DNA from: an uncultured bacterium
Lineage (GTDB): Bacteria > Verrucomicrobiota > Lentisphaeria > Oligosphaerales > Oligosphaeraceae
Reading direction: 5' to 3'
NCBI GenBank assembly: GCA_900548225.1
Contig: URJM01000002.1
Span: forward strand, 4,848-68,847
Length of the DNA: 64,000 nucleotides
In this document: one piece after another, positions 1 to 64,000 of the stretch
Layout: each line of letters begins with the position of its first letter
Position numbering within the stretch: the stretch's first letter is position 1
Notes under the pieces: generated by a model
Told to the model about the DNA's origin: nothing
The model's database searches: none
The model's input: the letters and a program-made list of their open reading frames with translations, nothing else
Made by a program: the position numbers and the translations under genes

Positions 1-752
1 AAATAGATTCTGTCGATTACGGGGAAGCCCTTCCTGCATGCCTTCTCGAAGTCCTGGAGCGCGTCCACGTCCGGGGTCTCCGGCAGGAATTTTTCGATGC
101 TCATGAGATTCTTGATGGCTGCGGGGAGATTTCCGCGTGCCATGGACCTGCGCCATGCGAGCGCTCCGCGCAGTGCGTCCGCCAGGGTTTTGCGTTCACT
201 GGCTTCGGCCTCGAGGTCCTTGACATCCAGCCTGATGTCGCCCACGTAGACGGAGTAGTCGGTCTTTGGCGAGGAGCAGAATATGTCGATGTACTCGATG
301 GCGCTCAGGTCGAAGTTGCTCATCTCGCCAATCTCCGCCTTGAGGGTGTGCCTGCCCTTTGACCGGACCGTGTCGAAGAAGTTGAATGTCTTCGGGTCGT
401 TCTTGGTTTTGACGACCAGTCCCACTGGCTCGTCGGTTTCGCAGTAGATGTCAATCAGGAGTGCGTTCACGAGGCGCCAGTCTGTGAGTGCGTCCGGCAC
501 CTTGTCGAGGTAGAGTTTTCCCGACGGCCACCACTCCTCGCCCGTCCGTGCATTTCCCTTGTATGTGAACTTGACCGTGAGTCCGGATTCGCCAGTTGGC
601 CATGGGCGCTGTTCCATCGTCAGGAATTCGTCGCCGTTTGTCCTCCAGGCATTTTCGGGCGGGTTGGCTGCGGAGTTGACATAGAGGTCGACCTCCTTTG
701 CAAGAAGCGACAGCGACAGCAGGATTCCGGCTAGCAGAAGAAATCTTTTCAT
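1..752 (-). CDS. hypothetical secreted protein (partial, C-terminus beyond window start)
   Basis: Minus-strand ORF starts at ATG (revcomp of cat at about 750-752) and stays open to position 1, at least 250 codons. N-terminus MKRFLLLAGILLSLSLLA looks like a signal peptide. Not in the ORF track because no stop lies inside the window. No recognisable domain. Confidence 0.5.
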   Translation of the reverse strand, partial: MKRFLLLAGILLSLSLLAKEVDLYVNSAANPPENAWRTNGDEFLTMEQRPWPTGESGLTVKFTYKGNARTGEEWWPSGKLYLDKVPDALTDWRLVNALLIDIYCETDEPVGLVVKTKNDPKTFNFFDTVRSKGRHTLKAEIGEMSNFDLSAIEYIDIFCSSPKTDYSVYVGDIRLDVKDLEAEASERKTLADALRGALAWRRSMARGNLPAAIKNLMSIEKFLPETPDVDALQDFEKACRKGFPVIDRIY

Positions 753-873
753 TGTCGTGGCAGGATATGGGTGAGTGGATGTGTTTGACACAGGCAAATT
801 GGGTGTTGCGTAATATACGCGCTGGCTTGGCGATTGGGGTTTTGGCATCCTTTCGCCGCGCGAAAAAAGGTGG

Positions 874-2133
874 CTATTCCCCCGCCAGGCAGTCGATGCG
901 TTTTTTTAGGGATTTGAGGGTCTTGTCGATTGTCGGGTAGTCTCTGTAGAGGAATCCCGCCTCCTGGAATGCGGGGGAGTTTTCGACGGCCGTTTCGATT
1001 TCCGCCCGTTTGAGGAGCGCGCGGTCGATTCCGACAACGAGTGGCGCGGCGGGGTGTGCGTCAAGCCAGGCGAGTCGTTCGGCAAGATCCCTCGAATGCC
1101 ATCTGTGGAAGAGCTCCAGGTGGATGATTCTACGGGAACCCTTCCTCCGGAAGGAGTAGTCCGGGAAGATCATCTCGCCTCCGCGCCCCTTGAGAAACGG
1201 AGCCTCCTCTACGATGCGCCATTCGGAGTCCGTTGCGAGAAAGTGGTTTCTGAAGAGGGCCACCTCCTCGGGAAGCACAGCGGAGAATTGGTGATATGGG
1301 CATTTGAGACGGGAATCCTGGTCGAGTTCCAGCTGGAAGAGCCGTCCCTTCCAGAGAATCTGCGCTTCCAGTCTCCACCATGGCATTGTGCAGACAGCGG
1401 GGAAGAACGTAGCCAGCGCGAGGCCGTAGCGCCGTCCCGTGTCCAGCACTGCGGCCGGTCCGTCGACCGTCATCTCCAGCCAGCGGAGCGCGCCGTCGCC
1501 GTCCTGGCCAGATTCCTCCGGGGAGTCCTTGATTTCCGCGAGGAGCTGGAAGAATCTGAGATATTGGCAGAGGCGTCGCAGCTGCGCCGCATCCCTTGCG
1601 CCGACCTTGACCTTCATCTCCCTGGCGGTGAGAAGCAGCGCCTGGACCTGCGCGAGGTTGTAGCGTTCCAGGAGCCCCCGCGCGTCAATGTCGTCGAATT
1701 TCAGCAGCCGGTCGTTTTCCGGCAGGTCGCCGTAGAGATTTCCAACAAGCGGGTTTTCGGGCAGCATTTCCCTGATGCGTTCTTCCCAGTGGCCGAATTG
1801 CGGCAGCGTGTCGTTGCCCCGCAGCAGCTGCGCGGATGCATCGAGAATCTCCTTCCGCAGGGTCTGGAAATCGAGCTGTGAACTTGAGGAGAAGTCAGTG
1901 CGGTCTTCGAGGAGCTTCACGATTCCGAGGCCAAGGCTCCTGCGCGTGGTCTCCGCCAGGACTGCCTTGACGTTTTCATCGAGCTGCCCGCGGCTTTCAC
2001 GCCGGTCCAGTGCGTTGTGGAAGAGTCCGATGAGCTGTTCGCAAAGCAGGAGGTTTTCCTGTGTGAATCCCACGAACCTCGGGAGGATGGAGTCCCTGCG
2101 GCAATATGGATGGACAAGTGCCTGGGTCAGCAT
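874..2133 (-). CDS. Bax1-like nuclease (DUF790-type partner of XPB helicase), 419 aa
   Basis: ATG at 2133 overlaps the stop of the upstream helicase gene by 7 nt, which suggests translational coupling. Size and position match archaeal/bacterial Bax1 (binds archaeal XPB). The family call rests mainly on context; no motif confirmation is possible by eye. Confidence 0.55.
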   Translation of the reverse strand: MLTQALVHPYCRRDSILPRFVGFTQENLLLCEQLIGLFHNALDRRESRGQLDENVKAVLAETTRRSLGLGIVKLLEDRTDFSSSSQLDFQTLRKEILDASAQLLRGNDTLPQFGHWEERIREMLPENPLVGNLYGDLPENDRLLKFDDIDARGLLERYNLAQVQALLLTAREMKVKVGARDAAQLRRLCQYLRFFQLLAEIKDSPEESGQDGDGALRWLEMTVDGPAAVLDTGRRYGLALATFFPAVCTMPWWRLEAQILWKGRLFQLELDQDSRLKCPYHQFSAVLPEEVALFRNHFLATDSEWRIVEEAPFLKGRGGEMIFPDYSFRRKGSRRIIHLELFHRWHSRDLAERLAWLDAHPAAPLVVGIDRALLKRAEIETAVENSPAFQEAGFLYRDYPTIDKTLKSLKKRIDCLAGE

Positions 2134-3536
2134 TCCTCGTGTGTCTCCATTGGGTTGCCGTATGCCGGGTGCATCCTGCGTCTTTCGGAGGTATATGTCT
2201 CACTTGTGCCGTCGCTGACGAGTTCGTAGAGCAGGGCGGTCTTGCCTGGCGAGGGTCGGAGAATCCTGCCCAGGCGCTGGACGTGCTCCCTGACGGAGCC
2301 GGAGCCCGACACGATGATGCCGATGTTCGCGGCGGGCACGTCAACCCCTTCGTTCAGCACCTTGCTGGTGACCAGGGCTGGATATGTGCCGTTGCGGAAG
2401 GCCTCCAGGAATGCTACGCGCTCGGCGGACTTCGTGTGGTGTGTAATCACCGGCAGCGCAAAGGCGTTGCCGAGGCGGTATGCCGCTGCGTTGTCCGCCG
2501 TGAATATGATGGTGCGGTCGTGGCGGTGCGCCTCCAGCAGTTCGGCCACGGTGCGGAACTTTGCGGTCGAGAATCGCGCGATGCGGCGTTGGTCCAGGTA
2601 GGCTTGCATTGCCTGGTGCCCCTCCGTGGTGCGGCTTGCCGCCCTCAGGAAGTTGCCCCAGCCCTGGGGCGTGCCAAGGCGGATGTTGTTCTTGCGCAGA
2701 AAGTCCACGTAGATTCCGTGGGCGCGGGAGTATTCCGCAACCTCGCCTTCGTCAAGGCTCGTGTAGATTGGCACGGTCTCGTATGGCGCCAGGACAGTCT
2801 CCCTGGACAGTTCGCCTATCTCCCTGCGGTAGCAGATACGCCCCACTAGCCTTTCGTATTCCCTGTCGAGTCCGTCGTCCCGTTCGGGTGTTGCGGTCAA
2901 TCCCAGTCGGAATGGCGCGATTGATCCGATGGCGATTTGCGAGTAGGACGGGCCGGGCAGATGGTGGCACTCGTCCACGACCAGCAGTCCGAAGCGGTTG
3001 CCGATGCGGTCGATTGTCAGCAGTGCCGAATCGTATGTCGAGACGGTGACATCCTGGATGTCCTGGGTGCCGCCGCCAAGTATTCCGATGGGTCGCCGGA
3101 AGGCGTTCCTGAGTTGCAGGACCCACTGGGCAAGCAAGTCCAGGGTCGGGACAATAACGAGGGTTGAGCGGTTCGTGCGTGCAATCGCCATCTGCGCCAG
3201 AAAGGACTTGCCTGTGCCAGTTGGAAGGACGACGATGCCGCGCCTGGCGGACTCCTCCCATCGGGCGATGGCCTCCGCCTGGTAGTCCCTTGGCGGGTGG
3301 CTGGAGAAGAGTTCCAGTCCCGGGGAGGTGTAGGCCCTTGCCTGGTCGTCGTAGGGGAAGTGCCCCCTGTGCAACGCCGCGATGATGGCGGAGTACGCGC
3401 TGGCCGCCGCCCGGAAGCACTGCACGCGCCTGTCATATCGGCAGAACTCCCCGATGCCGCAGGGCAGTTCTCCGGGAGTTCTGGCCTCGCCGTCGCCCAC
3501 GAGCAGCGTTCCTGACTGAAAGCGTATTGGAAGCAC
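2127..3536 (-). CDS. xpb: XPB/Ssl2-like superfamily-2 DNA helicase (DEAH-type)
   Basis: Motif I PTGTGKS, motif II DECHH, motif III LTATPERDD (resembles the XPB RED motif), motif VI QRLGRILR. An N-terminal extension of about 70 aa sits where XPB has its damage-recognition domain. GTG start at 3536, 28 nt after the kinase gene stop. Confidence 0.8.
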   Translation of the reverse strand: MLPIRFQSGTLLVGDGEARTPGELPCGIGEFCRYDRRVQCFRAAASAYSAIIAALHRGHFPYDDQARAYTSPGLELFSSHPPRDYQAEAIARWEESARRGIVVLPTGTGKSFLAQMAIARTNRSTLVIVPTLDLLAQWVLQLRNAFRRPIGILGGGTQDIQDVTVSTYDSALLTIDRIGNRFGLLVVDECHHLPGPSYSQIAIGSIAPFRLGLTATPERDDGLDREYERLVGRICYRREIGELSRETVLAPYETVPIYTSLDEGEVAEYSRAHGIYVDFLRKNNIRLGTPQGWGNFLRAASRTTEGHQAMQAYLDQRRIARFSTAKFRTVAELLEAHRHDRTIIFTADNAAAYRLGNAFALPVITHHTKSAERVAFLEAFRNGTYPALVTSKVLNEGVDVPAANIGIIVSGSGSVREHVQRLGRILRPSPGKTALLYELVSDGTSETYTSERRRMHPAYGNPMETHEEC

Positions 3537-3564
3537 GTGCGTGTGAAGTAGGGATTCGCGTCTG

Positions 3565-5808
3565 TCAGGCGACCGTCACATCGCTTTCAAGCAGCTTGAA
3601 TATTCTGGTGAGGGACTGGATGAATCCCAGGATCATCGTCTGCCCCTCCTCGCGCCTGCCTTCCCTGAAGGCCTCCATTATCGTGACGGTCTTTTCGGAG
3701 TGGTCCAGGAGTCCGATTGCGGCGAGCTGTCCCTTGAGGCGATGCAGCAGTGCGAGAGTCTCCTGTTCGTTGCCCTGCTGTGCATAGCTTCCCAGGTTGT
3801 CCAGGAGCGGCCTCCAGTCCGCAAGCGTCTGTGCCAGCAGCATTTTGATTTCGCCCAGGGAGAGCTGGTATTGTTCGCGCATGAAGTCGTGCATTCTCCT
3901 GACAGTCGCGACCTCGGGGGATTCAGCGAGTTCCCTGTCGGCGGCCCGCAGTTCGCGTTCTGGCGTGATGCCAAGCGCCTCCGCAATGCAGAGCAGAAGC
4001 TGGTCCCTTTCGAAGGGCTTCGGGATGAATCCCGTGGAGCCCGCACCGAGTGCCTTTTCGACATCCTCCTGGTATGCGGACGCTGTGAGCGCGATGATGG
4101 TGGTGGTGGCCGCGTCAGGCAGCTTGCGGATTTCCCTGATGGCCGTATAGCCGTCCATGATTGGCATCTGTATGTCCATGAATATCAGGTCGAAGTGCTG
4201 CTGCCGGCATAGGTCCAGCGCCTCCCGTCCGTTTTCGGCCGTGCGGTAGGGCAGTCCCACGGACTGGCAAATCGTCTCCAGCAGGAAGAGATTTGTCAGG
4301 GTGTCGTCCACCAGCAGCGCCCAGTGTTTTTTAAGTTCCGTGCGTGGGAGTTTGACATGGTAGAGGTCCGAGAGATGGACCTGTTCCTCAGGTTTTGAGG
4401 CGGCGCACTGCAGTGTGAAGTAGAAGCAGCTTCCTTCTCCGGGACTGCTCTTCACCTGGAGCCGTCCGCCCAGGAGTTCGACCAGTGAGTGGGAGATGGT
4501 GAGCCCCAGCCCCGTGCCGCCATATCGCCTGGCAATCGAGATGTCTGCCTGTTCGTATGGTTTGAAGAGGTGGTCCTGTTCGCTTTGGGTCATTCCGATT
4601 CCGGAGTCCCTGACTGCGAAGTCGATGGAGAGGCGTCCTCCATCCATGGGCGTGACCTGGATTTCCAGGGCGACCTCGCCGCGTTCGGTGAACTTGACGC
4701 CGTTGCCCAGGAGGTTGTCGAGAATTTGCCTCAGCAGCGACGGGTCGGTTCTCATGAGGACGGGCTCCTCCGTGCCGTGGAAGAGCAGATTCACCTTGAG
4801 GGGCTTGCCGCGTGCGGACTGGCGTGCCAGGGCGACGCGTTCCTCCGCAAAGGAGCGCAGGTCGAATGTCACCTCGGATGCGGTCAGCTTGCCGGCGCGG
4901 AGCTTTGTGAAGTCGAGGATTTCGTTGATGACATGCACAAGACCCTTTGCGCTGGAGTCGATGATCTTGAGATACTGGCGCTGCTGGTCGCTGAGCTGGG
5001 TCTCCTTCAGGCTTGAAAGGAAGCCAAGCAGGCCGTTCATGGGAGTCCGGATTTCGTGGGACATGGTCGCGATGAACTTTTCGCGGGACTGGGACTCCTT
5101 GCGTATGCGGCGCAGCAATTCGTCCATCCCCTCGGCAAAGGTCGGGTCTTCCGTTGCCGAGGGGTCGCGCCTGGCGTGCCGCGCCGGCTCCTCCAGGAGC
5201 TGTCCTACGGGCACGGAGAGATAGTTCCTGAGTGTCTGGAGCTGGCATTTCCGGCGTCTTGACAGGATGAAGAGCCAGTATCCCAGCAGTCCGAGCAATG
5301 GAAGCGGCCATATCCAGCAGAAGATGGCATACGCCATGATTCTCCGGCCTATGGCGTCGTTGGTCTTGCGGATGATATCGTCCGCCTCGCCAATGCACCG
5401 GGAGAGTTCCTCCAGGGGGCGTGAGATGTCCCTGCTTTCCGCAATCGCCTTCAGCTGGCCGCCGACCATGCCGTGGATGTCGTAGAGTCGAAGGATGTCG
5501 GCGCGGTCGGAGGCGTCCGGCATCATCATCAGCATCCTGAGGCGTGTGTCCTGCCTCTCCTGCTCCGCATGCAGCGCCCTCTGGGCATGGTCGCGCTTCT
5601 CCGCCCGCCCGGCCCGCTGGGCCTCGAATATGCTCTGCGAAAGAATGAGTTCCTGATGCCAGGAGCCCCCGACCTCGCTCAATATCGATGAAATCCTCCC
5701 TGAAGCGGAAAGACGGCTGCGCAGGAGGATGCCAATGACGACCGACAGCAGCACGTACGCCGCGACCCCCAGCAGGATGGAGAGTTGTCTTCGTGTGAGG
5801 TTGGGCAT
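3565..5808 (-). CDS. tripartite hybrid sensor histidine kinase (HisKA-HATPase-REC-Hpt), two TM segments
   Basis: H-box MSHEIRTPMNG. HATPase G-boxes DSGIGM and GGTGLGL. Receiver DLIFMDIQMPIMDG with conserved D and K. C-terminal Hpt motif HRLKGQ. Two N-terminal hydrophobic segments flank a periplasmic region of about 130 aa. Confidence 0.9.
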   Translation of the reverse strand: MPNLTRRQLSILLGVAAYVLLSVVIGILLRSRLSASGRISSILSEVGGSWHQELILSQSIFEAQRAGRAEKRDHAQRALHAEQERQDTRLRMLMMMPDASDRADILRLYDIHGMVGGQLKAIAESRDISRPLEELSRCIGEADDIIRKTNDAIGRRIMAYAIFCWIWPLPLLGLLGYWLFILSRRRKCQLQTLRNYLSVPVGQLLEEPARHARRDPSATEDPTFAEGMDELLRRIRKESQSREKFIATMSHEIRTPMNGLLGFLSSLKETQLSDQQRQYLKIIDSSAKGLVHVINEILDFTKLRAGKLTASEVTFDLRSFAEERVALARQSARGKPLKVNLLFHGTEEPVLMRTDPSLLRQILDNLLGNGVKFTERGEVALEIQVTPMDGGRLSIDFAVRDSGIGMTQSEQDHLFKPYEQADISIARRYGGTGLGLTISHSLVELLGGRLQVKSSPGEGSCFYFTLQCAASKPEEQVHLSDLYHVKLPRTELKKHWALLVDDTLTNLFLLETICQSVGLPYRTAENGREALDLCRQQHFDLIFMDIQMPIMDGYTAIREIRKLPDAATTTIIALTASAYQEDVEKALGAGSTGFIPKPFERDQLLLCIAEALGITPERELRAADRELAESPEVATVRRMHDFMREQYQLSLGEIKMLLAQTLADWRPLLDNLGSYAQQGNEQETLALLHRLKGQLAAIGLLDHSEKTVTIMEAFREGRREEGQTMILGFIQSLTRIFKLLESDVTVA

Positions 5809-5847
5809 CTGGAGTGGGGCGTCTGCCTGGAGAAATGGTTGCGCGTG

Positions 5848-7641
5848 TCAGGAGTTGTGGACGGACTCCATGAAGTCGTCGAGGATGCGTTGCGCCTGTT
5901 CGGCCGTGTCCACGTCGCAGACCTGCTGGTACAGGTCGCGGCAGTCTTCGAGGCGCACTCTCCTGGCAAGTTCCCTGATGTGGGGCACAGCGGCAGGGTT
6001 CATTGAAAATTTGCGCAGGCCGGCGCCTATCAACACCGGCAACGCCGACATGTTGCCACCCATCTCGCCGCAAATCTCCAGCTCCTTGTCGGGATACTTG
6101 GACATGATGCGGCAGACGTCGCCAATGAGCCTGATGACAACCGGATGGCACTGCTGGTACCACTGCTTGACACGGGCGTTGCCACGGTCTACGGCGAAGA
6201 GGTACTGCACAAGGTCGTTGGTGCCGATGCTGACAAAGTCCACCTCCGGGAGGAGGCGCTCCAGGGTCAACGCGGCACTGGGCACCTCGAGCATCATCCC
6301 GATGGGGGGATTCCCGTATTCAATTCCATCCTTCCTCAGGGACTCCTGTGCGTCCCTGACCATCGCCTTGATGCGTATGATGTCGCTCATGTCGGAAATC
6401 ATCGGGAAGAGAAGTCGGACATTCCTGGCGACGCACACCCTCAGGATTGCACGGAGGTGCGTCCTGGCAAAGTCTGGGTTGGTGAGGAGGAAACGGAGAC
6501 CGCGCCATCCAAGTGAGGGGTTCAGTTCGTCGTCCCACTGGATGTAGGGCAGGGGCTTGTCGCCTCCGATGTCCAGGGCGCGGATTACGACGGGGGCTCC
6601 TTCCGCGCCGCCTACAAGTCGTTGGAGGACACGGTGTTGTGTCTCTTCATCAGGCATATTGTTCCGTATCAGGAACATGAATTCGGTGCGGTAGAGCCCG
6701 ATTTCGCGTATGCCTGCGCTGTGCAGCGCCGGGATTTCGCTGAAGAGGGTGATGTTTCCGCAGAGGCTGATCGTGGTGCCGTCGAGGGTCTTCGGCGAGT
6801 CGTCCACGGGCGCGTCCTGGGACTGTCCGCCCGTCGCCTGGCGGCTCCTTCTGCTGATGTTCAGGGCGAGCTGGTACTGCTTCAGCACCCCTGCGTTGGG
6901 ATTGATGTAGCAAATGCCGGCGCGGCAGTCGACGAGCAGCTTGTCCTGGACTGTCACCTGCTCCTGTATCTCCGAGACGCCAATCATCATCGGAATCCTC
7001 AGGGCGCGGGCAATGATGGCGACATGGCTCGTCGCACCCCCCGTGTCACACACAATGCCGCAGACACGCTTCAGCGGAGCAGCCAGGAACTGTGACGGGA
7101 AGAGCTCGCGGGCAACCAATATTATCGGGGTGCAGGAGTCCGGCGAGTCGACTGTCGGAACGCCCGTCGAGTCGGTGTTCCGTATTTCGTCCATGATTCT
7201 CATCAGGACATCCTGCACATCCAGAAGCCTTTCGCGCAGGTATCTGTCATTGATGTGGAGGAATTCGTCCTGGAATGACCTGGAGGCCAGTACCAGGGCG
7301 GATGGGAGCGTCAGGTGGTCGTCGAGGTATTTGACGATTCTTTCCTGGAGGGTCGGGTCGTCCAGGAGGCTCTCATACATTTGGAAGAGCCCTTCGTCCG
7401 CCTCGGAAAGTAAATCCTTGACTTGCCGGGAAGCCGCTTCGATTGAGGCGCGGGCGCTTTCGATGGCTGCCTTGAGGAGTCGCTTCTCCCCCTCGACGTC
7501 CTCGGTCCTGACAAGCTTCACGTCCTTCAGCGCGTCATCGCTGGAAAGAACCAGGCATCTGCCATAGCAGACGCCTGGGACAATCGGCGTGCCTGTCTTG
7601 AAGAGCACGTCCTTCCTGGCATCGGGTCTAGTCTTGGTCAT
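5848..7641 (-). CDS. ptsI: phosphoenolpyruvate-protein phosphotransferase (PTS enzyme I)
   Basis: PEP-utilising mobile domain GGATSHVAIIARAL and a TIM-barrel PEP-binding domain. Start moved to the internal ATG (MTKTRPD...) at 7641, because the track start at 7779 runs into rnpB. No N-terminal GAF domain. Confidence 0.9.
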   Translation of the reverse strand: MTKTRPDARKDVLFKTGTPIVPGVCYGRCLVLSSDDALKDVKLVRTEDVEGEKRLLKAAIESARASIEAASRQVKDLLSEADEGLFQMYESLLDDPTLQERIVKYLDDHLTLPSALVLASRSFQDEFLHINDRYLRERLLDVQDVLMRIMDEIRNTDSTGVPTVDSPDSCTPIILVARELFPSQFLAAPLKRVCGIVCDTGGATSHVAIIARALRIPMMIGVSEIQEQVTVQDKLLVDCRAGICYINPNAGVLKQYQLALNISRRSRQATGGQSQDAPVDDSPKTLDGTTISLCGNITLFSEIPALHSAGIREIGLYRTEFMFLIRNNMPDEETQHRVLQRLVGGAEGAPVVIRALDIGGDKPLPYIQWDDELNPSLGWRGLRFLLTNPDFARTHLRAILRVCVARNVRLLFPMISDMSDIIRIKAMVRDAQESLRKDGIEYGNPPIGMMLEVPSAALTLERLLPEVDFVSIGTNDLVQYLFAVDRGNARVKQWYQQCHPVVIRLIGDVCRIMSKYPDKELEICGEMGGNMSALPVLIGAGLRKFSMNPAAVPHIRELARRVRLEDCRDLYQQVCDVDTAEQAQRILDDFMESVHNS

Positions 7642-7704
7642 GCCTTCTGCGGATGCTTGTGAATGCTGGAATGACACCCCCGGGGCAATTCTCCCGCCCC
7701 TGGG

Positions 7705-8090
7705 GAAAGATGTGTGTGGACAGATGACTGTAAGCCAGATTCTGTGCACCGCCCCTAGAGGCGGCCGGCGACCATTCATCTAACGCGACCGATACCCGAA
7801 ACTGTGCTTGCGCATGGCGCGGGCCGCGCCTCGTTTCCTATTTGGTCTTGCACCAGAAGGGGCTTGCCGAGCCGACAGCCCTTGCGAGCTGCCGCGGTGG
7901 GCTCTTACCCCGCCTTTTTCACCCTTGCCGACACAAAATGGCCGGCGGTCTCTTCTCTGTTGCGCTATCCTGACCGCGGGTTCACCCCGCGATACCCGAT
8001 CTTTCAACCGGGCTTCCTGCCCTGTGGTGTCTGGACTTTCCTCCCCGAAATAATCGGAGCGGCCGCCCGTCTCCGTCCACACTCGGTTAA
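7705..8090 (-). ncRNA. rnpB: RNase P RNA, bacterial type A
   Basis: Minus strand carries the P4 hallmarks GGAGGAAAGUCCAGAC...ACAGGGCAGG (5' side) and ACAGAAUCUGGCUUACAG (3' side), plus internal GCAACAGAGAAG and GGUAAGAGCCCACCG blocks that match the E. coli M1 RNA layout. The ends (P1) are estimated to within about 15 nt. Confidence 0.85.
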
Positions 8091-8158
8091 TATAACCTGA
8101 CAGCGAAGAGGCGAAGCCCCCCTCCGGTAGCGAAGAAAGACCCCGACGCCAGAGCTCT

Positions 8159-8510
8159 GAACCACGAATGGAACCACGAAATACAGGAGTGGAACCACGA
8201 AAAACACGAAAGGCACGAAAAAAGAAAGCAGGGGGGAGAGTATGAACCACGAATGGACACGAATGGACACGAATGGACACGAATGGAACCACGAAATACA
8301 GGAGTGGAACCACGAAAAACACGAAAGGCGCGAAAAAAGAAGGGAGGGGGGAGAGTATGAACCACGAATGGACACGAATGGAACCACGAAATACAGGAGC
8401 GGAACCACGAAAAACACGAAATACACGAAAAAAGAAAGAAACCCGTAGTCGGGGCGGTATATGAACCACGGATGCACACGAATAATCGTAGTCGGGGCAA
8501 ATTCCCAATA
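8159..8510. repeat. tandem repeat array: about 3.5 units of 85-114 bp, each beginning gaaccacgaatgg and containing a variable-copy 10-bp microsatellite acacgaatgg (1, 4 and 2 copies)
   Basis: Read directly from the sequence. Units end in a purine-rich run (gggggagagtat). The same family recurs at 35030-35295. Confidence 0.85.
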
Positions 8511-8599
8511 TCTGCCGTACCTTCTTTCCTTCTGGTTCCTTATAACGGAAAAAGCCGTCGGCTTTTGGGTGTTACCCCGTGGCTCGACGGCTTTTGAAA

Positions 8600-8676
8600 T
8601 GGTGTGCGATGCAGGACTCGGACCAGCGACCTCTACCGTGTCAGGGTAGCGCTCTAACCAACTGAGCTAATCGCAC
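8600..8676 (-). tRNA. tRNA-Val (anticodon GAC)
   Basis: Minus-strand cloverleaf: GTGCGAT acceptor, TAGCTCAGTTGGTTAGAGC D-arm, anticodon loop CTGACAC, encoded CCA. The T-arm has one U-U mismatch and an unusual T-loop TCCGAGT (C at position 55). Confidence 0.7.
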
Positions 8677-8738
8677 TTTGTTTGGAAAGCGGGCTTACTA
8701 TAGTGGGAACTTTTCCGTTTTCAACCTGCCTTGCCCAA

Positions 8739-10115
8739 CTATTCCGAAGATTTCTTCTTCAGGGGAGCAGGGATGGTCGGTGCGGCCAGCTGTTCGGGGA
8801 CGTAGATTGCGAAGAGGAGCTCGTGGATGAAGCCGAGCATGAAGAGGCGTGCCTCAATCGAGGTCTGCACCTCGGCGAAGCTGTCCTTCACCTCTTCCCA
8901 GAATCCCTTCATGTCCCCCTTCTCGACCTCAAGCGTGCTGGATGCGGCAATGCGCTGGATAAGTTCGCCCTCCTTCTTCTGGAGACGGCTCCAGAATTGG
9001 GGGAGCGTTCCCTCGATGGTCAGCGACAGGTTCTCCTCGTAGTTGAGGCGCTTCAGCATGCTGTTGAAGTTTTTGCGCAGGGTAGGCGAGAGCTTCAGCT
9101 GGGAGCCCAGCTTCGCCCAGTCGATGCGCGAAAGGAGGAGGTCGACGAACTTCTTGGATTCGTCAAGCTTCTTGATGGCGGCGTCGCGCTCCGCATTGCT
9201 CTTGCCGGCGCGGGCCTCGGTGTTGGCCGCGTCATTCTGAATCTGGCGGTTTGCCTGGAGCTGCTCCTGGAACTTGTTCTGCCAGCCGTTCAGTTCCTCC
9301 TTGAGGCGGGACAGCTCGGCCTGAAGGCGGGTGGTGACCCGCTCGGCATTCTCGCTGGCAGTGGCGGCACGCTTCTCCAATTCCTCGGAACGGGAGGAAA
9401 GAAGGCCGCTCAGGCGCTTCACCTCCGCCGAAGAGGAGAGGAACTTCTGGTTCAAGGCTTCAAGGTCGCCCTTCTGGGTGCGGATCTGATGACGGGCTTC
9501 CTTGAGCTCGTTCTCGGCGCTCTGCTGCTGCTGGCGTGCCTTCTCAAGCTCGCCGGAAGCGCTGGAGGCCTTGCGGTCAGCCTCGGAAAGACGCGCCTCT
9601 AGCTCCTTGATGCGCTCAAGAAGCTCCTCGGAACCCTCCTGGTGGTTCAAAATCTGGTCAGCCTGCTCCTTCGTGAACTTCAGGGGGGCAAAGACAAGCA
9701 GAATCTTCCAGGCCTTCAAGTCCGAAACCTGGAAGAACTCCCTGAACTTGTCGTCGGAGAGGACGTAGTCCACGTCGTTGAGCTTGTTCTCCTTGCGGTA
9801 CTCCTTGTATTCGTCGGAGTTGAAGTATCCCTCAAGCTTTGCGTGAAGCTCGGCGTGGACGGGATACCACGCAGCAAAGAGCGCACTGCAGGTGGAGTCG
9901 CTGTAGTCGGTCTTCACAGCCTCGTTGATGACCTGCTTGGTCAGCCTCGGACGCTGCTGGGGATCAATCCTGTGACCGCCAAATGTGCAGACCTTCAAAA
10001 GCTGAGCGTTGCCGGAGATGTACTGGCTGAGGGTGCGCCAGGGAAGCTCCGACAGCATCTGAGAAAACATGTCAGGAATGCTGACGCCTTGGATTTTTTC
10101 GTTGTTTCCCAGCAT
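8739..10115 (-). CDS. hypothetical protein with a central coiled-coil of about 150 aa (458 aa)
   Basis: Strong RBS AAGGAG 8 nt upstream of the ATG at 10115. The central region is heptad-rich and E/K/Q/L-rich. No recognisable motif. The antisense ORF 8682-9602 is rejected as a low-complexity G/A/L mirror. Confidence 0.7.
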   Translation of the reverse strand: MLGNNEKIQGVSIPDMFSQMLSELPWRTLSQYISGNAQLLKVCTFGGHRIDPQQRPRLTKQVINEAVKTDYSDSTCSALFAAWYPVHAELHAKLEGYFNSDEYKEYRKENKLNDVDYVLSDDKFREFFQVSDLKAWKILLVFAPLKFTKEQADQILNHQEGSEELLERIKELEARLSEADRKASSASGELEKARQQQQSAENELKEARHQIRTQKGDLEALNQKFLSSSAEVKRLSGLLSSRSEELEKRAATASENAERVTTRLQAELSRLKEELNGWQNKFQEQLQANRQIQNDAANTEARAGKSNAERDAAIKKLDESKKFVDLLLSRIDWAKLGSQLKLSPTLRKNFNSMLKRLNYEENLSLTIEGTLPQFWSRLQKKEGELIQRIAASSTLEVEKGDMKGFWEEVKDSFAEVQTSIEARLFMLGFIHELLFAIYVPEQLAAPTIPAPLKKKSSE

Positions 10116-10139
10116 TCGGGAAGTACTCCTTGCTACTGA

Positions 10140-10496
10140 TTACTTGCTTAAAAGCCTCTCTGATTCGTGGACAAATGCCGCGATCATCTGACGGCGAAGG
10201 GAACGGTCAATCTTCTGGAAGGCCATGGCAAAACTCTCCGCCGCATCGTCCTTGCCCTCCGAACGGAGGCGGTCGATGGCCTCCTGGCATATCACCGACG
10301 CCTCGCGCCAGCGGTTCTCCTGGCATGCGGAAACCATGCGCACCATCGGGTCGTCCGCCGCGGGTTCCGAATCCTGCCTGGATTCCTGGCGCTGGCGTTC
10401 CAGCTCGCGTTCACGCTTGCGCTTGGCCTTGCGGTCAAGAAGCAGCTCTTCGTCTTCGTCGTATGCCTCGTCGTGCGTGAAGCGTTTCTTTGCCAT
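10140..10496 (-). CDS. hypothetical small charged protein (118 aa)
   Basis: ATG at 10496, ends 24 nt before the coiled-coil gene, same strand, so probably co-transcribed. Highly charged N-terminus (DEAYDEDEELLLDRKAKRKRERELERQRQ). Confidence 0.5.
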   Translation of the reverse strand: MAKKRFTHDEAYDEDEELLLDRKAKRKRERELERQRQESRQDSEPAADDPMVRMVSACQENRWREASVICQEAIDRLRSEGKDDAAESFAMAFQKIDRSLRRQMIAAFVHESERLLSK

Positions 10497-10897
10497 ATCT
10501 TGAAGTGGTTTGCCGGTGCGCGGGGAAAATGCGCCTCAGGCTGAAAAACAGGGGGGAGTCTCTATATATTCCGTCTTCGGAAAAGTGAGGCCGAACTGGG
10601 TTTGGCGGAGGAATAAGACGGCTGTGGAGCTGGATATTGGAAGGCCGGCCGTGACGTCAGGAAATCTCCTGGACACAGCCGGCCAGAGCTTCGAGCCGTA
10701 CTCGATTGGTGGAAAATCTGGAGGCGCGAATCGGATTCGGACCGATGAATAAAGGTTTTGCAGACCTTCGCCTTACCACTTGGCTATCGCGCCGTCGAAA
10801 GCGTGCTTAATGTAAACACCTTTCCTCACTTTGCAAGAGCCCCGCGTAAAAACACGCCAACAGAACGGCGCGCCACCCTGCGGCACGGGCCTCGCGG

Positions 10898-12517
10898 CTA
10901 CCTGAACACCTTCATCCCCTCGGGCGCCAGTACCACGGGCTTGTCCCCCCTCCGGGCGATGACTGTCACCTCCCCCATTGGAGTTGGGCATACGGCGGTG
11001 GCGTAGTCCAGGTCGCAGAGGTTCGGGGCGACCTTGACTCCCCCGCTGTATCCGTCTCCAACCGGGGTGATTCCCGTGATTGTCTCGACAAGCCATGCCA
11101 TTGGTGATGCGCCCCATCCGTGGCAGAGGCTGTTTCGGAGTCCCTGGAAGCATCCTGCTCCCGACTCCAGGTGGATGTCGCGTCTGCCCCTGCGGGGCAT
11201 TTCGTCGATTCTGCCCGCCCCCTTTGCCCATTCCAGGTCGAACTGCTCCCAGATTGTGCGGCTGCCCAGCTCCAGCATTCCGCCGTAGTACTCCCTCAGC
11301 AGGTCAAGGGCTTCCTGGGTCTTGCCGGCCATGGTGTAGACCTTGAGGTAGTTGTCAAAGTGGAAGGTGGACAGTTCACTCCTGGGGTTGACGGAGAGGA
11401 CGCGCCTGAAGACGTCGCGGGGCTTCTCAAGTCCCGTCAACGCCGCCCAGGCCGCCGCGGACTTGGGGCGCGAGGACTTGACATGCCGTCTGGCGACCTC
11501 GCGGGCGACCCTCCTGGCGTCGGCGAGGATCTTCGCCTCCCCAAACAGCTCCGCCAGTTCGCCGCATGCCTGGACGGCCGCCAGGTACAGGGGGCCATAG
11601 CTGTCGGCGGGAGTCCGCTCCACGGCTCCCCAGTCCACAATCTCGCCGTGCATGACGGAGTCGGGGTCGTTGTCGAAGGAGTCGAGGAGAAGCTTCGAGA
11701 AGAAGACAAAGGGCTTCCTCTGGCTCCTCAGGAACTTGTCGTCGGCGAAGAACCTGTGGTATTCCCTCTGGGAAAGGAACCAATATGCGGTATAGGAGGG
11801 AATCCCGTTGAAGTATTTGTTGACAAGCGCCTCCTCGTTCAGGAACTCGAGGCTCTCGGGAATCGCGCTGTGCCTTCTGTAGAGGACGCCGCATGCGCGG
11901 ATTTCATTGTAGAGGTCCCCCATCCAGACAAGGCGGTCGCGCTTGGTCCCGTCGAGCAACAATGGCGAAATGCATTTGTTCAGGGTGGTGAAGCACGCCT
12001 CGTATATTGCGTTGAGACGCTCGTCGCTGCATTCGAAGAAGCCTACGCGCTTCGCGGGATGCGTCCACGCCTCCGCGGAAATCTCGCGCAGGTTCAGGGT
12101 TGCCTTTTCGTCCAGGTTGTCAAGGCGGAGAAACCTGAACCCAGTATTGCCCACTCGCCCAATCCCCATTGCGGAAAGGGGAAGCACGATGTCATGCATG
12201 GAATGGTCGTTGTTCGGGGTGTTGACGACCTCGCTCACGGATTCGCCAAAACGTATCCTTGCATTCACGGGACCGGCCCCGTCACGCCCGCGGGAAATCC
12301 GGACGCCCTGCAAGGGCTCGACCGTGTCGTATTCGAGAATCACGGAGCCGCCGGGAGGAATCTGGGCGCCAGGGGCACGCCAAATCGTCGCAGTCTCCCC
12401 TGCGACATCCTTCAGGCGCTCGGCTCCGCGAACCCCGGAGCTCTTCCAGACCACCCGGGTGGGGGCAAGATAGGAGACAGAACGCTTTTCACGGTAGACG
12501 GCGGGGGAATTGGGCAT
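10898..12517 (-). CDS. six-hairpin (alpha/alpha)6 glycoside hydrolase, GH78 alpha-L-rhamnosidase-like catalytic domain
   Basis: Motif RDRLVWMGD resembles the GH78 hallmark R-x-R-x-G-W-x-GD. At 539 aa it is shorter than typical multi-domain GH78 enzymes. Family assignment is tentative. Confidence 0.55.
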   Translation of the reverse strand: MPNSPAVYREKRSVSYLAPTRVVWKSSGVRGAERLKDVAGETATIWRAPGAQIPPGGSVILEYDTVEPLQGVRISRGRDGAGPVNARIRFGESVSEVVNTPNNDHSMHDIVLPLSAMGIGRVGNTGFRFLRLDNLDEKATLNLREISAEAWTHPAKRVGFFECSDERLNAIYEACFTTLNKCISPLLLDGTKRDRLVWMGDLYNEIRACGVLYRRHSAIPESLEFLNEEALVNKYFNGIPSYTAYWFLSQREYHRFFADDKFLRSQRKPFVFFSKLLLDSFDNDPDSVMHGEIVDWGAVERTPADSYGPLYLAAVQACGELAELFGEAKILADARRVAREVARRHVKSSRPKSAAAWAALTGLEKPRDVFRRVLSVNPRSELSTFHFDNYLKVYTMAGKTQEALDLLREYYGGMLELGSRTIWEQFDLEWAKGAGRIDEMPRRGRRDIHLESGAGCFQGLRNSLCHGWGASPMAWLVETITGITPVGDGYSGGVKVAPNLCDLDYATAVCPTPMGEVTVIARRGDKPVVLAPEGMKVFR

Positions 12518-12550
12518 GGTGGTGTGGGGATTGGAAAGGGGGATTGCCAG

Positions 12551-12612
12551 AGACGACGGATTAGTATACTTGCCTCCACCGGAGACGACGGATTAATATA
12601 CTTGCCTCCACC
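12551..12612. promoter_or_regulatory. two tandem 30-bp direct repeats (agacgacggatta[g/a]tatacttgcctccacc, period 32 bp) in the divergent promoter region between the GH78-like gene and abiEi
   Basis: Seen directly in the sequence, one mismatch between copies. Candidate operator. Confidence 0.4.
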
Positions 12613-12641
12613 CTGGACTATTACGCCATGCCCCGATGTGC

Positions 12642-12666
12642 AACCCTTCCAGCTAGAATCTTTGCA
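12642..12666. repeat. 25-bp direct repeat copy 1 (aacccttccagctagaatctttgc)
   Basis: Identical copy at 13903-13927. Together they bracket a 1.26-kb segment that carries abiEi. Confidence 0.75.
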
Positions 12667-12755
12667 AACCATTCTTTTTGAGAAAGCGAGTTGCAGAGCG
12701 TTGAGCTGTCATTATATTGATGTCAAAACAATCCCCAAAAGGGGAATAAATTGAC

Positions 12756-13286
12756 ATGAAACTCTACGACAATATCAATGCCACGGCACTTTCCAACTAT
12801 GGCCTGATCACATCCTCCCAGGCCACGGCACTTGGCGTGCGCCTCAAGGACCTGCTTGAATGGGTGAAAATCGGTCGTCTGGAGAAATGCTGGCGTGGAG
12901 TTTACCGCCTTGTGCATTATCTGCCGACGGAGTACGACCGCTATGCAGAGGCCTTGGCGACAGTTGGAGAAGATTCGATGATATGGGGGGAAAGCGTTCT
13001 CGCCATGCACAATCTTGCCATGGTGAATCCCGACAAAATTGAAGTCGCCACGACACGCCGTGTGCGCAGGGAACTGCCCACTTGGATAGGTCTTGTAAGG
13101 CTTCGAGAAGAACCTCTGCATGATGCCTTCAACGGCATCCGCTGCCAGCCTCTGGCGGAATCCTTCAGGCATTGCAAGGGAAAGGTCATGAACCAACGCC
13201 TCGCGGAGGCAGTTGTCGAAGCGGAACAAAGAGGTCTTCTCGGCATCACCGAGGCCTGTGCATTGAAAAAAGAGTTTCCATTATGA
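12756..13286 (+). CDS. AbiEi-family antitoxin/transcriptional regulator-like protein (AbiEi_4 N-terminal domain)
   Basis: N-terminal pattern ...GLITSSQATALGVRLKDLLEWVKIGRLEKCWRGVYRL matches the AbiEi wHTH consensus (...G.IT..QA..LG.....L..LV..G.L.....GVY.L). Confidence 0.6.
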   Translation: MKLYDNINATALSNYGLITSSQATALGVRLKDLLEWVKIGRLEKCWRGVYRLVHYLPTEYDRYAEALATVGEDSMIWGESVLAMHNLAMVNPDKIEVATTRRVRRELPTWIGLVRLREEPLHDAFNGIRCQPLAESFRHCKGKVMNQRLAEAVVEAEQRGLLGITEACALKKEFPL

Positions 13287-13902
13287 ACCGCCCAAATACA
13301 TGCTCCAACCTCATCAAGGCAATAAACTCGCTGTGGAAACTTGAAAAAGTAAACGCACCTTCGCAGGAGTAAACGCACTTCAAGGTGAAAAAAGCGTGCG
13401 TTTATTTCCGCAAGTCGTGCTTTCTATTCCGCAAGTTTTTTCCCCGCGCCGTCCTCCACAGGGCAGGTGTTGCGTTAGATTCTGCATAGTCGCCTCCTTT
13501 TGAGACGCAATTCTCCCGTCCGTCCTGCGCGGCATCTTTTTCGGAGGTATTAAACGCACGGGGCGGCTGAAGCGAACCTTGATATGACGGGGCGGCCTAG
13601 TCCCTGACCAGTTCCGGCGTCATTCGAACCTGGTCGGGGGCTATTTCCCCTATGCCGAGCTTTTCAAGGACATCCTCCCCGTAGCATTGGGCGAACCTTC
13701 TGGCGGCGATGACGTTCCCCAGCGACGCCCTGATCACGCTGTTCATGTGGGCCAGGGCCAGGTTCACCTTCTCCTGCGTGAGGAACTCCATGCTTTCGCC
13801 CTTGGGGAGTATCCTTGCAGCCGCTCAAGCCCGTCGAATATGTCGATGACCGACAGGGACGTGTTGGCGTCCCGCAGGAAGGCCAGCATGGCGGCGCATC
13901 AT

Positions 13903-13927
13903 AACCCTTCCAGCTAGAATCTTTGCG
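13903..13927. repeat. 25-bp direct repeat copy 2
   Basis: Matches 12642-12666 at 24-25 of 25 positions. Confidence 0.75.
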
Positions 13928-14044
13928 GAGAGAGCCTCCCCTTTTCCCCGGTCCCTGCTTGAAACTGTATATTACGCGCCATTACGGGAATGGCACTGTT
14001 TTCCCGATGTTTTTTTGGGTATTCAAGGATTTTTCTAGTCGTAT

Positions 14045-16147
14045 ATGGAACAGAGCATCACGGAACAGCTTGCGTTGCTGGCCCTTCAGTTGGGTGTGAT
14101 TATCTTCGCCTCTAACATTGTGGGGCGTCTTGCCCAGAAGATTAACATTCCGTCGGTGCTAGGCGAACTTGCCACGGGCGTCATCCTCGGACCCTATCTT
14201 CTTGGGTCGATCGCGCTGCCCTTCTTCCCCAACGGATTCTTCCCGCTGCCGGCGGCGAACGCCGGCATCCCAGTGTCAGACACCCTCTATGCGCTGGCGA
14301 CAATAGGCTCGGTAGTCCTTCTCTTCGAATCTGGGCTCGAGACAGACTTCCGCACATTCTTCCGCTACTCCTTTGCGGGGACGATTGTCGGACTGGGGGG
14401 CGTCGTCTTCTCATTCGTATTCGGAGACCTCCTGGCGGTTTTCATCTACAAGTGCGGTTGGCTTGACCCCCGTGCCCTCTTCCTGGGAATCCTCTCGACT
14501 GCGACCAGTGTCGGCATTTCGGCCAGAATCCTTTCCGAGAGAAAGGCGATTGACTCCCCCGAGGGCACGACCATCATGGCGGCGGCGGTCATCGACGACG
14601 TCCTCGGCATCATCTGCCTTGCGATTGTGATGGGCATTGTCGGCAGCGGGGACGCGTCCCACGTCTCCTGGGGCAAGATCGGCCTTGTTGCCATCAAGTC
14701 GATAGGCATCTGGGTGTTTTTCACTGCCCTGGGGCTTGCGGGCGCCCACTTCTTCGCCCGTGTCCTCAAGCGTTTCCACTCCAGCACCTCGTACGCGGTC
14801 CTGGCGCTTGGCGCGGCGCTGCTTCTTGCCGGAATCATGGAGCGTTGCGGGCTTGCGATGATCATTGGCGCATACACGGCGGGTCTCTCGCTCTCCCGCT
14901 CCGACCTCTCCTTTGCAATACAGCTCCGACTCCACGGCATCTACGGATTCCTGGTGCCGGTCTTCTTCGTCGTCATGGGCATGATGGTTGACGTCAAGGT
15001 CCTCGCCGACTGGCAGACCCTCAAGCTCGGACTCATCTTCACGGTCCTTGCAATCCTGGGGAAAATCATCGGCTGCATGCTGCCGGCCCTCGCCGTCAAC
15101 TTCAATCCAAAGGGGGCGCTCCGCATCGGGTGCGGAATGATTCCGCGTGGCGAGGTCGCACTCATCATCGCGGGAATAGGCGCGACTACGATGATGACAC
15201 TCAATGGACATCAGCAGCCCATCGTTGACTCCACGCTCTTCGGAGTCGCCATCATCATGACCCTGCTGACAACGCTGGTCGCACCAAATCTCCTGATGCT
15301 CAGCCTCAACATCCCGGGACGGGGCGTCCGGAAGGTGAAGCCGGACGCGCTGACAGTCCACCTGGAGTACCCCATGCCCTCCACGGTCGTGGCGGACTTC
15401 CTCGTCCGCCAGCTGATTGTCAACTTCCGCCAGGAGGGATTCAGGCACAGCGACTATTCGCGGGACTACAGCGTCGTCAACTTCCGCAAGGAGCGTTCCT
15501 CCTTTGTCATGACAGTCTCCGACGGGGTCATCTCCTTCGAGTGCTCCAAGGCGGACGCGCCGACCATCAAGAACATCTACAACGAGACCACCTACGAACT
15601 CTACCAGAACATCGAGGAGCTGCGCAGGCTCTCGCCGTCGATGGCCGTCGCCAAGGACGCCGATGTCTACGACAAGGTGATTCCCTATACGGGGCATGAT
15701 TCCCTCTCCCTGGACAAGATCATTCCCGAGGGCGGCGCCATAGTCGACCTGCAGGCGACCACGTACATGGGCGCCATCGAGGAGATGGTCCGCCACCTCT
15801 ACCGCTGCGGCCATGTCGGCGACTATGCCGCGTGCCTCCAGGACGTGCTTGCCCGCGAGGCCCAGGCCTCCACGGTCATGGACAAGGGGGTTGCAATGCC
15901 CCATGCCAAGTCCTCCACCGTCAGGCAGATGGTCTCCGTCGTGGCAATCTGCCGCCAGGACACCCCCGTCGAGGAGGACGGCAAACCCCTGCGCCTCATC
16001 ATTCTCACTGTTGCGCCCAAGGACCAGGACAGCCCGTACATGCAGTATATTGCGCATCAGGCATCCCGCATCTGCAGCCTTGCCAGCCTTGACGAGGTCT
16101 GCGCAATCAAGGTCCCTTCCGAACTCAGGAGGTTCTTCCTGGACTAG
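14045..16147 (+). CDS. cation:proton antiporter (CPA/Na+-H+ exchanger family) fused to a C-terminal PTS EIIA type-2 (EIIA-Ntr-like) domain
   Basis: About 400 aa of multi-TM hydrophobic core typical of Na+/H+ exchangers, then a C-terminal domain of about 150 aa with the EIIA-2 phosphorylation-site motif GVAMPHAK. Confidence 0.85.
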   Translation: MEQSITEQLALLALQLGVIIFASNIVGRLAQKINIPSVLGELATGVILGPYLLGSIALPFFPNGFFPLPAANAGIPVSDTLYALATIGSVVLLFESGLETDFRTFFRYSFAGTIVGLGGVVFSFVFGDLLAVFIYKCGWLDPRALFLGILSTATSVGISARILSERKAIDSPEGTTIMAAAVIDDVLGIICLAIVMGIVGSGDASHVSWGKIGLVAIKSIGIWVFFTALGLAGAHFFARVLKRFHSSTSYAVLALGAALLLAGIMERCGLAMIIGAYTAGLSLSRSDLSFAIQLRLHGIYGFLVPVFFVVMGMMVDVKVLADWQTLKLGLIFTVLAILGKIIGCMLPALAVNFNPKGALRIGCGMIPRGEVALIIAGIGATTMMTLNGHQQPIVDSTLFGVAIIMTLLTTLVAPNLLMLSLNIPGRGVRKVKPDALTVHLEYPMPSTVVADFLVRQLIVNFRQEGFRHSDYSRDYSVVNFRKERSSFVMTVSDGVISFECSKADAPTIKNIYNETTYELYQNIEELRRLSPSMAVAKDADVYDKVIPYTGHDSLSLDKIIPEGGAIVDLQATTYMGAIEEMVRHLYRCGHVGDYAACLQDVLAREAQASTVMDKGVAMPHAKSSTVRQMVSVVAICRQDTPVEEDGKPLRLIILTVAPKDQDSPYMQYIAHQASRICSLASLDEVCAIKVPSELRRFFLD

Positions 16148-16226
16148 GCGGCGCCCGCCCTTCGACCGCCTGCTCCACGGAAACAGGCAATTTTCAGAAT
16201 TTCAACCACGGCAAGGAGGAAGAGTC

Positions 16227-16460
16227 ATGGAAATCGACAAGACCAAGCCATATCCAGTAATCGATCCGCATGAGTGCAAATCCTGCTCCAGGTGCGTTGT
16301 CGCATGCCCCAAGGGCTGTCTGCGAATCGGAAAGAAGCTCAACGACCGGGGGTACTACTCCTGCGAGTATGTAGGCGAGGGCTGCATTGGCTGTGCGAGC
16401 TGCTTCTACAGCTGCCCGGAACCCAACGCGATTGAAGTCCACATCCCCCAGAAGGACTGA
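16227..16460 (+). CDS. korD: 2-oxoacid:ferredoxin oxidoreductase delta subunit (2x[4Fe-4S] ferredoxin)
   Basis: Two CxxCxxCxxxCP clusters (CKSCSRCVVACP and CIGCASCFYSCP). RBS AAGGAGGAAG precedes the ATG at 16227. Confidence 0.8.
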   Translation: MEIDKTKPYPVIDPHECKSCSRCVVACPKGCLRIGKKLNDRGYYSCEYVGEGCIGCASCFYSCPEPNAIEVHIPQKD

Positions 16461-16478
16461 CACAGGGAGGAAGATAAC

Positions 16479-17516
16479 ATGGCCAGCAAATTGGTGAAAG
16501 GCAACACTGCGGTCGTCATCGGCGCGCTCTATGCGGGTGCCGACTGCTACTTTGGATATCCCATCACTCCTGCCAGCGAAGTCCTCCAGGAGGCGTCGAA
16601 GTACTTCCCGATGGTCGGGAGGAAGTTCCTCCAGGCCGAGTCCGAGGAGGCCTCGATCAACATGTGCTACGGCGCCGCCTCCGCAGGGCACCGCGTCTTC
16701 ACGGCCTCCAGCGGCCCCGGAATCTCGCTGATGAGCGAGGGCATCTCGTATTGCGCCGGCGCCCAGCTGCCTGTGGTGATCGTGGATGTCATGAGGGCGG
16801 GCCCTGGACTTGGCAACATCGGGCCGGAACAGGGCGACTACAACCAGGTCGTCAAGGGCGGCGGCCACGGCAACTACAAGTGCATCGTAATCGCCCCCAA
16901 CAGCGTCCAGGAGATGTGTGACTTCACGATGGCCGCATTCGACCTCGCCTTCAAGTGGCGCACGCCTGTCTTCGTGCTGGCGGACGGCACCCTCGGACAG
17001 ATGATGGAGAGCCTCAGGCTCCCGGAAAAGGCCGTCGAGCCCACCGTGGACGCATCCTGGGCGGTGGCGGGCACGCCTGAGACGCGCCCCAATCTCGTCA
17101 CCAGCATCTTCCTGGACTTCGACCAGCTCGAGAAGTTCAACTACCAGCTCCAGGACAAGTATGCGCGCATCGAGGCCGAGGAGGCGCGCTGGGACGAATA
17201 CATGACCGACGACGCGGATACCGTGATTGTGGCATACGGCATCTGCAGCCGCATCGCGCACAGCGCGGTCGACATGGCGCGCGCCGCCGGAAAGAAGGTC
17301 GGAATGCTCCGCCCGAAGACTCTCTTCCCGTTCCCGAAGGCCCGGCTCCGCGAGATGGCCGACGGCGGCGTCAAGAGATTCATCTCCGTCGAGATGAGCA
17401 ATGGCCAGATGCGGGACGACATCAAGCTGGCCATCGACTGCCGCAAGCCAGTGGACCTGGTCTACCGCCTGGGCGGCAATCTCCTTGACCTCAAGCAGAT
17501 CATGGATGCACTCTAG
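16479..17516 (+). CDS. korA: 2-oxoacid:ferredoxin oxidoreductase alpha subunit
   Basis: N-terminus [27 protein letters not shown] is typical of KorA/PorA. RBS GGGAGG. Confidence 0.9.
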
Positions 17517-17536
17517 TCGAAAAGGAGGAACTACTC

Positions 17537-18952
17537 ATGTCTGAAAAAATCATCAAATCGACTGGACTGTACAAGAGTTTTCCGAGGAAGGGCGGTTCCG
17601 CCCAGACTGCGACGCACTACTGCCCCGGCTGCGGGCACGGTGTCCTGACGAAGCTCATCGGCGAGGCGCTCCACGACCTTGAACTCCAGGACAAGGCCGT
17701 CATGATCAGCCCCGTAGGATGCGCCGTCTTCGCGTACTACTACTTTGACTGCGGCAACATCCAGGTCGCCCACGGCCGTGCCCCCGCGGTTGCGACTGGC
17801 GTCAGCCGCGCCACCGACAATGTGGTCATCTCCTACCAGGGCGACGGCGACCTTGCCTCCATCGGCCTCAACGAGACATTGCAGGCCGCCAACCGCGGCG
17901 AGAAGATCGCGGTCTTCTTCGTCAACAACACGGTCTACGGCATGACAGGCGGGCAGATGGCGCCGACCACGCTCGTGGGGGAGAAGACCGTCACCTGCCC
18001 GAATGGACGGGATCCCCTGACGCAGGGCTACCCAATACACATGTGCGAGCTGATCAGCAACCTGAAGGCGCCGGTCTTCGTCGAGCGTGTCGCCCTCACT
18101 GACGCGGCGCATATCCGCAAGGCGCGCGCCGCAATCCGCAAGGCCCTCCAGATTCAGAAGGATGGCAAGGGATACACCTTCGTGGAGGTGCTCTCCGCGT
18201 GCCCGACCAACCTGAAGATGTCCACCACCGAAACCAACAAGTGGGTCAACGAGGTGATGACCCAGGAGTTTCCGCTGGGCAACTTCCGCGACAATACGGA
18301 GGCCCAGCCAGTGGCCCGCCCCAAGTCCGACTTCACGAAGGAGTCCCTTGACAGCCTCTTCATCGACTCCAAGTCCGAGGCCAAGGCGGTTTGCGCGGAT
18401 GGAAGCCAGCCGGATGTCCAGGTGAAGATTGCCGGCTTTGGCGGGCAGGGCGTCCTTTCCCTTGGGACTATGATTGCGCAGGCGGGTCTTGCCGCCGGCC
18501 GCAATGTCTCCTGGTATCCCTCCTACGGCCCCGAACAGCGCGGCGGCACCTCGAACTGCTCCGTGACCCTGGCGACCCACGCGATCGGATCTCCCGTCAT
18601 CTATCATTCGGACCTGCTGGTGGCGATGAACCGCCCGTCAATCGAGAAGTTCAAGAACGACGTGAAGCCGGGTGGCGTGATCATCTACGACGCAGTGATG
18701 GGCGACGTGGAGATTCCCGAGGGGGTGCGCGGCATCGCCGTGCCCGCACAGCAGCTCGCCGACGAGGGCGGCAACCCGAAGGGCGCAAATACGGTCATGT
18801 TCGGACTCATCGCGGCCCTCGGCATCACACGGCTGCCCAAGGACGCCTTCCTGCACGCACTCGCCAATAGCTTCGCAAAGCGCCCGAAGCTCATTCCGCT
18901 CAACGAACAGCTTCTGGAATATGTGCACCAGTGGGCGGAGAAGAACGCCTGA
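17537..18952 (+). CDS. korB: 2-oxoacid:ferredoxin oxidoreductase beta subunit (TPP-binding) fused to the gamma subunit
   Basis: N-terminal CPGCGHG, GDGD and TPP motifs indicate beta. The C-terminal 190 aa ([21 protein letters not shown]...) matches the gamma-subunit fold. Confidence 0.9.
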
Positions 18953-19064
18953 CGACCGCCTTCCGCATCAACCAGTCAAATCCGAGTGAACCCAAGAGCG
19001 TGGTGTCGCCCTGAGGCGCGGCATCGCGCTCTTTCACTTGACACAACATTATCTCGACATAGGA

Positions 19065-19871
19065 ATGTCTTCCCTTCCACGCATAGATATCCACGCCCAC
19101 GCATTCCATCCGAAGATTGCATCGAAGGTCGTGGAACAACTCCAGCAGCACTACGGGATCCCCGCAATCGGCAATGGACTGCTGGAGGATATGGAACCCC
19201 GTCTCCGCAGGGCGGGCATCCAATACTCGGCCGTGCTGGCCGCCGCGACGAAAAAGGAGCAGGTCGAACCGGCAAACCAATACGCGGTCTCCCTGCTGAA
19301 ACACCCAGGGGTGATTCCATTCGGGACTATGCATCCCGATTACGAGAAGATGGACGAAATGCTGGCGTATCTCTGGGACAACGGCATCAGGGGAATCAAG
19401 CTGCACCCCGATTTCCAGGGGTTCAGGCTTGACGACCCGCGCCTCGACAGTTTCTTCGGGGCAATCGAAGGCCACTTCACGCTGCTTGTCCACGTGGGAG
19501 ACAAATTGCCGCCCGCCGAAAATCCGTCGTGCCCATACAAGGTGGCCGCAATCAAGAGAAAGCACCCGAGGCTGCAAATGATTGCGGCACACTTCGGCGG
19601 AGTCTGGCACTGGCAGTATGTCGTCGATGCACTCAAGGGACTTGACATATACATGGACACCTCCAGCTCGCTCTTCGCAATACCGCAGGAACTCCTCGAG
19701 GGTATCTTCAATTCATTCCCACGAAAAAACTTCCTCTTCGGATCAGACTACCCGCTCTTCGACTGCAACGACGAAATCGAATTGCTGCGCCGAAGGCTCA
19801 GGCTCTCCGACTCCGAAGTCGAGGAAATCCTCACAAACGCCAATGCGCTCCAGTTGATAAGGGAGAAGTAG
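19065..19871 (+). CDS. amidohydrolase-2 family TIM-barrel metal-dependent hydrolase
   Basis: The track start at 19038 is a TTG. The internal ATG (MSSLPRIDIHAHAF...) at 19065 gives the typical HxH metal-binding N-terminus. A divergent paralog lies at 53492-54322. Confidence 0.75.
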   Translation: MSSLPRIDIHAHAFHPKIASKVVEQLQQHYGIPAIGNGLLEDMEPRLRRAGIQYSAVLAAATKKEQVEPANQYAVSLLKHPGVIPFGTMHPDYEKMDEMLAYLWDNGIRGIKLHPDFQGFRLDDPRLDSFFGAIEGHFTLLVHVGDKLPPAENPSCPYKVAAIKRKHPRLQMIAAHFGGVWHWQYVVDALKGLDIYMDTSSSLFAIPQELLEGIFNSFPRKNFLFGSDYPLFDCNDEIELLRRRLRLSDSEVEEILTNANALQLIREK

Positions 19872-20004
19872 GCCGGGGAGAGGAGGCCGAGAGGGGCACT
19901 CGCGGGACGGTTCCGCCCTGGGGTGCGCCTCGCTCCAGCCACCGCTGCGTGGTTCGCTTGAGGCGCTATGGGGAGGCGGGACATTCTCGACGCCCTGTCT
20001 GCTA

Positions 20005-20748
20005 TCAGCTCCTTCCAGTGGAGAATGCCGCCAGGAATTCCTGGTTTCCGTTCGGCCCGAGGATAGGGGAGGGCACGGTGCCGATGACCTGCCAGCCCAG
20101 GTTTCCGCGGGCAAACTCCAGGATGCGCTCGACGCATTGGCGGCGGACGTTTTCGTCCCTGACGACTCCCTGTGAGCAGATGGCCTCGCGCCCTGCCTCG
20201 AACTGCGGCTTGACGAGGACGATGATTTGCGCGCCGGGCTTGAGGAGCGGCGCACATGGAGGCAGCACAAGCGTCAGCGATATGAATGAGACATCCCCCA
20301 CGAGGATGTCGATCTTCTCGGGGATAATCCTGTCGTCGAGGTCGCGTGCATTCACTCCCTCCAGTGAGACTACCCGCGGGTCATTCCTGAGCTTTTCGTG
20401 AAGCTGCCCGTGTCCCACATCGACTGCGTATACCTTTTGGGCGCCGTGCTGCAGAAGGACGTCCGTGAAGCCCCCCGTGGAGGCTCCCAGGTCCAGTGCG
20501 ACCGCACCCTCTATTTCCGGGCTGAACGCCTCGATGCCGGCCAGCAGCTTCTCCGCGCCACGCGAGACATATTTCGGCGGCGCGTCCAGCACCAGGCGTG
20601 CGTCCTCGTCGACGAGCTGCCCGCTCTTTCGGAGTGCATTGCCGTCCTCCAGCCGGATCTTCCCATCCTCGATGAGGCGTTGCGCCAGTGCGCGGGATGG
20701 GCAGAGCCCCCTTTTGACTGCAAGCTGGTCTGCGCGGCACTTGGGCAT
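20005..20748 (-). CDS. tlyA: TlyA-family rRNA (cytidine-2'-O)-methyltransferase (hemolysin A-like)
   Basis: S4-like N-terminus followed by an FtsJ-type methyltransferase core (LDLGASTGGFTDVLL, DVSFISL, LVKPQFE). Confidence 0.85.
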   Translation of the reverse strand: MPKCRADQLAVKRGLCPSRALAQRLIEDGKIRLEDGNALRKSGQLVDEDARLVLDAPPKYVSRGAEKLLAGIEAFSPEIEGAVALDLGASTGGFTDVLLQHGAQKVYAVDVGHGQLHEKLRNDPRVVSLEGVNARDLDDRIIPEKIDILVGDVSFISLTLVLPPCAPLLKPGAQIIVLVKPQFEAGREAICSQGVVRDENVRRQCVERILEFARGNLGWQVIGTVPSPILGPNGNQEFLAAFSTGRS

Positions 20749-20761
20749 TTACGTGTGTCCG

Positions 20762-22366
20762 CTAGATGGTGTCTCCCTGCATCGGGGAGTGTGTGAGCAG
20801 CTGGATGTCGGGGTTCTTCTCGACGAAGTAGTTCACCGCCCAGGAGTCCGGGAAGAGGAGGACAGGCATCTCCTCGTGGTCGACAGCGAGTCGGACGTTG
20901 CTGCCAAGATACGCGCCTTTGAACTTGTCGGCGTCGGCGGCATTTGCAAGCCATCTTATCTGGGTGTACGGCGTGTCCTCCAGGCGGACTTCCGCATTGT
21001 ATTCAGTCTCCATGCGGTGTTTTACGACCTCGAACTGGAGCTGTCCCACTGCGCCAAGCAGGGGTGCGCGGTTCACATCGCTGTGGAGATGGTATACCTG
21101 GATTGCACCCTCGTTCAGCAACTGCTCGAGCCCCTCGGTGAATTGCTTGTACTTCGAGGGGGCGGCATTCCGCAGGAAACAGAAGACCTCCGGCGCAAAT
21201 CTCGGGATTTCATTGTAGACGAGCCCCGGGATTGTGGTGAGCGTGTCGCCAATCCTGAAGCTGCCGTGGCTGACCAGCCCGACGATGTCGCCGGGGTAGG
21301 CATTCTCAATCGAGTCGCGGCCCTGCCCGAAGAGCTTCTGGGGATATGAGAGCCGGAGCGCCCGGCCGCCGCGGGGGTTCGGGACTGTCATGTCCTTGAC
21401 GAACTGCCCCGAGCAGACACGCACGAACGACATGGAGTCGCGGTGGTTTGGATCCATGTTCGCCTGGATTTTGAAGATGAATCCGGAGAATTCCTCCCGT
21501 GTCGGCGCGATTTCGCCCAGGGAGGACTTTCGCGGCAGCGGCGGCATTCCGTGGTCGACGAAGTAGTCGAGGAGGAGCTGGACGCCGAAGTTGTTGATTC
21601 CCGAGCCGAAGAAGATGGGCGTCATCTGGCCGGAACGCACAAGTTCGTCGTCAAATTCCTCTCCTGCCATTGAGAGCAATTCGATTTGGTCCTGCCACTC
21701 CTTGAGCATCATTGGCGAGAGCAGCGCCGCCAGCTGCGGGTCGTCTGGCCCCGTGGTCTGTGCGGCGGCCTTCGCCGCCCCGTGCCCCTGGTTGGTGAAG
21801 AGGTGGAGCTTGTGGGTGAGCCGGTCGTAGACTCCCTTGAAGTCGGGGCCGTCGCCCAGAGGCCATGTCACAGGGAAGACCTCGAGCCCGAGGGTCTTTT
21901 CGATGTCGTCCAGCAATTCCAGGGGATTCCTGGCGGGGCGGTCCATCTTGTTCATGAATGTGAAGATGGGGATTCCGCGCAGCCTGCAGATTTCAAAGAG
22001 CTTCCTGGTCCGTTCCTCGATGCCCTTTCCTGCGTCAATCACCATGATGACGGAGTCGACCGCCGTCAGGACCCGGTATGTGTCCTCCGAGAAGTCCCTG
22101 TGGCCGGGCGTGTCAAGAAGGTTGATGCAATATCCGCGGTATTCGAACTGGAGAACGGTCGACGAGACGGAAATGCCGCGTTCCCGCTCCAGATCCATCC
22201 AGTCGCTGGTGGTGTTCTTCTGATTCTTCTTTGCGCGGACGGAGCCGGCCGCCTGGAGGGCGCCGCCGTAGAGCAGGAGCTTCTCGGTCAGGGTCGTCTT
22301 GCCCGCGTCAGGATGGGAGATGATTGCAAAGGTGCGGCGGCGGGATATTTCCGATTCGAAAGACAT
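20762..22366 (-). CDS. prfC: peptide chain release factor 3
   Basis: [27 protein letters not shown] and NKMDR GTPase motifs, length 534 aa. Confidence 0.95.
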   Translation of the reverse strand: MSFESEISRRRTFAIISHPDAGKTTLTEKLLLYGGALQAAGSVRAKKNQKNTTSDWMDLERERGISVSSTVLQFEYRGYCINLLDTPGHRDFSEDTYRVLTAVDSVIMVIDAGKGIEERTRKLFEICRLRGIPIFTFMNKMDRPARNPLELLDDIEKTLGLEVFPVTWPLGDGPDFKGVYDRLTHKLHLFTNQGHGAAKAAAQTTGPDDPQLAALLSPMMLKEWQDQIELLSMAGEEFDDELVRSGQMTPIFFGSGINNFGVQLLLDYFVDHGMPPLPRKSSLGEIAPTREEFSGFIFKIQANMDPNHRDSMSFVRVCSGQFVKDMTVPNPRGGRALRLSYPQKLFGQGRDSIENAYPGDIVGLVSHGSFRIGDTLTTIPGLVYNEIPRFAPEVFCFLRNAAPSKYKQFTEGLEQLLNEGAIQVYHLHSDVNRAPLLGAVGQLQFEVVKHRMETEYNAEVRLEDTPYTQIRWLANAADADKFKGAYLGSNVRLAVDHEEMPVLLFPDSWAVNYFVEKNPDIQLLTHSPMQGDTI

Positions 22367-22372
22367 GTCAGG

Positions 22373-25213
22373 TTATTGGGATAGTGAGGCAGCCAGGAAC
22401 TGCCCCGTGTAGGATTTCTTGCACTTGGCGACCTGCTCGGGGGTGCCCTCCGCGACAAGGGTGCCGCCCTGGTCGCCACCCTCGGGCCCCAGGTCGATTA
22501 TCCAGTCGGCGGTCTTGATTACGTCGAGGTTGTGCTCGATGACAATGATCGAGTTGCCCTGGTCGCGGAGTGATTCGAGGACTTTCAGGAGCTGTGCGAT
22601 GTCGGAGACATGGAGCCCCGTGGTGGGTTCGTCAAGCAGGTAGAGAGTGTGCCCCTGCGCCCTGCGGGAAAGCTCTGTCGCCAGCTTGACCCTCTGGGCT
22701 TCGCCGCCGGAAAGGGTGGTCGCCGGCTGCCCAAGATGGATGTAGCCCAAACCAACGTCCCGCAAGGTCTCAAGCTTGCGCATGATCCTGGGCATGGATG
22801 CGAAGAACTCGCACGCCTCGTTCACGGACATGGCGAGGACGTCAGCTATGGAACGCCCCTTGAAACGGACGTTCAGGGTCTCGGTGTTGTAGCGGAGCCC
22901 ATGGCACTGCTCGCAGGGGACGTAGACGTCCGGCAGGAACTGCATCTCAATCTTCTTGATGCCGTCCCCCTTGCACTCCTCGCAGCGCCCGCCCTTGATG
23001 TTGAAGGAGAAACGCCCCGGCGTATAGCCGCGAAGCTTGGCGTCGTTGGTCATGGCGAAGACCTCGCGGATGAGGTCGAAGAGCCCGGTGTAGGTGGCTG
23101 GGTTGGACCTGGGGGTCTTGCCGATGGGACCCTGGTCGATGACTATCATCTTGTCAATCTTGTCAATGCCCTCGATCTTCCTGCAGGCCCCGGGTACGTC
23201 GTCCTTTATCCCGAAGTGCTTGTTCAGGGCAGGGCGTATGATGTGGTTGACAAGGGTGGACTTGCCAGATCCGGAGACGCCTGTCACGCAGCAGAGCAGG
23301 CCCAGCGGAATCTTGACGTTCAGGTTCTTGAGATTGTGTTCGGTGGCGCCCTTGACGGTCAGGAAGCCGCCGCTGCCGCGGTTGCGCCTCTTCGGGACGG
23401 GAATCGAGCGGCGCCCGGCCAGGTAGTCCCCCGTGACGCTGCCGGGGGTGGCGGCCACTTCGTCCGGCGTCCCCTGTGCGACGAGGTATCCTCCGTTGCG
23501 TCCTGCGCCGGGCCCCAGGTCGATGAGGTGGTCTGCGGCGCGCATGGTGTCCAGGTCGTGTTCCACGACAATCACGGTGTTTCCGAGGTCCCGCAGGCTC
23601 TTCATCGAGGCGAGGAGCCTGTCGTTGTCCCTCTGGTGGAGTCCGATGGAGGGTTCGTCAAGGATATAGAGGACTCCCACGAGTCCCGAGCCGATTTGGC
23701 TTGCGAGCCGTATGCGTTGCGATTCTCCTCCGGAGAGTGTTCCGCTTTCCCGGTTGAGCGTGAGGTAGTTGAGTCCGACTGTCCTGAGGAAGCCGAGCCT
23801 GTTTCTGATTTCCTTGAGGAGTTCGGCGCCGATCTTCTGCTGGTGGTCTGTGAGCTTCAGGTTGTCCAGGAACTCCAGCGCGCCGTCAATCGAGAGTGCG
23901 CAGAACTGGCTGATGTTGAGGCCGCCCAGGGTCACGGCCAGATATTCGGGCTTGAGGCGCTCGCCATGGCACAGGCTGCACTCCTCGTAAACCGAGACCG
24001 CCTCCAGGCGGGCGCGCAACTCCTCGTTGTCGGTCTCGCGGAGACGCCTCTCCAGGTTCGGGATGATTCCCTCGAAGGGTTTGCGCCACTCGTGGATCTT
24101 CCCCTTCTGCCAGTAGTCGAAGGTGACAACACGGTCGCCAGAACCATAAAGCAGCATCTTGCGGATCTCCGCCGGAAGCTTCTGCCAGGCAGTCGTCAGG
24201 GAGAAGCCGAATTGCTCCGAAAGACACCGCAGGTAGTGGTTGTAGAGGAGGACGACAAAGCGGGGGCCCCGGCGCCACAGGGGAATCGCACCCCTGCGTA
24301 TGGAAAGGGTCGGGTCGGGAATGACCCCCTCCTCGGTGAAGGTGAGGTGCTTGCCAAGCCCGTCGCATCCAGGACACGCGCCAAAGGGGGAGTTGAAGGA
24401 GAAGTTCCTGGGTGCCAGCTCGCCAAAGGAGACTCCGCAGTCAACGCAGGCAAGGCTCTCGCTCATGCGCTCCTCGTGCCAGCCGCCAGCCTCCTCGGGG
24501 GACTCCAGCAGGACCACCAGGACACCATTGCCGCGCTTCAGGGCAAGCTCCACGGAGTCGTTGAGACGGCCAGGCTCCAAGGACCCCGTCACAAGACGGT
24601 CCACCACGGCTTCGATGGAGTGGCGCAGGGTCTTCCCCAGCGAAATCTTGTCGTCAAGGGAGACAAGCGCCCCGTCAATCCTCGCACGGACAAATCCGTC
24701 GCGCCGCATCTGGTCAAGCACTTCCACGTGCTCGCCCTTCTTGCCGTGGACGTATGGCGCGAGGATCATCATCTTCCTGCCACCGGGATACTTCATGATT
24801 TGCCGGCAGATGCTCTCCGCATTCTGGGATGAGATCTCCTTTCCGCACTTCGGGCAGTGGGGCACCCCGAGGTGGGTGTATAGCAGGCGAAGGTAGTCGT
24901 AGATTTCGGTGGTGGTCGCCACAATCGACCTGGGCGAGGAACCCGCCACGCGCTGCTCGATGGCAATCGCCGGCGAAAGCCCGCTTATGTGTTCGACCTG
25001 GGGCTTTGCCAATCTGTCAAGGAATTGCCGTGCATACGCGGAAAGGCTCTCCACATAGCGGCGCTGCCCCTCGGCATACAGGGTGTCAAAGGCCAACGAA
25101 GATTTGCCACTGCCGCTGGGACCCGTGATGACCACGAGCTTGTTGCGCGGAATCGACAGTGTCAGATTCTTCAGGTTGTGCTGGCTGGCGCCCTGGATGA
25201 CTATGGAGTCCAT
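22373..25213 (-). CDS. uvrA: excinuclease ABC subunit A
   Basis: Two ABC ATPase modules (GPSGSGKSSLAF and GVSGSGKSTLV), zinc-finger Cys pairs, 946 aa. Confidence 0.95.
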   Translation of the reverse strand: MDSIVIQGASQHNLKNLTLSIPRNKLVVITGPSGSGKSSLAFDTLYAEGQRRYVESLSAYARQFLDRLAKPQVEHISGLSPAIAIEQRVAGSSPRSIVATTTEIYDYLRLLYTHLGVPHCPKCGKEISSQNAESICRQIMKYPGGRKMMILAPYVHGKKGEHVEVLDQMRRDGFVRARIDGALVSLDDKISLGKTLRHSIEAVVDRLVTGSLEPGRLNDSVELALKRGNGVLVVLLESPEEAGGWHEERMSESLACVDCGVSFGELAPRNFSFNSPFGACPGCDGLGKHLTFTEEGVIPDPTLSIRRGAIPLWRRGPRFVVLLYNHYLRCLSEQFGFSLTTAWQKLPAEIRKMLLYGSGDRVVTFDYWQKGKIHEWRKPFEGIIPNLERRLRETDNEELRARLEAVSVYEECSLCHGERLKPEYLAVTLGGLNISQFCALSIDGALEFLDNLKLTDHQQKIGAELLKEIRNRLGFLRTVGLNYLTLNRESGTLSGGESQRIRLASQIGSGLVGVLYILDEPSIGLHQRDNDRLLASMKSLRDLGNTVIVVEHDLDTMRAADHLIDLGPGAGRNGGYLVAQGTPDEVAATPGSVTGDYLAGRRSIPVPKRRNRGSGGFLTVKGATEHNLKNLNVKIPLGLLCCVTGVSGSGKSTLVNHIIRPALNKHFGIKDDVPGACRKIEGIDKIDKMIVIDQGPIGKTPRSNPATYTGLFDLIREVFAMTNDAKLRGYTPGRFSFNIKGGRCEECKGDGIKKIEMQFLPDVYVPCEQCHGLRYNTETLNVRFKGRSIADVLAMSVNEACEFFASMPRIMRKLETLRDVGLGYIHLGQPATTLSGGEAQRVKLATELSRRAQGHTLYLLDEPTTGLHVSDIAQLLKVLESLRDQGNSIIVIEHNLDVIKTADWIIDLGPEGGDQGGTLVAEGTPEQVAKCKKSYTGQFLAASLSQ

Positions 25214-25443
25214 CGGAAAAGGGAGGTGTGGGTGAACGGTTTTCGCCGCATCGGAGGTAAAGCCACATAATCTAAACTCATAATCAAATGCTTCCTCGCG
25301 ACCACATCACCTCAAATCCTAAACCACAACATCCCCCGGAAACACCTCCGCAAAAACCACCTGGATGCACCCACGAAAACCTGCCAAAATCAAACTTTTT
25401 CCAAAAAAGTCGTCTTTTTTTGCATAAATCGTCGAAAATTGCT

Positions 25444-25470
25444 TGAAAAAAGTAAAGTTATGCATATAAT
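25444..25470 (+). promoter_or_regulatory. candidate sigma70-type promoter (TTGAAA, about 15-nt spacer, TATAAT) in an AT-rich island
   Basis: Local AT-rich stretch in an otherwise GC-rich window, about 110 nt upstream of the small ORF at 25584. Confidence 0.3.
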
Positions 25471-25583
25471 CTTAAATGTGCCACCCGTAATGGCATGAAC
25501 TGGATCCCTTCCAGTCGCCACTCCCGGCGGTCTGGAGTCGTCGCAACAACGCATTGTCCCAACAATCCAAGAGGAAATTCCCG

Positions 25584-25787
25584 ATGAAAGCAAAGTTCTG
25601 GGATGTGAAGACCCGCAAGTCCGTTGAGGCAGAAGTCACCGAGTGCGTGACCTTCGAAAATGGCCGCTCCGCGTTCAAGGCAGTCACCAAGGATGGCCGC
25701 AACCTGACCCGCTTCGTCAGCAAGGAAGATGCCGCTAAGTTCAACGGCAAGAAGTGCTGCACCAAGGCCTGCGGCAAGAAGAAGTAG
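25584..25787 (+). CDS. hypothetical small protein (67 aa) with a Lys/Cys-rich C-terminus
   Basis: RBS AAGAGGA lies 8 nt upstream of ATG 25584. Followed by a strong rho-independent terminator. C-terminus KKCCTKACGKKK. Confidence 0.55.
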   Translation: MKAKFWDVKTRKSVEAEVTECVTFENGRSAFKAVTKDGRNLTRFVSKEDAAKFNGKKCCTKACGKKK

Positions 25788-25809
25788 TTTTCTTCATCAG
25801 CAGACTGGA

Positions 25810-25853
25810 AAAGACTCCGTGGTTCCCCTGTGAATCGCGGAGTCTTTTTTTTT
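25810..25853 (+). terminator. rho-independent terminator (stem aaagactccg/cggagtcttt plus T9)
   Basis: Perfect 9-10-bp stem followed by nine T residues. Confidence 0.65.
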
Positions 25854-26076
25854 GCGCAGGTTTCCCTGGAGAGGAGGAACTCCAGGCGCCCAGCCGTGGG
25901 TGCGCACGCGGCTAATACCCTGCCACCGCTAGGCGGTTTAGATGCTATTCTCCCGGCGAATGCCACGAAAGGGGAGTGCAAGATTGCATAACATGTTGGG
26001 AATGAAGATGTTATGACTTTCAGTCCTTCATTCCCATGTTATTGCAGCCTTTTCACTCCGCTTGACGGCCTGGCTT

Positions 26077-28455
26077 TTATATGACTGTTGCCACGATGTG
26101 GACCTGGCTTCCTGGGGCGGGGTGCCTTACGAAATCGCCGTCGATTTCCTTGCCGTCCACCGTCAGCTGGACGCCTGGCCCTGTCTTGTGTTCCGGGTTG
26201 CGCACTTCTATATGGTATCTGACTCCCGCCATTGTGCGTTCCATGCTGTATCCCTCCCATTCGGCGGGGATGCATGGGATGATTCTCACTCCGTCCTTCA
26301 CGGGGCGGACTCCCAGGAGGAACTCCGTGGCCGTGCGGTAGATCCATGATGCGCCGCCCGTGAGGTGCGAGAGGGCTGCCTTTCCGAAGGATGCGTTGTC
26401 TGGGCCATAGCACCATGATGCGAAGGCGTATGGTTCCCGCTCGTAGAGGTCCGCGTCCTCGGCGCGGCGGTTTGGCATGATGTGGTTGAAATACTCCCAG
26501 GCGCGCCGGGCATTCCCCTGCTTGGCTTCGGCGATGATGGCCCAGGTGTTCGCATGGTAGAAGAGCCCCCCGTTTTCACCCGCGCCGGGGACGTTTCCGC
26601 AGTAGCGCTCCCCGTCCAGCAGTCTGGTGAAGGGCGGCTCGTAGAGGCGCAGTCCGTATTGGCTGTTCAGGTGTTCGTAGACACTCTCAAGCGCCTGGCG
26701 GACATGGGCCGGGTCCAGCGTCCCCGCAATGGCGGCCCAGGTCTGTGTGTTGAGGAAGAGCTGTCCCTCCTCATTCGCCTTGCCTCCCATGTAGTCATGC
26801 GGGAAGAGGAGCCGCCGGTACCATGCGCCGTCCCACACAAGCGGGCTTTCCAACGCCTTTGTGAACTCCTGGATTTTCCCCTCCAGGTAGGCGCGCTCCT
26901 CCGTCTCGGATTCGTCCAGCAGGCCCAGGAGCACCTTTGCCGCCACGATATACTGCTCGGCCACCATGATGCTCTCACCGCTGTCCAGGATGGCGCTGAC
27001 CACCACCAGCTGGTCGTTCCAGTCGCAGTCGAAGAGCTTCGGCAGCCCGTGTGCGCCCGTCTGCTCGCCCGTGAAGTGCATTCCGCGAAGCAGGAGCCCG
27101 ATGACGGTGGAGGGATCGCCCTCGTAGTCCGGCACGGGATGCCGCAGAAATCCCCAGTCGCCTGTCTCGCAGACGTATTTTGCCACTGTGAAGACGCCCC
27201 ATACGATGGAATCGCACCGGATGTAGTCCGGGGTGTCGCACTTGAAGGTGGACGGGTCGATGTTGCGGGTGCACTGGCCGCTTCTGCGTATGGAACGCAT
27301 CAGCAGGAGGATGTTGTCGCGGGTTTCCTCGGGGAAGAAGAGTATCCCCGACATGATGTCCTGCATGGTGTCGCGGAAGGCCTTGGATGTGTGGCAGCCC
27401 GTATGCCTCTGGGAGATGGATCGTCCGCAACGCATTGTGGTCTTGATGTTCTTGGGAAGCCACACGTTCAGCATTTCGTTCAGTCCGGCGTCGGGGGTCT
27501 TGACCTGGCACCGGTCAAGCCTCTCCCGCCACCACGCCTCGAAGTCCGCAGCCGCCTCGTCCACCGCCGCGAAATCGTCGTATTTCCGCAGGAGCGCCGC
27601 CGCATCCTCCAGATTTGGGCTGGCTGTCAGCTTGACGATGACGCGTTCCGATGCGCCTGGCGCCAGTCTGAAATCCAGGCGGAGGCATCCGCAGACGCAG
27701 AATCCTGCGCCGGGGACCTCGGAGTTGTGGAGTTCCCCCGTGTCCAGCGCCTCGGGGCTGGACTCCGCACGGCAGCGGCCAATGAACTTGTCGCGGCTCA
27801 TCTCGTAGGATGAGAAGGGCTTGGAGGCATTGAAGAGGGTGTATCCCTTGTGAATCGCCTCGTAGGCGAAGTAGTCCAGGCGCAGCGCTCCGACCCCCTT
27901 GTCGTAGAATCCAGTCATCTGGTTGCCGCAGAAGTGGAAGAAGAGGACTTCCTTCTGCACGTCCCGCATGGCGAAGTCCTGGTATGGATAGGCGGAGAAG
28001 ACCGCCTCTTCCTTGCGGTGGTTCGTGAATGTGATGTCCCAGAGCATCACCGGGTCCTTTCTGGGAATCATGTAGCGGACCTTCACGCCAATGCCGTTCT
28101 TTTCGGAATCGAAGGTGGTGTAGTAGAGGCCGTGGCGGCACTCGTAGCGGTCCAGCGGAGTCCTCGTAGGCATGAAGGAGGGCGTCCAAAGTTCACCCAT
28201 GTCCCTTATGTATAGGAAGAAGCCAGGGTTGTCCTCGGGCTGCGCCATGTACTGGTAGCGCGTCAGGCGCCCGGTGTGGGGCTGCTTGTACCAGACCGTC
28301 CCGCCGGCGCGGTTGGAGACGAATGCGTCCATGTCTGAGACGCCTCCCAGGTAGTTGATCCACGCCCGGGGCGTCAGCGGCGAGGTGATTACGTATTCGC
28401 TTTTCTCAGAATCGAAATAGCCGTAGGGGTTGCCCTTGCTCTTCTCGGCGTCCAT
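26077..28455 (-). CDS. GH94 glycoside phosphorylase (cellobiose/cellodextrin phosphorylase-like)
   Basis: N-terminus YGYFDSEKSEYVITSPLTPRAWINYLGG closely matches the cellobiose phosphorylase N-terminus. About 793 aa from the internal ATG at 28455; the longer track ORF adds 72 implausible residues. Confidence 0.85.
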   Translation of the reverse strand: MDAEKSKGNPYGYFDSEKSEYVITSPLTPRAWINYLGGVSDMDAFVSNRAGGTVWYKQPHTGRLTRYQYMAQPEDNPGFFLYIRDMGELWTPSFMPTRTPLDRYECRHGLYYTTFDSEKNGIGVKVRYMIPRKDPVMLWDITFTNHRKEEAVFSAYPYQDFAMRDVQKEVLFFHFCGNQMTGFYDKGVGALRLDYFAYEAIHKGYTLFNASKPFSSYEMSRDKFIGRCRAESSPEALDTGELHNSEVPGAGFCVCGCLRLDFRLAPGASERVIVKLTASPNLEDAAALLRKYDDFAAVDEAAADFEAWWRERLDRCQVKTPDAGLNEMLNVWLPKNIKTTMRCGRSISQRHTGCHTSKAFRDTMQDIMSGILFFPEETRDNILLLMRSIRRSGQCTRNIDPSTFKCDTPDYIRCDSIVWGVFTVAKYVCETGDWGFLRHPVPDYEGDPSTVIGLLLRGMHFTGEQTGAHGLPKLFDCDWNDQLVVVSAILDSGESIMVAEQYIVAAKVLLGLLDESETEERAYLEGKIQEFTKALESPLVWDGAWYRRLLFPHDYMGGKANEEGQLFLNTQTWAAIAGTLDPAHVRQALESVYEHLNSQYGLRLYEPPFTRLLDGERYCGNVPGAGENGGLFYHANTWAIIAEAKQGNARRAWEYFNHIMPNRRAEDADLYEREPYAFASWCYGPDNASFGKAALSHLTGGASWIYRTATEFLLGVRPVKDGVRIIPCIPAEWEGYSMERTMAGVRYHIEVRNPEHKTGPGVQLTVDGKEIDGDFVRHPAPGSQVHIVATVI

Positions 28456-28623
28456 GGTGATGTTCCTTGTTTTTGGTGTGATGAATCGGACAATGCGAAA
28501 AAACGTGGATTCGGCCAAATATAATTCCTTAGAAATCGGAGGCTGCCCCCCAATGTCCCATGATTCCGGGGGCCAGGCACGCCGCGCTTCACGAAACCCT
28601 CGCCACAAATATTCCGTCTTGTC

Positions 28624-28651
28624 TTGAAATGACTTGAACCCGATGTATATT
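28624..28651 (+). promoter_or_regulatory. candidate sigma70-type promoter for the str operon (TTGAAA-N16-TATATT)
   Basis: Lies 65 nt upstream of the rpsL ATG. Confidence 0.4.
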
Positions 28652-28715
28652 AAGCGACTGCACTTGACCATACCCCTTTTTTGTCCCCATATAATAACAT
28701 CAGGAATCCTGTTGA

Positions 28716-29117
28716 ATGCCTACTATCAACCAATTGATCCGTAAAGGTCGCTCCGTGAAGCCCGCGAAGAGCCGTGTGCGTGCACTCGAGAAGTGCCCGC
28801 AGCGCCGTGGCGTCTGCATGCTGGTGACCGTCCGTACTCCCAAGAAGCCGAATTCCGCGCTGCGCAAGGTCTGCCGCGTCCGTCTGACCAATGGCCAGGA
28901 AGTCACCGCATACATCGGCGGCGAGGGCCACAACCTCCAGGAGCACAGCGTCGTGCTGGTCCGTGGCGGCCGTGTCCGTGACCTCCCCGGTGTCCGCTAC
29001 CACGTTGTCCGCGGCAAGCTTGACACCCTCGGTGTTGACAAGCGCCGCCGTGGCCGTTCGAAGTACGGTGTGAAGCGTCCGAAGGCAGGTGCCGCCGACG
29101 CCAAGAAGAAGAAGTAA
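28716..29117 (+). CDS. rpsL: 30S ribosomal protein S12
   Basis: [12 protein letters not shown]...[11 protein letters not shown] hallmark sequence. Confidence 0.97.
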
Positions 29118-29148
29118 TTTCAGGAACACGGAGAATTTCTAAGGTACT

Positions 29149-29616
29149 ATGAGAAGACGTCAGGCTGTCAAGCGCGCTCTGATTCCGGATGTGCGCTATA
29201 ACAACGAGCTGGTCGCCAGGCTGATCAACACGATCATGCTGTGCGGCAAGAAATCCACCGCCCAGAACATCGTCTACGGCGCATTCGACCTCCTGAAGGA
29301 GAAGCGCAACGATGTGGAGCCGCTGGACCTTTTCCTTGGCGCCCTTGAGAACGCGAAGCCGCGCCTCGAGGTCAAGAGCCGCCGTGTCGGCGGTGCCACC
29401 TACCAGGTGCCCCTGGAAGTCCCCGCAAGCCGCCAGGTCGCCCTGGCAATGCGCTGGCTGGTGACCTACTCCCGTGGCCGCAAGGGCATGGATACCTGCC
29501 ACGCCCTCGCCGCAGAACTGCTGGATGCCTACAACAACACGGGCAACACCATCAAGAAGCGCGACGACGTCCACAAGATGGCCAACGCCAACAAGGCCTT
29601 CGCGCACTTCCGCTAG
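29149..29616 (+). CDS. rpsG: 30S ribosomal protein S7
   Basis: Canonical S7 sequence, 155 aa. Confidence 0.95.
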   Translation: MRRRQAVKRALIPDVRYNNELVARLINTIMLCGKKSTAQNIVYGAFDLLKEKRNDVEPLDLFLGALENAKPRLEVKSRRVGGATYQVPLEVPASRQVALAMRWLVTYSRGRKGMDTCHALAAELLDAYNNTGNTIKKRDDVHKMANANKAFAHFR

Positions 29617-29758
29617 TCTTGACCCCTTCCCCGATGCCCTGCCTTCAATTCCGCTGGCAGGGCGTCTTCTGTAATCGCCTCCGCACCGCCTTCCCCAAGG
29701 CGGTCGGAATACCGGCCCCGGGAATCACCCTCCCAAGGCCGACGGAAACCCGCCTGCG

Positions 29759-31819
29759 ATGGATGAGCCCAGTGATTTCATCCGAAATTTCGGCATCATC
29801 GCCCACATCGACGCAGGCAAGACCACGTTGACGGAGAGGATTCTCCACGAGACTGGCCAGCTTCGCGTGTGCGGGGCGGTCGAGGACGGCACCACCGTCA
29901 GCGACTACCTGCTGCAGGAACGGGAGCGCGGCATCTCAATCGTCAGCGCGGCAGTGACCTGCCCGTGGCGCGGATACCAGCTCACGCTTCTGGACACGCC
30001 GGGGCACATCGATTTCACGGCCGAGGTGGAGCGTTCGCTCCGCGTCATGGACTCCGCAATCGCGGTCTTCTGCGCAGTGCGCGGCGTCCAGGCCCAGTCG
30101 GAGATGGTCTGGCGGCGCGCCGCCGGATACGGCCTCCCCGGGCTTGCCTTCGTAAGCAAGCTCGACAGGGAAGGCGCCGACTTCGAAGGCGTCCTCGCCC
30201 AGATGGGACGCCTCTTCGGAAAAACCAGGCCGCTCCCCCTGGCGAGGCCGATAACGGACCCCCGGGGAAGACTCCTCGGAATCCTGAACCTCCTCACCGG
30301 AGAACTCTACGGCCCCGCCGACGAGACACCCCCCGAAGAGGATGTGGAACTCGCACTCTGGGACGGACGGAGGATCCTGCTGGAGACTCTCGCCGAGTGC
30401 CAGGACTCGCTGCTGGAGGATTACCTCGCAGGGCGGTTCCCCGACCGCGGCGCGCTGGACATGGCAATCCGGCAGGCAACGCTGAAGAACCAGGTCATCC
30501 CGGTCCTCTGCGGCTCCTCGAAGGAGGGCTGGGGGGTGAGGACACTGCTGGACGCAGTCGTCTCATACCTCCCGTCGCCGGCGGAACGGATGTCCTCCCC
30601 CTGGGGGCGACGGACTTTCCCCGCTCTTGGCGAGAGCTTCCTTTCGCCGAAGGGCAGGCCCTACGCGGTCATGACCGCAGTCAAGCTTGTCAGGTCCCCG
30701 TGGCCTGGCGACTACCTGGCGGTTCGCCTCTACAGCGGCACTGTCGAGGCTGGAATGCTCCTGCGGGACGCAAACAGGGAGCTCTCCTGGAGAGTGGGGC
30801 GCGTCTGGAGGCTGCGGGCCTCCGATGCAGAGGAAATCCCATCCGCCTCCTCGGGCGAAGTGGTGGGACTCGCCGCAACCCCGGAAGAACCCCTCCCCGC
30901 AATCCGCGCAGGGGACACGCTCCTCGAAGACGGAGCCCCCGTCCTCAGGCTCGCGAAGATGAAGTTCCCGGAGCCAGTCCTCTCCCTCGTCCTGGAGGGA
31001 GTCGACGCGGATGACAGGAAAAACCTCCCGAAGGCACTCGAGGCCCTCGCGGAAGAAGACCCTACAATCCGCTGGAAGAACGGACCGAGGGACGGACAGT
31101 GCACCGCCTCCGGCCTCGGAGAACTCCATCTCCAGGTCGTCAGGGAAAGGCTCAAGTCCGAATACCGCGTCAAGACGCGGGCGGGCGCCCCAATGGTCGC
31201 ATACAGGACCACGGTCGCCTCAAAGTGCCGTCTGGAACGGGAGTTCAGACGACAGCTCTCGCCGGCCCTCACGGTCCAGGCAAGGGTCGAAGTAGAATTT
31301 GAGCCGCTGCCACCAAACAGCGGCGCAGTGGTGGAGTTCCCCTTCAGGGAGTCCACCACGCTGCCTCTGGAATGCTGCGAGGCAATCCAGCAGGCCACAA
31401 CGGAATTCGTCGATGGCGGAAACCCCACGGGCTACCCATTGACGAACACGCGCATCACAGTCCTGGAGGTGTCCAGCGTCTCGCCAGACACTTCCGAACC
31501 GGTGTTCTTAACCGCAACACGCCTGGCTCTCGTCGATTCACTCGAAGAGGCCGGCGAAGTCGTGATGGAACCTGTGATGCGGCTCGAAGTGAGCTCTCCA
31601 GCCGAACAGATCGGCGCCATCCTGAACGACCTCTCCGCCCGAAGGGCAAGGGTCCTGCAGGTGGATGCTCTGCCAGGAGGGGGATCTCGCGCAGTCGCTC
31701 TTGTCCCAATGGTCGAAATCGTCTCCTATGCCACCGCCTTGCGGTCAATCTCCGCAGGACGGGCGCTGTTCACCGCCGAGCCCGCGGCATTGGAGAAACG
31801 GCCCGGACAAGACAAATAA
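29759..31819 (+). CDS. elongation factor G-like translational GTPase (divergent, 686 aa)
   Basis: G-domain motifs [14 protein letters not shown] and SKLDR in the fusA position of the str operon. The rest is clearly more divergent from canonical EF-G than the neighbouring ribosomal proteins are from their orthologs. Confidence 0.85.
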
Positions 31820-31835
31820 CCAGGAAGAACAGGAC

Positions 31836-32147
31836 ATGGCTAACAAGCAGACCATCCGCATCAGGCTCCAGGCCTTCGAAAACACGATCCTGGACCAGTC
31901 CACAGCGGACATCGTCGGTACCGTCAAGCGTACCGGCGCACAGGTGGCAGGACCAATCCCACTGCCTACCAAAATCGAGCGATTCACCGTGAACCGCTCC
32001 CCCCATGTTGACAAGAAGTCCATGGAGCAGTTCGAAATCCGCACCCACAAGCGGGTCCTCGATATCATCAATCCCTCCGTCCGCACAGTCGACGAGCTCA
32101 GAAAGCTCTCGCTGCCTGCAGGTGTCGAGATCGTCATCAAACTCTAA
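31836..32147 (+). CDS. rpsJ: 30S ribosomal protein S10
   Basis: Internal ATG ([11 protein letters not shown]...) inside a longer track ORF. Canonical S10. Confidence 0.95.
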
Positions 32148-32165
32148 GCCAGGGAGACAACTGAA

Positions 32166-32801
32166 ATGAAAAAAGGTCTCATCGGCAAAAAGCTGGGAAT
32201 GACGCAGATCTTCAACGAGAAGGGAGCACTCATCCCCGTCACTGTCATCGACTGCGGACCCTGCACCGTCATCACCGCGAAGACCGTGGAGAAGGACGGA
32301 TACAGCGCACTGCAGCTGGGCTTCGGCAAGCGCAAGGCCAAGAACGTCTCAAAGGCGGTCCTGGGCAATGTGAAGGCGGCAGGCCTCGAAAACAATCCTC
32401 CTGAAGTCATCAAGGAAATCCGCCTCGACGCAGATCCGACCCAGAAGGCCGGCGATGTGCTGAATGTGGATATCTTCGCTGTGGACGAGTTCGTGGATGT
32501 CTCCGGCACCACCAAGGGCCGCGGCTTCCAGGGCGTTGTCAAGCGCTGGCGCTTCGCCGGCGGCCGTGAAACCCACGGTGGCGCCTGGACCCGCCGCACC
32601 GGTTCCATCGGCATGTGCGAAAAGCCAGGCAAGGTCATGAAGGGACACCCGATGCCCGGACACATGGGCAGCGTGACCCGCACAACCCAGAACCTGAAGG
32701 TCGTGGGCGTCCGCCCGGAGGAGCATCTGCTTCTCGTCAAGGGCGCGATCCCTGGAGCGAATGGTGGTGTGGTCTGTGTCCGCAGCGCCGTCAAGAAATA
32801 A
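32166..32801 (+). CDS. rplC: 50S ribosomal protein L3
   Basis: Canonical L3, 211 aa. Confidence 0.95.
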   Translation: MKKGLIGKKLGMTQIFNEKGALIPVTVIDCGPCTVITAKTVEKDGYSALQLGFGKRKAKNVSKAVLGNVKAAGLENNPPEVIKEIRLDADPTQKAGDVLNVDIFAVDEFVDVSGTTKGRGFQGVVKRWRFAGGRETHGGAWTRRTGSIGMCEKPGKVMKGHPMPGHMGSVTRTTQNLKVVGVRPEEHLLLVKGAIPGANGGVVCVRSAVKK

Positions 32802-32819
32802 CCTGGGAGGATGCCAATT

Positions 32820-33449
32820 ATGTCTAACCTCAATATCCTGAATCAGCAGGGTGCCGACACTGGCGCCCCCGCAGTCATCGAGGAGAGCTGGCTGGTGCGC
32901 GACAAGGGTGAGCAGGCAGTGAAGGACGCCGTGGTGGCCTTCCTTGCGGCTCAGCGCAGCGGCACCGCCTGCACCAAGAACCGCGCCAAGATGAGCAGCC
33001 GTTCCCAGGCGAAGCCCTGGAGGCAGAAGGGAACCGGCCGCGCACGCAGCGGCGGCAAGAGCAGCCCAATCTGGAGGGGCGGAGCAGTGGCCTTCGGACC
33101 AGTCCCCCGCGACTACTCCAAGAGCGTCAACAAGAAGGTCCTCAAGCTGGCACTGCGCCGCGCATTCACTGACCGCCTCGACGACGGAGACGTGATCGTG
33201 GTCGATGACATCGCCTTCGACACCCCGAAGACCAAGGAGATGAATGCCTTCCTCAAGGCAATCAACGCAGGAAGCGACGCACTGGTGCTGGTGGACGACT
33301 ACACCGAAAACCTGGATCTGGCGGCGCGCAACCTCCAGCAGGTCCTCGTCCTGAAGGCGACCAGCGTCAATACCTACCTGATGCTCCTCTTCAAGAAGAT
33401 CGTCATCACCAAGGCAGGCCTGGCTAAGCTGGGTGAGCGTCTCGCATAG
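32820..33449 (+). CDS. rplD: 50S ribosomal protein L4
   Basis: KPWRQKGTGRAR motif. Start chosen at ATG 32820 (MSNLNIL), 9 nt after RBS GGGAGG. Confidence 0.9.
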   Translation: MSNLNILNQQGADTGAPAVIEESWLVRDKGEQAVKDAVVAFLAAQRSGTACTKNRAKMSSRSQAKPWRQKGTGRARSGGKSSPIWRGGAVAFGPVPRDYSKSVNKKVLKLALRRAFTDRLDDGDVIVVDDIAFDTPKTKEMNAFLKAINAGSDALVLVDDYTENLDLAARNLQQVLVLKATSVNTYLMLLFKKIVITKAGLAKLGERLA

Positions 33450-33451
33450 GA

Positions 33452-33754
33452 GTGACAACGATGGACAAATCCTTCAATCCATACGATGTGGTTTACACCG
33501 TTCTCATCACCGAGCGCGGCACGAACCTGACCGACAAGTTCAACAAGTACCTCTTCAAGGTCAATCCATCCAGCAACAAGGTTGAGATCAAGGCCGCTGT
33601 CGAGGCGATCTTCCCCGAAGTCAAGGTGTCCGCCGTCAACACGATGAACATCCTTGGCAAGTCCAAGCGGATGCGTTCCGCCAAGATGGGCAAGCGCCCT
33701 GACTGGAAGAAGGCTGTCGTCACGCTCTCTGAGGGCAAGATCGAGTTGCTCTAA
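33452..33754 (+). CDS. rplW: 50S ribosomal protein L23
   Basis: Canonical L23, 100 aa. Confidence 0.95.
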   Translation: MTTMDKSFNPYDVVYTVLITERGTNLTDKFNKYLFKVNPSSNKVEIKAAVEAIFPEVKVSAVNTMNILGKSKRMRSAKMGKRPDWKKAVVTLSEGKIELL

Positions 33755-33781
33755 AGTCACTCACACAGGAGAAACCTAATA

Positions 33782-34612
33782 ATGGGAATCAAAGCATACA
33801 AGCCTACCAGCCCTGGACGGCGTGGAATGGTGGTGAGTGACTTTTCCGAGCTCACCCGCCGCACTTCCGAGAAGTCCCTCACCGTGGGCAAGCACTCCAC
33901 CGGTGGCAGAAACAACTACGGCCGCATGACCGTCCGCTTCCGTGGCGGCGGCGTCAAGCGCTGCTATCGCATCATCGACTTCAAGCGCTACGACAAGGAC
34001 GGAGTGCCCGCGAAGGTCGCCGAAGTCGAATACGACCCCAACCGCACCAGCCGCATCGCGCTCCTGCACTACGCGGACGGCGAGAAGCGCTACATCCCCG
34101 CGCCTGTCGGCGTCAAGCAGGGCGACGTTCTTGTGAGCGGCCCCACCGCTGACTTCAAGCCAGGCAACAACATGCCCATCGCCAACATCCCCGATGGCAT
34201 CAACATCCACTGCATCGAACTGGTCCCCGGAAAGGGCGCACAGCTCGCACGCGCAGCGGGACAGTACGCCATCCTCCGCGCAAAGGAGAATGGATACGCA
34301 CAGGTCCGCCTGCCCTCCGGTGAGGTCAGACTGATCAATGTCAAGTGCCGCGCCACCATCGGCCAGGTCGGAAATGTCGAACACTCCGACATCAAGCTCG
34401 GAAAGGCAGGCAAGTCCCGCTACCTCGGATTCCGCCCGCACGTCCGCGGTGTCGTCCAGAACCCTGTCGACTCCCCAATGGGAGGCGGCGAAGGACGCGC
34501 CTCCGGCGGTGGACACCCACAGTCGCCTTGGGCACAGCTCTCAAAGGGCTTCAAGACACGCAATCCAAAGAAGCAGTCCAGCAACTTCATCGTCTCCAGG
34601 AGGAAGAAGTAA
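33782..34612 (+). CDS. rplB: 50S ribosomal protein L2
   Basis: Canonical L2, 276 aa. Confidence 0.97.
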
Positions 34613-34882
34613 ATGTCCAGAAGTATCAAGAAAGGACCTTTTGTTGACGACTCCCTCCTGAAGAAGTCGGAGGCGGCAACAAAGAGCGGCAAGAAGGACG
34701 CCATCAAGACCTGGAGCAGACGCTCCACCATCCTTCCCGAATTCGTCGGACAGACCTTCGCCGTCCATAACGGCAAGACCTTCGTCAACGTCTTCGTGAC
34801 CGAAAACATGGTCGGACACCGCCTCGGCGAGTTCTCCGCCACACGACTCTTCCGCGGACACGGCCAGATCTCTGGCAAGTAG
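34613..34882 (+). CDS. rpsS: 30S ribosomal protein S19
   Basis: Canonical S19. The ATG abuts the rplB stop. Confidence 0.95.
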
Positions 34883-34904
34883 CAGCAGAAGAACCCCACA
34901 ACGC

Positions 34905-34942
34905 AAAAGCGCCGCCTGGCTTCAGCCGAGCGGCGCTTTTGC
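34905..34942 (+). terminator. rho-independent terminator immediately after rpsS
   Basis: Stem aaaagcgccgc/gcggcgctttt followed by a T-run. It ends the ribosomal operon where rplV would be expected. Confidence 0.6.
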
Positions 34943-35029
34943 TATTCAACCATTTCATGCCAGATTACTTTTCATGGGGTAGGGGAGATGGATGAGGGAG
35001 AAGAAGGTATTTTGCCGCGGGCCTCTTTT

Positions 35030-35295
35030 GAACCACGAATGCACACGAATGCACACGAAAAAAGAAAAGATAGTTTGAACCACGAAAAGCACGAAATACA
35101 CGAAAAAGAATAAACAGTTTGAACCACTAATGGACACTAATGGACACGAATGGACACTAAAAATCATTTTAAACCACGAAAAGCACGAAATACACGAAAA
35201 TAAAACATTTTGAACCACGAATGGACACGAATGGACACGAAAAATATAAAAACAGTTTAAACCACGAAACACACGGAAACAATAAAATATTCGTG
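35030..35295. repeat. tandem array of about 6 degenerate units of about 45 bp ([g/a]aaccacgaa...cacgaaa... A-rich ...ttt), the same family as 8159-8510
   Basis: Read directly. Shares the motifs gaaccacgaatggacacgaatgg and cacgaaaaaagaaa with the rnpB-adjacent array. Confidence 0.85.
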
Positions 35296-35355
35296 CCCCT
35301 CCCCCTCAATGGACGCGCGGCGGAATCGCCGTGCGGGCGCGCCCACGCGCGCCAA

Positions 35356-35523
35356 CCACGCACTACTTTCTCCCTTCTTCTCCCTACTCCCTACTTTGGA
35401 AGCCCACTGCAAAGTGTCCACGCACTACTTTCTCCTTTCTTCTCCCTCTTCCCTACTTTACGGGCTCGCCCACGCGCGCCATCCACGCACTACCTTCTCC
35501 CCTCTTCTCCCTCCTCCCTACTT
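35356..35523. repeat. three copies of a 41-bp pyrimidine-rich repeat (ccacgcactac[t/c]ttctcc...ccctactt) separated by 21- and 24-bp spacers, overlapping the stop of the adjacent minus-strand gene
   Basis: Copies are about 93% identical. A purine-rich segment of loosely similar composition occurs in the opposite orientation at 34977-35010. Confidence 0.75.
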
Positions 35524-37275
35524 AAGCCTCCTTCTCCAGAGTTCCGGCGTATGTCCTGGCGCGTCGGCGTGTTCGGTCAGTGTTACTACCCCCAGGCTGT
35601 TGAGCCGTGCGAGGAGTTCGTCCGCATAATCGTCGGCCTTCCATGGTTCCGGCGGTGTCAGTCCCCTTTCCATTGCGCACATTGCCAGTGGCAGGACTGC
35701 GGCGATGATTCTGGGGCCGTATGTCGGTTTTTTCCCGAATCTTTCGCAGAGTTCCTCCCCTTCGTGCCAGAGGCTTAGCAGCACATCTTCGGGGAGCCAT
35801 CCCGTGGTTGTCATGGTATAGCAGTTGTCTGCGCCCTTTGCGAGTTCTGTCGTTGTATGGATGTATTTTCTGACGAACTCCGCCGCGGGGCCGTAGTATG
35901 GCTCCAGGAATTGGTCTATCAGCTCGAATGTATCGAGGTCGGGGTTCCACATAAGTTTCGAGAGCACCCAGTTCCTGAGTTCTGGAAGATCCGCCGCCCT
36001 GCCGCCGCCATTGCTGTTGTTCTGTTCGAAGACGGAGATTACGCCGCAGTCGCGGAAGAGGCGCATGTTCGGGGCGAATGTCGCCCAGTTCGGATGAGGC
36101 TGCCAATACTTTCTGAAGACAGTCACGTAGTCCCAGACGAGCATCTGCCTTGCCAGGGGCGCCCATCCAATCATGTCCTCGTGAAGGCGGCTGTTGGGGC
36201 CGGGCGTCTCAAGGGTCTGGAAGGATGCCGCCTCGATGGTGCAGCTCCGTATGGCGACGTTGTGCCTAGGCCAGATTGTCTTCGGAGGATTGCGTGTGAA
36301 TCTGTAGGCGAGGGTCTCCACAAGCACATCCGGGAATTCCTTCTCGACCGCCTCGGCCACCTCGTTGACAAAATCGATGTAGAGGTCGGTGATGTTGCCG
36401 TGCTTCTGGATGAAGTCGTTGCACTCGTCGCACTGGCAGTATCTCGTGTTGTCATTCTGACTGACTGAGATGAAGCCATAGCCAGGGTCGTCACGCAGCG
36501 CCTGAAGCGTCTCCTTGACCAGCTCTTCGCGCATCTCCCTGTTTGTCAGGCAAAGCTGGGAGTCACGACGGCGCGCCGCCTTCCTGAAGGGCTCCTTCCT
36601 GTAGGAATACCACTCGGGATGACGGTCAAAGTATTTGCCCGGCGGAAGAAGGATGTCGAAGGTGTGGACGAACATCCGGAAGCCAAGGTCCTTCCACCCC
36701 CCGTACCTGATGTCGTTGGGCTGGTAGCTGCCGTTGTTCCGAAGGTGGGAGTGAAAGGCAGGGTCACCACCTGTATTCTCGGAACTGACGGCGCGGATGT
36801 ATATCTCGGGCGCGTAGCGATAGTCCCACGGGGGAAGTTCCAGCGAGGAAGGGGAGGACGGTGTGATGGTGGCGTCGGCGGCAAGCCACATCACGCCAAG
36901 GGTCCGCTCCAGAAACTCGTAGACAGCATACAGGGTGCCACGGGGACGGGCGCCGCATAGGAAAAGACGGTCGCCGTCGCTGCGCAAAAATATCTCGTCC
37001 TTCCTGAATTCCTCCACCGACCCAAGCCCCATGAGGGACAACGCATCCCCCACGGGACCGACAACAAGCAGGGGACCGCTCAGGGTAGGGGAATACTCCA
37101 CCAACGGCAGAACCGCACCAGTACACAAACGTATGTACTCCCGAAGCTCCTCGCCTGCACAACGCTCGGCGGCTGTCGCCTCGGGTATCACCGCTATCCG
37201 ATAACTGGATAATGGAGCAGCATGACAAAAGGTGAAAAAAACTGACAAAAAGAGCAGGGGCAGGTAACGATTCAT
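35518..37275 (-). CDS. secreted DUF4838-like putative glycoside hydrolase
   Basis: Signal peptide MNRYLPLLFLSVFFTFCHA from the internal ATG at 37275 (the track start is TTG). The motif SVSQNDNTRYCQCDEC (CxCxxC) resembles DUF4838-family proteins. Family call tentative. Confidence 0.55.
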   Translation of the reverse strand: MNRYLPLLFLSVFFTFCHAAPLSSYRIAVIPEATAAERCAGEELREYIRLCTGAVLPLVEYSPTLSGPLLVVGPVGDALSLMGLGSVEEFRKDEIFLRSDGDRLFLCGARPRGTLYAVYEFLERTLGVMWLAADATITPSSPSSLELPPWDYRYAPEIYIRAVSSENTGGDPAFHSHLRNNGSYQPNDIRYGGWKDLGFRMFVHTFDILLPPGKYFDRHPEWYSYRKEPFRKAARRRDSQLCLTNREMREELVKETLQALRDDPGYGFISVSQNDNTRYCQCDECNDFIQKHGNITDLYIDFVNEVAEAVEKEFPDVLVETLAYRFTRNPPKTIWPRHNVAIRSCTIEAASFQTLETPGPNSRLHEDMIGWAPLARQMLVWDYVTVFRKYWQPHPNWATFAPNMRLFRDCGVISVFEQNNSNGGGRAADLPELRNWVLSKLMWNPDLDTFELIDQFLEPYYGPAAEFVRKYIHTTTELAKGADNCYTMTTTGWLPEDVLLSLWHEGEELCERFGKKPTYGPRIIAAVLPLAMCAMERGLTPPEPWKADDYADELLARLNSLGVVTLTEHADAPGHTPELWRRRLK

Positions 37276-37354
37276 TGAAAAAATCTCAGGTTGTCGGGCC
37301 AAGGGGTACGCAGAAGGCGTGGAATGGTGTAAATTAACCCTGTCGACAAAGTTT

Positions 37355-37430
37355 GCCAGAATAGCTCAGCTGGTAGAGCACTTGATTTGTAATCAGGCGG
37401 TCGTCGGTTCGAATCCGACTTCTGGCTCCA
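37355..37430 (+). tRNA. tRNA-Thr (anticodon UGU)
   Basis: GCCAGAA/TTCTGGC acceptor, TAGCTCAGCTGGTAGAGC D-arm, anticodon loop TTTGTAA, GGTTCGAATCC T-arm, encoded CCA. Confidence 0.85.
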
Positions 37431-37736
37431 TTTTTATAACTCGCTTGAAATAAGCATATTACGGCTTCCGAAATCCACGGAGGCCTTTCTTCTTTCCCCA
37501 GAAAAGGCAATTCCCGGGGCGGATGCTCTCCGTGTGGGAGGGATCGGGCTTCAAAATCCCTTGTCATTCGATGGTTCTGAATCCATAAGACGGAGTATAT
37601 TCAGGGATAATCTGCCTGGCGTCCTTATGCAGAAGTCCTTTGCGCCCTTGTTGGCATACGACTTGCTTTCTGTCGGGTAATGGAGTTTTCAGCCACGGTG
37701 AACCGCCCTGCGCGACCGGGCCATTTTCCGCACAAT

Positions 37737-38768
37737 ATGGAATTTTTCTCAAAAACAAGAATCCGTCTTTTGCTTTTTGCCGCGCTGGTGGGCTTTTCCC
37801 TTGTGCTTTGTGGCGCCGGGCTGCCTGCCGGCCTTGACGGAGTGAAGGAGCTCCTGGTTGCCTGGGAGATTACGGTCTCCTTCCCCGGGAGCGAATCCCC
37901 CCAGGTCGTCTATTTCGGGGTCGCCTCCGAGGAGTTCACGGGCGAAAGCGAGCTGCCCCCTGGCTCACCCGACCAGCAGGACGACCGAGTCGCATTCCAG
38001 AAGGGGCTGCTCTCCTACTCCACATGCGTCGCAAAGTGCCGTGACTTCCTGTCCATCGACATCTCCTCCTACGACCTGGTGCTTTCCAGGCAGGCCGACT
38101 CCGGAAAATGCCTCCTCTCGATACGCAGGATCGCCGGCGCACTCCCCGCGGGAAGTACGATTTCACTTGTTGCAAAGACGGGGGACGGGACGCCCCTCGC
38201 AGTATGGAACGACGCCACCGAAAGCAACGCCGTCACCACAAGCCTCCCTCCGGGAACCTACTCGATCCGCGTCAAATCCGACAAGAAGTACTACGACAAG
38301 TCCTTCACGGTCGCCCTCTCCCAGGGCTGGAACCTGGTCTCCCTGCCGTTCACGAGCCTGGCCTCCGCAAAGGTGGCCGGCCGAAATCTCCCCGGCGATG
38401 TCATGGCATTCCTGAGCCCGGATGAACTTGGAGGAGCCCTCCGCCAGGTCGAATCCCTCTCCGAACTCAATGACGGCACGGCCTTCTGGATCTACTCCGA
38501 GGCCGACGGCGCCAAGCTCGTGGCTTCCGGACGGGCGCCGCAAGGAGATTCGGGAGACGACTCGTTCTTCAATGAAGAGAGGCTCCGCCGCGTATGGAAC
38601 CTCCTCGGAATCGTCGCAGGAGTCGATGACTCCACCAGGGAATTCCTCCAGCCGACAAAAAATCTCCCGGAGGGCGTCTACACCTGGAACACGGCTTCCT
38701 CCCTGATGGTCAGAGCAACGGGTTTCCCTGAATTCGGAAAGGGGTACTTCGTCCCGTCTAAAAAGTAG
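37737..38768 (+). CDS. hypothetical secreted protein
   Basis: Internal ATG gives a signal-peptide-like N-terminus MEFFSKTRIRLLLFAALVGFSLVLCGA. No recognisable domain. Confidence 0.55.
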   Translation: MEFFSKTRIRLLLFAALVGFSLVLCGAGLPAGLDGVKELLVAWEITVSFPGSESPQVVYFGVASEEFTGESELPPGSPDQQDDRVAFQKGLLSYSTCVAKCRDFLSIDISSYDLVLSRQADSGKCLLSIRRIAGALPAGSTISLVAKTGDGTPLAVWNDATESNAVTTSLPPGTYSIRVKSDKKYYDKSFTVALSQGWNLVSLPFTSLASAKVAGRNLPGDVMAFLSPDELGGALRQVESLSELNDGTAFWIYSEADGAKLVASGRAPQGDSGDDSFFNEERLRRVWNLLGIVAGVDDSTREFLQPTKNLPEGVYTWNTASSLMVRATGFPEFGKGYFVPSKK

Positions 38769-38934
38769 CTCCAACAACCGAATCAAGAAGCATAAAACAG
38801 GTGAAATTTTCCTTCCGTCCGCTATATTGGAAGGCTTACATGAATTCGTTTCCCTGCGCGTGGGTTGCAGGGGTTCACTCCTTTCATATCACATAAGAAA
38901 ACGACTCCTTCATCAAAGAGGTATCCATAGCAAG

Positions 38935-40230
38935 ATGAAAAGAACAACAGGTATCCTGGCCGTTCTCGTTCTCACGTTGACGGCGACTGTCTGGGCGGCT
39001 TCCCCCTTCACGGTGAATGTCAGGGTCGGCTCCGCCACCGCCGCGCCGTCCCTGGTCTTCGGCCAGGGCAACTCCGCCGTCCAAAGCCCGTTCCCTCCCT
39101 TCTCGATGCCCTTCGGAGTGAAGGACATCTTCCTGGCCAACCCCGCGAACTTCGGGGGCACGGCAGGTGTCAGCGGCGACATGGCGCGCCTCGGGACTGA
39201 CATCCGCACGACATCCGACGACAACCAGTGGGTGCTCGTCGTCGCCAGCGACGCAGTCGTCTACTTCACCTACGACAATGGAGACCAGCCGCTCTATGTG
39301 AAGGGCGACAAGGACGATGCGGCGACGCTGATTGTCGACGCGGCCGCCTTCCAGGTGAAGGCGGGCGTCAACTACACGGTCAGCCAGAGGGATGACGCGG
39401 AGGTTGTCACCCCCGCGCAGGATCCCAAGAACTATGTCGTCTACCTCACCCAGGACGAGGCGACGAAGGAGTATGTCTCCGGCAAGCAGACGGTTGAGGT
39501 CGCCGGCTCCAAGGTCCGCCTGAACATCGTCAAGGGCGACGAGGAACTCTACCTCGGATGGACGCCCGCGGGCGAGACGAAGTGGTACGGCCCCTTCCCG
39601 GCACTGGACGAGGTCGCGGAGAAGCCCGCCGCCGCATGGTGCATTGAAACCAATGTCCAGCCCGCCGCCATTGAAATCGCCGACGGCGCCGCCACGTTCT
39701 CCTTTGCCGGCGGCTCCTCCAATAACACGATTGAGCTGACCGCAACCTCGAAGAAGGGCGGCCTCAAGGCACTCTCAGCCACTGCGCTCGAAGAGGATGG
39801 CACCCCGATCGCTACCATCAACTGGGTCATCATCTCCACGGGCACCCTCGACTTCGACGGCAACGGCGTGATCGATGAAAACGATGTGACCTACTTCTAT
39901 AACTATGTTGGGAATGATTTGCCCGACGCGGGCGATGACTCCTTCGACTGGACCGGCCTTGATCAGCATCTTAAGGTCACTCCCACCCAGCAGCAGCTCG
40001 AGACCGCGCTTGCCACCCTCCAGGGCATGAAGCCATTGCTCGATTTCGATGAAAACGGCATAATCGATGAAAACGATGTGACCTACTTCTATAACTATGT
40101 TGGGAATGATTTGCCTGACGCGGGCGATGACTCCTTCGACTGGACTGGCCTTGATCAGCATCTTAAGGTCATTCCCACCCAACAGCAGCTTGAGACCGCG
40201 CTGAGGAATCTCCAGAGGCTCAAGAAGTAG
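38935..40230 (+). CDS. secreted protein with a C-terminal tandem 64-aa dockerin/EF-hand-like repeat
   Basis: RBS AAAGAGG. Signal peptide MKRTTGILAVLVLTLTATVWA. Two near-identical C-terminal repeats contain the Ca-binding-loop-like motif DFDGNGVIDENDV. Confidence 0.7.
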   Translation: MKRTTGILAVLVLTLTATVWAASPFTVNVRVGSATAAPSLVFGQGNSAVQSPFPPFSMPFGVKDIFLANPANFGGTAGVSGDMARLGTDIRTTSDDNQWVLVVASDAVVYFTYDNGDQPLYVKGDKDDAATLIVDAAAFQVKAGVNYTVSQRDDAEVVTPAQDPKNYVVYLTQDEATKEYVSGKQTVEVAGSKVRLNIVKGDEELYLGWTPAGETKWYGPFPALDEVAEKPAAAWCIETNVQPAAIEIADGAATFSFAGGSSNNTIELTATSKKGGLKALSATALEEDGTPIATINWVIISTGTLDFDGNGVIDENDVTYFYNYVGNDLPDAGDDSFDWTGLDQHLKVTPTQQQLETALATLQGMKPLLDFDENGIIDENDVTYFYNYVGNDLPDAGDDSFDWTGLDQHLKVIPTQQQLETALRNLQRLKK

Positions 40231-40293
40231 GCGAGGAAGGTAACAGATTTAGGTTCGTATAATCCGTGCATCTCTTGAAACAAGGAGAAATAG

Positions 40294-43200
40294 ATGATCT
40301 CTCTTAGAAACAAATCATTTGGAAAGGCGGCTCTCGCGGTCGCCCTCTTCGTGGCATTCCTTGTGCCCCAGGTCGCCAGCGCAAGGTGGAAGTCAGAGTT
40401 CATCTCGGGCTCCATCACAAACGGACAATTCCTCGAAGGAAAGTACATCGACGGCATCTCCGAAAAGGCCGCTGTCCAGTGGTGGATTACAAATGACGAT
40501 GAGGGCATCAGCAATTTGTTGTTCACGCTTAGCAAGGGCGCAGACATGCAGTGGCTCAGCTCTAAATCGGAGGAAATATCTGAAACCACCATTTTGGAGC
40601 CGTGGTGTGGTCCTATGGCTGGAACGAAAGTTCGCCTCAGAGTCAGTGCGCCTCCCACGAAAGCCAGCCCCGCCAATCTTCCTCGCTTCCTGGCAATCAC
40701 CGTTTACTACAAGATTACGAATGTCAACGGGACTGCATTCACCCCAACGGCCGATTTGCTCCAGGCGTCCTCGTCTATGAACAGTAACTATACGGATATC
40801 GACGTCATCGGTCCCACCGCGCTCTCCGTCCTCAAGGGCTTTAACTTCAAGACCATTGGCAACTACGAGATGGACGAGGACAAGGATTCCCTGGTCATCG
40901 CGGCGACCGACAGCAACTTCGAGTGCCTGGCCTGGGACGGCAATGACGTAGTCCCCAGCACGGCCGTCGCATTCAGCGAAGCATCCATCGAATCCTCCAC
41001 CCAGGGTACGGTCTCCGTCGTCGATGGAAAGATCGTCTACACCCCGGCAGAGCGCTTCCTGGGCACGGCCAAGATCGAATACAAGGCAATCCCCACCGGC
41101 GTTGACAATCCAGCCGGCGCAACCGGCACGGTCACGGTCACTGTCAAGGACGTCGACGACAGGCCGGTCATCACCGTCAACCCCCAGAAGCCCTACACCC
41201 TCGTCTTCAATGAAGGCATGCCGGTCAACTACCCCGGCAACGGTACGGAGCTCTACTTCATCGAGACCGAGAATGACATCGAGGATCCCTCGCTCCTCGA
41301 GGACGCGGTGCTGACACTCACCTCCGCAGGATACGACCCCATCGTCCTGAATGTGAAGCTTGTCAAGGACGGCGATGCCTCCGGCGACGACACCTTCTTC
41401 ATGGTTGACTTCAACGGCGTGACCGACATCATCCCCTTCACCGCCGTCCGCCATCCCGCCACCACCGTCAACTACACTGGCGTCCTCGCCATGACCGACG
41501 GCGGCGAGAAGGCATACGAAGTGGAGCTGGGCGGCCTCGCCGTCACGGTCAATGACACCGACCGCGCCCCGGAAATCGCCTTCGCCGGACTTACCGCAGC
41601 CTCCGGCTATCTGCAGAAGGATGGCGACACCTGGCAGATGAAGGCCGACACGGTCCTGAACACCCCCGCATTCAACTTCTCCGATCCCGATGAGGAGGAC
41701 GAACCCTCGCTGGAAATCGCATACGTCCTGGCCGACGGCAGCGACTCCGCCACCCCAGTCATGGTCAAGGGCGGCATGACCGACATCAAGGGCATCGTCA
41801 CCTCCAATGGCAAGACCGCCGAGGCGATCATCCCCGTGGCAGTCATCAACAGCGAGCCTGTCCTTTCCTCCGAGACCGCGCAGATCTTCATCCAGCGCGG
41901 CGGCACCAGCTTCACCGGCACCACCCAGTTCACCGTGACCGACGCAGACGGCGTGACTGACATCCGCATCCTCAACGCGGACGGCGCGGATGCCGACTCC
42001 TTCGACGTCACCGGCGGACTCGGCGGCAAGGTCGAACTGACCGCATACGGGCTCCAGGGCCTCACCCGCACCTTCACACTCACATATACCGTCCCGGAGG
42101 ATAACCAGGGCAGCGAAAGCGACCTCGCTGGCCAGGCAATCCTCAAGGTCACTGACTTCGCTGGAGAGGTGCAGAAGATCCTGACCGTCACCATCGAATT
42201 CAAGGAGAATCCCGCCCCCGCAGTCGCCTTCGACGTCGCATCCTTCGAAATCGCCGAAGTCAACGCTGACGGCACTCCCGCCACCATCGAGTTCACTGTC
42301 ACCGCCACTGACAGCGGCGTGGTGCTGCCCTCCGGAGTCTCCGCAATCGACGTGGCCGCCCCCGCCGGCTGGACTGTCACCCCCAAGGGCGACGCAGTCT
42401 ACGGCACCTCCACCACTGGAGTCTTCACCGCGACAGAGACCTTCACCGTCACCACGAAGGGATATGACACCATCGTGAACGACGCCTCCGGCAAGCGCCC
42501 GCGCACCAAGGACTTCTCCATCGAAGTCAGCGCGAAGGACGCTGTCACCAGCGCCAGCGGCCCCGCCTCCACCGTCGCAGTGACCGTCACCGATGTCAAC
42601 CGCGCTCCTTCCGCTCCGACCGCCGTCGCACAGACCCCCGACAGCGACAAGGCTGTCTTCGATGATACCCTGCAGGCCACCTTCTCGGGCTCCATCGATG
42701 CAGACGGCGATGAGCCCGCCTACGCACTCGCATGGTCCTACAGCACCGACGGCACCAGCTTCACCGCACTCGCCGAAACCGGCGACTCGCTGGACAACGG
42801 CGACGCTGTCAGGAAGGGCAACACCGTCAAGGTCGTCGCAAAGGCATACGACATGCCATACGGCGACGCCGCCGACAAGGAGTCCGATGGAACATACGAG
42901 GCCACCTGGACAATCGGCAATACGGCTCCATACTTCTCAAGCATTGGCGACAACACCATCGGAGACGATCCGGCCCTGCCCCTCACCTATACGATCACTG
43001 CAGTCGAGGGCGGCGACCCCGTCTCATTCAACCTGCTTGGCGTCGACGTGGACCTCGACAAGCTGACCTACGGCTTCGACGCCCTCGATGAGAAGGTCGG
43101 AACCATCGCCCTCGCCGAGAGCGCCAACGGCGGCATGACCGTCACCTTCACTCCCAAGAATGGTTTCAACACCAAGGGCGTCGATCCGGATTCCCTGCCC

Positions 43201-44859
43201 AAGGTCGGCTTCAGCCTGAAGGACAGCGACGGCGCCAACTCCCAGAACACCGCCACCCTCGCGATTCAGGTCACCGAGGTCAACGACGCCCCGTCTGTCG
43301 TGGATGCCTCCGACTATGTCCTGCCCGACCAGCTTGGCGTTGAACGCACCATGGAGTTCACCGTCCAGATGGGTCTCGGAGAGGATGACCAGGTGCTTAC
43401 CGCCGCCGTCATCAAGTCCGTCATCGACGCGAACAGCATTCTGGACGGCGAGCCCGCCATCGAATTCCAGGAGAAGAGCGTCACCTTGACATACAAGGTC
43501 AAGAGCGATGCCCCGCTCGGCAAGGGCGCGGTCATCAACTTCGGATTCACCGACAACGGCACCACCAACGGCGTGGAAGACTTCAAGGAAGGCTTTGGCA
43601 GCCTTGCGATCTACATTGGAGCAACCCCATGGTATCCGATCATCACCTTCGATTGCGTCGATCCCGAAAACCACGTTGACGGACATGTCGTCAGGCTCTT
43701 CGATGAGACTGGCTTCGAACTCCCGCTCGTCATCCGCGGAGACCGCAGAAGCCTCCTGCCCGCAGACTACTATGAAGTCGGCTTCAAGGGCTTCGAGGAA
43801 AACACCTCCGTTGACTACGAGGTCCGCGTCTGGTCAATGACCGACGGCGACACCGGAGTCATCTGCGGCGATGGTGATGCCAAGAAGGTTGAAATCGACG
43901 AGTACGGCCTGCCCGGCGAGGCGACCGCCGCCGCTCCCGAGGCCACTGCAGACGATGAGGGCTGGGTGAGACTGCCTTCCATCAACGTCCCCATGTCCCG
44001 CGACTACATCCTCAGCGTCGTCAACGGCAATGGCGAGACCGTCCAGACAATCGGCCCCAACAGCTTCGAGCCCAACGAAAGCGGCATGATCATCTCCGAG
44101 GCTGCCGGAATCGAGCTCCAGATCCCCGTGGCCGGCGAATACTCCCTCTATGTCCAGGGCATCAACCCCAATGGGGAAGGCCCGAACACCGAGGTTCTGA
44201 CAATCCACGTGCCCGAATCCAGCGACGCGGTCCTCGCCTGGACCAACGCCCCTGCGTTCATGCCCGCCGACGGCAAGATCCTGACCAGCGGCACCGTCAA
44301 GATGGCCTGGCCAGTCGCAACCCACGCCCAGGAGTACAGCCTGAAGATCTTCGATGCGGACGGCAAGCTCATCAAGAGCGAGGATGGAATCTCCGGCACC
44401 ACGACCACAGTCAGCCTGGACATCAGCGAGGAGATCGCCAACTACAGCTGGTATGTGACCGCTAAGAATGGCAACAACACCCTTGACTCCGGAATGCACC
44501 AGTTCTCGCTGGCGACCACCACGAAGGACCTTGTCATCACCGGCGTCTTCGCGCACAGGGGCAAGATCGTCATCATCACCGATGGACTCCTCGACGAGAG
44601 CCTGGATGTCGTGATGGACTACCAGTTCTTCTCCATCGCCGACTTCGCATGGTACAACGGCTACGGGACCCCCGTCGAAATCGTCACCGGCGAACAGTCT
44701 GGCTCCAAGCACAGGGAGCTGAAGCTGCCCGACTCCATCTACGAGTTCACTCCCAAGGTGGGCGACTACATCGTCATCACGGTCTATGTCGACGGCAAGA
44801 AGACCAGCGACCTGGTCGTCTACCAGCTCCAGGAGTATCCGTTCCCGCATGGCATATAG
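40294..44859 (+). CDS. giant secreted cadherin-repeat surface protein (1521 aa)
   Basis: RBS AAGGAG. Signal peptide MISLRNKSFGKAALAVALFVAFLVPQVASA. Multiple cadherin-like boundary motifs (VTVKDVDDRPVITV, VTVNDTDRAPEIAF, VTVTDVNRAPSAPT, VTEVNDAPSVVD). Confidence 0.85.
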   Translation: MISLRNKSFGKAALAVALFVAFLVPQVASARWKSEFISGSITNGQFLEGKYIDGISEKAAVQWWITNDDEGISNLLFTLSKGADMQWLSSKSEEISETTILEPWCGPMAGTKVRLRVSAPPTKASPANLPRFLAITVYYKITNVNGTAFTPTADLLQASSSMNSNYTDIDVIGPTALSVLKGFNFKTIGNYEMDEDKDSLVIAATDSNFECLAWDGNDVVPSTAVAFSEASIESSTQGTVSVVDGKIVYTPAERFLGTAKIEYKAIPTGVDNPAGATGTVTVTVKDVDDRPVITVNPQKPYTLVFNEGMPVNYPGNGTELYFIETENDIEDPSLLEDAVLTLTSAGYDPIVLNVKLVKDGDASGDDTFFMVDFNGVTDIIPFTAVRHPATTVNYTGVLAMTDGGEKAYEVELGGLAVTVNDTDRAPEIAFAGLTAASGYLQKDGDTWQMKADTVLNTPAFNFSDPDEEDEPSLEIAYVLADGSDSATPVMVKGGMTDIKGIVTSNGKTAEAIIPVAVINSEPVLSSETAQIFIQRGGTSFTGTTQFTVTDADGVTDIRILNADGADADSFDVTGGLGGKVELTAYGLQGLTRTFTLTYTVPEDNQGSESDLAGQAILKVTDFAGEVQKILTVTIEFKENPAPAVAFDVASFEIAEVNADGTPATIEFTVTATDSGVVLPSGVSAIDVAAPAGWTVTPKGDAVYGTSTTGVFTATETFTVTTKGYDTIVNDASGKRPRTKDFSIEVSAKDAVTSASGPASTVAVTVTDVNRAPSAPTAVAQTPDSDKAVFDDTLQATFSGSIDADGDEPAYALAWSYSTDGTSFTALAETGDSLDNGDAVRKGNTVKVVAKAYDMPYGDAADKESDGTYEATWTIGNTAPYFSSIGDNTIGDDPALPLTYTITAVEGGDPVSFNLLGVDVDLDKLTYGFDALDEKVGTIALAESANGGMTVTFTPKNGFNTKGVDPDSLPKVGFSLKDSDGANSQNTATLAIQVTEVNDAPSVVDASDYVLPDQLGVERTMEFTVQMGLGEDDQVLTAAVIKSVIDANSILDGEPAIEFQEKSVTLTYKVKSDAPLGKGAVINFGFTDNGTTNGVEDFKEGFGSLAIYIGATPWYPIITFDCVDPENHVDGHVVRLFDETGFELPLVIRGDRRSLLPADYYEVGFKGFEENTSVDYEVRVWSMTDGDTGVICGDGDAKKVEIDEYGLPGEATAAAPEATADDEGWVRLPSINVPMSRDYILSVVNGNGETVQTIGPNSFEPNESGMIISEAAGIELQIPVAGEYSLYVQGINPNGEGPNTEVLTIHVPESSDAVLAWTNAPAFMPADGKILTSGTVKMAWPVATHAQEYSLKIFDADGKLIKSEDGISGTTTTVSLDISEEIANYSWYVTAKNGNNTLDSGMHQFSLATTTKDLVITGVFAHRGKIVIITDGLLDESLDVVMDYQFFSIADFAWYNGYGTPVEIVTGEQSGSKHRELKLPDSIYEFTPKVGDYIVITVYVDGKKTSDLVVYQLQEYPFPHGI

Positions 44860-44955
44860 CAGTCCTGGCTGATGCCGCCTGGGTGAATCCGGGCGGCATC
44901 TCCGCTGCATGAAAATCATCTTTAACTCCATAAAACCACAAAGGAGAACCAATCA

Positions 44956-45954
44956 GTGAAAAAGTCACTTCTTTTCGTATTTGGCTGCCTGCTTGCGATT
45001 GGACTGTACGCCCAGGAGGCGGAGGTCCCTGCCGTCGAGCAGGAGCAGCAGGAACCCGCCGCGCCAGTCTTCGAGGCAACAGAGTTCGGCGGCGACTGGA
45101 GCATCAATGTCGGCCTGAGCTATCGTGACTTCAAGCGTCCCAAGTTTGGCGGAGCGACCAGCCCCTCCTTCACGGGATATGTCTTCAACGAGGCCACGGG
45201 CGAATTCTCCGCTCCCTCGGACGCGACCCTGGGCGCAGCCTGGGCAGCCCGCAACTACACCAGCGGTGCCACAGGCGTCGGACGCCTCACCTTCGGTGAT
45301 TTCGGCGGCGCATCCATCAGCGGAAAGGGAACCTACGGCAACGCAGACCAGACAGCGCCGGCAGTCGGATTCTCAACCAGCATCTGGTCAAAGGATCAGT
45401 TCGATGTGGCGTTCGTCGGAAACTTCCAGTTCTTCTCAATGGATTCCGGCGACAAGATGGTCGGTTCCGGCGACACCAAGTGCTACGACCTCTTCGTCGG
45501 CAAGAAGGACGGGCACTATCTCATCAACCAGGGTAGCCAGCAGCTGCCTTCCACCGCCACCGGCAACACCGACCTGAAGGCATTCGGTTCCTCCAAGTTC
45601 GATATGCAGCTCTACGTCTTCGACATCGGTCTCTCGCTGGGCTACAACTTCGACAATGGCGTGCGCGCCTTCGTGGCGGCAGGTCCGAGCCTCTCCCTGG
45701 CCGACATGGAGACCAGCTCCCGCATCTCCATCGGTTCCGGCGATTCCCGCAAGACCCTCGGCGGCCGCGCCAACGAAGTCGAATTCAACTGGGGACTCTA
45801 TGCGTCCGCAGGCGCAGGCTATTGGTTCAGCGAGGCAGTCGGCCTGACCGCCGAGCTGCGCTACGACAAGGGCTTCGGCGATGTCGGAACCCGCTATGTC
45901 AGCCAGAGCCTCAATACCCTGGGCGGACAGCTGAAACTCCAGTTCCGCTTCTAA
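44956..45954 (+). CDS. outer-membrane beta-barrel protein (porin/OmpA-like fold)
   Basis: GTG start 9 nt after AAGGAG. Signal peptide MKKSLLFVFGCLLAIGLYA. Alternating amphipathic strands. C-terminus ends LKLQFRF (aromatic terminal residue typical of OMPs). Confidence 0.7.
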   Translation: MKKSLLFVFGCLLAIGLYAQEAEVPAVEQEQQEPAAPVFEATEFGGDWSINVGLSYRDFKRPKFGGATSPSFTGYVFNEATGEFSAPSDATLGAAWAARNYTSGATGVGRLTFGDFGGASISGKGTYGNADQTAPAVGFSTSIWSKDQFDVAFVGNFQFFSMDSGDKMVGSGDTKCYDLFVGKKDGHYLINQGSQQLPSTATGNTDLKAFGSSKFDMQLYVFDIGLSLGYNFDNGVRAFVAAGPSLSLADMETSSRISIGSGDSRKTLGGRANEVEFNWGLYASAGAGYWFSEAVGLTAELRYDKGFGDVGTRYVSQSLNTLGGQLKLQFRF

Positions 45955-45990
45955 TGCGAGAGCCGCGCTTTTCATAGAAAAGACGACTGC

Positions 45991-46031
45991 AGAGGGCGCC
46001 TTCCTTCCCATGGGATGCGCCCTCTTTTTTT
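45991..46031 (+). terminator. rho-independent terminator after the OMP gene (stem agagggcgc/gcgccctct plus T7)
   Basis: Read directly. It also overlaps the track start codon of the next ORF, which argues against that start. Confidence 0.55.
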
Positions 46032-46089
46032 CGAGACGGCAAAAACAAAGCCCATTCGACTGCGCACAGTAAACCAACACGTTACGCAA

Positions 46090-49000
46090 GTGACTCGCCT
46101 TCAAATACTTACAACTATTCTAACGTCGATTCTGATGTGTGCGGCACTCCTCGCCGCGGAAGCATCCCGCATTGATGTGGATTCTTCGGTCGTCGGGCGA
46201 ATCTGGAGCGTGGAGAGTGTCTTCGACGATGGCCGCGCCGCCATAGTGGCATCCCCCGCCGGCAAGGAATCCCGCTTCCGCGGGGGATATGTCGTCGACA
46301 CCTCCTCGGTCACACAGGTCTTTTCGGCGGAGCCGCCAGTCGCACTCTTCAATTTTTCCTGGACTCTCGACCAGGTTGTCGCAGGCCCCGCAAAGACGCT
46401 TTGGGGTGTGAGCGACGACGAGAAGGGGGGCAATGTCAAGGTAAGGACGCTTCACTACTACGCAGGCACCGACGGCCCCTCCACATCCCTTGGAAGCCGG
46501 TTCGACTACGAAAGGCTCCTCGTCTCATCCGATGGCTCCAGGGCATTCGCATACAACTCCCCCTCCGACGGAACCTCCGCCCTCGGAACACTTGACGGCG
46601 ACAGGTTCTCGGCGACAGATGCCGTCGAACTGACAGGCAGCGCCGGGCTCCGCCCAGCGTCCTCAGCCTCGCTCGATACCATTTTCTTCCTAAGCCAGGC
46701 TGCAAACCAAACCCTCGACCTCAATTGCCTCGACGTGGTGAAGGGAGTCGTCACGCGAATCGACAACCTCGGAAACCGGGAGCAACTCGGACTCTACAAC
46801 GGCCACTATCTAAAGGAAGTGAATGCCATCGCCGCATCTTCGGACGGACGGTCGGTCATCTATCCATACGTGGCAGGATCCGAGGGAGTCACAATGCGAC
46901 GCACATTCCTCGACCGCTTCGGTAGGTGGTCCTCTGAAAATCTGCCGCTTGCAGGAGCCCGGGAACCCGCGCTCTCCTCCGACGGGCGGTATGTCGCCTA
47001 CAGGCGCGACTCCGAAATCATGCGATATGACCGCGTCTCCGGAATCATCGCACGACTCTCCCCCGAAGGCGTGGATTGCGCATCCTCGCAGCCCGTGATT
47101 TCACCAAACGGGCGCCATGTCGCATTCCTTGACGCAGAGGGCAATCTCTGGAAGGCGGATTCGGGGCCTTCCATCAACTTCCAGACAGAGGCCATCCGTG
47201 TCCCGAAGAAGACAGAGGAGGGGATGGGGCGCGTCATTGGAATGACGGTCGACGGCGCCTCCGAGTCGACGACAATCACCTGGAGTCCCGTCCCCGCCGA
47301 TACGCAATTCCCAGGCGTCCTTGAGATAGCCGATGTGGAGGAGGGGGAGAATCCCGGAATTCTTCCTGGCGTGGAGTACCCCGTCTCCACTCTTCCCTGG
47401 GTCATACGGACTGACGGGACCGCCGCCGGCCGCTTCCTCCTGCGCTTCACCCTTTCCACTGGCGACCAGAATCTCCTGGAGGTAGTCGTCTCCGACTTCG
47501 ATTCACTCACGGGCTTCCTGCCACCCTCAAACAATGTCTACGCATACCCAGAGGTGCGCTTTACCTCGGACGACACTCTCGAGATGATGACGACCGCGCC
47601 GCTGGATTCCTCGGACTCGGCACTCTCCATAGACTACTACAGGACAACGCTCCCGTCAGGGGAGTTCACAAGGCTGGAAGCCGCAACTGACGATGTGGCG
47701 CACATCCACGGAACCCGAAACGCACGATTCTGGATACGGCAAGGCGATTCGTGCCTCTATCGCGAAAACACAAGAATACTCGGGACGGCGGTCTCCGCGG
47801 CAACCGTCTCCGAAGACGGGCCGATAGCCGCCCTCTCACCCACGGGTGAACTCCTCTTCTATCCAAGGGAGGACTCCCAGCCGCAGACAATCGCACAAGG
47901 GGCGACGACGCCAAGGCTCTCCAGGGATGGACGAACCCTCCTCTGGGTCGAGGAGGGCAAACTCAAGACAATGAGAATCGGAATCGACGAGACGCCTCTC
48001 GTCCTTGCACAGGGCGCCGGCATTGCGGAGGTCTGCGGCATCTCCCAGGACGCCATGAAGATTGTCGCAAAGCGCACTGACGGCAGATTCATCATTGTGA
48101 ACCGTGCGCTCGGAGACTTCGCCGAGGAACTCCCCGTCCCGGCGGGAGCCACATCCGTGGCAATCTCCGACAATGGCCGCCGAATCGTCTACCTGGCGAC
48201 CAATGGCGCCGACTCCCTGGCACGGGTCTATGCCCTGGACGCACAGCCGGGAAGCCTCCCGGTCTGCCTCACTCCCGAAATTGTCCAGCCATGCCGGTAT
48301 CCCGCAATCTCGCCGTCCGGCCGCCGCATTGCATTCAGCACGGTCGCGGATATGCAGGACGAGGGCAGGAGCATCGCGCAAAATGAACACGTCAACCTCT
48401 ATGTCTGGGAGGATACGGCCTGGAGAAACTACTGGCCGAATGTCCTGAATACAACCGCCGCCACAATGCTGGAGGACTCCCCGGAGACGGATTTGCGGAT
48501 ATCGTTCTCAGACCCCGACAACGACGCGCTCGTCGTGAGAGTCGTCAATCCCCCGCTCCACGGCGCCTGCCGTATCGTGCCTCCGGATGCATCCGTCGCC
48601 AAATACAAAATCCTCTATACGCCGGACCCAGATTTCTGCGGTGAGGACTCGATGGTTATAAGTGTCTCAGACGCAGTAGTTTATCCATCTTACACCATTA
48701 GAATACCCGTGACACCCGTCAACGACCCGCCAGTCTGGACGGAGGAGCCGCCACGGGCAATCGAGGCTCCTGCAGTCGCGGTGACGGCATATCCGCTTGC
48801 CGCCCACGACCCGGATACGGGGAACCAGGTCTCCCCCGACCGCCTAGTCTACTCCATCTCCTCCGCGCCCGCCTGGATGGGCGTCTCCGACAATGGCCTG
48901 ACTGGCCTCCTGACTGTCAATCCGCCAATTTCCGCCGCCGGACACAGCTTCCCCGTCACCCTTAATGTCTCCGACGGCACAGTGGACGTGCCCCTTGAAA

Positions 49001-49503
49001 TCCAGGTCACGGTGAAGGACTCCGGAATCCCGCTGGAGATTTCCTCCGCGCTTCTCTTCGGCGACCACCAGGCTCCTGCCGCATCCCCGACTGTGGAAGA
49101 ACGCTACCAGGCCGCCCTGGCAGGATGCTGGAAGAATCTCCGCAAGGGCGAGTGGACGCCCCTCTCGCTGCCCGGAGACGCGTCGGTGACACAGCTCAAG
49201 GCGCTCCTCCAGTCGGAACTCTACGTCCACGAACCCAAGTCAAACTCATTCATCCCCGCAACCGCCGGCATCCTTCCCGCTGGAACGGGATTCTGGGCCG
49301 CACCGTCACCTGACCCCACAGCCCAGCCGACGCTCACCCTCATTCCCAGGGCACCGTCAAACCCACGCCCGCGTTTCCTGGGACCACTCTGGGACGATGC
49401 AGCCCCGTCCTCGCAATTCTACTGCCCCGTCGATGGCGCCTGGCGCCTCGTCAACGCATGGAGCATTGGAATAGGGGTCTTCTCCACGGAGAATGGCGAG
49501 TAG
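46090..49503 (+). CDS. large secreted protein with PD40/TolB-like beta-propeller repeats and cadherin-like/putative-Ig domains
   Basis: GTG start at 46090 gives a good signal peptide TRLQILTTILTSILMCAALLAAEA. Repeated S-[SP]-[DN]G-R-x-[IV]-A-[FY] PD40-type motifs. Later cadherin-like motifs (VTPVNDPPVWTEEP, SFSDPDNDALVV). Confidence 0.75.
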   Translation: MTRLQILTTILTSILMCAALLAAEASRIDVDSSVVGRIWSVESVFDDGRAAIVASPAGKESRFRGGYVVDTSSVTQVFSAEPPVALFNFSWTLDQVVAGPAKTLWGVSDDEKGGNVKVRTLHYYAGTDGPSTSLGSRFDYERLLVSSDGSRAFAYNSPSDGTSALGTLDGDRFSATDAVELTGSAGLRPASSASLDTIFFLSQAANQTLDLNCLDVVKGVVTRIDNLGNREQLGLYNGHYLKEVNAIAASSDGRSVIYPYVAGSEGVTMRRTFLDRFGRWSSENLPLAGAREPALSSDGRYVAYRRDSEIMRYDRVSGIIARLSPEGVDCASSQPVISPNGRHVAFLDAEGNLWKADSGPSINFQTEAIRVPKKTEEGMGRVIGMTVDGASESTTITWSPVPADTQFPGVLEIADVEEGENPGILPGVEYPVSTLPWVIRTDGTAAGRFLLRFTLSTGDQNLLEVVVSDFDSLTGFLPPSNNVYAYPEVRFTSDDTLEMMTTAPLDSSDSALSIDYYRTTLPSGEFTRLEAATDDVAHIHGTRNARFWIRQGDSCLYRENTRILGTAVSAATVSEDGPIAALSPTGELLFYPREDSQPQTIAQGATTPRLSRDGRTLLWVEEGKLKTMRIGIDETPLVLAQGAGIAEVCGISQDAMKIVAKRTDGRFIIVNRALGDFAEELPVPAGATSVAISDNGRRIVYLATNGADSLARVYALDAQPGSLPVCLTPEIVQPCRYPAISPSGRRIAFSTVADMQDEGRSIAQNEHVNLYVWEDTAWRNYWPNVLNTTAATMLEDSPETDLRISFSDPDNDALVVRVVNPPLHGACRIVPPDASVAKYKILYTPDPDFCGEDSMVISVSDAVVYPSYTIRIPVTPVNDPPVWTEEPPRAIEAPAVAVTAYPLAAHDPDTGNQVSPDRLVYSISSAPAWMGVSDNGLTGLLTVNPPISAAGHSFPVTLNVSDGTVDVPLEIQVTVKDSGIPLEISSALLFGDHQAPAASPTVEERYQAALAGCWKNLRKGEWTPLSLPGDASVTQLKALLQSELYVHEPKSNSFIPATAGILPAGTGFWAAPSPDPTAQPTLTLIPRAPSNPRPRFLGPLWDDAAPSSQFYCPVDGAWRLVNAWSIGIGVFSTENGE

Positions 49504-49590
49504 AAGGGGCGTGCTTCGCTCCGCGGCGGGACAGTGGATGCCCCCGGCCAGGCGCAGATGGTTTGAGATTTCACATTTCCAGAAAGAGCC

Positions 49591-50259
49591 GTGTTTTGCA
49601 TAGTCGTTCCATGTTACAAGGAGGACCCTGAGGTCGTCAAGAGGACGGTCGCCCCGCTGCTGGAGAAGGGCTACCGGGTCGTATTGGTCGACGACGGATC
49701 CCCCGACCCCCTGTCCTTGCCGGGAGTGCCCGTGACAATCCTGCGACATCCAATCAACCGAGGACAGGGGGCGGCCTTGCAGACAGGGGCGGACTACGCG
49801 CTGGCACAGGGCGCGGAGGCAATCGTCCACTTCGACGCCGACGGACAGCATGACCCGGCGGCAATCCCCGTCGCCCTGGATGTAATCAGGCGGGGGGAGG
49901 CGGACATCGTCCTGGGGTCGCGTTTTCTGCGCCAGGAGGACATTGCCGCCGTGCCGGGGAGCCGCCGCCGCACCCTGCGTCTCGCGCGGATTGTGAACGG
50001 ACTCCTTACAGGCGTCTGGCTGACGGACGCGCACAATGGCTTCCGCGCCCTTTCGCGCAAGGCGATGGAGTCTATCCGGCTTCAGGAGGACCGCATGGCC
50101 CATGCAAGCGAAATCCTCATTCTCATGAAGAAGGCGGGATTGCGCTGGAAGGAGATTCCCGTCCATGTCAACTACACCGAATACTCCGTTGCGAAGGGGC
50201 AGCGTCTTGGCGCCGCCCTGGAAATCCTTTCGGATCTGCTGCTTGGCAAGATGAGATAG
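49591..50259 (+). CDS. family-2 glycosyltransferase (dolichyl-phosphate hexosyltransferase-like)
   Basis: GTG start. N-terminus IVVPCYKEDPE, VDDGSPD and a DxD-type region typical of GT2. Confidence 0.8.
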   Translation: MFCIVVPCYKEDPEVVKRTVAPLLEKGYRVVLVDDGSPDPLSLPGVPVTILRHPINRGQGAALQTGADYALAQGAEAIVHFDADGQHDPAAIPVALDVIRRGEADIVLGSRFLRQEDIAAVPGSRRRTLRLARIVNGLLTGVWLTDAHNGFRALSRKAMESIRLQEDRMAHASEILILMKKAGLRWKEIPVHVNYTEYSVAKGQRLGAALEILSDLLLGKMR

Positions 50260-50283
50260 CGGGGTGTGTTTGCCGAGGCCGTC

Positions 50284-50886
50284 ATGGATTACGAATTGCA
50301 GTCAACCTCCTTTGTCGCAATCGACTTTGAGACCACCGGCGGAGTCGCCGGCTATTTGAGCGTGCCCTGGCAGATTGGGGTGGTTTCGGTGCGCAATGGC
50401 CGCGTGGATCTTGCCGAGTCCTTCAACTCCTACCTGCGGGTTCCAAGGGAACAGCCCTTCAATCCATACACTCCGGGCCGTTGGGGGCAGTTGCGGGATG
50501 TCCTGGACGAATCCCCGACCATTCAGGAACTCTGGCCGACCCTGCGGCAATATCTGCAAGGACGCCCGCTGGTCGCACACAATGTTCCCACGGAACGGGG
50601 AGTCCTCTCCCGGGAGTTTCCCTTCCAGGAGTTTGGGCCCTGGATAGACACCCTGGCGCTTGCCCGCAGGGCGTATCCTGCCCAGCGTGACTTCAAGCTC
50701 GAGAATCTTATCCCGAATCTCGGAATGCAGCCGCTCCTGGAATCCCGGTGCCCCGGGCTGGCGGCGCATGACGCATTCTACGACGCGGTCGCATGCGCCA
50801 CGCTGCTGGAGTCGCTGCTCAACGCGCCAGGATGGAACTCACTTGCCCTTGAACAACTTGTACAACTCTCCCACCGACATGGCTGA
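50284..50886 (+). CDS. DEDDh 3'-5' exonuclease (DnaQ/epsilon-like)
   Basis: Exo I AIDFETTG. Exo III HDAFYDAVA. Exo II is atypical (AHNVPTERG). Could start at GTG 50266 instead. Confidence 0.7.
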   Translation: MDYELQSTSFVAIDFETTGGVAGYLSVPWQIGVVSVRNGRVDLAESFNSYLRVPREQPFNPYTPGRWGQLRDVLDESPTIQELWPTLRQYLQGRPLVAHNVPTERGVLSREFPFQEFGPWIDTLALARRAYPAQRDFKLENLIPNLGMQPLLESRCPGLAAHDAFYDAVACATLLESLLNAPGWNSLALEQLVQLSHRHG

Positions 50887-52342
50887 TACACACGCCATCC
50901 ATTTTTCGACGGACTTCCCATCCGCCCCCGCAAAGGTCTTTCTCGTTGGCATCGGCGGCATCGGCATGAGCGGCCTGGCGCAATTCCTGAAGCACCAGGG
51001 ATACGAGGTGGCCGGAAGTGACCGGGGGCTTCTGGATTCCTCCCGGCAGGGGCTCTTCAATGCACTCCGCGCCGCAGGAATCACACTCTATCCACAGGAC
51101 GGGTCGGGGCCGGTGGAGTTCCGCCCCGACGCATTCGTCTTCACGACGGCCATCGAGCCAGGCAACCCCGACCAGCTTGCCGCCCCCGGAACCCCCGTCT
51201 TCCACCGGGCATTCGTCCTCTCACATCTTTGCACCAAGTGCGGAGGCCGACTCATCGGCGTGGCGGGAACCTGCGGCAAGACCTCCGTCACTGGCTGGAT
51301 TGGCTCCGCCCTCAATGCACTCGGACGCCGAATCGTCCTGGTGGACGGCGGCTACCTGCCGGAATTCGAATCTTCCGCCCGGCCGGGAAACTTCTTCGCC
51401 TCCAGCCAGGACGCGCCGCCGGAGTTCGTCGTCGTGGAAATTGACGAAAGCGACCACTCCATCAACGGCTTTTCCCCGGACTACGGAGTCGTCCTGAATG
51501 TCGGCGACGACCATTACGGGACGGAGGAGCTCATCCGCGTCTTCAGGAGTTTTCTCTCCCGTTGCAGGTCGGGTGCGGCCTATCCTTCGGACGTCCCCCA
51601 GCTTGCCGTCGAGGAGCCGTCGGGCCGGGTCGCTCCATACGACTGCTCCGCCCGGGGCTATGCCCCGATGCGCGACGGCATGCGCTTTGTCTCCTCCGAC
51701 GGCATCCAGATACTCAGCACCCAGTCTGGCCTCCACAACGCCTGGAATGGCGAGGCCACCTACCGCATATTGCGTCTCGCGCTTCCCGGCGAATCCCCGG
51801 AGCGCATTGCGGAGGCGATGTCGCGTTTCCGCGGCGTCCTCCAGCGTTTCGAACTCCTCTCCGCCCCGTCTTCGCCTGTTGCAGTCGTGAATGACTACGC
51901 GCACAATCCGGAGAAGATTGCGGCATCCATCCAATGCGCACGGGAGCGCTTCGGCTCCCCCCTGGGAATCGTCTTCCAGCCCCATGGCTTCGGCGCGCTG
52001 CGCTTCATGGAGGAGGCGCTGGCAGAACACCTGCGCAGGAGCCTGGAACCAGGAGACCTCTTCATGATGCTGCCAGTCTACTACGCAGGTGGAACGGTCA
52101 CATTCTCGCCAACCTCGGAGGAGGTCGCGGGGCGCTTCGCCGAATCCGGCGTGGAGGCGGTTGCAGTCCCCTCCCGCAGGGAGGCCGCGCAGAGACTCGC
52201 CAATGGCGACTACAAGGCGTGGCTCGTCCTCGGCGCAAGGGATGCCTCCCTCAGGGAGTGGACGATTCAGCTGGCAGCCGCCAGCCAGCCTCCCGCGGCA
52301 GGGCAGGGCGCATCCGCCCGGGAGATTTCGGGTTTATCTTAA
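50879..52342 (+). CDS. Mur ligase family protein (MurC/Mpl-like)
   Basis: N-terminal Rossmann motif VFLVGIGGIGMSGLAQFL and P-loop GTCGKTSVTGWI. Internal ATG at 50879 overlaps the exonuclease gene end by 8 nt. The track ORF begins 219 nt earlier with no support. Confidence 0.75.
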   Translation: MADTHAIHFSTDFPSAPAKVFLVGIGGIGMSGLAQFLKHQGYEVAGSDRGLLDSSRQGLFNALRAAGITLYPQDGSGPVEFRPDAFVFTTAIEPGNPDQLAAPGTPVFHRAFVLSHLCTKCGGRLIGVAGTCGKTSVTGWIGSALNALGRRIVLVDGGYLPEFESSARPGNFFASSQDAPPEFVVVEIDESDHSINGFSPDYGVVLNVGDDHYGTEELIRVFRSFLSRCRSGAAYPSDVPQLAVEEPSGRVAPYDCSARGYAPMRDGMRFVSSDGIQILSTQSGLHNAWNGEATYRILRLALPGESPERIAEAMSRFRGVLQRFELLSAPSSPVAVVNDYAHNPEKIAASIQCARERFGSPLGIVFQPHGFGALRFMEEALAEHLRRSLEPGDLFMMLPVYYAGGTVTFSPTSEEVAGRFAESGVEAVAVPSRREAAQRLANGDYKAWLVLGARDASLREWTIQLAAASQPPAAGQGASAREISGLS

Positions 52343-52373
52343 GGCACAACTCCCACGACACTCAACTCCCCAG

Positions 52374-53063
52374 ATGTCCCTCATAAAAGAACCATCCCGT
52401 CAATCCCGCAAAATCCCCGTCGTCGGGATTGCGTGCCTGCTTGGCATGGTGCTTCTTGTGGGCGGGTTCCTCTGGGTCGCACTGGGCGGCGCCTCCGCCT
52501 TCAGCGTCGAGGAGCGCGTGAATCTCACCTGGGCAATCCTGAAGAAGGAGAATCTCAGCTTTCTGACGACCCAAAGGCAGGAGTGGCAGGCGAGAATCGG
52601 CTCCACCCGCGCCGCCTGGTATGGAATCGAGGAGTCGCAGGGCTCCATCATGGCGGATGTCTTCTACGGGTTCGACATGGATGCACTAACGGAGGAGGAT
52701 GTCACGGTGGAGGAGGACGGGACTGTCGTCATCAACTTCCCCGCGCCAAAAATCCTCACCCTGTCCCTGAGGCCGGAAACATACGAGTCCGTCACCAAGC
52801 GCACCGGACTCATGAAGTTCAAGGGCATCATCGATGACGAGGATGAACAGGTGCAGCAACGGCTGGCATCCCTTAAGCGGGAGGTGCTTATGGACATGCT
52901 GCAACACCAAAGCCTCGATTTCAAGGAGATGGAAGAGGGAATCATTCGTTTCCTGGATCCGCTCTTCCAGAAAATGGGAGTCCCATACCGCATAGAATTC
53001 CAGGACAACTCCCCCAACAAGGCCATCATCGATTACCTTAAAACGCAGGGAAGTATATCGTAA
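52374..53063 (+). CDS. hypothetical membrane-anchored protein (DUF4230-like?)
   Basis: Internal ATG. One N-terminal TM helix (VVGIACLLGMVLLVGGFLWVAL). The family call is a guess. Confidence 0.45.
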   Translation: MSLIKEPSRQSRKIPVVGIACLLGMVLLVGGFLWVALGGASAFSVEERVNLTWAILKKENLSFLTTQRQEWQARIGSTRAAWYGIEESQGSIMADVFYGFDMDALTEEDVTVEEDGTVVINFPAPKILTLSLRPETYESVTKRTGLMKFKGIIDDEDEQVQQRLASLKREVLMDMLQHQSLDFKEMEEGIIRFLDPLFQKMGVPYRIEFQDNSPNKAIIDYLKTQGSIS

Positions 53064-53181
53064 GTTGTTGAAAATAAGGATGTTATGTTACAGAGGCGGG
53101 GCGAGCGCGCAACTTTTCGCCAATCATTCGCGCGATTCCTTGCAATTTTTCGCAAAACCGATATGTTAAGGCGTTTTCCGT

Positions 53182-53257
53182 GCCGGGCTAGCTCAGTTGG
53201 TAGAGCAGTGGAATCATAATCCACGTGTCATAGGTCCGAGTCCTATGCCCGGTACCA
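53182..53257 (+). tRNA. tRNA with CAU anticodon (elongator Met, or Ile2 read via lysidine)
   Basis: GCCGGGC acceptor with a G1-U72 wobble, TAGCTCAGTTGGTAGAGC D-arm, anticodon loop ATCATAA, T-loop TCCGAGT (C55 again), encoded CCA. Confidence 0.85.
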
Positions 53258-53290
53258 AACATTTTCCCAAAAACCTCCGTTGTTGTTTGA

Positions 53291-53331
53291 CCACCGTCTG
53301 CACCAAAAATGCAGCACGGTGGTTTTTTTAT
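53291..53331 (+). terminator. rho-independent terminator after the tRNA (stem ccaccgtctgca/tgcagcacggtgg plus T8)
   Basis: Read directly. Confidence 0.6.
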
Positions 53332-53491
53332 GCCCTCGCGTCGCCGCAGGGGCGAAGGCCGGGCCACTTGCAACGCCTTGTCTATCCATTCGGGTTATTG
53401 GAGAGACGATAAAGTACGCGGTATGCGTCCTTCCGTGCGCAGTATTTAGCGTTTTCACCCTGTCGCGCCCTTGTCGCCTTTCATTTTGCCA

Positions 53492-54322
53492 ATGCCCATA
53501 TTCGACGTCCATAGCCATGTATTTCCCGACAAGGTCCACCATCGCGCGATAGACGTGCTGGTCGAGAACTCCCACGGTCTTCCGGCATTTACCGACGGCA
53601 GCCTGGTCGACCAGGAGCGTCGTGCCTTCGAGACTGGATACGATGGCTGGCTGAACTGCCCGGTTGTCACCAGCGAGAAGCAGATGCGCCATGTCAACGA
53701 ATGGGTTGCCTCCTGGAACCGCTGGCCACATCTTTCCCTGGCTGGGCTCTATCCCAACGCCCCGATGGACGAATTGCTCGGGGAGTGCGACAGGATTGCG
53801 GGGATGGGGCTTCTCGGAGTCAAGTTCCACCCGGAATACCAGCAGTTCGGCATCCTGGAGGAGCGTCTGAATCCCCTTTGGGACAAGCTGGAGTCGCTGA
53901 AGCTCCCCGCGCTCTTCCATGCGGGAAGCGACATTGGATTCATGGGACAGGCCCCGCATTCCCGGCCAGCCGACTTCGCCCTCCTCGCGGAACGCCACCC
54001 CGGACTCACGATCATCTGCGCACACCTGGGCGGCTGGCGCAACTGGGACGAGGTGGAGAGCGACCTGGCGGGAGCGCCGGTCTATCTCGACACATCCTTC
54101 TCAAAGTGCTGGATGACAGACCAGGAGCAATTCGAGAGAATCATTCGAAAACACGGTGTCTCAAAGGTCCTCTTCGGGACGGATTCCCCCTGGTCGCCAT
54201 TGGACTGCGCACTCCGTGAAATCGAGGAGACAGGGCTCACGGACGAGGAGAAGGCCGCCATCTTCTACGGCAATGCGGCGGGAATCTTCCCGCTGCCCGG
54301 ATTTGCGGAGACCACCGGCTGA
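53492..54322 (+). CDS. amidohydrolase-2 family TIM-barrel hydrolase (paralog of 19065-19871)
   Basis: Internal ATG (MPIFDVHSHVF...); the track start is TTG. Same HxH...H...D architecture as the 19065 gene but highly diverged. Confidence 0.75.
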   Translation: MPIFDVHSHVFPDKVHHRAIDVLVENSHGLPAFTDGSLVDQERRAFETGYDGWLNCPVVTSEKQMRHVNEWVASWNRWPHLSLAGLYPNAPMDELLGECDRIAGMGLLGVKFHPEYQQFGILEERLNPLWDKLESLKLPALFHAGSDIGFMGQAPHSRPADFALLAERHPGLTIICAHLGGWRNWDEVESDLAGAPVYLDTSFSKCWMTDQEQFERIIRKHGVSKVLFGTDSPWSPLDCALREIEETGLTDEEKAAIFYGNAAGIFPLPGFAETTG

Positions 54323-54822
54323 TGCCCGCGCCCCGTGGAAAATACGAGTTGCTCGCCCTCTCCGACGAGGAGCTCATGAAGGAGTGCCGCTTCGATGCCA
54401 TGAGGGGGACTGGCCCCGGCGGGCAGAAGCGCAACAAGACCTCCTCCGCCGCCAGGGTCACCCATCTCGAAAGCGGGTTGAGCGCATTCGACGATGTCAC
54501 ACGCTCCCAGCACCAGAATCTCAAGCACGCACTGGACAAGCTGCGGGGCGAAATCGCCGTGAATCTTCTTCCCGGAGAGGGAGAGCCCACCCCAGGCATC
54601 CCCATCGCCCCGGTTCCCAAGCCAAATTCAAGGAACTACTTCCTCTGGCTCGGCAGAATCTTCGACGCACTCCTCGCCACGGATTTCCAAATGCCGGAGG
54701 CCGCCGCAAGATTCGAGTGCTCCCCGTCGCACTTGATTAGAATCGTGGCAAAAGACGAATTTGCGTGGCAAAAACTCGCCGAAGCCAGGCAGCGACGCAA
54801 AATGACACCGCTGAGAAAATAA
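54322..54822 (+). CDS. ArfB-like peptidyl-tRNA hydrolase (class-I release-factor GGQ domain)
   Basis: GGQ motif RGTGPGGQKRNKTSSAARVTHL. ATGA start/stop overlap with the upstream amidohydrolase. It is longer (166 aa) than typical ArfB (about 140 aa). Confidence 0.7.
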   Translation: MPAPRGKYELLALSDEELMKECRFDAMRGTGPGGQKRNKTSSAARVTHLESGLSAFDDVTRSQHQNLKHALDKLRGEIAVNLLPGEGEPTPGIPIAPVPKPNSRNYFLWLGRIFDALLATDFQMPEAAARFECSPSHLIRIVAKDEFAWQKLAEARQRRKMTPLRK

Positions 54823-54859
54823 GGGCAGGCCATCTTCACCCATAACCAGGTAGAGAAAA

Positions 54860-56131
54860 ATGATAGAACTAGCAAAACGTGCGAAAGCCGCCTCCACGCC
54901 ACTTTCCGACACTTCTGTCGAGCTCCGCAACCGTGCTCTGCTGGCGATGGCCGAGGCGTTGCGTGTGCATTCCGCCGAGATAGGAGAGGCCAACGGGCGG
55001 GACCTTGAGGCGTCCCGGGATTTAGGGGATGCGTTGCAAAAGCGCCTTGTCTTCGACGAGAAGAAGCTGCGCGGGGTCGTGGATGGCCTGGAGGCCCTGG
55101 CATCGCTGCCGGACCCCCTGGGACGGGTGCTGACCCGCACCGGGTTGGCGGAAGGACTGCACCTGCGCCGCGTCACCTGCCCGATTGGCGTGATAGGCAT
55201 CATCTTCGAAGCCCGGCCTGACGCGCTTGTCCAGATCTCCTCCCTCTGTCTCAAGAGCGGCAACGCGGTATTGCTGAAGGGCGGCAAGGAGGCGCTTCAC
55301 ACCAACCGGATTCTGGCGGAGGTCATCAGGAACGCCACGGAGGCCGTGGGGCTTCCAGGCGACTGGATACAGCTTCTCGAGACCCGCGAGGAGGTGAATG
55401 GCATGCTGAGGCTCAACGAGTACATCGACTTGATCGTGCCGCGAGGCTCCAACTCCTTTGTGAAGTACATCATGGAGAACACGACCATTCCCGTGCTGGG
55501 GCACTCCGCAGGGCTCTGCCACCTCTTCCTGGATGCGTCGGCCAATCTTGAGAAGGCGGTCGCGATCGCCGTCGACGCCAAGACCCAGGCGCCCGCCACT
55601 TGCAACACTGTCGAGACCCTGCTCGTCCACAAGGACGCCGCATCCAGGCTGCTGCCCGCAGTCTGCGATGCACTCCGAAACGCAGGAGTCGAACTCAGGG
55701 GCGACGAAATGAGCAGGTCCATCGTCACATGGATGAAGCCGGCGACGGAGGAGGACTGGTCCACGGAGTATCTGGCGCTGATTCTGTCAGTGAAAGTCGT
55801 GGACGACCTGGCCGCCGCAATCGCGCACATCAACCGTTTCGGCTCCCATCACACCGATGCAATCGTCACCGAAGACGCCGCCGCCGCGGAGCTCTTCCAG
55901 AGGCGTGTCGATTCGGCGGATGTCTTCTGGAATGCGTCCACGAGATTTGCGGACGGCTACCGTTTTGGCCTTGGCGCGGAGGTCGGCATCTCCACGTCGA
56001 AGATTCACGCCCGTGGGCCTGTGGGGCTCGAAGGCCTCACCATCTACAAGTGGCTGCTTTCGGGGCAGGGGGACGCGGTGGCGCCGTTTGCGGATGGCCG
56101 CCGCGCCTTCACACATCGCCAGGAGGGCTGA
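54860..56131 (+). CDS. proA: glutamate-5-semialdehyde dehydrogenase
   Basis: ProA-length aldehyde-dehydrogenase-fold protein with the characteristic N-terminal region. Confidence 0.9.
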   Translation: MIELAKRAKAASTPLSDTSVELRNRALLAMAEALRVHSAEIGEANGRDLEASRDLGDALQKRLVFDEKKLRGVVDGLEALASLPDPLGRVLTRTGLAEGLHLRRVTCPIGVIGIIFEARPDALVQISSLCLKSGNAVLLKGGKEALHTNRILAEVIRNATEAVGLPGDWIQLLETREEVNGMLRLNEYIDLIVPRGSNSFVKYIMENTTIPVLGHSAGLCHLFLDASANLEKAVAIAVDAKTQAPATCNTVETLLVHKDAASRLLPAVCDALRNAGVELRGDEMSRSIVTWMKPATEEDWSTEYLALILSVKVVDDLAAAIAHINRFGSHHTDAIVTEDAAAAELFQRRVDSADVFWNASTRFADGYRFGLGAEVGISTSKIHARGPVGLEGLTIYKWLLSGQGDAVAPFADGRRAFTHRQEG

Positions 56132-56221
56132 AAGGTCCCCAGTCGCCGGGCAGTTTTCCCGCCACGCAATACATTTGGCACTTTCCCGCGCAACCTCCAT
56201 AACCATACTGCTTTCCAAGTC

Positions 56222-57115
56222 ATGAACTACGACAAGAACGGCGCCCTCCTGGGCACGTCAATCCCCGAACTTTCCGCCCCCAAGTCCGGCAAGGTCCGCG
56301 ATGTCTATGACCTGGGCGACAGCATCCTCTTCGTCGCCACGGACCGCATCAGCGCCTTCGACTGCATCATGCCGAATGGCATCCCGGGCAAGGGAAGAGT
56401 CCTTACTCAGCTCAGCCTCAACTGGTTCCGCATCCTCAAGGGAATCGGGAACCACCTCGTCACCGCAGATGTGACAAAATATCCCGAAGTCCTCCAAAAG
56501 TACGCGAAGGACCTGGATGGGCGCTCCATGCTCGTCAAAAAGCTGAAGATGCTCCCCGTGGAATGCATCGTCAGGGGATATCTGACCGGCTCCGGATACA
56601 GCAGCTATGTCAAAGGCGGCGAGGTCTGCGGAATCCCCCTGAGAAAGGGATATGTGAATGCAGACAGGCTCGACGAGCCAATCTTCACTCCCACCACAAA
56701 GGAGGAGTCGGGGCACGACATGGCCATCACCATCGATGAATTGAAGAAGGTGATCGGGGAGGAATTGGCGGACAAGCTCGCCAAGGCGTCCATCGACCTC
56801 TATCTCCAGGCCGCGGACTACGCACGGGCCAGGGGAATCATCATCGCCGACACAAAATTCGAGTTCGGCCTGGACGAGGAGGGCAACCTTGTCCTGGCGG
56901 ACGAGGTGCTTACGCCAGACTCAAGCCGGTTCTGGCCACAGGAGTCATACGCCCCGGGAAAGAACCCGCCGAGCCTCGACAAGCAGTTTGTCAGGGACTA
57001 CCTGGATTCCATCAGCTTCAACCACCAGCCGCCAGCCCCGGAGCTTCCCCCCGAAATCGTCCGGAAAACCGCCGAGAAGTACGAGGAGGCGCTCTCGCTC
57101 CTCTCCCATTCCTAG
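56222..57115 (+). CDS. purC: phosphoribosylaminoimidazole-succinocarboxamide synthase
   Basis: SAICAR synthetase hallmark GKVRDVYD...LFVATDRISAFD. Confidence 0.95.
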   Translation: MNYDKNGALLGTSIPELSAPKSGKVRDVYDLGDSILFVATDRISAFDCIMPNGIPGKGRVLTQLSLNWFRILKGIGNHLVTADVTKYPEVLQKYAKDLDGRSMLVKKLKMLPVECIVRGYLTGSGYSSYVKGGEVCGIPLRKGYVNADRLDEPIFTPTTKEESGHDMAITIDELKKVIGEELADKLAKASIDLYLQAADYARARGIIIADTKFEFGLDEEGNLVLADEVLTPDSSRFWPQESYAPGKNPPSLDKQFVRDYLDSISFNHQPPAPELPPEIVRKTAEKYEEALSLLSHS

Positions 57116-57205
57116 GGGAAAGGAAACACCGGCCAGCTCTTCACTCCCTGCCAACGCCGCAAGCGCCGGCGAAGGCGGGGCAACCCCCAACTCCAAAATC
57201 TCCCA

Positions 57206-58645
57206 ATGCCTCTCATGACAGATTTCTACCAGAGTCCATTTTCGGTGCGTTATGCTAGTCGTGAGATGCAGCGCATCTTCTCCGAGCGCAACAAGTTCAC
57301 CACGTGGCGTCGTCTGTGGGTGGCGTTGGCGGAGTCGGAGCAGTCCCTGGGGCTCCCCATTTCCGACGAGCAGCTGGACGAGCTGCGTGCCCATGTGGAG
57401 GATGTGAACTTCGAGGTTGCCGAGGCCCGGGAGAAGATTGTCCGCCACGATGTGATGAGCCACGTCTATGCGTATGGGGAGCAGTGCCCGAAGGCGAAGG
57501 GCATCATCCACCTTGGGGCGACATCATGCTACGTGGGGGACAACACCGACCTCATCGTCATGCGCGAGGCGCTGCGCCTTCTCCGTGGCAAGCTTGTGAC
57601 CGTCGTCGGCAACCTTGCAGGTTTTGCGGAGAAGCATGCCGGGATGCCGACCCTGGCCTTTACACACTTCCAGCCGGCACAGCCCACCACGGTCGGCAAG
57701 CGCGCCACCCTTTGGCTCCAGGATGTGATGAGCGACATCGAAGACCTGGACTATGTCCTGGGAGGGCTGAAGCTCCTGGGCAGCAAGGGAACCACGGGCA
57801 CCCAGGCAAGCTTCCTAGAGCTCTTCAACGGGGACCACGAAAAGTGCCGCAGGCTCGACGCGATGATTGCGGAAAAGATGGGGTTCCCTGGATGCTATGC
57901 GGTGTCGGGGCAGACATATTCGCGGAAGATCGACTCGCGAATCCTGAATGTCCTCTCCGGAATCGCGCAGACTGCCACCAAGTTCTCCAACGACATACGC
58001 CTCCTCCAGCATCTCAAGGAGGTGGAGGAGCCCTTTGAAAAGTCGCAGATTGGCTCCTCGGCGATGGCGTACAAGCGAAACCCCATGCGCAGCGAACGCA
58101 TTGCGTCCATTGCGAGGTTCGTGATCTGCGACGCATTGAACCCCGCAATCACCGCCGCGACGCAGTGGTTCGAAAGAACCCTTGACGACTCCGCGAACAA
58201 GCGGATTGCGATGGCGGAGGGATTCCTTGCCATCGACGGCATCCTCGACCTCTTCGCAAATGTCTCGAATGGCCTCGTGGTCTACCCGAATGTCATTGCA
58301 AAGCACCTCGCCGCCGAATTGCCGTTCATGGCCTCCGAAAACATCATGATGGACGCTGTGAAGGCCGGCGGCGACCGCCAGGAACTCCACGAGGTCATCC
58401 GCGCAAATGCCCAGGCGGCAGCGGCGCATGTCAAACTCGACGGCGGCGAGAACGACCTCCTGGAACGCCTGGCGGAAGACCCGCATTTTGCGGGAATGAA
58501 CCTGGACCTTGCGGAGACCCTCCGCGCCGAAAAATACGTGGGACGGGCTCCCGAACAGGTGAAGGAGTACCTCGCCGAGGAGGTGAAGCCCTTCCTGGAG
58601 GCAAACGCCGCCTCCGCAGTCGCCGGCAACGCCGTCCAAATCTAG
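57206..58645 (+). CDS. purB: adenylosuccinate lyase
   Basis: Fumarate-lyase family with PurB-specific N- and C-termini. Confidence 0.95.
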   Translation: MPLMTDFYQSPFSVRYASREMQRIFSERNKFTTWRRLWVALAESEQSLGLPISDEQLDELRAHVEDVNFEVAEAREKIVRHDVMSHVYAYGEQCPKAKGIIHLGATSCYVGDNTDLIVMREALRLLRGKLVTVVGNLAGFAEKHAGMPTLAFTHFQPAQPTTVGKRATLWLQDVMSDIEDLDYVLGGLKLLGSKGTTGTQASFLELFNGDHEKCRRLDAMIAEKMGFPGCYAVSGQTYSRKIDSRILNVLSGIAQTATKFSNDIRLLQHLKEVEEPFEKSQIGSSAMAYKRNPMRSERIASIARFVICDALNPAITAATQWFERTLDDSANKRIAMAEGFLAIDGILDLFANVSNGLVVYPNVIAKHLAAELPFMASENIMMDAVKAGGDRQELHEVIRANAQAAAAHVKLDGGENDLLERLAEDPHFAGMNLDLAETLRAEKYVGRAPEQVKEYLAEEVKPFLEANAASAVAGNAVQI

Positions 58646-58728
58646 CGTCCCGCCCGGGCGGAACGCCCCGCACCTCCGCACCTCCCCCCAAAAAAACAAC
58701 AGCACTCCGTTTTTTTCTCCAAATCCAA

Positions 58729-60279
58729 ATGTCCGCATACAAGGAAGAGACAATTGTCGTATTGGATTTCGGTTCGCAGTATAGCCAGCTGATTGCCCGC
58801 CGCATCCGCGAGTGCCACGTCTTCAGCCAGGTCATTCCCTGCAATACCTCGGCGGCGGAGCTGGCGTCGTTGCAGCCGAAGGGCATCATCCTTTCGGGCG
58901 GGCCCGCCAGCGTCTACGATGAGGGAGCCCCCCAGCTCGACCCCGAAATCCTCAATCTGGGGATTCCAGTGCTGGGCATCTGCTATGGAATGCAAATCCT
59001 CGTCAAGAACCTGGGCGGCACGGTCTCCTCCGCTCCCGAACGGGAATACGGCCGGGCACAGCTCCACATCCAGAAGCAGGGCGAGCTCTTCGCGGGAATG
59101 GACCCGGAGCAGACGGTCTGGATGTCCCACGGCGACAAGGTGACCATGGAGCCCTCCTCAATCGAAACCCTGGCCGTCACAAGGAACTGCGAATTCGCCG
59201 CCTGCCAGCTGAAGGGCAGGGCGCTCTACGGAATCCAGTTCCATCCTGAGGTTGTCCACTCCCCCAATGGCATCCAGATTATCCGCAACTTCTGCCTGAA
59301 AATCTGCGGATGCAGGGGGCTCTGGAATATGTCGTCCTTCATTGAAGACGCGGTGAAGAGGATACGCGAGACCGTCGGTGAGGAGAAGGTGATCCTTGGG
59401 CTCTCCGGCGGCGTGGATTCCAGCGTAGCCGCCGCACTCCTCCACAAGGCAATCGGACGCCAGCTCACCTGCATCTTCGTCAACAACGGTCTCCTCCGCA
59501 AAAACGAGGCGGAAAGGGTCAGGGAACTCTTTGGACGCAATTTCCAGATGAATCTCCACTACGTCGACGCGACGGACAGGTTCCTCGGAAAGCTCGCGGG
59601 AGTCGAGGAGCCCGAGGCAAAACGGCACATCATCGGAAAGGAGTTTGTCGAAGTCTTCGCCGATGCGGCCCGCAGCATCGAGGGCGCCACGTTCCTGGCA
59701 CAGGGAACCACCTATCCCGATGTCATCGAGTCAATGCCAATCAACGGAAATCCCGCCGCAATGATCAAGAGCCACCACAATGTCGGCGGCCTCCCGAAAG
59801 ACCTCAAGTTCAAACTCCTCGAACCGCTCAACCAACTCTTCAAGGATGAGGTCAGGGAGGTGGGACGAACCCTCGGACTCCCGGACGAGGTGATTCTGAG
59901 GCAGCCGTTCCCAGGGCCGGGACTCGGAGTCAGGCACCTCGGCGCAGTGACACGGCATACGCTCGACCTGCTGAGGGACGCGGACGCAATCTTCGTGGAG
60001 GAGGTCAAGGCGGCCGGACTCTACTACAAGCTCTGGCAGGCATTCTGCGTCTTCCTCCCCGTGCGCACGGTGGGAGTAATGGGAGACCAGCGCACCTACG
60101 ACTATGTCGTCGCCCTCCGCGTGGTGGAATCCCAGGACGGCATGACCGCCGACTGGGTGAATCTCCCGGACGCGCTCCTCAGGAGGGTCTCGAACCGCAT
60201 TATCAACGAAGTCCGCGGAATCAACCGCGTCGTGCTGGACATCACTTCGAAGCCGCCAAGCACGATTGAATGGGAGTAG
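58729..60279 (+). CDS. guaA: GMP synthase (glutamine-hydrolysing)
   Basis: GATase-1 domain plus ATP-pyrophosphatase domain (SGGVDSSV). Ends ...TIEWE. Confidence 0.95.
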   Translation: MSAYKEETIVVLDFGSQYSQLIARRIRECHVFSQVIPCNTSAAELASLQPKGIILSGGPASVYDEGAPQLDPEILNLGIPVLGICYGMQILVKNLGGTVSSAPEREYGRAQLHIQKQGELFAGMDPEQTVWMSHGDKVTMEPSSIETLAVTRNCEFAACQLKGRALYGIQFHPEVVHSPNGIQIIRNFCLKICGCRGLWNMSSFIEDAVKRIRETVGEEKVILGLSGGVDSSVAAALLHKAIGRQLTCIFVNNGLLRKNEAERVRELFGRNFQMNLHYVDATDRFLGKLAGVEEPEAKRHIIGKEFVEVFADAARSIEGATFLAQGTTYPDVIESMPINGNPAAMIKSHHNVGGLPKDLKFKLLEPLNQLFKDEVREVGRTLGLPDEVILRQPFPGPGLGVRHLGAVTRHTLDLLRDADAIFVEEVKAAGLYYKLWQAFCVFLPVRTVGVMGDQRTYDYVVALRVVESQDGMTADWVNLPDALLRRVSNRIINEVRGINRVVLDITSKPPSTIEWE

Positions 60280-60300
60280 CCGCGGAAATCCCCTACCACC

Positions 60301-60954
60301 GTGTCGAATCAATCCGTCACAATTCTTGACTACGGCGCCGGCAACCTGACAAGCGTCCGCCTGGCGTGCGAACGCTTCGGTGTCGCCCCCGTCATGGCGA
60401 CATGCGCCGAGGAGGCACTGCCCGCGGGCTCCATTATCTTCCCCGGAGACGGGTCTGCCGGAAGCGCCATGGAACAGGTGCGCTCACGGGGATATGACAG
60501 GCTCCTGGAAAAGGCGGTGGCCGATGGACGGCCAGTCCTGGGCATCTGCATCGGAATGCAGCTGCTCTTCGACTGGAGCGACGAGGACGGAGGCGTACCC
60601 GCCCTGGGGCTCCTGCCCGGAAGGGTGCGCCGCTTCGACTTCCCAAACCACCCCGAACTCAAAATCCCCGAAATGGGATGGAATGCAGTCCACTTTGACG
60701 AAACCCACCCGCTCTTCAGGGGAATCCCGCAGGACACGCCGTTCTACTTCGTGCACTCGTACTACTGCGCCCCCGACAGCAGCCCCCTCGTCCTCGGAAC
60801 CACCGAATACGGCGGAATGGAGTTCTGCTCCGCCGCAATCAGGGGATCGCTCGCCGCAACGCAGTTCCACCCCGAACGCTCAGGCGAGTTCGGATTGAGG
60901 CTCTTCAGGAATTTCCTCGAATGGGACGGAAAGGGAGGAACGGCAGGATGCTGA
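60301..60954 (+). CDS. hisH: imidazole glycerol phosphate synthase, glutaminase subunit
   Basis: GTG start. Class-I GATase catalytic triad region GICIGMQLL...HPE. Confidence 0.9.
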   Translation: MSNQSVTILDYGAGNLTSVRLACERFGVAPVMATCAEEALPAGSIIFPGDGSAGSAMEQVRSRGYDRLLEKAVADGRPVLGICIGMQLLFDWSDEDGGVPALGLLPGRVRRFDFPNHPELKIPEMGWNAVHFDETHPLFRGIPQDTPFYFVHSYYCAPDSSPLVLGTTEYGGMEFCSAAIRGSLAATQFHPERSGEFGLRLFRNFLEWDGKGGTAGC

Positions 60955-61721
60955 TGAAACGGGTGATCGTATGCCTCGATGTGAAGAACCGGCGCGTCAC
61001 AAAGGGCGTCAGGTTCAAGAACAACGTGGACGTGGGGGATGTGGTCTCCCTGGCGGATAAATACTGCCGCGAAGGGGCGGACGAACTGGTCTTCTACGAC
61101 ATCATGGCCTCCGCGGAACAGCGGCCAATCGACCTGGAGATGGTGGCCTCCGCCGCAAGAAAGGTCTTCATCCCGTTCTGCGTGGGCGGCGGCATCCGCT
61201 CGTCAAAGGACATGAGGGAGGCACTGCTGGCCGGGGCGGACAAGGTCTCCCTCAATTCACTGGCAGTCCAACAGCCATCCATCCTCACGGAAAGCGCAAA
61301 CGCCTTCGGACGCCAGTGCGTCGTCCTGGGGCTGGACGCAAAGCGCGTCGCCCCCTCCTCCGAGTTTCCCTCCGGCTACCAGGTATTCATCAACGGATAC
61401 CGCACGCCCACCTCCTGGGATGTGGTGGAGTGGGCAAAACACGCGGTGGAACTGGGTGCAGGGGAAATCTGCCTCAACGCCATCGACACGGACGGAGTCC
61501 GGAACGGCTACGAGCTGGAAATCACGCGCAAGGTGGCTGACGCGGTCAGCGTCCCCGTAATCGCATCCGGCGGCGCGGGGACCGTCCAGCATCTCATCGA
61601 CGCATTCGTGGAAGGACATGCCGACGCTGCGCTCATCGCGTCAATGGTCCATACGGATGGCTTTACCTGTGACGGCATAAAGGCCGAAATCCGCAAACGC
61701 ACTACATTACCCCTCCGCTGA
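60948..61721 (+). CDS. hisF: imidazole glycerol phosphate synthase, cyclase subunit
   Basis: RBS AAGGGAGG. The ATG at 60948 overlaps the hisH stop. HisF hallmark RVIVCLDV...VGGGIRS. Confidence 0.9.
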   Translation: MLMKRVIVCLDVKNRRVTKGVRFKNNVDVGDVVSLADKYCREGADELVFYDIMASAEQRPIDLEMVASAARKVFIPFCVGGGIRSSKDMREALLAGADKVSLNSLAVQQPSILTESANAFGRQCVVLGLDAKRVAPSSEFPSGYQVFINGYRTPTSWDVVEWAKHAVELGAGEICLNAIDTDGVRNGYELEITRKVADAVSVPVIASGGAGTVQHLIDAFVEGHADAALIASMVHTDGFTCDGIKAEIRKRTTLPLR

Positions 61722-61765
61722 ATAATTCTCGGGGCGAACCTTTTTTCAGGAGCATTTCATAAATC

Positions 61766-63052
61766 ATGTCAACGGTTGTAGTAGTAGGAACCCAGTGGGG
61801 GGATGAAGGCAAGGGCAAGGTCGTGGACTTTCTGGCGTCCCAGGCGGACGTGGTGGCGCGATACCAGGGCGGCAGCAACGCGGGGCATACCGTGATGGCT
61901 GACGGACATGTCTTCAAACTGCATCTCCTCCCGTCGGGGATCCTCTATAAGGGATGCATTTGCATCATCGGGAACGACGTGGTCCTCGACCCGGTCTGCC
62001 TCCTCCAGGAAATCAGGGAGCTGGAAGCGGCCGGCGGCTCCGTCGAGGGATTGCGCATCTCAAACCGCGCACATGTGGTCATGCCATATCACAAGGTCTT
62101 CGACGCACTCCAGGAGAAGTTCAAGGGGGACGGCAAGAAGGTGGGCACCACCGGACGCGGAATCGGACCATGCTACGCCGACGCGGCTGACCGAATCGGC
62201 ATCCGGGTCGTCTCATGGATGGATCGCGACGCATTCGCCGAGGAGCTGAAGTCGGTCCTCGAATGCAAGAACCGAATCCTCCAGGCCTTCGGGGAAAAGC
62301 CACTCGATTTCAAGGAAATCTACGAGGAATACTGCGGCTACGCCGACCAGCTCCGCAAGTATGTCTGCGATACAGGCGCATTGGTCTCGCAGTTGATTGC
62401 CGAAGACAAGAAGGTGCTCTTCGAGGGCGCACAGGCCGCGATGCTGGATCTCTCACACGGCACATACCCGTTTGTGACCAGCTCCCATCCCACCGCGGGA
62501 GCAGTCTGCGTCGGACTCGGAATCGGGCCAAAGCATATCCACAAGGTGGTGGGTGTGGTGAAGGCATACGCCACACGGGTCGGCGAAGGACCTTTCCCAA
62601 CTGAATTGACAGACGAGACAGGAAACAGAATCCGCGAAATCGCACATGAATACGGCGCGACGACTGGACGGCCAAGACGGTGCGGATGGCTGGACCTGGC
62701 TGTCATCAAATACGCAGTCCAATTGAACGGGCTCGACTGCATCGCACTCACAAGGCTCGATATCCTGGATTCCTTCGATGAAATCAAAATCTGCACGGGA
62801 TACAGGCACAATGGGCAAATGCTCAGGGAATTCCCCGCAAGCCTCAAAGTCCTCGCAGATGTCGAGCCTGTCTACGAGACGCTCCCCGGATGGAAGGCCG
62901 ATACGACTATGTGCAGACGCTTCGAGGAACTCCCTGAAAAGTGCCGGGAATATGTGGAACGAATCGGAGAAGTGGCCGGGGCCAGGGTCGGTATCATCTC
63001 CGTGGGACCCGAAAGGGACCACACAATCGTCCGCGAGAAAATGTTCCAGTAG
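61766..63052 (+). CDS. purA: adenylosuccinate synthetase
   Basis: GTQWGDEGKGK P-loop and GGSNAGHTV motif. Confidence 0.97.
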   Translation: MSTVVVVGTQWGDEGKGKVVDFLASQADVVARYQGGSNAGHTVMADGHVFKLHLLPSGILYKGCICIIGNDVVLDPVCLLQEIRELEAAGGSVEGLRISNRAHVVMPYHKVFDALQEKFKGDGKKVGTTGRGIGPCYADAADRIGIRVVSWMDRDAFAEELKSVLECKNRILQAFGEKPLDFKEIYEEYCGYADQLRKYVCDTGALVSQLIAEDKKVLFEGAQAAMLDLSHGTYPFVTSSHPTAGAVCVGLGIGPKHIHKVVGVVKAYATRVGEGPFPTELTDETGNRIREIAHEYGATTGRPRRCGWLDLAVIKYAVQLNGLDCIALTRLDILDSFDEIKICTGYRHNGQMLREFPASLKVLADVEPVYETLPGWKADTTMCRRFEELPEKCREYVERIGEVAGARVGIISVGPERDHTIVREKMFQ

Positions 63053-63155
63053 AGGCAAGGGGAGGCGAACCCCATAGCGGTGGCATGATATCAGCCGTGG
63101 GATGGAGCGAATGCGCAACCCACGGCGGCCACCCGGCGAAGGCGGGTTGGTTCCC

Positions 63156-63938
63156 CTATTCCGCCTCCTTGTGCAACAAGGCGCCGTAGGCAAGACTCTG
63201 GAAATCCCCTGATGTCAATGCGGCGGCAGCATGGCGGGGACGCAACTGGACGACCTTGAGACGCGCCAGAACCTGCCCGTCACGCCTAAGGGTGAACTCC
63301 TGACCCAGACGAATGCCATGCAGGGATCCCTGGTCCAATATCGCAATCTGGGTCACATTGTCTAGACGCAATATCGCACAACTCCCCGAGGACGCCTCCG
63401 CGTCGGGGGTCGATGCCAGGCCAATCTCCGACAACGCCGCCTCAAGGGACTCCCTAAATGCCGCCAGGGACTTTTCCACAGGCTCACGCAATGCCTGGGA
63501 TGCCCCGGACGCATCCAGCGCCGCGACAATGGTGTCCTCCAGCGCCGCCCCGATCTTCTCGACCTCACGAAGACGCGCCAGGCAGTGCCCAAGCAATTCG
63601 ACCATCCTGGCCGCATCCCCCTCCCCAAGTTCGCCATTCTCAGCCCCTTTAATGAGATGAATGGCGGCCAAGTCTAATTCTGTCTGGGATTGTGCATTTT
63701 TGTCGTTTTCTAATAGCAGGGTCGCATATTGCTTCCTCAAGGACGCCAGCTCCCGCTCCAACGACGCCTTCTCACGTTCAAGCTGCAACTTCTCCTCCTG
63801 AAACTGGACGTGCAGTTCCCGGGCCTCCGTGAGACGCTGCCGCAAGGACTCCACTTCCGATTCTTCCTGCCCATGCACACCGGGCAGAAACGCCAGGAAG
63901 ACCAATAGTAAAAATGCACTCAGTGGTAAATGATACAT
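63156..63938 (-). CDS. hypothetical secreted coiled-coil protein
   Basis: Internal ATG gives the signal peptide MYHLPLSAFLLLVFLAFLPGVHG. The N-terminal half is coiled-coil-like. Confidence 0.55.
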   Translation of the reverse strand: MYHLPLSAFLLLVFLAFLPGVHGQEESEVESLRQRLTEARELHVQFQEEKLQLEREKASLERELASLRKQYATLLLENDKNAQSQTELDLAAIHLIKGAENGELGEGDAARMVELLGHCLARLREVEKIGAALEDTIVAALDASGASQALREPVEKSLAAFRESLEAALSEIGLASTPDAEASSGSCAILRLDNVTQIAILDQGSLHGIRLGQEFTLRRDGQVLARLKVVQLRPRHAAAALTSGDFQSLAYGALLHKEAE

Positions 63939-64000
63939 GCAAAAATCCAGCTGCCGATGACCCCATAATGTAAACGCCATGGACAAAGCGACCTCGAATC

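Follow-up and report, generated by a model that had tools for sequence, protein, structure and literature searches.

The closest described relatives of the locus analysed here are the archaeal XPB-Bax1 helicase-nuclease pairs, in whose complexes the thumb-like (ThM) insertion of XPB is the surface on which Bax1 docks, and a patch in the N-terminal part of Bax1 provides both the XPB interface and a second, ‘n5’ nuclease site. Archaeal Bax1 enzymes differ in strand choice and in the effect of XPB, which may be stimulating or inhibiting, and because of these differences the archaeal details are not safely transferable. Deletion of xpb1, xpb2 or bax1 in S. islandicus gives no phenotype (PMC4471258), and deletion of xpb in T. 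kodakarensis has a marginal one. Halobacterium NRC-1 carries both systems, and its dark repair of CPDs and 6-4 photoproducts is lost altogether when any one of uvrA, uvrB and uvrC is missing (PMC1590041). The bacterial pair is not new in kind. Kinch et al. (2005) and a 2012 paper reported DUF790 proteins co-occurring with SSL2-type (COG1061) helicases in bacteria, and RefSeq annotates XPB-Bax1 pairs in Deinococcus; a 2012 paper on the M. tuberculosis-type XPB stated that no XPB-Bax1 complex had then been identified in bacteria.

The window, i.e., the whole 64,000-nt stretch of DNA, from a gut-type Lentisphaerota bacterium, that was analysed, holds a locus that we read, with a probability of about 0.75, as a two-gene helicase-nuclease module of archaeal XPB-Bax1 architecture. 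The module consists of two overlapping minus-strand open reading frames:

2127-3536, minus strand: XPB helicase gene of archaeal type, 469 aa, GTG start, with DRD, HD1, RED, ThM and HD2
874-2133, minus strand: Bax1/DUF790 nuclease gene, 419 aa, ATG start
2127-2133, minus strand: 7-nt overlap ATGCTGA, the Bax1 ATG falling within the terminal codons and stop codon of XPB

The junction reads GAG GAA TGC TGA with the Bax1 start codon embedded, exactly the 7-nt arrangement that had been proposed for it, and an overlap of this kind suggests translational coupling. We favour the 469-aa form of XPB over the 457-aa start chosen by other gene callers, since the N-terminal strand L-R-F-Q-S-G-T-L-L is kept in orthologues, some of which begin with ATG. 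Chance similarity is ruled out for both proteins by E-values of 1e-56 (downstream protein against the DUF790 family) and 3.5e-99 (helicase against A. fulgidus XPB, AfXPB).

The upstream product carries the Pfam domains XPB_DRD, ResIII, ERCC3_RAD25_C and Helicase_C. The initial annotation had listed helicase motifs I, II, III with an ERDD sequence, and VI, together with an N-terminal extension of about 70 aa where XPB has its damage-recognition domain, and each of these can be placed on the gene:

3339-3527, minus strand: damage-recognition domain (DRD), residues 4-66, Pfam PF18458 XPB_DRD
3204-3224, minus strand: motif I (Walker A) PTGTGKS, residues 105-111, read from the sequence
2961-2975, minus strand: motif II DECHH, residues 188-192, read from the sequence
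2871-2897, minus strand: motif III with the RED-motif variant TATPERDDG, residues 214-222, from sequence and alignment
2562-2789, minus strand: ThM insertion, residues ~250-325, boundaries approximate and taken from the alignment
2256-2279, minus strand: motif VI QRLGRILR, residues 420-427, read from the sequence

The DRD match, at 41.6 bits (cut-off 26), covers all of the profile (positions 1-57 of 57), and the domain is also found in orthologues. Motif I takes the form PTG[TAS]GK[ST] in every full-length orthologue, DECHH is present in 60 of 64 non-gapped sequences and QRLGRILR is identical in 62 of the 66 orthologue sequences extracted. TATPERDDG is identical to the sequence in S. tokodaii XPB2 (StXPB2), and its counterpart in AfXPB is TATFEREDG; across the bacterial clade the arginine and the last aspartate alone are fixed, giving ER-x-DG, so that the middle glutamate of RED is not a conserved feature there. 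In the sequence alignment the ThM region is collinear with both archaeal proteins apart from one 1-residue indel. E372-R373 are likewise invariant in orthologues, but this is a generic SF2 feature and no proof of Bax1 contact.

The assignment to XPB is borne out by comparison with solved structures, where the helicase scores 335.7 bits against AfXPB (2FWR/6P66_A; residues 32-456) and 292 bits against StXPB2; identity to AfXPB is 43% over 421 residues. Its C-terminal half also matches human and yeast XPB with 74-80 bits. The initial annotation had named type III restriction Res and other SF2 families as the competing assignment; we reject it, the scores to XPBs, which span nearly all of the protein and include the DRD and ThM regions, standing against at most 53 bits for any non-XPB SF2 family (RadD 53, UvrB 42, type I R subunit 30). 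The M. tuberculosis-type bacterial XPB (NF045503) was rejected as well, with 181.8 bits in two stretches against a cut-off of 610, and the NCBIfam equivalog cut-off for XPB is not reached. We conclude that the upstream gene encodes an XPB of the archaeal type, with predicted helicase/translocase activity.

The downstream protein had been proposed as Bax1-like from its position, and three lines of comparison agree. It matches Pfam DUF790 (PF05626) with 192.7 bits (cut-off 28.8; profile positions 1-361 of 387), and a profile built from bacterial orthologues reaches 205 bits against P. furiosus Bax1 (PfBax1, 8GY8), 173.6 against A. fulgidus Bax1 (AfBax1, 6P66_B) and 164 against S. tokodaii Bax1 (StBax1). 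In a Foldseek search of the PDB with the AF2 model (pLDDT 90.5, pTM 0.82), the eight best matches are Bax1 chains without exception (E 1.7e-21 to 3.4e-19, TM 0.51-0.67), only Bax1 chains appear at E ≤ 1e-19, and the first match of another kind has an E-value of 8e-3. Identity to the solved archaeal proteins is 18-20%, and the NCBIfam Bax1 equivalogs NF053694 and NF053695, which are narrow and carry the names of A. fulgidus and S. tokodaii, give 71.3 and 64 bits, below their 500-bit cut-offs. The conserved elements lie as follows:

1657-1734, minus strand: N-terminal conserved patch (Y134, D136, P138, E139, N140 ... Y158, N159), from the alignment
1054-1287, minus strand: C-terminal PD-(D/E)xK (VRR-Nuc-like) nuclease domain, approximately residues 283-360, from the alignment
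1159-1164, minus strand: P324-D325 in the nuclease domain
1114-1116, minus strand: E340 in the nuclease domain

Within the patch, Y134, D136, Y158 and N159 correspond to AfBax1 Y131, D133, Y155 and N156, and the TaBax1 equivalents (Y128, D130, Y152, N153) are sensitive to mutation; AfBax1 E135 aligns to P138, with E139 adjoining. Among 85 Bax1 orthologues D136 is kept in 85, P138 and Y158 in 84 each and N159 in 79, and R93, equivalent to the salt-bridge residue R86 of StBax1, is found in 84. In the nuclease domain P324, D325 and E340 are invariant (85/85). D325 aligns with AfBax1 D305, which equals SsBax1 D301, a residue essential for cleavage, and E340 aligns with AfBax1 E318. The first acidic residue, AfBax1 E275, has an ambiguous counterpart, E289/E290 being offset in the alignment and conserved in Lentisphaerota only. 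From sequence and model, the downstream gene is a Bax1/DUF790 member with a predicted PD-(D/E)xK site in which D325 and E340 are kept.

Pairing of the two genes extends well beyond the window, in keeping with the expectation that neighbouring genomes would conserve it. Of 77 bacterial loci whose upstream sequence is long enough to judge, 63 have XPB immediately before DUF790 in the same orientation (Lentisphaerota 34/39, Acidobacteriota 25/25, others 4/5). A genome scan detects the pair in dozens of species genomes from Lentisphaerota and Acidobacteriota, and the cultured Oligosphaera ethanolica DSM 24202 is one of the carriers. The initial annotation had presented the pair as unusual in a bacterium; it is indeed present, but given these dozens of genomes and the reports of 2005 and 2012 it is less unusual than was implied. 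Overlapping junctions are frequent: the 7-nt overlap recurs at seven orthologous loci, and others have overlaps of 1, 23 or 35 nt or short gaps. One locus encodes an in-frame, 883-aa XPB_DRD-helicase-DUF790 fusion. Flank clustering of ~85 loci identified XPB and DUF790 as the only gene families common across phyla, with no third gene conserved beside them. DUF790 also occurs without an adjoining XPB in Victivallis, in a verrucomicrobial MAG and at all eight cyanobacterial loci, so the nuclease is not strictly dependent on XPB.

The surroundings of the pair fit a chromosome. Two further genes bear on its context:

22373-25213, minus strand: canonical uvrA, outside the module, 18.8 kb from the helicase
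3565-5808, minus strand: hybrid histidine kinase (HisKA-HATPase_c-REC; Pfam), directly upstream, 28 nt from XPB

The uvrA gene, placed about 19 kb away by the initial annotation, is a canonical class I uvrA: its product scores 1419.5 bits against the NCBIfam equivalog NF001503 (cut-off 1147) and has the UvrA_inter (UvrB-interaction) and UvrA_DNA-bind domains. No uvrB or uvrC lies within the window. The window also holds RNase P RNA, four tRNAs, RF3 and EF-G, which fits a chromosomal location; the neighbours of the pair are housekeeping and carbohydrate genes, and its GC3 of 0.75-0.79 is like that of adjoining genes. The histidine kinase is probably co-transcribed with XPB-Bax1. In tblastn searches it lies directly upstream of XPB in at least 14 of the closest Lentisphaerota loci, and flank clustering places it there in 13; both methods find it missing from more distant Lentisphaerota and all other phyla, and it is a clade-specific neighbour rather than part of the core of the module. 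The GH123-like downstream flank is syntenic in relatives just as the kinase flank is, so the kinase linkage may reflect simple inherited gene order. In this Lentisphaerota lineage XPB-Bax1 is a vertically inherited, chromosomal, non-mobile pair.

We tentatively propose the following mechanism, drawn from archaeal biochemistry and structures to which the Bax1 side is linked at 18-20% identity. XPB and Bax1 would pair 1:1, the N-terminal domain of Bax1 contacting the ThM/HD2 region of XPB. The helicase would then bind a duplex/single-strand junction, in a bubble or a fork, and pry it open by ATP-driven translocation, and the opened junction could position the nuclease domain of Bax1 for cutting of one single-stranded arm near the junction. 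As to its role, we give somewhat better than even odds to an accessory factor that works independently of UvrABC on branched or bubble DNA, for instance at stalled forks, R-loops, transcription bubbles or certain lesions. We do not think that XPB-Bax1 is a second general NER pathway; this is disfavoured because Halobacterium has XPB homologues and still loses all dark repair when its uvr genes are mutated, and because the archaeal deletions are nearly silent.

The statement that this organism carries both NER styles therefore needs division: UvrA and XPB-Bax1 are co-present, but NER by XPB-Bax1 in vivo goes beyond the evidence from any organism. That the pair is such a second, eukaryal/archaeal-style pathway, acting in parallel to UvrABC on bulky or UV lesions, is in our estimation distinctly improbable. 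It would accord with the opening and cutting of bubbles by archaeal XPB-Bax1 in vitro, in the manner of an XPB-XPG unit, with the presence of the DRD and RED/ThM elements that have been implicated in damage-site engagement, and with a spore-photoproduct-lyase family gene that precedes the pair by 55 nt, in the same orientation, in Deinococcus gobiensis. That adjacency, however, is missing at the three other Deinococcus loci examined, none of the ~85 clustered loci links XPD, XPF or damage-sensor genes to the pair, and the genetics of Halobacterium, S. islandicus and T. kodakarensis speak against it. Very improbable indeed is a decaying or functionless relic of horizontal transfer from archaea. 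The XPBs of other bacterial phyla (43-49%) are hardly closer to the window XPB than AfXPB is (43%), which fits an inter-domain transfer at some point, and both proteins score under the NCBIfam equivalog cut-offs. Yet both reading frames are intact, the ATPase motifs and nuclease residues are invariant over dozens of species, GC3 is native, the Bax1 model is confident, and the pair with its overlapping junction is maintained across Lentisphaerota families and Acidobacteriota.

The initial annotation had left the choice between repair machinery and a defence-like module, and of these an accessory, structure-specific repair helicase-nuclease is the most likely. In an anti-phage or anti-plasmid module, the XPB-like motor would track on foreign DNA and Bax1 would cleave it, as in helicase-nuclease restriction; we consider this unlikely here. 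The helicase core does resemble PbeA and TIGR04095, a Dnd-associated restriction enzyme, occurrence is patchy, some lineages having lost XPB, and Kinch et al. (2005) left a ‘selfish character’ possible. In Deinococcus the pair is borne by accessory megaplasmids, and R-M or transposon genes are in some cases close by: the S and M genes of a type I R-M system lie ~1 kb from one copy, and another copy stands between TnpB and a transposase, beside a nuclease-helicase gene. Haloarchaea also carry it on megaplasmids. However, DUF790 matches no PADLOC model, the likeness to PbeA is confined to the generic helicase core, and in no phylum does flank clustering associate a methylase or other self/non-self component with the pair. 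A search of 50,697 phage records found no copy; of the 42 matches to plasmids, 40 are on non-mobilizable secondary replicons. No defence island was found around the pair, which occupies a syntenic chromosomal site with native codon usage in the window and in relatives; the window has a single defence-like gene, an orphan AbiEi at a distance of ~9 kb, with RNase P RNA and a tRNA lying in between. We are equally doubtful of the broader proposition that XPB-Bax1 is no repair factor at all but an unrecognised defence module of archaea and bacteria against foreign or aberrant DNA, controlled here by the co-transcribed hybrid histidine kinase. If true, it would explain both the silent repair knockouts in archaea and the megaplasmid location in Deinococcus and haloarchaea.

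Set beside known systems, the accessory helicase-nuclease that we favour has individual features in common with several families. The window XPB has a ResIII/SF2 core in common with PbeA (PADLOC, 175.7 bits), TIGR04095 (dnd_restrict_1, 134.8 bits, far under its cut-off of 600) and Pfam ResIII (98.7 bits). The PbeA match spans residues 79-440 and leaves positions 1 to ~250 of the PbeA model unmatched; no PbeBCD, dnd, ssp or Mod genes lie nearby in the window, and no such partners occur in the ~85 related loci. An identity of type III Res or PbeA type was rejected on these grounds, and the DRD and ThM identify XPB proper. On the nuclease side, VRR-Nuc and PD-(D/E)xK repair nucleases of FAN1 type place acidic residues on the same core, with D325 and E340 kept in the window Bax1, and a likeness of catalytic core has been described between AfBax1 and the phage SETP3 VRR-Nuc. 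Bax1 differs from these in its large N-terminal XPB-binding domain and Cas2-like domain, and in having no canonical lysine two residues past the glutamate (E340-L-F in the window Bax1).

The M. tuberculosis XPB (Rv0861c; NF045503 ‘repair_heli_XPB’) is likewise a bacterial SF2 XPB core of the 3'->5' family that stands outside TFIIH. Its N-terminal domain is eukaryote-like, it has neither the DRD nor the ThM that are present in the window XPB, and no Bax1 accompanies it. Eukaryotic XPB, within TFIIH, is homologous over the C-terminal half of the helicase, and together with XPG it embodies the same concept of a translocase that opens a bubble and a structure-specific nuclease that cuts the junction. 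The module in the window is, however, without TFIIH, p52/p8, XPD or XPA, and Bax1, being PD-(D/E)xK/VRR-Nuc-like, has a fold unrelated to that of XPG, a member of the FEN-1 family.

A last comparison is with the archaeal complexes themselves (A. fulgidus, 6P66; S. tokodaii XPB2-Bax1, 6P4F/6P4O/6P4W; P. furiosus Bax1, 8GY8). Unlike these pairs, the module described here belongs to a mesophilic Lentisphaerota bacterium that also has UvrA. The first acidic motif of its Bax1 is shifted or ambiguous relative to the archaeal enzymes, and the catalytic glutamate begins the sequence E-L-F-H-R-W-H rather than the E-I-(A/V)-G-F-W of the solved archaeal proteins or the E-(I/L/V)-x-G-(F/Y)-W-(T/R) of Acidobacteriota and Cyanobacteria. 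Features in common are the domain order of the helicase, DRD-HD1-RED-ThM-HD2, the fold and length class of the nuclease, the D/E pair of its active site and its N-terminal Y/D/Y/N patch. As in archaea, the genes stand next to each other in one orientation, with the helicase first.

The initial annotation had read two overlapping minus-strand genes as an XPB-type helicase followed by a Bax1-like nuclease, and the ORF list places both exactly at the positions it gave:

2127..3536 (-), XPB ORF, 469 aa, GTG start
874..2133 (-), Bax1/DUF790 ORF, 419 aa, ATG start

The coding-strand junction reads ...GAG GAA TGC TGA, so that the downstream ATG is embedded and 7 nt (ATGCTGA) are shared, and the GC3 of the two ORFs (0.79 and 0.75) compares with 0.76-0.82 in adjacent genes. 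Gene finders of other assemblies call a 457-aa helicase that starts 12 codons later. The 469-aa reading stands nevertheless, since the N-terminal strand 'L-R-F-Q-S-G-T-L-L' is kept in helicase orthologues, several of them with an ATG start, and the Pfam DRD match begins at residue 4.

The helicase matches the Pfam families XPB_DRD (residues 4-66, 41.6 bits against a cut-off of 26), ResIII, ERCC3_RAD25_C and Helicase_C. Its best match among PDB sequences is A. fulgidus XPB (AfXPB; 335.7 bits, residues 32-456 against 44-465), with S. tokodaii XPB2 (StXPB2) at 292 bits and eukaryotic XPBs at 74-80 bits over the C-terminal half only. The proposal that it is an XPB rather than a Res-type or other SF2 protein is borne out by the same search, in which families outside XPB score at most 53 bits (RadD 53, UvrB about 42, type I R subunit about 30). 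We rejected a type III Res, PbeA or Dnd restriction helicase, for which the match is limited to the generic core and partner genes are absent from the window and about 85 related loci. The protein is 43% identical to AfXPB over 421 positions, about equal to the 43-49% seen with bacterial XPBs of other phyla, and its ThM (thumb) region is collinear with that of AfXPB, with one 1-residue indel. The protein has complete motifs I (PTGTGKS), II (DECHH) and VI (QRLGRILR), which its orthologues conserve. The ERDD that had been called RED-like lies within TATPERDDG, and StXPB2, the Bax1 partner that has been crystallised, carries this string letter for letter; in bacterial orthologues the element reads ER-x-DG with A, P, T, S, D or Q at x, the R and the final D being its only fixed residues. 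We discounted the invariance of XPB E372/R373 as interface evidence, as 'ER' at this position is generic to SF2 helicases. The NCBIfam equivalog cut-off of 'repair_heli_XPB' is missed (181.8 against 610 bits, in two stretches); this model, at 548 positions, would seem from its length to stand for the longer M. tuberculosis type, which is without DRD and ThM (Balasingham et al.). Because of this missed cut-off and the domain content of the M. tuberculosis type, the window helicase is classed by sequence as an archaeal-type XPB and not as the characterised bacterial type.

The 419-aa product scores 192.7 bits against Pfam DUF790 (cut-off 28.8), while the narrow NCBIfam Bax1 equivalog cut-offs are not reached. 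A profile of 32 bacterial Bax1 homologues, used for structure comparison, aligned nearly full length to each solved structure: P. furiosus Bax1 (8GY8, 205 bits), A. fulgidus Bax1 (AfBax1; 6P66_B, 173.6 bits) and S. tokodaii Bax1 (StBax1; about 164 bits). The AlphaFold2 model built from the 32-sequence alignment is confident (pLDDT 90.5, pTM 0.82), and its significant Foldseek matches in the PDB are eight Bax1 chains only (E 1.7e-21 to 3.4e-19, TM 0.51-0.67), the next match having E = 8e-3. Together with the DUF790 score, this exclusive set of matches confirms the downstream gene as a Bax1-like nuclease. Of the AfBax1 nuclease residues described by DuPrez et al., D305 (SsBax1 D301, essential for cleavage) and E318 align to D325 and E340 in the window protein, and P324, D325 and E340 are invariant in 85/85 extracted orthologues. 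The first acidic residue, Af E275, has an ambiguous counterpart, E289/E290 being conserved in Lentisphaerota only. Mutation of an N-terminal patch cripples T. acidophilum Bax1, and in AfBax1 this patch (Y131, D133, Y155, N156) forms the XPB interface; the corresponding Y134, D136, Y158 and N159 are invariant or nearly so among the 85 orthologues. Likewise, R86 of StBax1, which salt-bridges E357 and E360 of StXPB, has its equivalent in R93, present in 84 of the 85. The nearest homologues of the protein all come from Lentisphaerota MAGs (Victivallales, Oligosphaeraceae, Lentisphaeria), and one identical copy is found in ENA metagenome assemblies.

When species-representative genomes were scanned with a tight 13-sequence DUF790 alignment, 79 loci came back, distributed over Lentisphaerota (including the cultured Oligosphaera ethanolica DSM 24202 and Victivallis vadensis), Acidobacteriota (Pyrinomonadaceae, Blastocatellia), Cyanobacteria (Leptolyngbya and relatives), Magnetococcales, Latescibacterota and KSB1. 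An exhaustive profile search gave 3,386 representatives (50%-identity clusters, E <= 1e-3), which makes the family mid-sized. Linkage was counted by tblastn and ORF extraction at the 77 loci with at least 1.4 kb of upstream sequence, and a same-strand XPB gene lies directly upstream of DUF790 at 63 of them (Lentisphaerota 34/39, Acidobacteriota 25/25, other clades 4/5, Cyanobacteria 0/8), so that the pair is indeed conserved in related genomes. The junctions frequently overlap, by -1, -7, -23 or -35 nt. In one Lentisphaeria MAG, Horse_feces191 (locus L010, JAKSPA010000005.1, 3404-6055), neither a helicase stop nor a DUF790 start codon is present, leaving an in-frame 883-aa ORF of XPB_DRD, helicase and DUF790. 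A natural fusion and an indel in the MAG would each account for it; as a 'Rosetta-stone' fusion it supports a physical XPB-Bax1 partnership, with the caveat of its MAG source. Clustering of all flanking ORFs of about 85 loci yielded no conserved third component common to phyla; XPB and DUF790 are the sole families shared across them, and the unit is therefore a two-gene module.

Variants of this arrangement were also seen. An adjacent XPB is absent, with DUF790 catalytic residues intact, in Victivallis and relatives (L041, L043, L044, L045, L074), in a verrucomicrobial locus (L007) and in the cyanobacterial loci (L006, L055, L057, L058, L070, L071, L075, L078). These solo genes are set among ordinary metabolic genes, and at five of the eight cyanobacterial loci a divergent Endonuclease_NS gene (non-specific DNA/RNA endonuclease) lies directly upstream. 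In the 981-aa protein P0169, which came from the search of representative proteins, DUF790 carries a C-terminal RecQ-type helicase (DEAD, Helicase_C, RecQ_Zn_bind), indicating that a Bax1-like nuclease can partner with a non-XPB helicase. A second candidate (P0018/L088; ENA ERZ1311564, NODE_12786), a 446-aa ORF downstream of XPB in which an N-terminal DUF790 half, 87% identical to the Bax1 protein of the window, runs into a RecQ zinc-binding domain, was rejected as a real fusion, since its contig has 1.76x coverage and is most likely a chimeric assembly. Two loci come from records titled 'Anaerovoracaceae bacterium' (L014, CAVGTF010000012.1) and 'Bacteroidaceae bacterium' (L015, CAVFEH010000008.1); they keep the gene order of the Lentisphaerota kinase-XPB-DUF790 loci at 48-68% identity, and given this likeness the bins are probably mislabelled or contaminated.

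In the window the pair belongs to a minus-strand run of RNase P RNA, ptsP, a hybrid histidine kinase gene (HK), XPB, Bax1 and then a GH123-like secreted protein, with gaps of 39 nt and 28 nt along ptsP-HK-XPB before the 7-nt overlap. The features needed here are:

3565..5808 (-), HK (HisKA-HATPase_c-REC)
7714-8078 (-), RNase P RNA, bacterial class A, 192.8 bits
22373..25213 (-), uvrA, NCBIfam UvrA equivalog 1419.5 against 1147 bits, with UvrB-interaction and DNA-binding domains

In the closest Lentisphaerota genomes HK is 62-73% identical and lies 9-70 nt upstream of XPB (L001, L008-L015, L017, L019, L020, L022, L042, L093, L094), a conserved position that suggests HK-XPB co-transcription. A promoter and terminator scan of 600-8200 found sites no commoner than in shuffled controls, and none between HK, XPB and Bax1. 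The DNA upstream of HK varies among genomes (ptsP and rnpB in the window, a 180-aa ORF elsewhere), and the downstream GH123 genes are conserved too in Lentisphaerota relatives. We rejected HK as a functional partner, as it is confined to one Lentisphaerota subclade; the GH123 flank is equally syntenic, so inherited gene order suffices to explain the adjacency.

The window content (RNase P RNA, four tRNAs, RF3, EF-G, ptsP) is compatible with a chromosome. The RNase P RNA and the 5' end of the longest ptsP ORF (5848-7779) share sequence, which makes a later ptsP start likely, such as the Met near 7641. Between this RNA and a tRNA at 8603-8676 (-) sits a 115-nt tandem repeat (8163-8416; 2.2 copies, 91% matches, subunits like CACGAA(T/A)GGAACCACGAA), which accounts for spurious low-GC3 ORFs at 7780-8508. 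A predicted coiled-coil protein at 8739-10115 (-), 458 aa with high GC3 and without a Pfam family, is weakly similar to SMC, JetC or Rad50 coiled coils (E 1e-4 to 1e-7). Adjoining a tRNA at 10722-10793 (-), a low-GC patch (11120-13800, 0.557) includes a 544-aa ORF that matched no family, together with an unmistakable AbiEi antitoxin gene (12756-13286, PADLOC 142 bits) with no AbiEii toxin ORF after it; the patch resembles what is left of a mobile element or toxin-antitoxin locus after decay. Large ORFs of 1521, 467 and 362 aa at 40294-44859 (+) and 37680-40230 (+) have native GC3 and gave no Pfam match at E <= 1e-4.

Two other roles have to be weighed, each a minority alternative. That the pair is a defence module finds some encouragement among the plasmid copies. 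In Deinococcus (12 records) and haloarchaea, DUF790 is carried by large non-mobilizable replicons, on which RefSeq labels the pairs as a 'DEAD/DEAH box helicase family protein' overlapping a 'DUF790 family protein'; the D. psychrotolerans pair lies about 1 kb from S and M genes of type I R-M, and that of D. wulumuqiensis is flanked by TnpB and a transposase, which makes defence a possibility for the family as a whole. The Deinococcus settings are mixed, the pair of strain KNUC1210 having metabolic neighbours. On D. gobiensis plasmid P1 (L089:4501-8260, NC_017805.1) the pair is preceded at 55 nt, on its own strand, by a spore-photoproduct-lyase family gene, a link we set aside because it is absent from three other Deinococcus loci. 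For this window the defence reading is weak: PADLOC gave no match for DUF790 and matched the helicase to PbeA at core level only, the nearest defence-like gene is the orphan AbiEi about 9 kb off in the low-GC patch beyond a tRNA, and 50,697 phage records contained no DUF790.

The other alternative is a true nucleotide excision repair (NER) pathway parallel to UvrABC, as implied by the earlier statement that this organism carries both NER styles. The canonical uvrA on which it drew is present, 18.8 kb from the helicase and above its equivalog cut-off, and UvrA and XPB-Bax1 are both encoded; the NER role does not follow. Xpb1, xpb2 and bax1 deletions in S. islandicus showed no observed phenotype (PMC4471258), and xpb deletion in T. 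kodakarensis had a marginal effect. Halobacterium NRC-1, which like the window bacterium combines Uvr proteins (UvrABC) with XPB homologues, absolutely requires each of uvrA, uvrB and uvrC for dark repair (PMC1590041). In-vivo evidence for XPB-Bax1 in NER is thus poor even in archaea, and the statement is better narrowed to the presence of UvrA together with an XPB-Bax1 module, with no role assigned to the latter.

We tentatively propose the following mechanism. In sequence and fold, the checkable catalytic and interface features are retained in both proteins, the Af E275 counterpart apart. By analogy with the archaeal structures and assays, XPB and Bax1 would form a 1:1 heterodimer in which the Bax1 N-terminal domain sits on XPB ThM/HD2, ATP would drive engagement of a duplex/single-strand junction by XPB, and the D325/E340 site may then cut one single-stranded arm near the junction. 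As for what the pair does in the cell, our leading guess is that it works apart from UvrABC as an accessory processor of branched or bubble DNA.

For more than 15 years it has been asked which part XPB-Bax1 plays in vivo, and reviews from 2020-2026 still term its role elusive. The module is shown here to be widespread and well conserved in mesophilic, UvrABC-bearing bacteria (Lentisphaerota, Acidobacteriota, Deinococcus and others). At least one carrier, Oligosphaera ethanolica DSM 24202, is cultured, opening the way to easier experimental hosts in which canonical NER is present, and the natural XPB-Bax1 fusion, the DUF790-RecQ fusion and the XPB-less DUF790 lineages provide comparative handles. 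Such mesophilic, partly culturable hosts and fusion or solo variants are of practical value for settling the question.

The gene-identity interpretation is correct and the finding real. PD-(D/E)xK surveys of 2005 and 2012 had recorded COG3372/DUF790 in bacteria (Cyanobacteria, Deinococci, an actinobacterium), usually adjoining COG1061/SSL2 helicases or ResIII and helicase domains. The 2012 M. tuberculosis XPB paper stated that no XPB-Bax1-type complex had been identified in bacteria by then, and our literature search found no experimental work on a bacterial pair. Set beside these surveys and the published biochemistry and structures of the archaeal complex, the Lentisphaerota pair is a solid but incremental, lineage-level addition to a known family, whose overall picture it leaves unchanged.

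Follow-up and report, generated by a model that had tools for sequence, protein, structure and literature searches.

The closest described counterpart of the helicase and nuclease genes analysed here is archaeal XPB-Bax1. In A. fulgidus and S. tokodaii (PDB 6P4F, 6P4O, 6P66; PMC7293015, PMC7672443), the two proteins are encoded by adjacent, overlapping genes, the helicase combining a damage-recognition domain (DRD) with two RecA-like domains and the nuclease carrying the acidic residues of DUF790; D305 and E318 are catalytic in the A. fulgidus protein, AfBax1 (PMC7293015). As of 2012, no XPB-Bax1 complex had been identified in bacteria (PMC3353954), and our literature search found no biochemical study of a bacterial one. 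M. tuberculosis, from a different phylum, possesses a bacterial XPB-family SF2 helicase alongside UvrABC (PMC3353954) that is similar by description. For the neighbouring genes, the nearest known systems are the hybrid kinases BarA, TorS and ArcB—HisKA-HATPase-REC-Hpt proteins with three phosphorylatable residues and two transmembrane (TM) segments around a periplasmic loop—and PtsP (EI-Ntr), an enzyme I with a GAF sensor.

Within the window, i.e. the whole 64-kb stretch of DNA analysed, the genes are read on the minus strand in the order ptsI, hybrid kinase, XPB and Bax1 (Table 1). Matches in Pfam and NCBIfam, together with motif inspection, confirmed the identities and catalytic residues of all four, bearing out the gene calls and the co-directional string of a first-pass annotation. 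The spacings that it had listed were likewise recovered from the sequence: 39 nt between ptsI and the kinase, 28 nt between the kinase and XPB, and a 7-nt overlap (ATGCTGA) of the XPB stop with the Bax1 start. The second value assumes a GTG start at position 3536, as public gene calls give a 457-aa XPB and a 64-nt gap; since orthologues keep the N-terminus (M-L-x-L-R-F-Q-S-G-T-L-L) from residue 1, the GTG start is correct.

Table 1. Features of the kinase-XPB-Bax1 locus and its surroundings (window coordinates)
Feature	Position	Strand	Support
GH123 glycoside hydrolase, 5′ part, cut by window end	3..752	-	ATG at 752, signal-peptide-like N-terminus
Bax1 (DUF790) nuclease, 419 aa	874..2133	-	Pfam DUF790 E = 1.1e-56, 192.7 bits (cutoff 28.8)
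XPB-type SF2 helicase, 469 aa, GTG start	2127..3536	-	XPB_DRD, ResIII, Helicase_C, ERCC3_RAD25_C
Tripartite hybrid sensor histidine kinase, 747 aa	3565..5808	-	Pfam HisKA, HATPase, REC, Hpt
ptsI, PTS enzyme I, 597 aa	5848..7641	-	TIGR01417, 425 bits (cutoff 341.7)
rnpB, RNase P RNA	7714..8078	-	Rfam RF00010, 192.8 bits
Na+/H+ exchanger with C-terminal PTS EIIA-2 (EIIA-Ntr type)	14045..16147	+	Na_H_Exchanger E = 9.1e-57, PTS_EIIA_2 E = 8.5e-18

A scan for terminator-like sites returned none between the four genes, folding of both intergenic gaps was at the level of shuffled sequence (z = −0.02 and 0.12), and the gene order was identical among strains of the window species. The co-transcription proposed in the first-pass annotation keeps its likelihood: the four genes are probably co-transcribed, and the kinase likely shares a transcript with XPB-Bax1. 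Four co-directional genes packed this tightly are commonplace in bacteria and, per se, no statistical anomaly.

The helicase-nuclease pair follows the archaeal blueprint in domain architecture, and its sequence similarity to the archaeal proteins is strong for XPB and clear for Bax1. XPB aligned over residues 32–456 with the solved archaeal chains 6p66_A and 2fwr_A (phmmer, E = 3.5e-99), carries the DRD at residues 4–66 (Pfam, E = 1.2e-10) and retains SF2 motifs I, II and VI (GTGKS, DECHH and QRLGRILR). Bax1 matched the solved Bax1 chains 6p4f, 6p4o and 6p66 at E ~1e-9 to 1e-12, and its residues E290, D325 and E340 were invariant in 23 homologues. Two of these, D325 and E340, coincide in the alignment with AfBax1's PDF and VEI motifs, where its catalytic D305 and E318 are located; by reading of the alignment, E290 would, less certainly, correspond to AfBax1 E275. 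Unlike its archaeal counterparts, the pair resides in a bacterial host (Lentisphaerota) that also encodes UvrA (22373–25213 of the window), the RED motif of XPB is a conservatively changed RDD, and in the clade concerned a hybrid kinase gene precedes XPB. Bit scores also stay well below the NCBIfam equivalog cutoff for XPB (181.8 vs. 610 for NF045503) and below those of the archaeal equivalogs for Bax1 (64–71 vs. 500).

DUF790-XPB loci numbered 340 in GTDB, 80 of which we examined. XPB lies directly upstream of Bax1 in most related loci, and in one of them (L010) the two are fused in frame. Judged by sequence, XPB-Bax1 is an intact, translationally coupled pair that is widespread and syntenic in Lentisphaerota. 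Both proteins have identical lengths and domains with or without an adjacent kinase, and neither contains a REC, PRD, EIIA or EIIB domain detectable with Pfam.

The kinase shares the BarA/TorS/ArcB architecture, with hydrophobic TM segments at residues ~9–31 and 157–182 bracketing a loop of ~125 aa, and with H251, D545 and H689 as phosphorylatable residues. Its Hpt domain scored below the Pfam cutoff (20.4 vs. 24.6 bits), with the HRLKG motif present. BarA, TorS and ArcB-like NCBIfam models all matched below their cutoffs (e.g. 351 vs. 890 bits for BarA). In further contrast to those kinases, the sensor region (residues 1–245) matched no Pfam family at E ≤ 1, HAMP and PAS domains are absent, as is any DNA-binding output domain, and no cognate response regulator is encoded nearby: neither the window nor the flanks of the clade loci (up to 10 kb per side) hold another REC-domain gene. 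Aligned upstream regions of the kinase revealed a hairpin and a T-run only, and no common operator-like motif. A protein search with the kinase gave at least 120 matches, those listed all being 99–100% identical variants from the same species, which is very common in public assemblies. The matches listed from a metagenome scan comprised generic kinases at 33–42% identity, aligned through common histidine kinase motifs, and one true orthologue, truncated by the end of its contig (L089).

Comparison with related genomes gave different pictures for the two halves of the string. The order kinase, XPB, Bax1 recurs in 11 other species-level Lentisphaeria lineages among the GTDB species representatives, with kinase/XPB gaps of 3–62 nt over the 12 lineages including the window. 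The linkage noted in the first-pass annotation is thus kept in related genomes, yet in one clade only: in a neighbour-joining tree of XPB plus Bax1, all kinase-bearing loci formed a single clade. Within it, the kinase-less locus L022 pairs with the kinase-bearing L017 (bootstrap 87%; root-spanning clades being unreliable owing to a rooting mismatch, only the 87% and 100% bipartitions were used), so that the kinase must have been gained once and lost at least once. The kinase is also missing from L062; both L022 and L062 retain XPB-Bax1, with the gene of a 179-aa secreted repeat protein directly abutting XPB. In relatives that have the kinase, this gene and a hairpin after it form the usual upstream neighbour of the kinase, whereas no homologue of the 179-aa protein was detected anywhere in the window. 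Remoter Lentisphaerota possess XPB-Bax1 without the kinase, the pair being preceded, where examined, by an 86–91-aa TM protein.

None of this extends to ptsI. Its product consists of the three enzyme I domains with the catalytic motifs GGATSH (TSH), GTNDL and CGEMGG, and lacks a GAF domain. A longer, 643-aa reading frame (to 7779) was rejected, as it overruns the RNase P RNA gene; public collections moreover contain a protein identical to the shorter product. The closest homologues (64–69% identity) are 596–609 aa in length and likewise without GAF, while homologues with identities of up to 58% mostly measure 762–796 aa and nearly all contain GAF domains. The nearest homologues beyond the clade are GAF-containing Lentisphaerota PtsP proteins, and ptsI is a GAF-less derivative of this PtsP (EI-Ntr) lineage, which is common in the phylum.

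rnpB shares the strand of ptsI, 72 nt upstream of it, and directly precedes GAF-less ptsI in three relatives as well (L173, L174 and L175); in L177, it precedes a GAF-containing ptsP. The gene 3′ of ptsI changes with each genome, being Dus, a DEAD helicase, PPDK or, in the window, the kinase. Around Bax1, the examined flanks of 14 clade loci contained no rnpB, and none of 88 related loci encoded PtsI at 10 kb or less from Bax1. GCA_002315885.1 and GCA_051884615.1 carry ptsI and kinase-XPB-Bax1 on separate contigs. Going by gene order, the conserved companion of ptsI is rnpB and not the kinase. The first-pass annotation had itself held that absence of the linkage from relatives would speak for fortuitous adjacency; for ptsI, such absence is what we found, and the PTS half of its reading consequently fails.

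The partners of ptsI may lie elsewhere. A search for HPr or EIIA, which the first-pass annotation had suggested for elsewhere in the genome, succeeded in part within the window. It revealed an EIIA-2 domain at the C-terminus of a Na+/H+ antiporter, also matched by E. coli PtsN in tblastn; in the same window, tblastn with HPr of E. coli and B. subtilis, and with Crr, yielded no match for HPr/NPr or Crr. An EIIA-Ntr-type domain fused to a cation/proton antiporter close to ptsI is in line with the PtsP/EI-Ntr systems, from which the present one differs by the missing GAF sensor and by the HPr/NPr not detected in the window. The antiporter-EIIA fusion, located outside the string at a distance of 6.4 kb from ptsI, is a plausible candidate target of the PTS phosphoryl chain.

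Taken together, we consider it quite likely that the string arose in this one species by juxtaposition of two modules that are independent of each other and conserved separately. One, rnpB followed by ptsI, would belong to a regulatory PTS; the other would comprise the kinase, XPB and Bax1, followed by GH123, with XPB-Bax1 as its ancestral part. If the pair works like its archaeal counterpart, XPB may open DNA where a bubble or fork has formed, for Bax1 to nick, suggesting a role in DNA repair. In the ancestor of a clade of gut-associated Lentisphaeria, an orphan hybrid kinase of the BarA/TorS type would have inserted once, directly upstream of XPB; ever since, it would have been carried in the XPB-Bax1 transcription unit. 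A rearrangement in the window species may then have swapped the 179-aa repeat protein and hairpin for rnpB-ptsI. The kinase would signal to a response regulator encoded elsewhere, and we infer that XPB-Bax1 is not a direct target of either the kinase or the PTS, with no functional coupling between them.

Several observations run counter to this juxtaposition of modules. The kinase/XPB junction has stayed within its narrow range in 12 lineages, despite divergence of the kinase sensor domain (down to 32–43% identity across the clade) and of Bax1 (to 46–55%), and conservation of the REC (92–97%) and Hpt (75–90%) domains far exceeds that of the rest of the locus. The same observations, along with the absence of terminators between the genes, favour a different reading, in which kinase, XPB and Bax1 form a functional unit: an envelope or gut signal would be relayed to an unlinked, autoregulating response regulator that sets expression of the pair, with ptsI as a passenger. 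Also in its favour and against the juxtaposition, the kinase/XPB junction outlives the GH123 junction in L017, where no GH123 was found within the 3.4 kb examined downstream, so that selection for co-expression is possible.

We nevertheless regard such a unit as unlikely. The conservation of the block is weak evidence for regulation because it traces back to a single insertion event, with the kinase lost or absent in L022 and L062 and the pair kept; because the GH123 junction is equally conserved; and because XPB and Bax1 lack any phosphoryl-receiving domain and no response regulator is encoded nearby. Moreover, in most Lentisphaerota XPB-Bax1 occurs with no kinase beside it, neither protein has gained a clade-specific extra domain, and our literature search found no paper connecting a hybrid kinase with XPB-Bax1. 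Phosphorelay control of the pair is unproven. The signal-regulated DNA processing put forward in the first-pass annotation thus holds as far as the conserved adjacency of the kinase goes and fails for the PTS linkage, and the case for a DNA enzyme controlled by signalling is thin.

The gene 3′ of Bax1 offers another candidate target for the kinase. The truncated GH123 frame at the window edge, which alone gave no Pfam match, shares 99% identity with the N-terminal part of a 784-aa GH123 protein on contigs of the same species, and one to three GH123 genes come after Bax1 not only in the window but also in 11 of 11 relatives of the main subclade. Hybrid kinases often control glycan use in gut bacteria, and the kinase might thus be a glycan-sensing regulator of GH123, with XPB-Bax1 merely lying between them. 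This seems improbable, as L017 has the kinase without GH123 in the downstream stretch, the kinase lacks a DNA-binding output domain, and the abundance of glycoside hydrolases in these genomes makes adjacency to one of them weak evidence.

That all four genes form one DNA-processing or anti-phage system with a nuclease gated by PTS flux and phosphorelay, the full reading of the first-pass annotation, is hardly credible and largely refuted by comparative genomics: the short gaps, the lack of terminators and the constant order among strains of one species speak for it, but the ptsI linkage is missing in every relative examined and replaced by that to rnpB, XPB and Bax1 lack PRD, EIIA, EIIB and REC domains, and PADLOC matched neither Bax1 nor the kinase nor PtsI, its matches to XPB being confined to generic SF2 helicase cores (e.g. 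PbeA). PTS control of XPB-Bax1 is accordingly very unlikely. A role in anti-phage defence was rejected on the lack of a specific PADLOC match and on the location of the locus, which is constant between strains, syntenic across the clade and outside any variable island; the defence function suggested at first pass is not borne out.

Had the initial reading been true, a DNA helicase-nuclease under PTS and phosphorelay gating would have come to light for the first time. The outcome is an ordinary bacterial XPB-Bax1 pair that is probably co-transcribed with a kinase in one clade and, in a single species, also with ptsI. There is a slim chance that, in this single gut-associated Lentisphaeria clade, the orphan kinase, through its very strongly conserved REC-Hpt relay, governs XPB-Bax1 via an unlinked regulator autoregulating the operon; such autoregulation would place the pair under transcriptional phosphorelay control, and an extracytoplasmic signal would then adjust the capacity of the cell to unwind and incise DNA. 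More generally, the locus illustrates that tight spacing alone can mimic a functional coupling that comparative genomics then dismantles. For Lentisphaerota, its value lies in an XPB-Bax1 pair that is widespread and syntenic in this bacterial phylum and, in the window, encoded alongside UvrA.

The minus strand carries four long open reading frames arranged head to tail, and Pfam and NCBIfam bore out the identities given to all of them in the first-pass annotation, namely the PTS enzyme I gene ptsI, a hybrid histidine kinase, XPB and Bax1. Its observation of a tight co-directional string was correct: the sequence itself shows gaps of 39 and 28 nt and then an overlap of 7 nt (ATGCTGA). These gap lengths follow from start codons placed at 7641 (ATG, ptsI) and 3536 (GTG, XPB). 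A ptsI start at 7779 was rejected, as the longer frame enters the RNase P RNA gene (rnpB); the 597-aa PtsI product has an exact match in public data. Public gene calls for XPB begin 12 codons further downstream, but the N-terminus is kept across orthologues from residue 1, favoring the GTG start. Neither intergenic gap folded better than shuffled sequence, and a scan found terminator-like sites in neither.

Positions of the features discussed, in the window and in related loci
Feature	Source	Position	Strand	Remark
Bax1	window	874–2133	−	Pfam DUF790
XPB	window	2127–3536	−	Pfam XPB_DRD, ResIII, Helicase_C, ERCC3_RAD25_C
Hybrid kinase	window	3565–5808	−	Pfam HisKA, HATPase_c, Response_reg, Hpt
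ptsI	window	5848–7641 (long ORF to 7779)	−	PEP-utilising domains; PTS enzyme I model
rnpB	window	7714–8078	−	immediately upstream of ptsI
TTCGTG array	window	8163–8432 (about 8150–8500)		between tRNA and rnpB
tRNA	window	8603–8676
AbiEi-like antitoxin	window	12756–13286	+	strain-variable spot
Na+/H+ exchanger–EIIA-2	window	14045–16147	+	6.4 kb away
UvrA	window	22373–25213	−	19 kb from XPB–Bax1
rnpB	L173; L174; L175	7609–7972; 7526–7911; 7489–7875		upstream of ptsI
rnpB	L177	3434–3824		~176 nt upstream of GAF-containing ptsP; distant Lentisphaerota genome
179-aa secreted protein	L001 and orthologues; L022	3340–3879; 7433–7969		precedes kinase, or XPB when kinase missing
86–91-aa membrane protein	L006; L007; L008 and similar	6299–6574; 6301–6561; 6341–6610		upstream of XPB–Bax1
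XPB–Bax1 single ORF	L010	3404–6055		horse-faeces MAG
FHA-REC protein	L057	7229–8491	−	divergent, just upstream of XPB–Bax1
Bax1 without XPB	L077, L080, L086	10001–11240		no XPB match within 10 kb

Residues 32–456 of XPB align to a crystallised archaeal XPB (E = 3.5e-99), with the helicase motifs GTGKS, DECHH and QRLGRILR intact. Bax1 (DUF790, E = 1.1e-56) matches solved Bax1 chains, and alignment of 23 homologues revealed E290, D325 and E340 to be invariant; the last two align with the Archaeoglobus fulgidus Bax1 motifs that contain the catalytic residues D305 and E318 (PMC7293015). Bax1 homologues assign the window to Lentisphaerota, the closest outside the window species being 55% identical. 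In one related locus (L010), XPB and Bax1 form a single continuous in-frame ORF, which reflects either misassembly or a natural fusion; a real fusion would support a physical XPB–Bax1 complex in bacteria, which, as of PMC3353954, had not yet been described. In three Lentisphaerota loci Bax1 has no XPB nearby, and the ORF upstream of it in one of these (L077) is unrelated to XPB and sulfatase-like in appearance. The window also encodes a canonical UvrA, so bacterial nucleotide excision repair appears to exist here too.

Scanning one genome per GTDB species yielded 340 relatives, and the best 80 of the 340 loci were retained with at most 10 kb of sequence on either side; together with eight from neighbourhood look-ups, these 88 loci were compared with the window proteins by tblastn. 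The linkage expected in related genomes held for the kinase but not for ptsI, which was found around Bax1 in none of the 88 loci. In 11 species representatives (L009–L015, L017, L019–L021), the kinase lies directly upstream of XPB (gaps of 3–62 nt), with XPB and Bax1 joined by a 7-nt overlap or a short gap; the remaining loci have no kinase with XPB–Bax1. All kinase-bearing loci form one clade in a neighbor-joining tree of concatenated XPB and Bax1, and the kinase-less L022 groups with the kinase-bearing L017 and with L018 (87% bootstrap), for which one gain and one loss of the kinase is the most parsimonious history. Outside this clade, many Lentisphaerota encode a membrane protein without Pfam match directly upstream of XPB–Bax1, which could be a third component. 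A further locus, L057, carries an FHA-REC gene next to XPB–Bax1, and L048, L054 and L064 have weak REC-like matches at the equivalent position; such a REC neighbor would constitute a second, independent signaling neighbor of XPB–Bax1, in another clade.

The kinase, whose Hpt match is the weaker of its domains, resembles BarA, TorS and ArcB-like models at scores below the equivalog cutoffs (NCBIfam). It possesses a ~125-residue loop flanked by two hydrophobic segments as well as the phosphorelay residues H251, D545 and H689. Public assemblies contain the window species very often: its kinase is listed in 253 index blocks. Across the clade (orthologues in L009–L021), the receiver (REC) and Hpt domains are 92–97% and 75–90% identical, vs. 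only 32–43% for the sensor, 65–71% for XPB and 46–55% for Bax1. The relay interface is thus conserved to an unusual degree and is under strong constraint from a putative partner. Both this pattern and a kinase–XPB junction that is tight in every lineage, and outlasts the downstream glycoside hydrolase gene GH123 in L017, speak for phosphorelay control of XPB–Bax1; such control, however, would be only indirect, through shared transcription, and we consider it unlikely. XPB and Bax1 possess no receiver, PRD or EII domain (Pfam), their lengths and domains are unchanged in relatives with or without the kinase, and neither the 64-kb window nor the clade loci contain another REC-domain gene. As a control for plain synteny, the downstream neighbor was checked: GH123 follows Bax1 in the window species and 11 of 11 relatives of the main subclade, and an obviously unrelated junction is therefore kept as well as the kinase–XPB junction. 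Our literature search turned up no publication that connects XPB with an operon encoding a histidine kinase.

On the other side of the kinase, its bearers conserve a gene whose secreted product contains GLVN-type repeats and matches no Pfam family; this gene directly adjoins XPB in L022 and L062 and has no homologue in the window. A hairpin and T-run follow this gene 12–60 nt before the kinase start (XPB start in L022), so near the next start that expression of the kinase/XPB block may depend on read-through past the hairpin.

PTS control of XPB–Bax1, also proposed in the first-pass annotation, is effectively refuted by the absence of ptsI from the related loci. PtsI itself has three PEP-utilising domains and the motifs GGATSH, GTNDL and CGEMGG, and its score exceeds the NCBIfam cutoff for PTS enzyme I. 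It was rightly described as lacking a GAF domain, as do its homologues at 64–69% identity (596–609 aa). Those at ≤58% identity are mostly 762–796 aa long, nearly all with an N-terminal GAF domain that identifies them as PtsP/EI-Ntr; the window protein therefore derives from that lineage and lacks its GAF domain. The search for an HPr or EIIA partner, confined to the window, recovered a C-terminal EIIA-2 domain on a Na+/H+ exchanger, likely a candidate regulatory PTS target in this organism, but no HPr. Between this antiporter and a rhamnosidase-like gene, the spot holding the AbiEi-like gene is occupied in the same-species strains L169–L172 (around 1000–3200) by AbiEii, DUF4143 or DUF6088 genes, or by nothing.

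The gene after ptsI differs in three close relatives (Dus, DEAD helicase, PPDK), and in GCA_002315885.1 and GCA_051884615.1 ptsI and kinase–XPB–Bax1 lie on separate contigs. In 3/3 relatives examined, by contrast, the RNase P RNA gene precedes ptsI on the same strand at a distance of 28–125 nt, a range that also covers the clade of the window; it likewise precedes ptsP in L177, unlike in L176. No rnpB was detected in the examined flanks of Bax1 in 14 clade loci. With rnpB–ptsI conserved and the genes after it varied, the window string thus represents rnpB–ptsI joined to kinase–XPB–Bax1–GH123, probably by a species-specific rearrangement; the ptsI–kinase junction is constant in four strains of the species. 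A conserved TATATTA box precedes rnpB, and in the window a GC-rich hairpin without U-tract lies between rnpB and ptsI; transcription reading through from rnpB may account for ptsI expression. The adjacent array consists of dense 9–10-nt TTCGTG-containing units within a 115-nt repeat; TTCGTG occurs 19 times in ~340 nt, whereas the remainder of the 64 kb has only 2 copies on the strand concerned. Copy number ranges from 10 to 25 in L169–L172, and relatives lack the array upstream of rnpB; its appearance suggests a variable-number repeat or a putative binding-site array.

A role in defence found no support in PADLOC, where Bax1, the kinase and PtsI had no match and XPB matched only generic helicase cores. 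The evidence best fits an ordinary bacterial XPB–Bax1 pair of repair type, translationally coupled and coexisting with UvrA. In one clade an orphan hybrid kinase would belong to the same transcription unit, as would ptsI in a single species.

What the first reader, a model, noticed from the sequence alone, without database searches (positions are those of the whole stretch)
12642..13927. 1.26-kb segment bounded by 25-bp direct repeats carrying an orphan AbiEi-type antitoxin gene and a decayed downstream region
Identical aacccttccagctagaatctttgc copies at 12642-12666 and 13903-13927 bracket abiEi (12756-13286) and about 600 bp with no intact ORF. AbiEi normally pairs with a downstream AbiEii nucleotidyltransferase toxin of about 290 aa, which is missing. 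A 29-codon ORF (13283-13372) starts with an ATGA overlap on the abiEi stop, exactly how TA toxin genes are coupled, and ends in a hairpin. This is consistent with a truncated toxin remnant. The direct repeats look like attL/attR-type scars of a small integrated or excised element.
Basis: partly seen in the sequence, partly recalled or inferred. Interest (0 to 1): 0.55.

Follow-up and report, generated by a model that had tools for sequence, protein, structure and literature searches.

The report
Orphan AbiEi antitoxin after IS-mediated toxin loss
A small two-gene toxin-antitoxin (AbiE) cassette was inserted between two housekeeping genes of a gut Lentisphaeria bacterium, duplicating 24 bp of the target, and an IS30-family insertion sequence later removed the toxin gene, leaving only the antitoxin; this is ordinary decay of a selfish gene pair.

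Summary
An exact 24-nt (not 25-nt) direct repeat lies at 12642-12665 and 13903-13926 and brackets 1,237 bp. That segment carries an intact 176-aa AbiEi gene and a 29-codon ORF overlapping its stop codon. Two strains of the same species (L115, L117) have the empty site, with one copy of the 24-mer between the same flanking genes. The segment is therefore a real insertion with a 24-bp target duplication.

The "decayed 600 bp" is not a decayed toxin gene. Only the first 50 nt (13283-13332) belong to abiEii. Two fragments of its transposase gene follow on the minus strand (13597-13816 and 13817-13899).

Sister strains (L002, L004) carry the intact 272-aa AbiEii toxin at this site. The orphan allele is the commonest of the contigs recovered.

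The most likely history is that an IS copy inserted at toxin codon 17 and then recombined with an older IS fragment downstream, deleting the toxin.

No integrase is present, the repeat is target-derived, and the same cassette elsewhere has different flanks. The attL/attR reading is therefore only partly right. Toxin loss with the antitoxin kept recurs independently in two other lineages. Interest is low to moderate.

The parts
12642..12665 (.). Left copy of the 24-bp target duplication (native intergenic sequence between the GH78-like gene and the antiporter gene)
   Evidence: Exact repeat. A single copy is present in the empty sites L115 and L117.
12666..13902 (+). Inserted segment of 1,237 bp. 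The toxin-intact allele L003 has 1,686 bp here.
   Evidence: Absent from L115 and L117. G+C is about 0.49-0.55 through abiEi and the IS right end, against about 0.6 in the flanks.
12720..12757 (+). 38-bp near-palindrome ATGTCAAAACAATCCCCAAAAGGGGAATAAATTGACAT overlapping the abiEi start codon; candidate AbiEi operator
   Evidence: Read directly from the sequence. Conserved in the divergent cassettes L103, L095 and L106. Protein binding was not tested.
12756..13286 (+). abiEi, an intact 176-aa antitoxin and putative autorepressor, now without its toxin
   Evidence: Pfam AbiEi_4. PADLOC AbiEi 142 bits over the full length. 141 homologues, mostly 174-176 aa. Intact in all 15 alleles examined.
13283..13332 (+). 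5' remnant of abiEii (16 2/3 codons, MNRPNTCSNLIKAINSL). The 29-codon ORF 13283-13372 is this remnant read through into IS sequence.
   Evidence: Identical to the toxin start in L002/L004; divergence begins at 13333. tblastn matches AbiEii residues 1-19 only.
13333..13596 (-). Right end of an IS30-family insertion sequence: terminal inverted repeat (about 13333-13358), TAAACGCAC subterminal repeats and palindrome, and the 3' untranslated part
   Evidence: Window 13334-13816 is 90.5% identical to the intact IS copy L120 3601-4084. L120 has 26-nt terminal inverted repeats. The matching left end is seen in L009 and L002.
13597..13816 (-). 3' fragment of the IS30-family transposase gene, running from about codon 367 to the natural stop codon at 13597-13599
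   Evidence: tblastn matches transposase residues 370-422. The C-terminus GIGEIAPDQVRMTPELVRD* matches the 439-aa intact transposases.
13817..13899 (-). Internal transposase fragment (codons about 279-307). A 184-bp deletion at 13816|13817 separates it from the 3' fragment, and it is truncated at its 5' side.
   Evidence: Alignment A4. 98.8% identical to L120 3334-3416.
13900..13902 (.). Three bases (cat) of unassigned origin between the IS fragment and the right repeat
   Evidence: Not IS sequence (L002 and L120 read gcg here) and not native target sequence (the empty site reads tgc).
13903..13926 (.). Right copy of the 24-bp target duplication, 118 bp upstream of the antiporter start codon

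Best explanation
The host is an uncultured gut Lentisphaeria species. A two-gene AbiE (type IV toxin-antitoxin / abortive-infection) cassette was inserted into the 235-bp spacer between a divergently transcribed GH78-like glycosidase gene and a cation:proton antiporter gene. The inserted piece already carried a non-autonomous fragment of an IS30-family element at its 3' side. The insertion duplicated 24 bp of the target (shown).

In the lineage of this window, a full copy of the same 1.8-kb IS then inserted into abiEii at codon 17, in the same orientation as the old fragment. Homologous recombination between the two IS sequences removed the 5' part of the new IS together with toxin codons 18-272 (inferred from the anatomy).

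What remains is the promoter/operator, an intact abiEi, 50 nt of abiEii, the IS right end, and the old transposase fragments with their 184-bp internal deletion. All of it still lies between the two 24-mers.

The antitoxin gene probably survives as a self-repressing winged-helix regulator. It may still neutralise a related AbiEii that arrives on incoming DNA. Losing the toxin is harmless to the cell, whereas losing the antitoxin first would not be.
For: Insertion and duplication: the empty sites L115 and L117 have a single 24-mer, and the flanks are otherwise about 97-98% identical.

Toxin present in alleles: L002 and L004 encode an intact 272-aa AbiEii starting at the same ATGA. It scores Pfam 53.8 bits, PADLOC 331 bits, and E = 5.6e-33 to the M. 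tuberculosis Rv1045 toxin structures. L003 has the same gene with a 1-nt frameshift.

Pairing is the rule: the homologue contexts L095-L105, L109-L113 and L121 have AbiEi followed by a 272-300-aa AbiEii.

IS identity: NCBIfam IS30 transposase 83.5 bits against a cutoff of 80. The intact copy L120 is 1,796 bp with 26-nt inverted repeats and a 439-aa transposase. Window 13334-13899 aligns to it at 90-99%.

IS end at 13333: the window and L003 diverge exactly there. The other IS end is seen in L009.

Recombination step: the window shares the 184-bp deletion, the 5' truncation and the diagnostic SNPs with the toxin-bearing alleles to the right of about 13750. To the left it carries the natural transposase 3' end and inverted repeat that those alleles lack.

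Orphan allele is common: L005, L007, L008 (plus 13 similar places) and L010-L014. abiEi is intact in 15 of 15 alleles.
Against: No intermediate was found, that is, a full IS sitting inside an otherwise complete abiEii. The insertion-then-recombination order is therefore inferred. A single illegitimate replacement event cannot be excluded.

The window's IS terminus reads GTGGAAACTTG, whereas the intact copy reads GTAACTTG. This 3-nt difference is unexplained.

The mechanism that made the 24-bp duplication is unknown.

L002 shows a full-length IS joined to the cassette, which could mean a larger ancestral insert. However, its SNPs switch to the intact-IS type about 90 bp from the cassette/IS junction, so it looks like a recombinant or an assembly chimera.

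No expression or activity data exist for the orphan AbiEi. The 6:6 ratio of synonymous to non-synonymous polymorphic codons is too small a sample to show selection.
Confidence: 0.75

Rival explanations
1. One reading: a small integrative element that entered by site-specific recombination. On this model the 24-mers are attL and attR, and the downstream region is a toxin gene decayed by point mutation.
For: Exact direct repeats bracket a low-G+C segment. The empty site contains exactly one copy. A length of 24 bp is within the range of att cores; Furuta et al. used more than 30 bp to exclude such cases (PMC2853133).
Against: There is no integrase or recombinase in the segment or next to it. The junction is not in a tRNA gene; tRNA-Cys is 1.8 kb away. 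The 89%-identical cassette in L103-L105 has unrelated sequence where the core should be. L095 has about 128-nt flanking repeats of different sequence. The downstream DNA is IS30-derived, not toxin-derived.
Confidence: 0.12
2. The 24-bp duplication was made by the IS30-family transposase itself, as IS1630 of Mycoplasma makes 19-26-bp duplications. On this model the cassette was moved as a passenger of the IS.
For: An IS30-family fragment lies at the right edge of the insert. IS1630 is a precedent for long duplications in this family (PMC2853133). The 24-mer is also a junction for another mobile-element end in L119.
Against: The one intact copy with both flanks (L120) has no flanking direct repeat of 10 nt or more, and at most a 3-bp CAT. 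Neither edge of the insert is an IS terminus: the left edge is the region upstream of abiEi and the right edge is inside the transposase gene.
Confidence: 0.08
3. The cassette plus an intact IS and further genes (as in contig L002) was the original, larger island. The window allele arose from it by deletions only.
For: L002 joins the same left flank, the cassette and a full-length transposase gene to other genes, including an AAA/DUF4143 ATPase.
Against: The IS part of L002 carries the SNPs of free IS copies rather than those of the resident fragment. No second 24-mer was reported for that 21.5-kb contig. This model would need a deletion ending 3 bp from the right repeat. It also cannot explain why the window has IS 3' sequence that L002 lacks.
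Confidence: 0.05

Closest known systems
AbiE type IV toxin-antitoxin / abortive infection system (AbiEi-AbiEii; Dy et al. 2014, PMC3985639) and the related M. tuberculosis MenA3-MenT3 (Rv1044-Rv1045) pair
   Same: [quoted passage not shown] In intact alleles the operon is bicistronic with overlapping genes. The toxin is a DUF1814/AbiEii nucleotidyltransferase, with E = 5.6e-33 to Rv1045 structures. A palindrome lies at the promoter, as expected for an autorepressor.
   Different: The toxin is gone in this window, so the locus cannot act as a toxin-antitoxin or abortive-infection system. The antitoxin is shorter (176 aa) than S. agalactiae AbiEi (my recollection, about 195 aa). It has no detectable sequence relative in the PDB.
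IS30-family insertion sequences
   Same: In the intact copy: a DDE transposase with an HTH_38 N-terminal domain, about 26-nt terminal inverted repeats, a length of about 1.8 kb, and probably a 3-bp duplication.
   Different: Only a dead remnant is present here: one end plus two transposase fragments. The element has unusually long untranslated ends (about 215 and 260 bp) with repeated TAAACGCAC motifs and palindromes. I could not check these against ISfinder.
'Insertion with long target duplication' of restriction-modification gene units (Nobusato et al. 2000; Furuta, Abe and Kobayashi 2010, PMC2853133)
   Same: A compact selfish gene pair with no recombinase of its own is inserted relative to an empty allele. 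It is flanked by a direct duplication of unique target sequence. The duplication length and sequence differ between insertions: 24 bp here and about 128 nt in L095.
   Different: The cargo is a toxin-antitoxin pair, not a restriction-modification system. The 24 bp falls below their 30-bp criterion. The insert also carries an IS fragment. The 128-nt case has no empty-site control.
Orphan antitoxins / anti-addiction modules left by toxin-antitoxin decay
   Same: The toxin is inactivated while the antitoxin ORF stays intact. The same outcome arose independently in UBA1724 (L106) and in a third lineage (L122).
   Different: No functional evidence here shows that the orphan protects against incoming AbiE systems.

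Membership tests
AbiEi antitoxin family | N-terminal winged-helix AbiEi_4 domain | tested here: met
   Pfam PF13338, 27.1 bits (cutoff 25), residues 10-53.
AbiEi antitoxin family | Full-length similarity to curated AbiEi models, including the C-terminal domain | tested here: met
   PADLOC PDLC02256, 142 bits, residues 4-173 of 176.
AbiEi antitoxin family | Encoded immediately upstream of, and overlapping, an AbiEii toxin gene | tested here: not met
   In the window only 50 nt of abiEii remain. The feature is met in the allelic strains L002 and L004 and in the intact-cassette contexts of other homologues.
AbiEi antitoxin family | Autoregulation through inverted repeats in its promoter | tested here: inconclusive
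   A conserved 38-bp near-palindrome lies at 12720-12757. Binding and repression were not tested.
AbiEi antitoxin family | Neutralises the cognate toxin | not testable with these tools
   Requires co-expression experiments.
AbiEii / MenT nucleotidyltransferase toxin | DUF1814 nucleotidyltransferase core | tested here: not met
   Absent from the window. Present in L002: Pfam AbiEii 53.8 bits, PADLOC 331 bits, PDB 6y5u E = 5.6e-33.
IS30 family insertion sequence | IS30-type DDE transposase with an HTH_38 N-terminal domain | tested here: met
   NCBIfam NF033563, 83.5 bits (cutoff 80) for the L002 copy. Intact 439-aa relatives carry PF13936. The window holds only residues about 279-307 and 367-439.
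IS30 family insertion sequence | Terminal inverted repeats | tested here: met
   26-nt arms, 85% complementary, in L120. One arm is present in the window at 13333-13358.
IS30 family insertion sequence | Short (2-3 bp) target duplication | tested here: inconclusive
   One intact copy is compatible with a 3-bp CAT and has no long repeat. Only one copy had both flanks.
Integrase-mediated genomic islet (attL/attR) | Integrase or recombinase gene in or beside the element | tested here: not met
   None found by ORF listing or by Pfam/NCBIfam scans.
Integrase-mediated genomic islet (attL/attR) | The same core sequence at independent insertions of the element | tested here: not met
   L103-L105 and L095 have unrelated flanks.
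Integrase-mediated genomic islet (attL/attR) | Empty site with a single copy of the repeat | tested here: met
   L115 and L117.
Insertion with long target duplication (Kobayashi laboratory definition) | Insert absent from a related genome, and the repeat aligns to a unique target there | tested here: met
   The 24-mer is unique in the window.
Insertion with long target duplication (Kobayashi laboratory definition) | Duplication longer than 30 bp | tested here: not met
   24 bp here. About 128 nt in L095, but that case has no empty-site control. The criterion is quoted from PMC2853133.
Insertion with long target duplication (Kobayashi laboratory definition) | No other mobile element involved | tested here: inconclusive
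   A non-autonomous IS30 fragment lies inside the insert, but its ends are not at the insert boundaries.

The most novel reading that the evidence does not exclude
AbiE cassettes of this 176-aa AbiEi subfamily may spread as recombinase-free units by 'insertion with long, variable target duplication': 24 bp here and about 128 nt in L095. So far this mode has been described for restriction-modification systems. The cassette's left boundary is the same in independent insertions, which hints at a defined end. The polymorphic gut population, with empty, toxin-intact and orphan alleles, would then be a natural system for working out that unexplained mechanism.
Probability: 0.2. Interest if true: 0.55.

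Novelty: new member of a known kind. Interest (0 to 1): 0.3.

Why it matters
The locus gives a dated, step-by-step example of how a chromosomal toxin-antitoxin/defence module is acquired and then disarmed. Empty, toxin-intact, frameshifted and orphan alleles all coexist in one gut species. The same outcome, toxin lost and antitoxin kept, arose independently in two other lineages. It also corrects an annotation trap: the short ORF and hairpin after abiEi are an insertion-sequence end, not toxin remains. The only point of wider interest is the recombinase-free insertion with target duplication, which might extend a poorly understood mobility mode from restriction-modification systems to toxin-antitoxin pairs.

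Tried and rejected
1. Exact-protein look-ups of the window's own glycosidase and antiporter found nothing. The empty site was reached only through the 99%-identical cluster representative P0121.

2. The genome-contig scan with the antiporter did not find this species. The best hits were 71-76% identical Lentisphaeria MAGs with different gene order, so it gave no cross-species empty site.

3. The cassette has no match in the plasmid or phage collections or in IMG/VR. The 24-mer is absent from IMG/VR.

4. I considered integron attC sites for the 128-nt repeats of L095 and the repeat-separated toxin-antitoxin array of L109. The repeat folds into several small hairpins rather than one long imperfect palindrome. 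By eye it has no complementary R''/R' ends. Rfam has no match. This idea was rejected, though only weakly.

5. I considered that this IS makes long duplications. The intact copy L120 does not support this.

6. I considered L002 as the ancestral arrangement and rejected it on its SNP pattern.

7. I considered a hot spot at toxin codon 17, because the UBA1724 deletion starts within 1-4 nt of the IS insertion point. The third lineage's deletion starts at codon 36, so this remains an unexplained coincidence.

8. The sigma-70 promoter scan of 12450-14100 found nothing.

9. NCBIfam has no model that matches this AbiEi.

Full report
**1. Observation**

The sequence AACCCTTCCAGCTAGAATCTTTGC occurs exactly twice in the 64-kb window, at 12642-12665 and 13903-13926. 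With up to three mismatches allowed there is no further copy, and none was expected in 100 dinucleotide shuffles. The repeat is 24 nt, one less than reported, because the neighbouring bases differ on both sides.

- An intact 176-aa ORF at 12756-13286.
- A 29-codon ORF at 13283-13372 that starts in an ATGA overlap with the first ORF's stop codon.
- About 530 bp with no long ORF.

The 176-aa protein passes the Pfam AbiEi_4 threshold at its N-terminus (27.1 bits against 25). It matches a PADLOC AbiEi model end to end (142 bits). NCBIfam and the PDB sequence search give nothing.

It belongs to a tight family of 174-176-aa proteins. These are found in Victivallales/Lentisphaeria, Kiritimatiellae and Adlercreutzia, mostly in metagenomes.

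**2. The partner toxin exists in sister strains**

An exact-match scan of metagenome contigs with the 24-mer and look-ups of near-identical AbiEi proteins recovered the same chromosomal locus from many human-gut samples.

In L002 and L004 the ATGA overlap opens an intact 272-aa gene. That gene scores as follows:
- Pfam AbiEii, 53.8 bits.
- PADLOC AbiEii, 331 bits.
- E = 5.6e-33 to the M. tuberculosis Rv1045 (MenT3/TglT) toxin structures.

L003 has the same gene with a 1-nt deletion at codon 5.

The contexts retrieved for six other family members (P0005, P0009, P0012, P0029, P0035, P0050) mostly show the AbiEi gene followed by a 272-300-aa AbiEii. In five of these six groups it overlaps by 4 nt; in the P0050 group it starts 2 nt after the stop codon. 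The exceptions are the two toxin-deleted alleles described in section 7.

The orphan state in the window is therefore derived. tblastn of the toxin against the whole window finds only residues 1-19, at 13283-13339.

**3. What replaced the toxin**

The window and the toxin-bearing alleles are collinear up to 13332 and again from 13656 onward. Between those points, 323 bp in the window replace 773 bp of toxin gene.

On the minus strand, 13597-13899 encodes pieces of an IS30-family transposase. The full-length copy in L002 scores 83.5 bits against NCBIfam transpos_IS30, whose cutoff is 80. Relatives at 90-93% identity are 439 aa long and carry the HTH_38 domain. Most sit on contigs of about 2 kb, as multicopy elements usually do.

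One intact copy with both flanks, L120, defines the element:
- It is 1,796 bp long.
- Its terminal inverted repeats are 26 nt.
- TAAACGCAC/GTGCGTTTA motifs are repeated near both ends.

Window 13334-13816 aligns to the right part of that element at 90.5%, and 13817-13899 aligns to an internal part at 98.8%.

This resolves the region downstream of abiEi as follows:
- 13333-13358 is the IS terminal repeat.
- 13597-13599 is the natural transposase stop codon.
- A 184-bp internal deletion sits at 13816|13817.
- The gene is cut off at codon about 279, at 13899.

Only codons 1-17 of the 29-codon ORF are toxin. The remainder is read-through into the IS.

**4. How the toxin was lost (inferred)**

The toxin-bearing alleles already contain the same transposase fragments, with the same 184-bp deletion and the same 5' truncation. 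In those alleles the fragments are joined to the cassette 4 nt after the toxin stop codon. They lack the last 19 transposase codons and the IS terminus.

The window has those missing IS parts. To the right of about 13750 it carries the SNPs of the resident fragment, not those of free IS copies.

The simplest history has two steps:
1. A complete IS inserted at toxin codon 17, in the same orientation as the old fragment.
2. Homologous recombination between the two IS sequences deleted everything in between.

Contigs L009 and L015 show the same toxin/IS junction, followed by an internally deleted IS whose other terminus is present. This confirms that 13333 is a genuine IS end. I did not find the predicted intermediate, so the order of events remains an inference.

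L002 joins the cassette to a full-length IS and then to unrelated genes. Its SNPs switch to the free-IS type about 90 bp from the junction. It is best read as a recombinant or an assembly chimera.

**5. The repeats mark a real insertion**

The window's own antiporter protein is not on record. Its 99%-identical cluster representative P0121 led to contigs L115 and L117. In these the glycosidase and antiporter genes are separated by only 235-236 bp containing a single 24-mer. The flanks match the window on both sides.

Window 12666-13902 is therefore an insertion, and the 24-mer is duplicated native sequence.

Four points argue against att-type site-specific recombination:
- No integrase is present.
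- The junction is not in a tRNA gene.
- A cassette about 89% identical in nucleotide sequence, in another genomic context (L103-L105), loses similarity within about 3 nt of the inner edge of the left repeat, and the sequence upstream is unrelated.
- In yet another context (L095-L098) the cassette is bracketed by about 128-nt direct repeats of different sequence, 98% identical to each other.

The IS itself does not explain the 24 bp. Its intact copy has at most a 3-bp duplication, and neither insert boundary is an IS terminus.

[quoted passage not shown] Here the repeat is shorter than that paper's 30-bp criterion, and the mechanism remains unknown.

**6. Population picture**

Among the contigs recovered, the orphan allele is the most frequent: L005, L007, L008 (with 13 further similar places) and L010-L014. 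abiEi is intact in all 15 alleles examined. There are six synonymous and six non-synonymous polymorphic codons, too few to prove selection.

A 38-bp near-palindrome overlapping the abiEi start codon (12720-12757) is conserved in divergent cassettes. It fits the known autorepression of abiE operons by AbiEi through inverted repeats (PMC3985639).

**7. Recurrence**

Toxin loss with an intact antitoxin arose independently at least twice more:
- In Lentisphaeria UBA1724 (L106/L107), a microhomology deletion joins toxin codon about 17 to codon about 250.
- In a third lineage (L122, compared with L121), a deletion joins codon 36 to codon about 247.

This is the expected direction of toxin-antitoxin decay, since toxin loss is harmless while antitoxin loss is not.

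**8. Verdict**

It is wrong about the nature of the downstream DNA and about the att character of the repeats.

The locus is a new but ordinary example of known kinds of element: an AbiE toxin-antitoxin module, an IS30-family element, and IS-mediated gene loss. One open mechanistic point remains, namely how the target duplication was made.

Noticed in passing
window 12547-12610: A 32-bp unit (CCRGAGACGACGGATTARTATACTTGCCTCCA) is tandemly duplicated just upstream of the glycosidase gene start. L002, L004 and the empty-site strains L115 and L117 have a single unit, so the duplication is polymorphic and independent of the cassette.
   Followed up: partly
L106 1127-1252 (Lentisphaeria UBA1724) and L107: An independent orphan abiEi. 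The abiEii has an internal microhomology deletion whose left end lies within 1-4 nt of the position where the IS entered the toxin gene in the window lineage (codon 17). I estimate the chance of this at about 1%. It is unexplained.
   Followed up: partly
L122 3528-3650 compared with L121 3528-4430: A third lineage (AbiEi 57% identical) is polymorphic for a toxin-gene deletion from codon 36 to about codon 247, at a GTCGTC microhomology, and keeps abiEi. Both deletion alleles retain the last roughly 25-55 toxin codons.
   Followed up: partly
L095 2896-3023 and 4583-4711 (also L096-L098): About 128-nt direct repeats, 98% identical, bracket an abiEi-abiEii cassette that sits upstream of a second AbiEi_4 + PLD gene pair. 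The repeat folds into several small GNRA-type hairpins and has no Rfam match.
   Followed up: partly
L119 1-29 and L013 112-140: The same foreign sequence end (...GCGAACTATTTTTCATTCTTTGTTACTG) abuts nucleotide 3 of the 24-mer in L119 and window position 10858 (downstream of the glycosidase gene) in L013. This suggests another mobile element and possibly an adjacent deletion ending in the 24-mer, which would make the 24-mer a recurrent breakpoint.
   Followed up: partly
L009 8578-9362 and L015 5247-5633: An internally deleted, roughly 785-bp derivative of the IS, with both termini but no DDE region, follows the toxin stub. In L009 it is joined to the rpsP-trmD-rplS locus, either by a chromosomal rearrangement or by an assembly join through the IS.
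   Followed up: partly
L003 1666-1707: The otherwise intact toxin gene of L003 has a 1-nt deletion in an A-run at codon 5 (CCCAAAT to CCCAAT). This is either another independent toxin inactivation or a sequencing error.
   Followed up: no
L109 3300-8400 (Kiritimatiellae-type contig): Here the abiE pair sits at the head of a run of small toxin-antitoxin cassettes (DUF4160/DUF2442, PIN, Unstab_antitox). These are separated by families of 24-53-nt imperfect repeats, an array-like organisation reminiscent of cassette arrays.
   Followed up: no
window 13333-13343 compared with L120 4075-4082: The IS terminus in the window and in L009 reads GTGGAAACTTG, whereas the intact copy reads GTAACTTG. The 3-nt difference at the very end of the element is unexplained.
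   Followed up: no
window 7714-8078, 8600-8676, 10719-10793: RNase P RNA (class A), tRNA-Val and tRNA-Cys lie upstream of the locus on the minus strand. None is at the insertion junction.
   Followed up: yes
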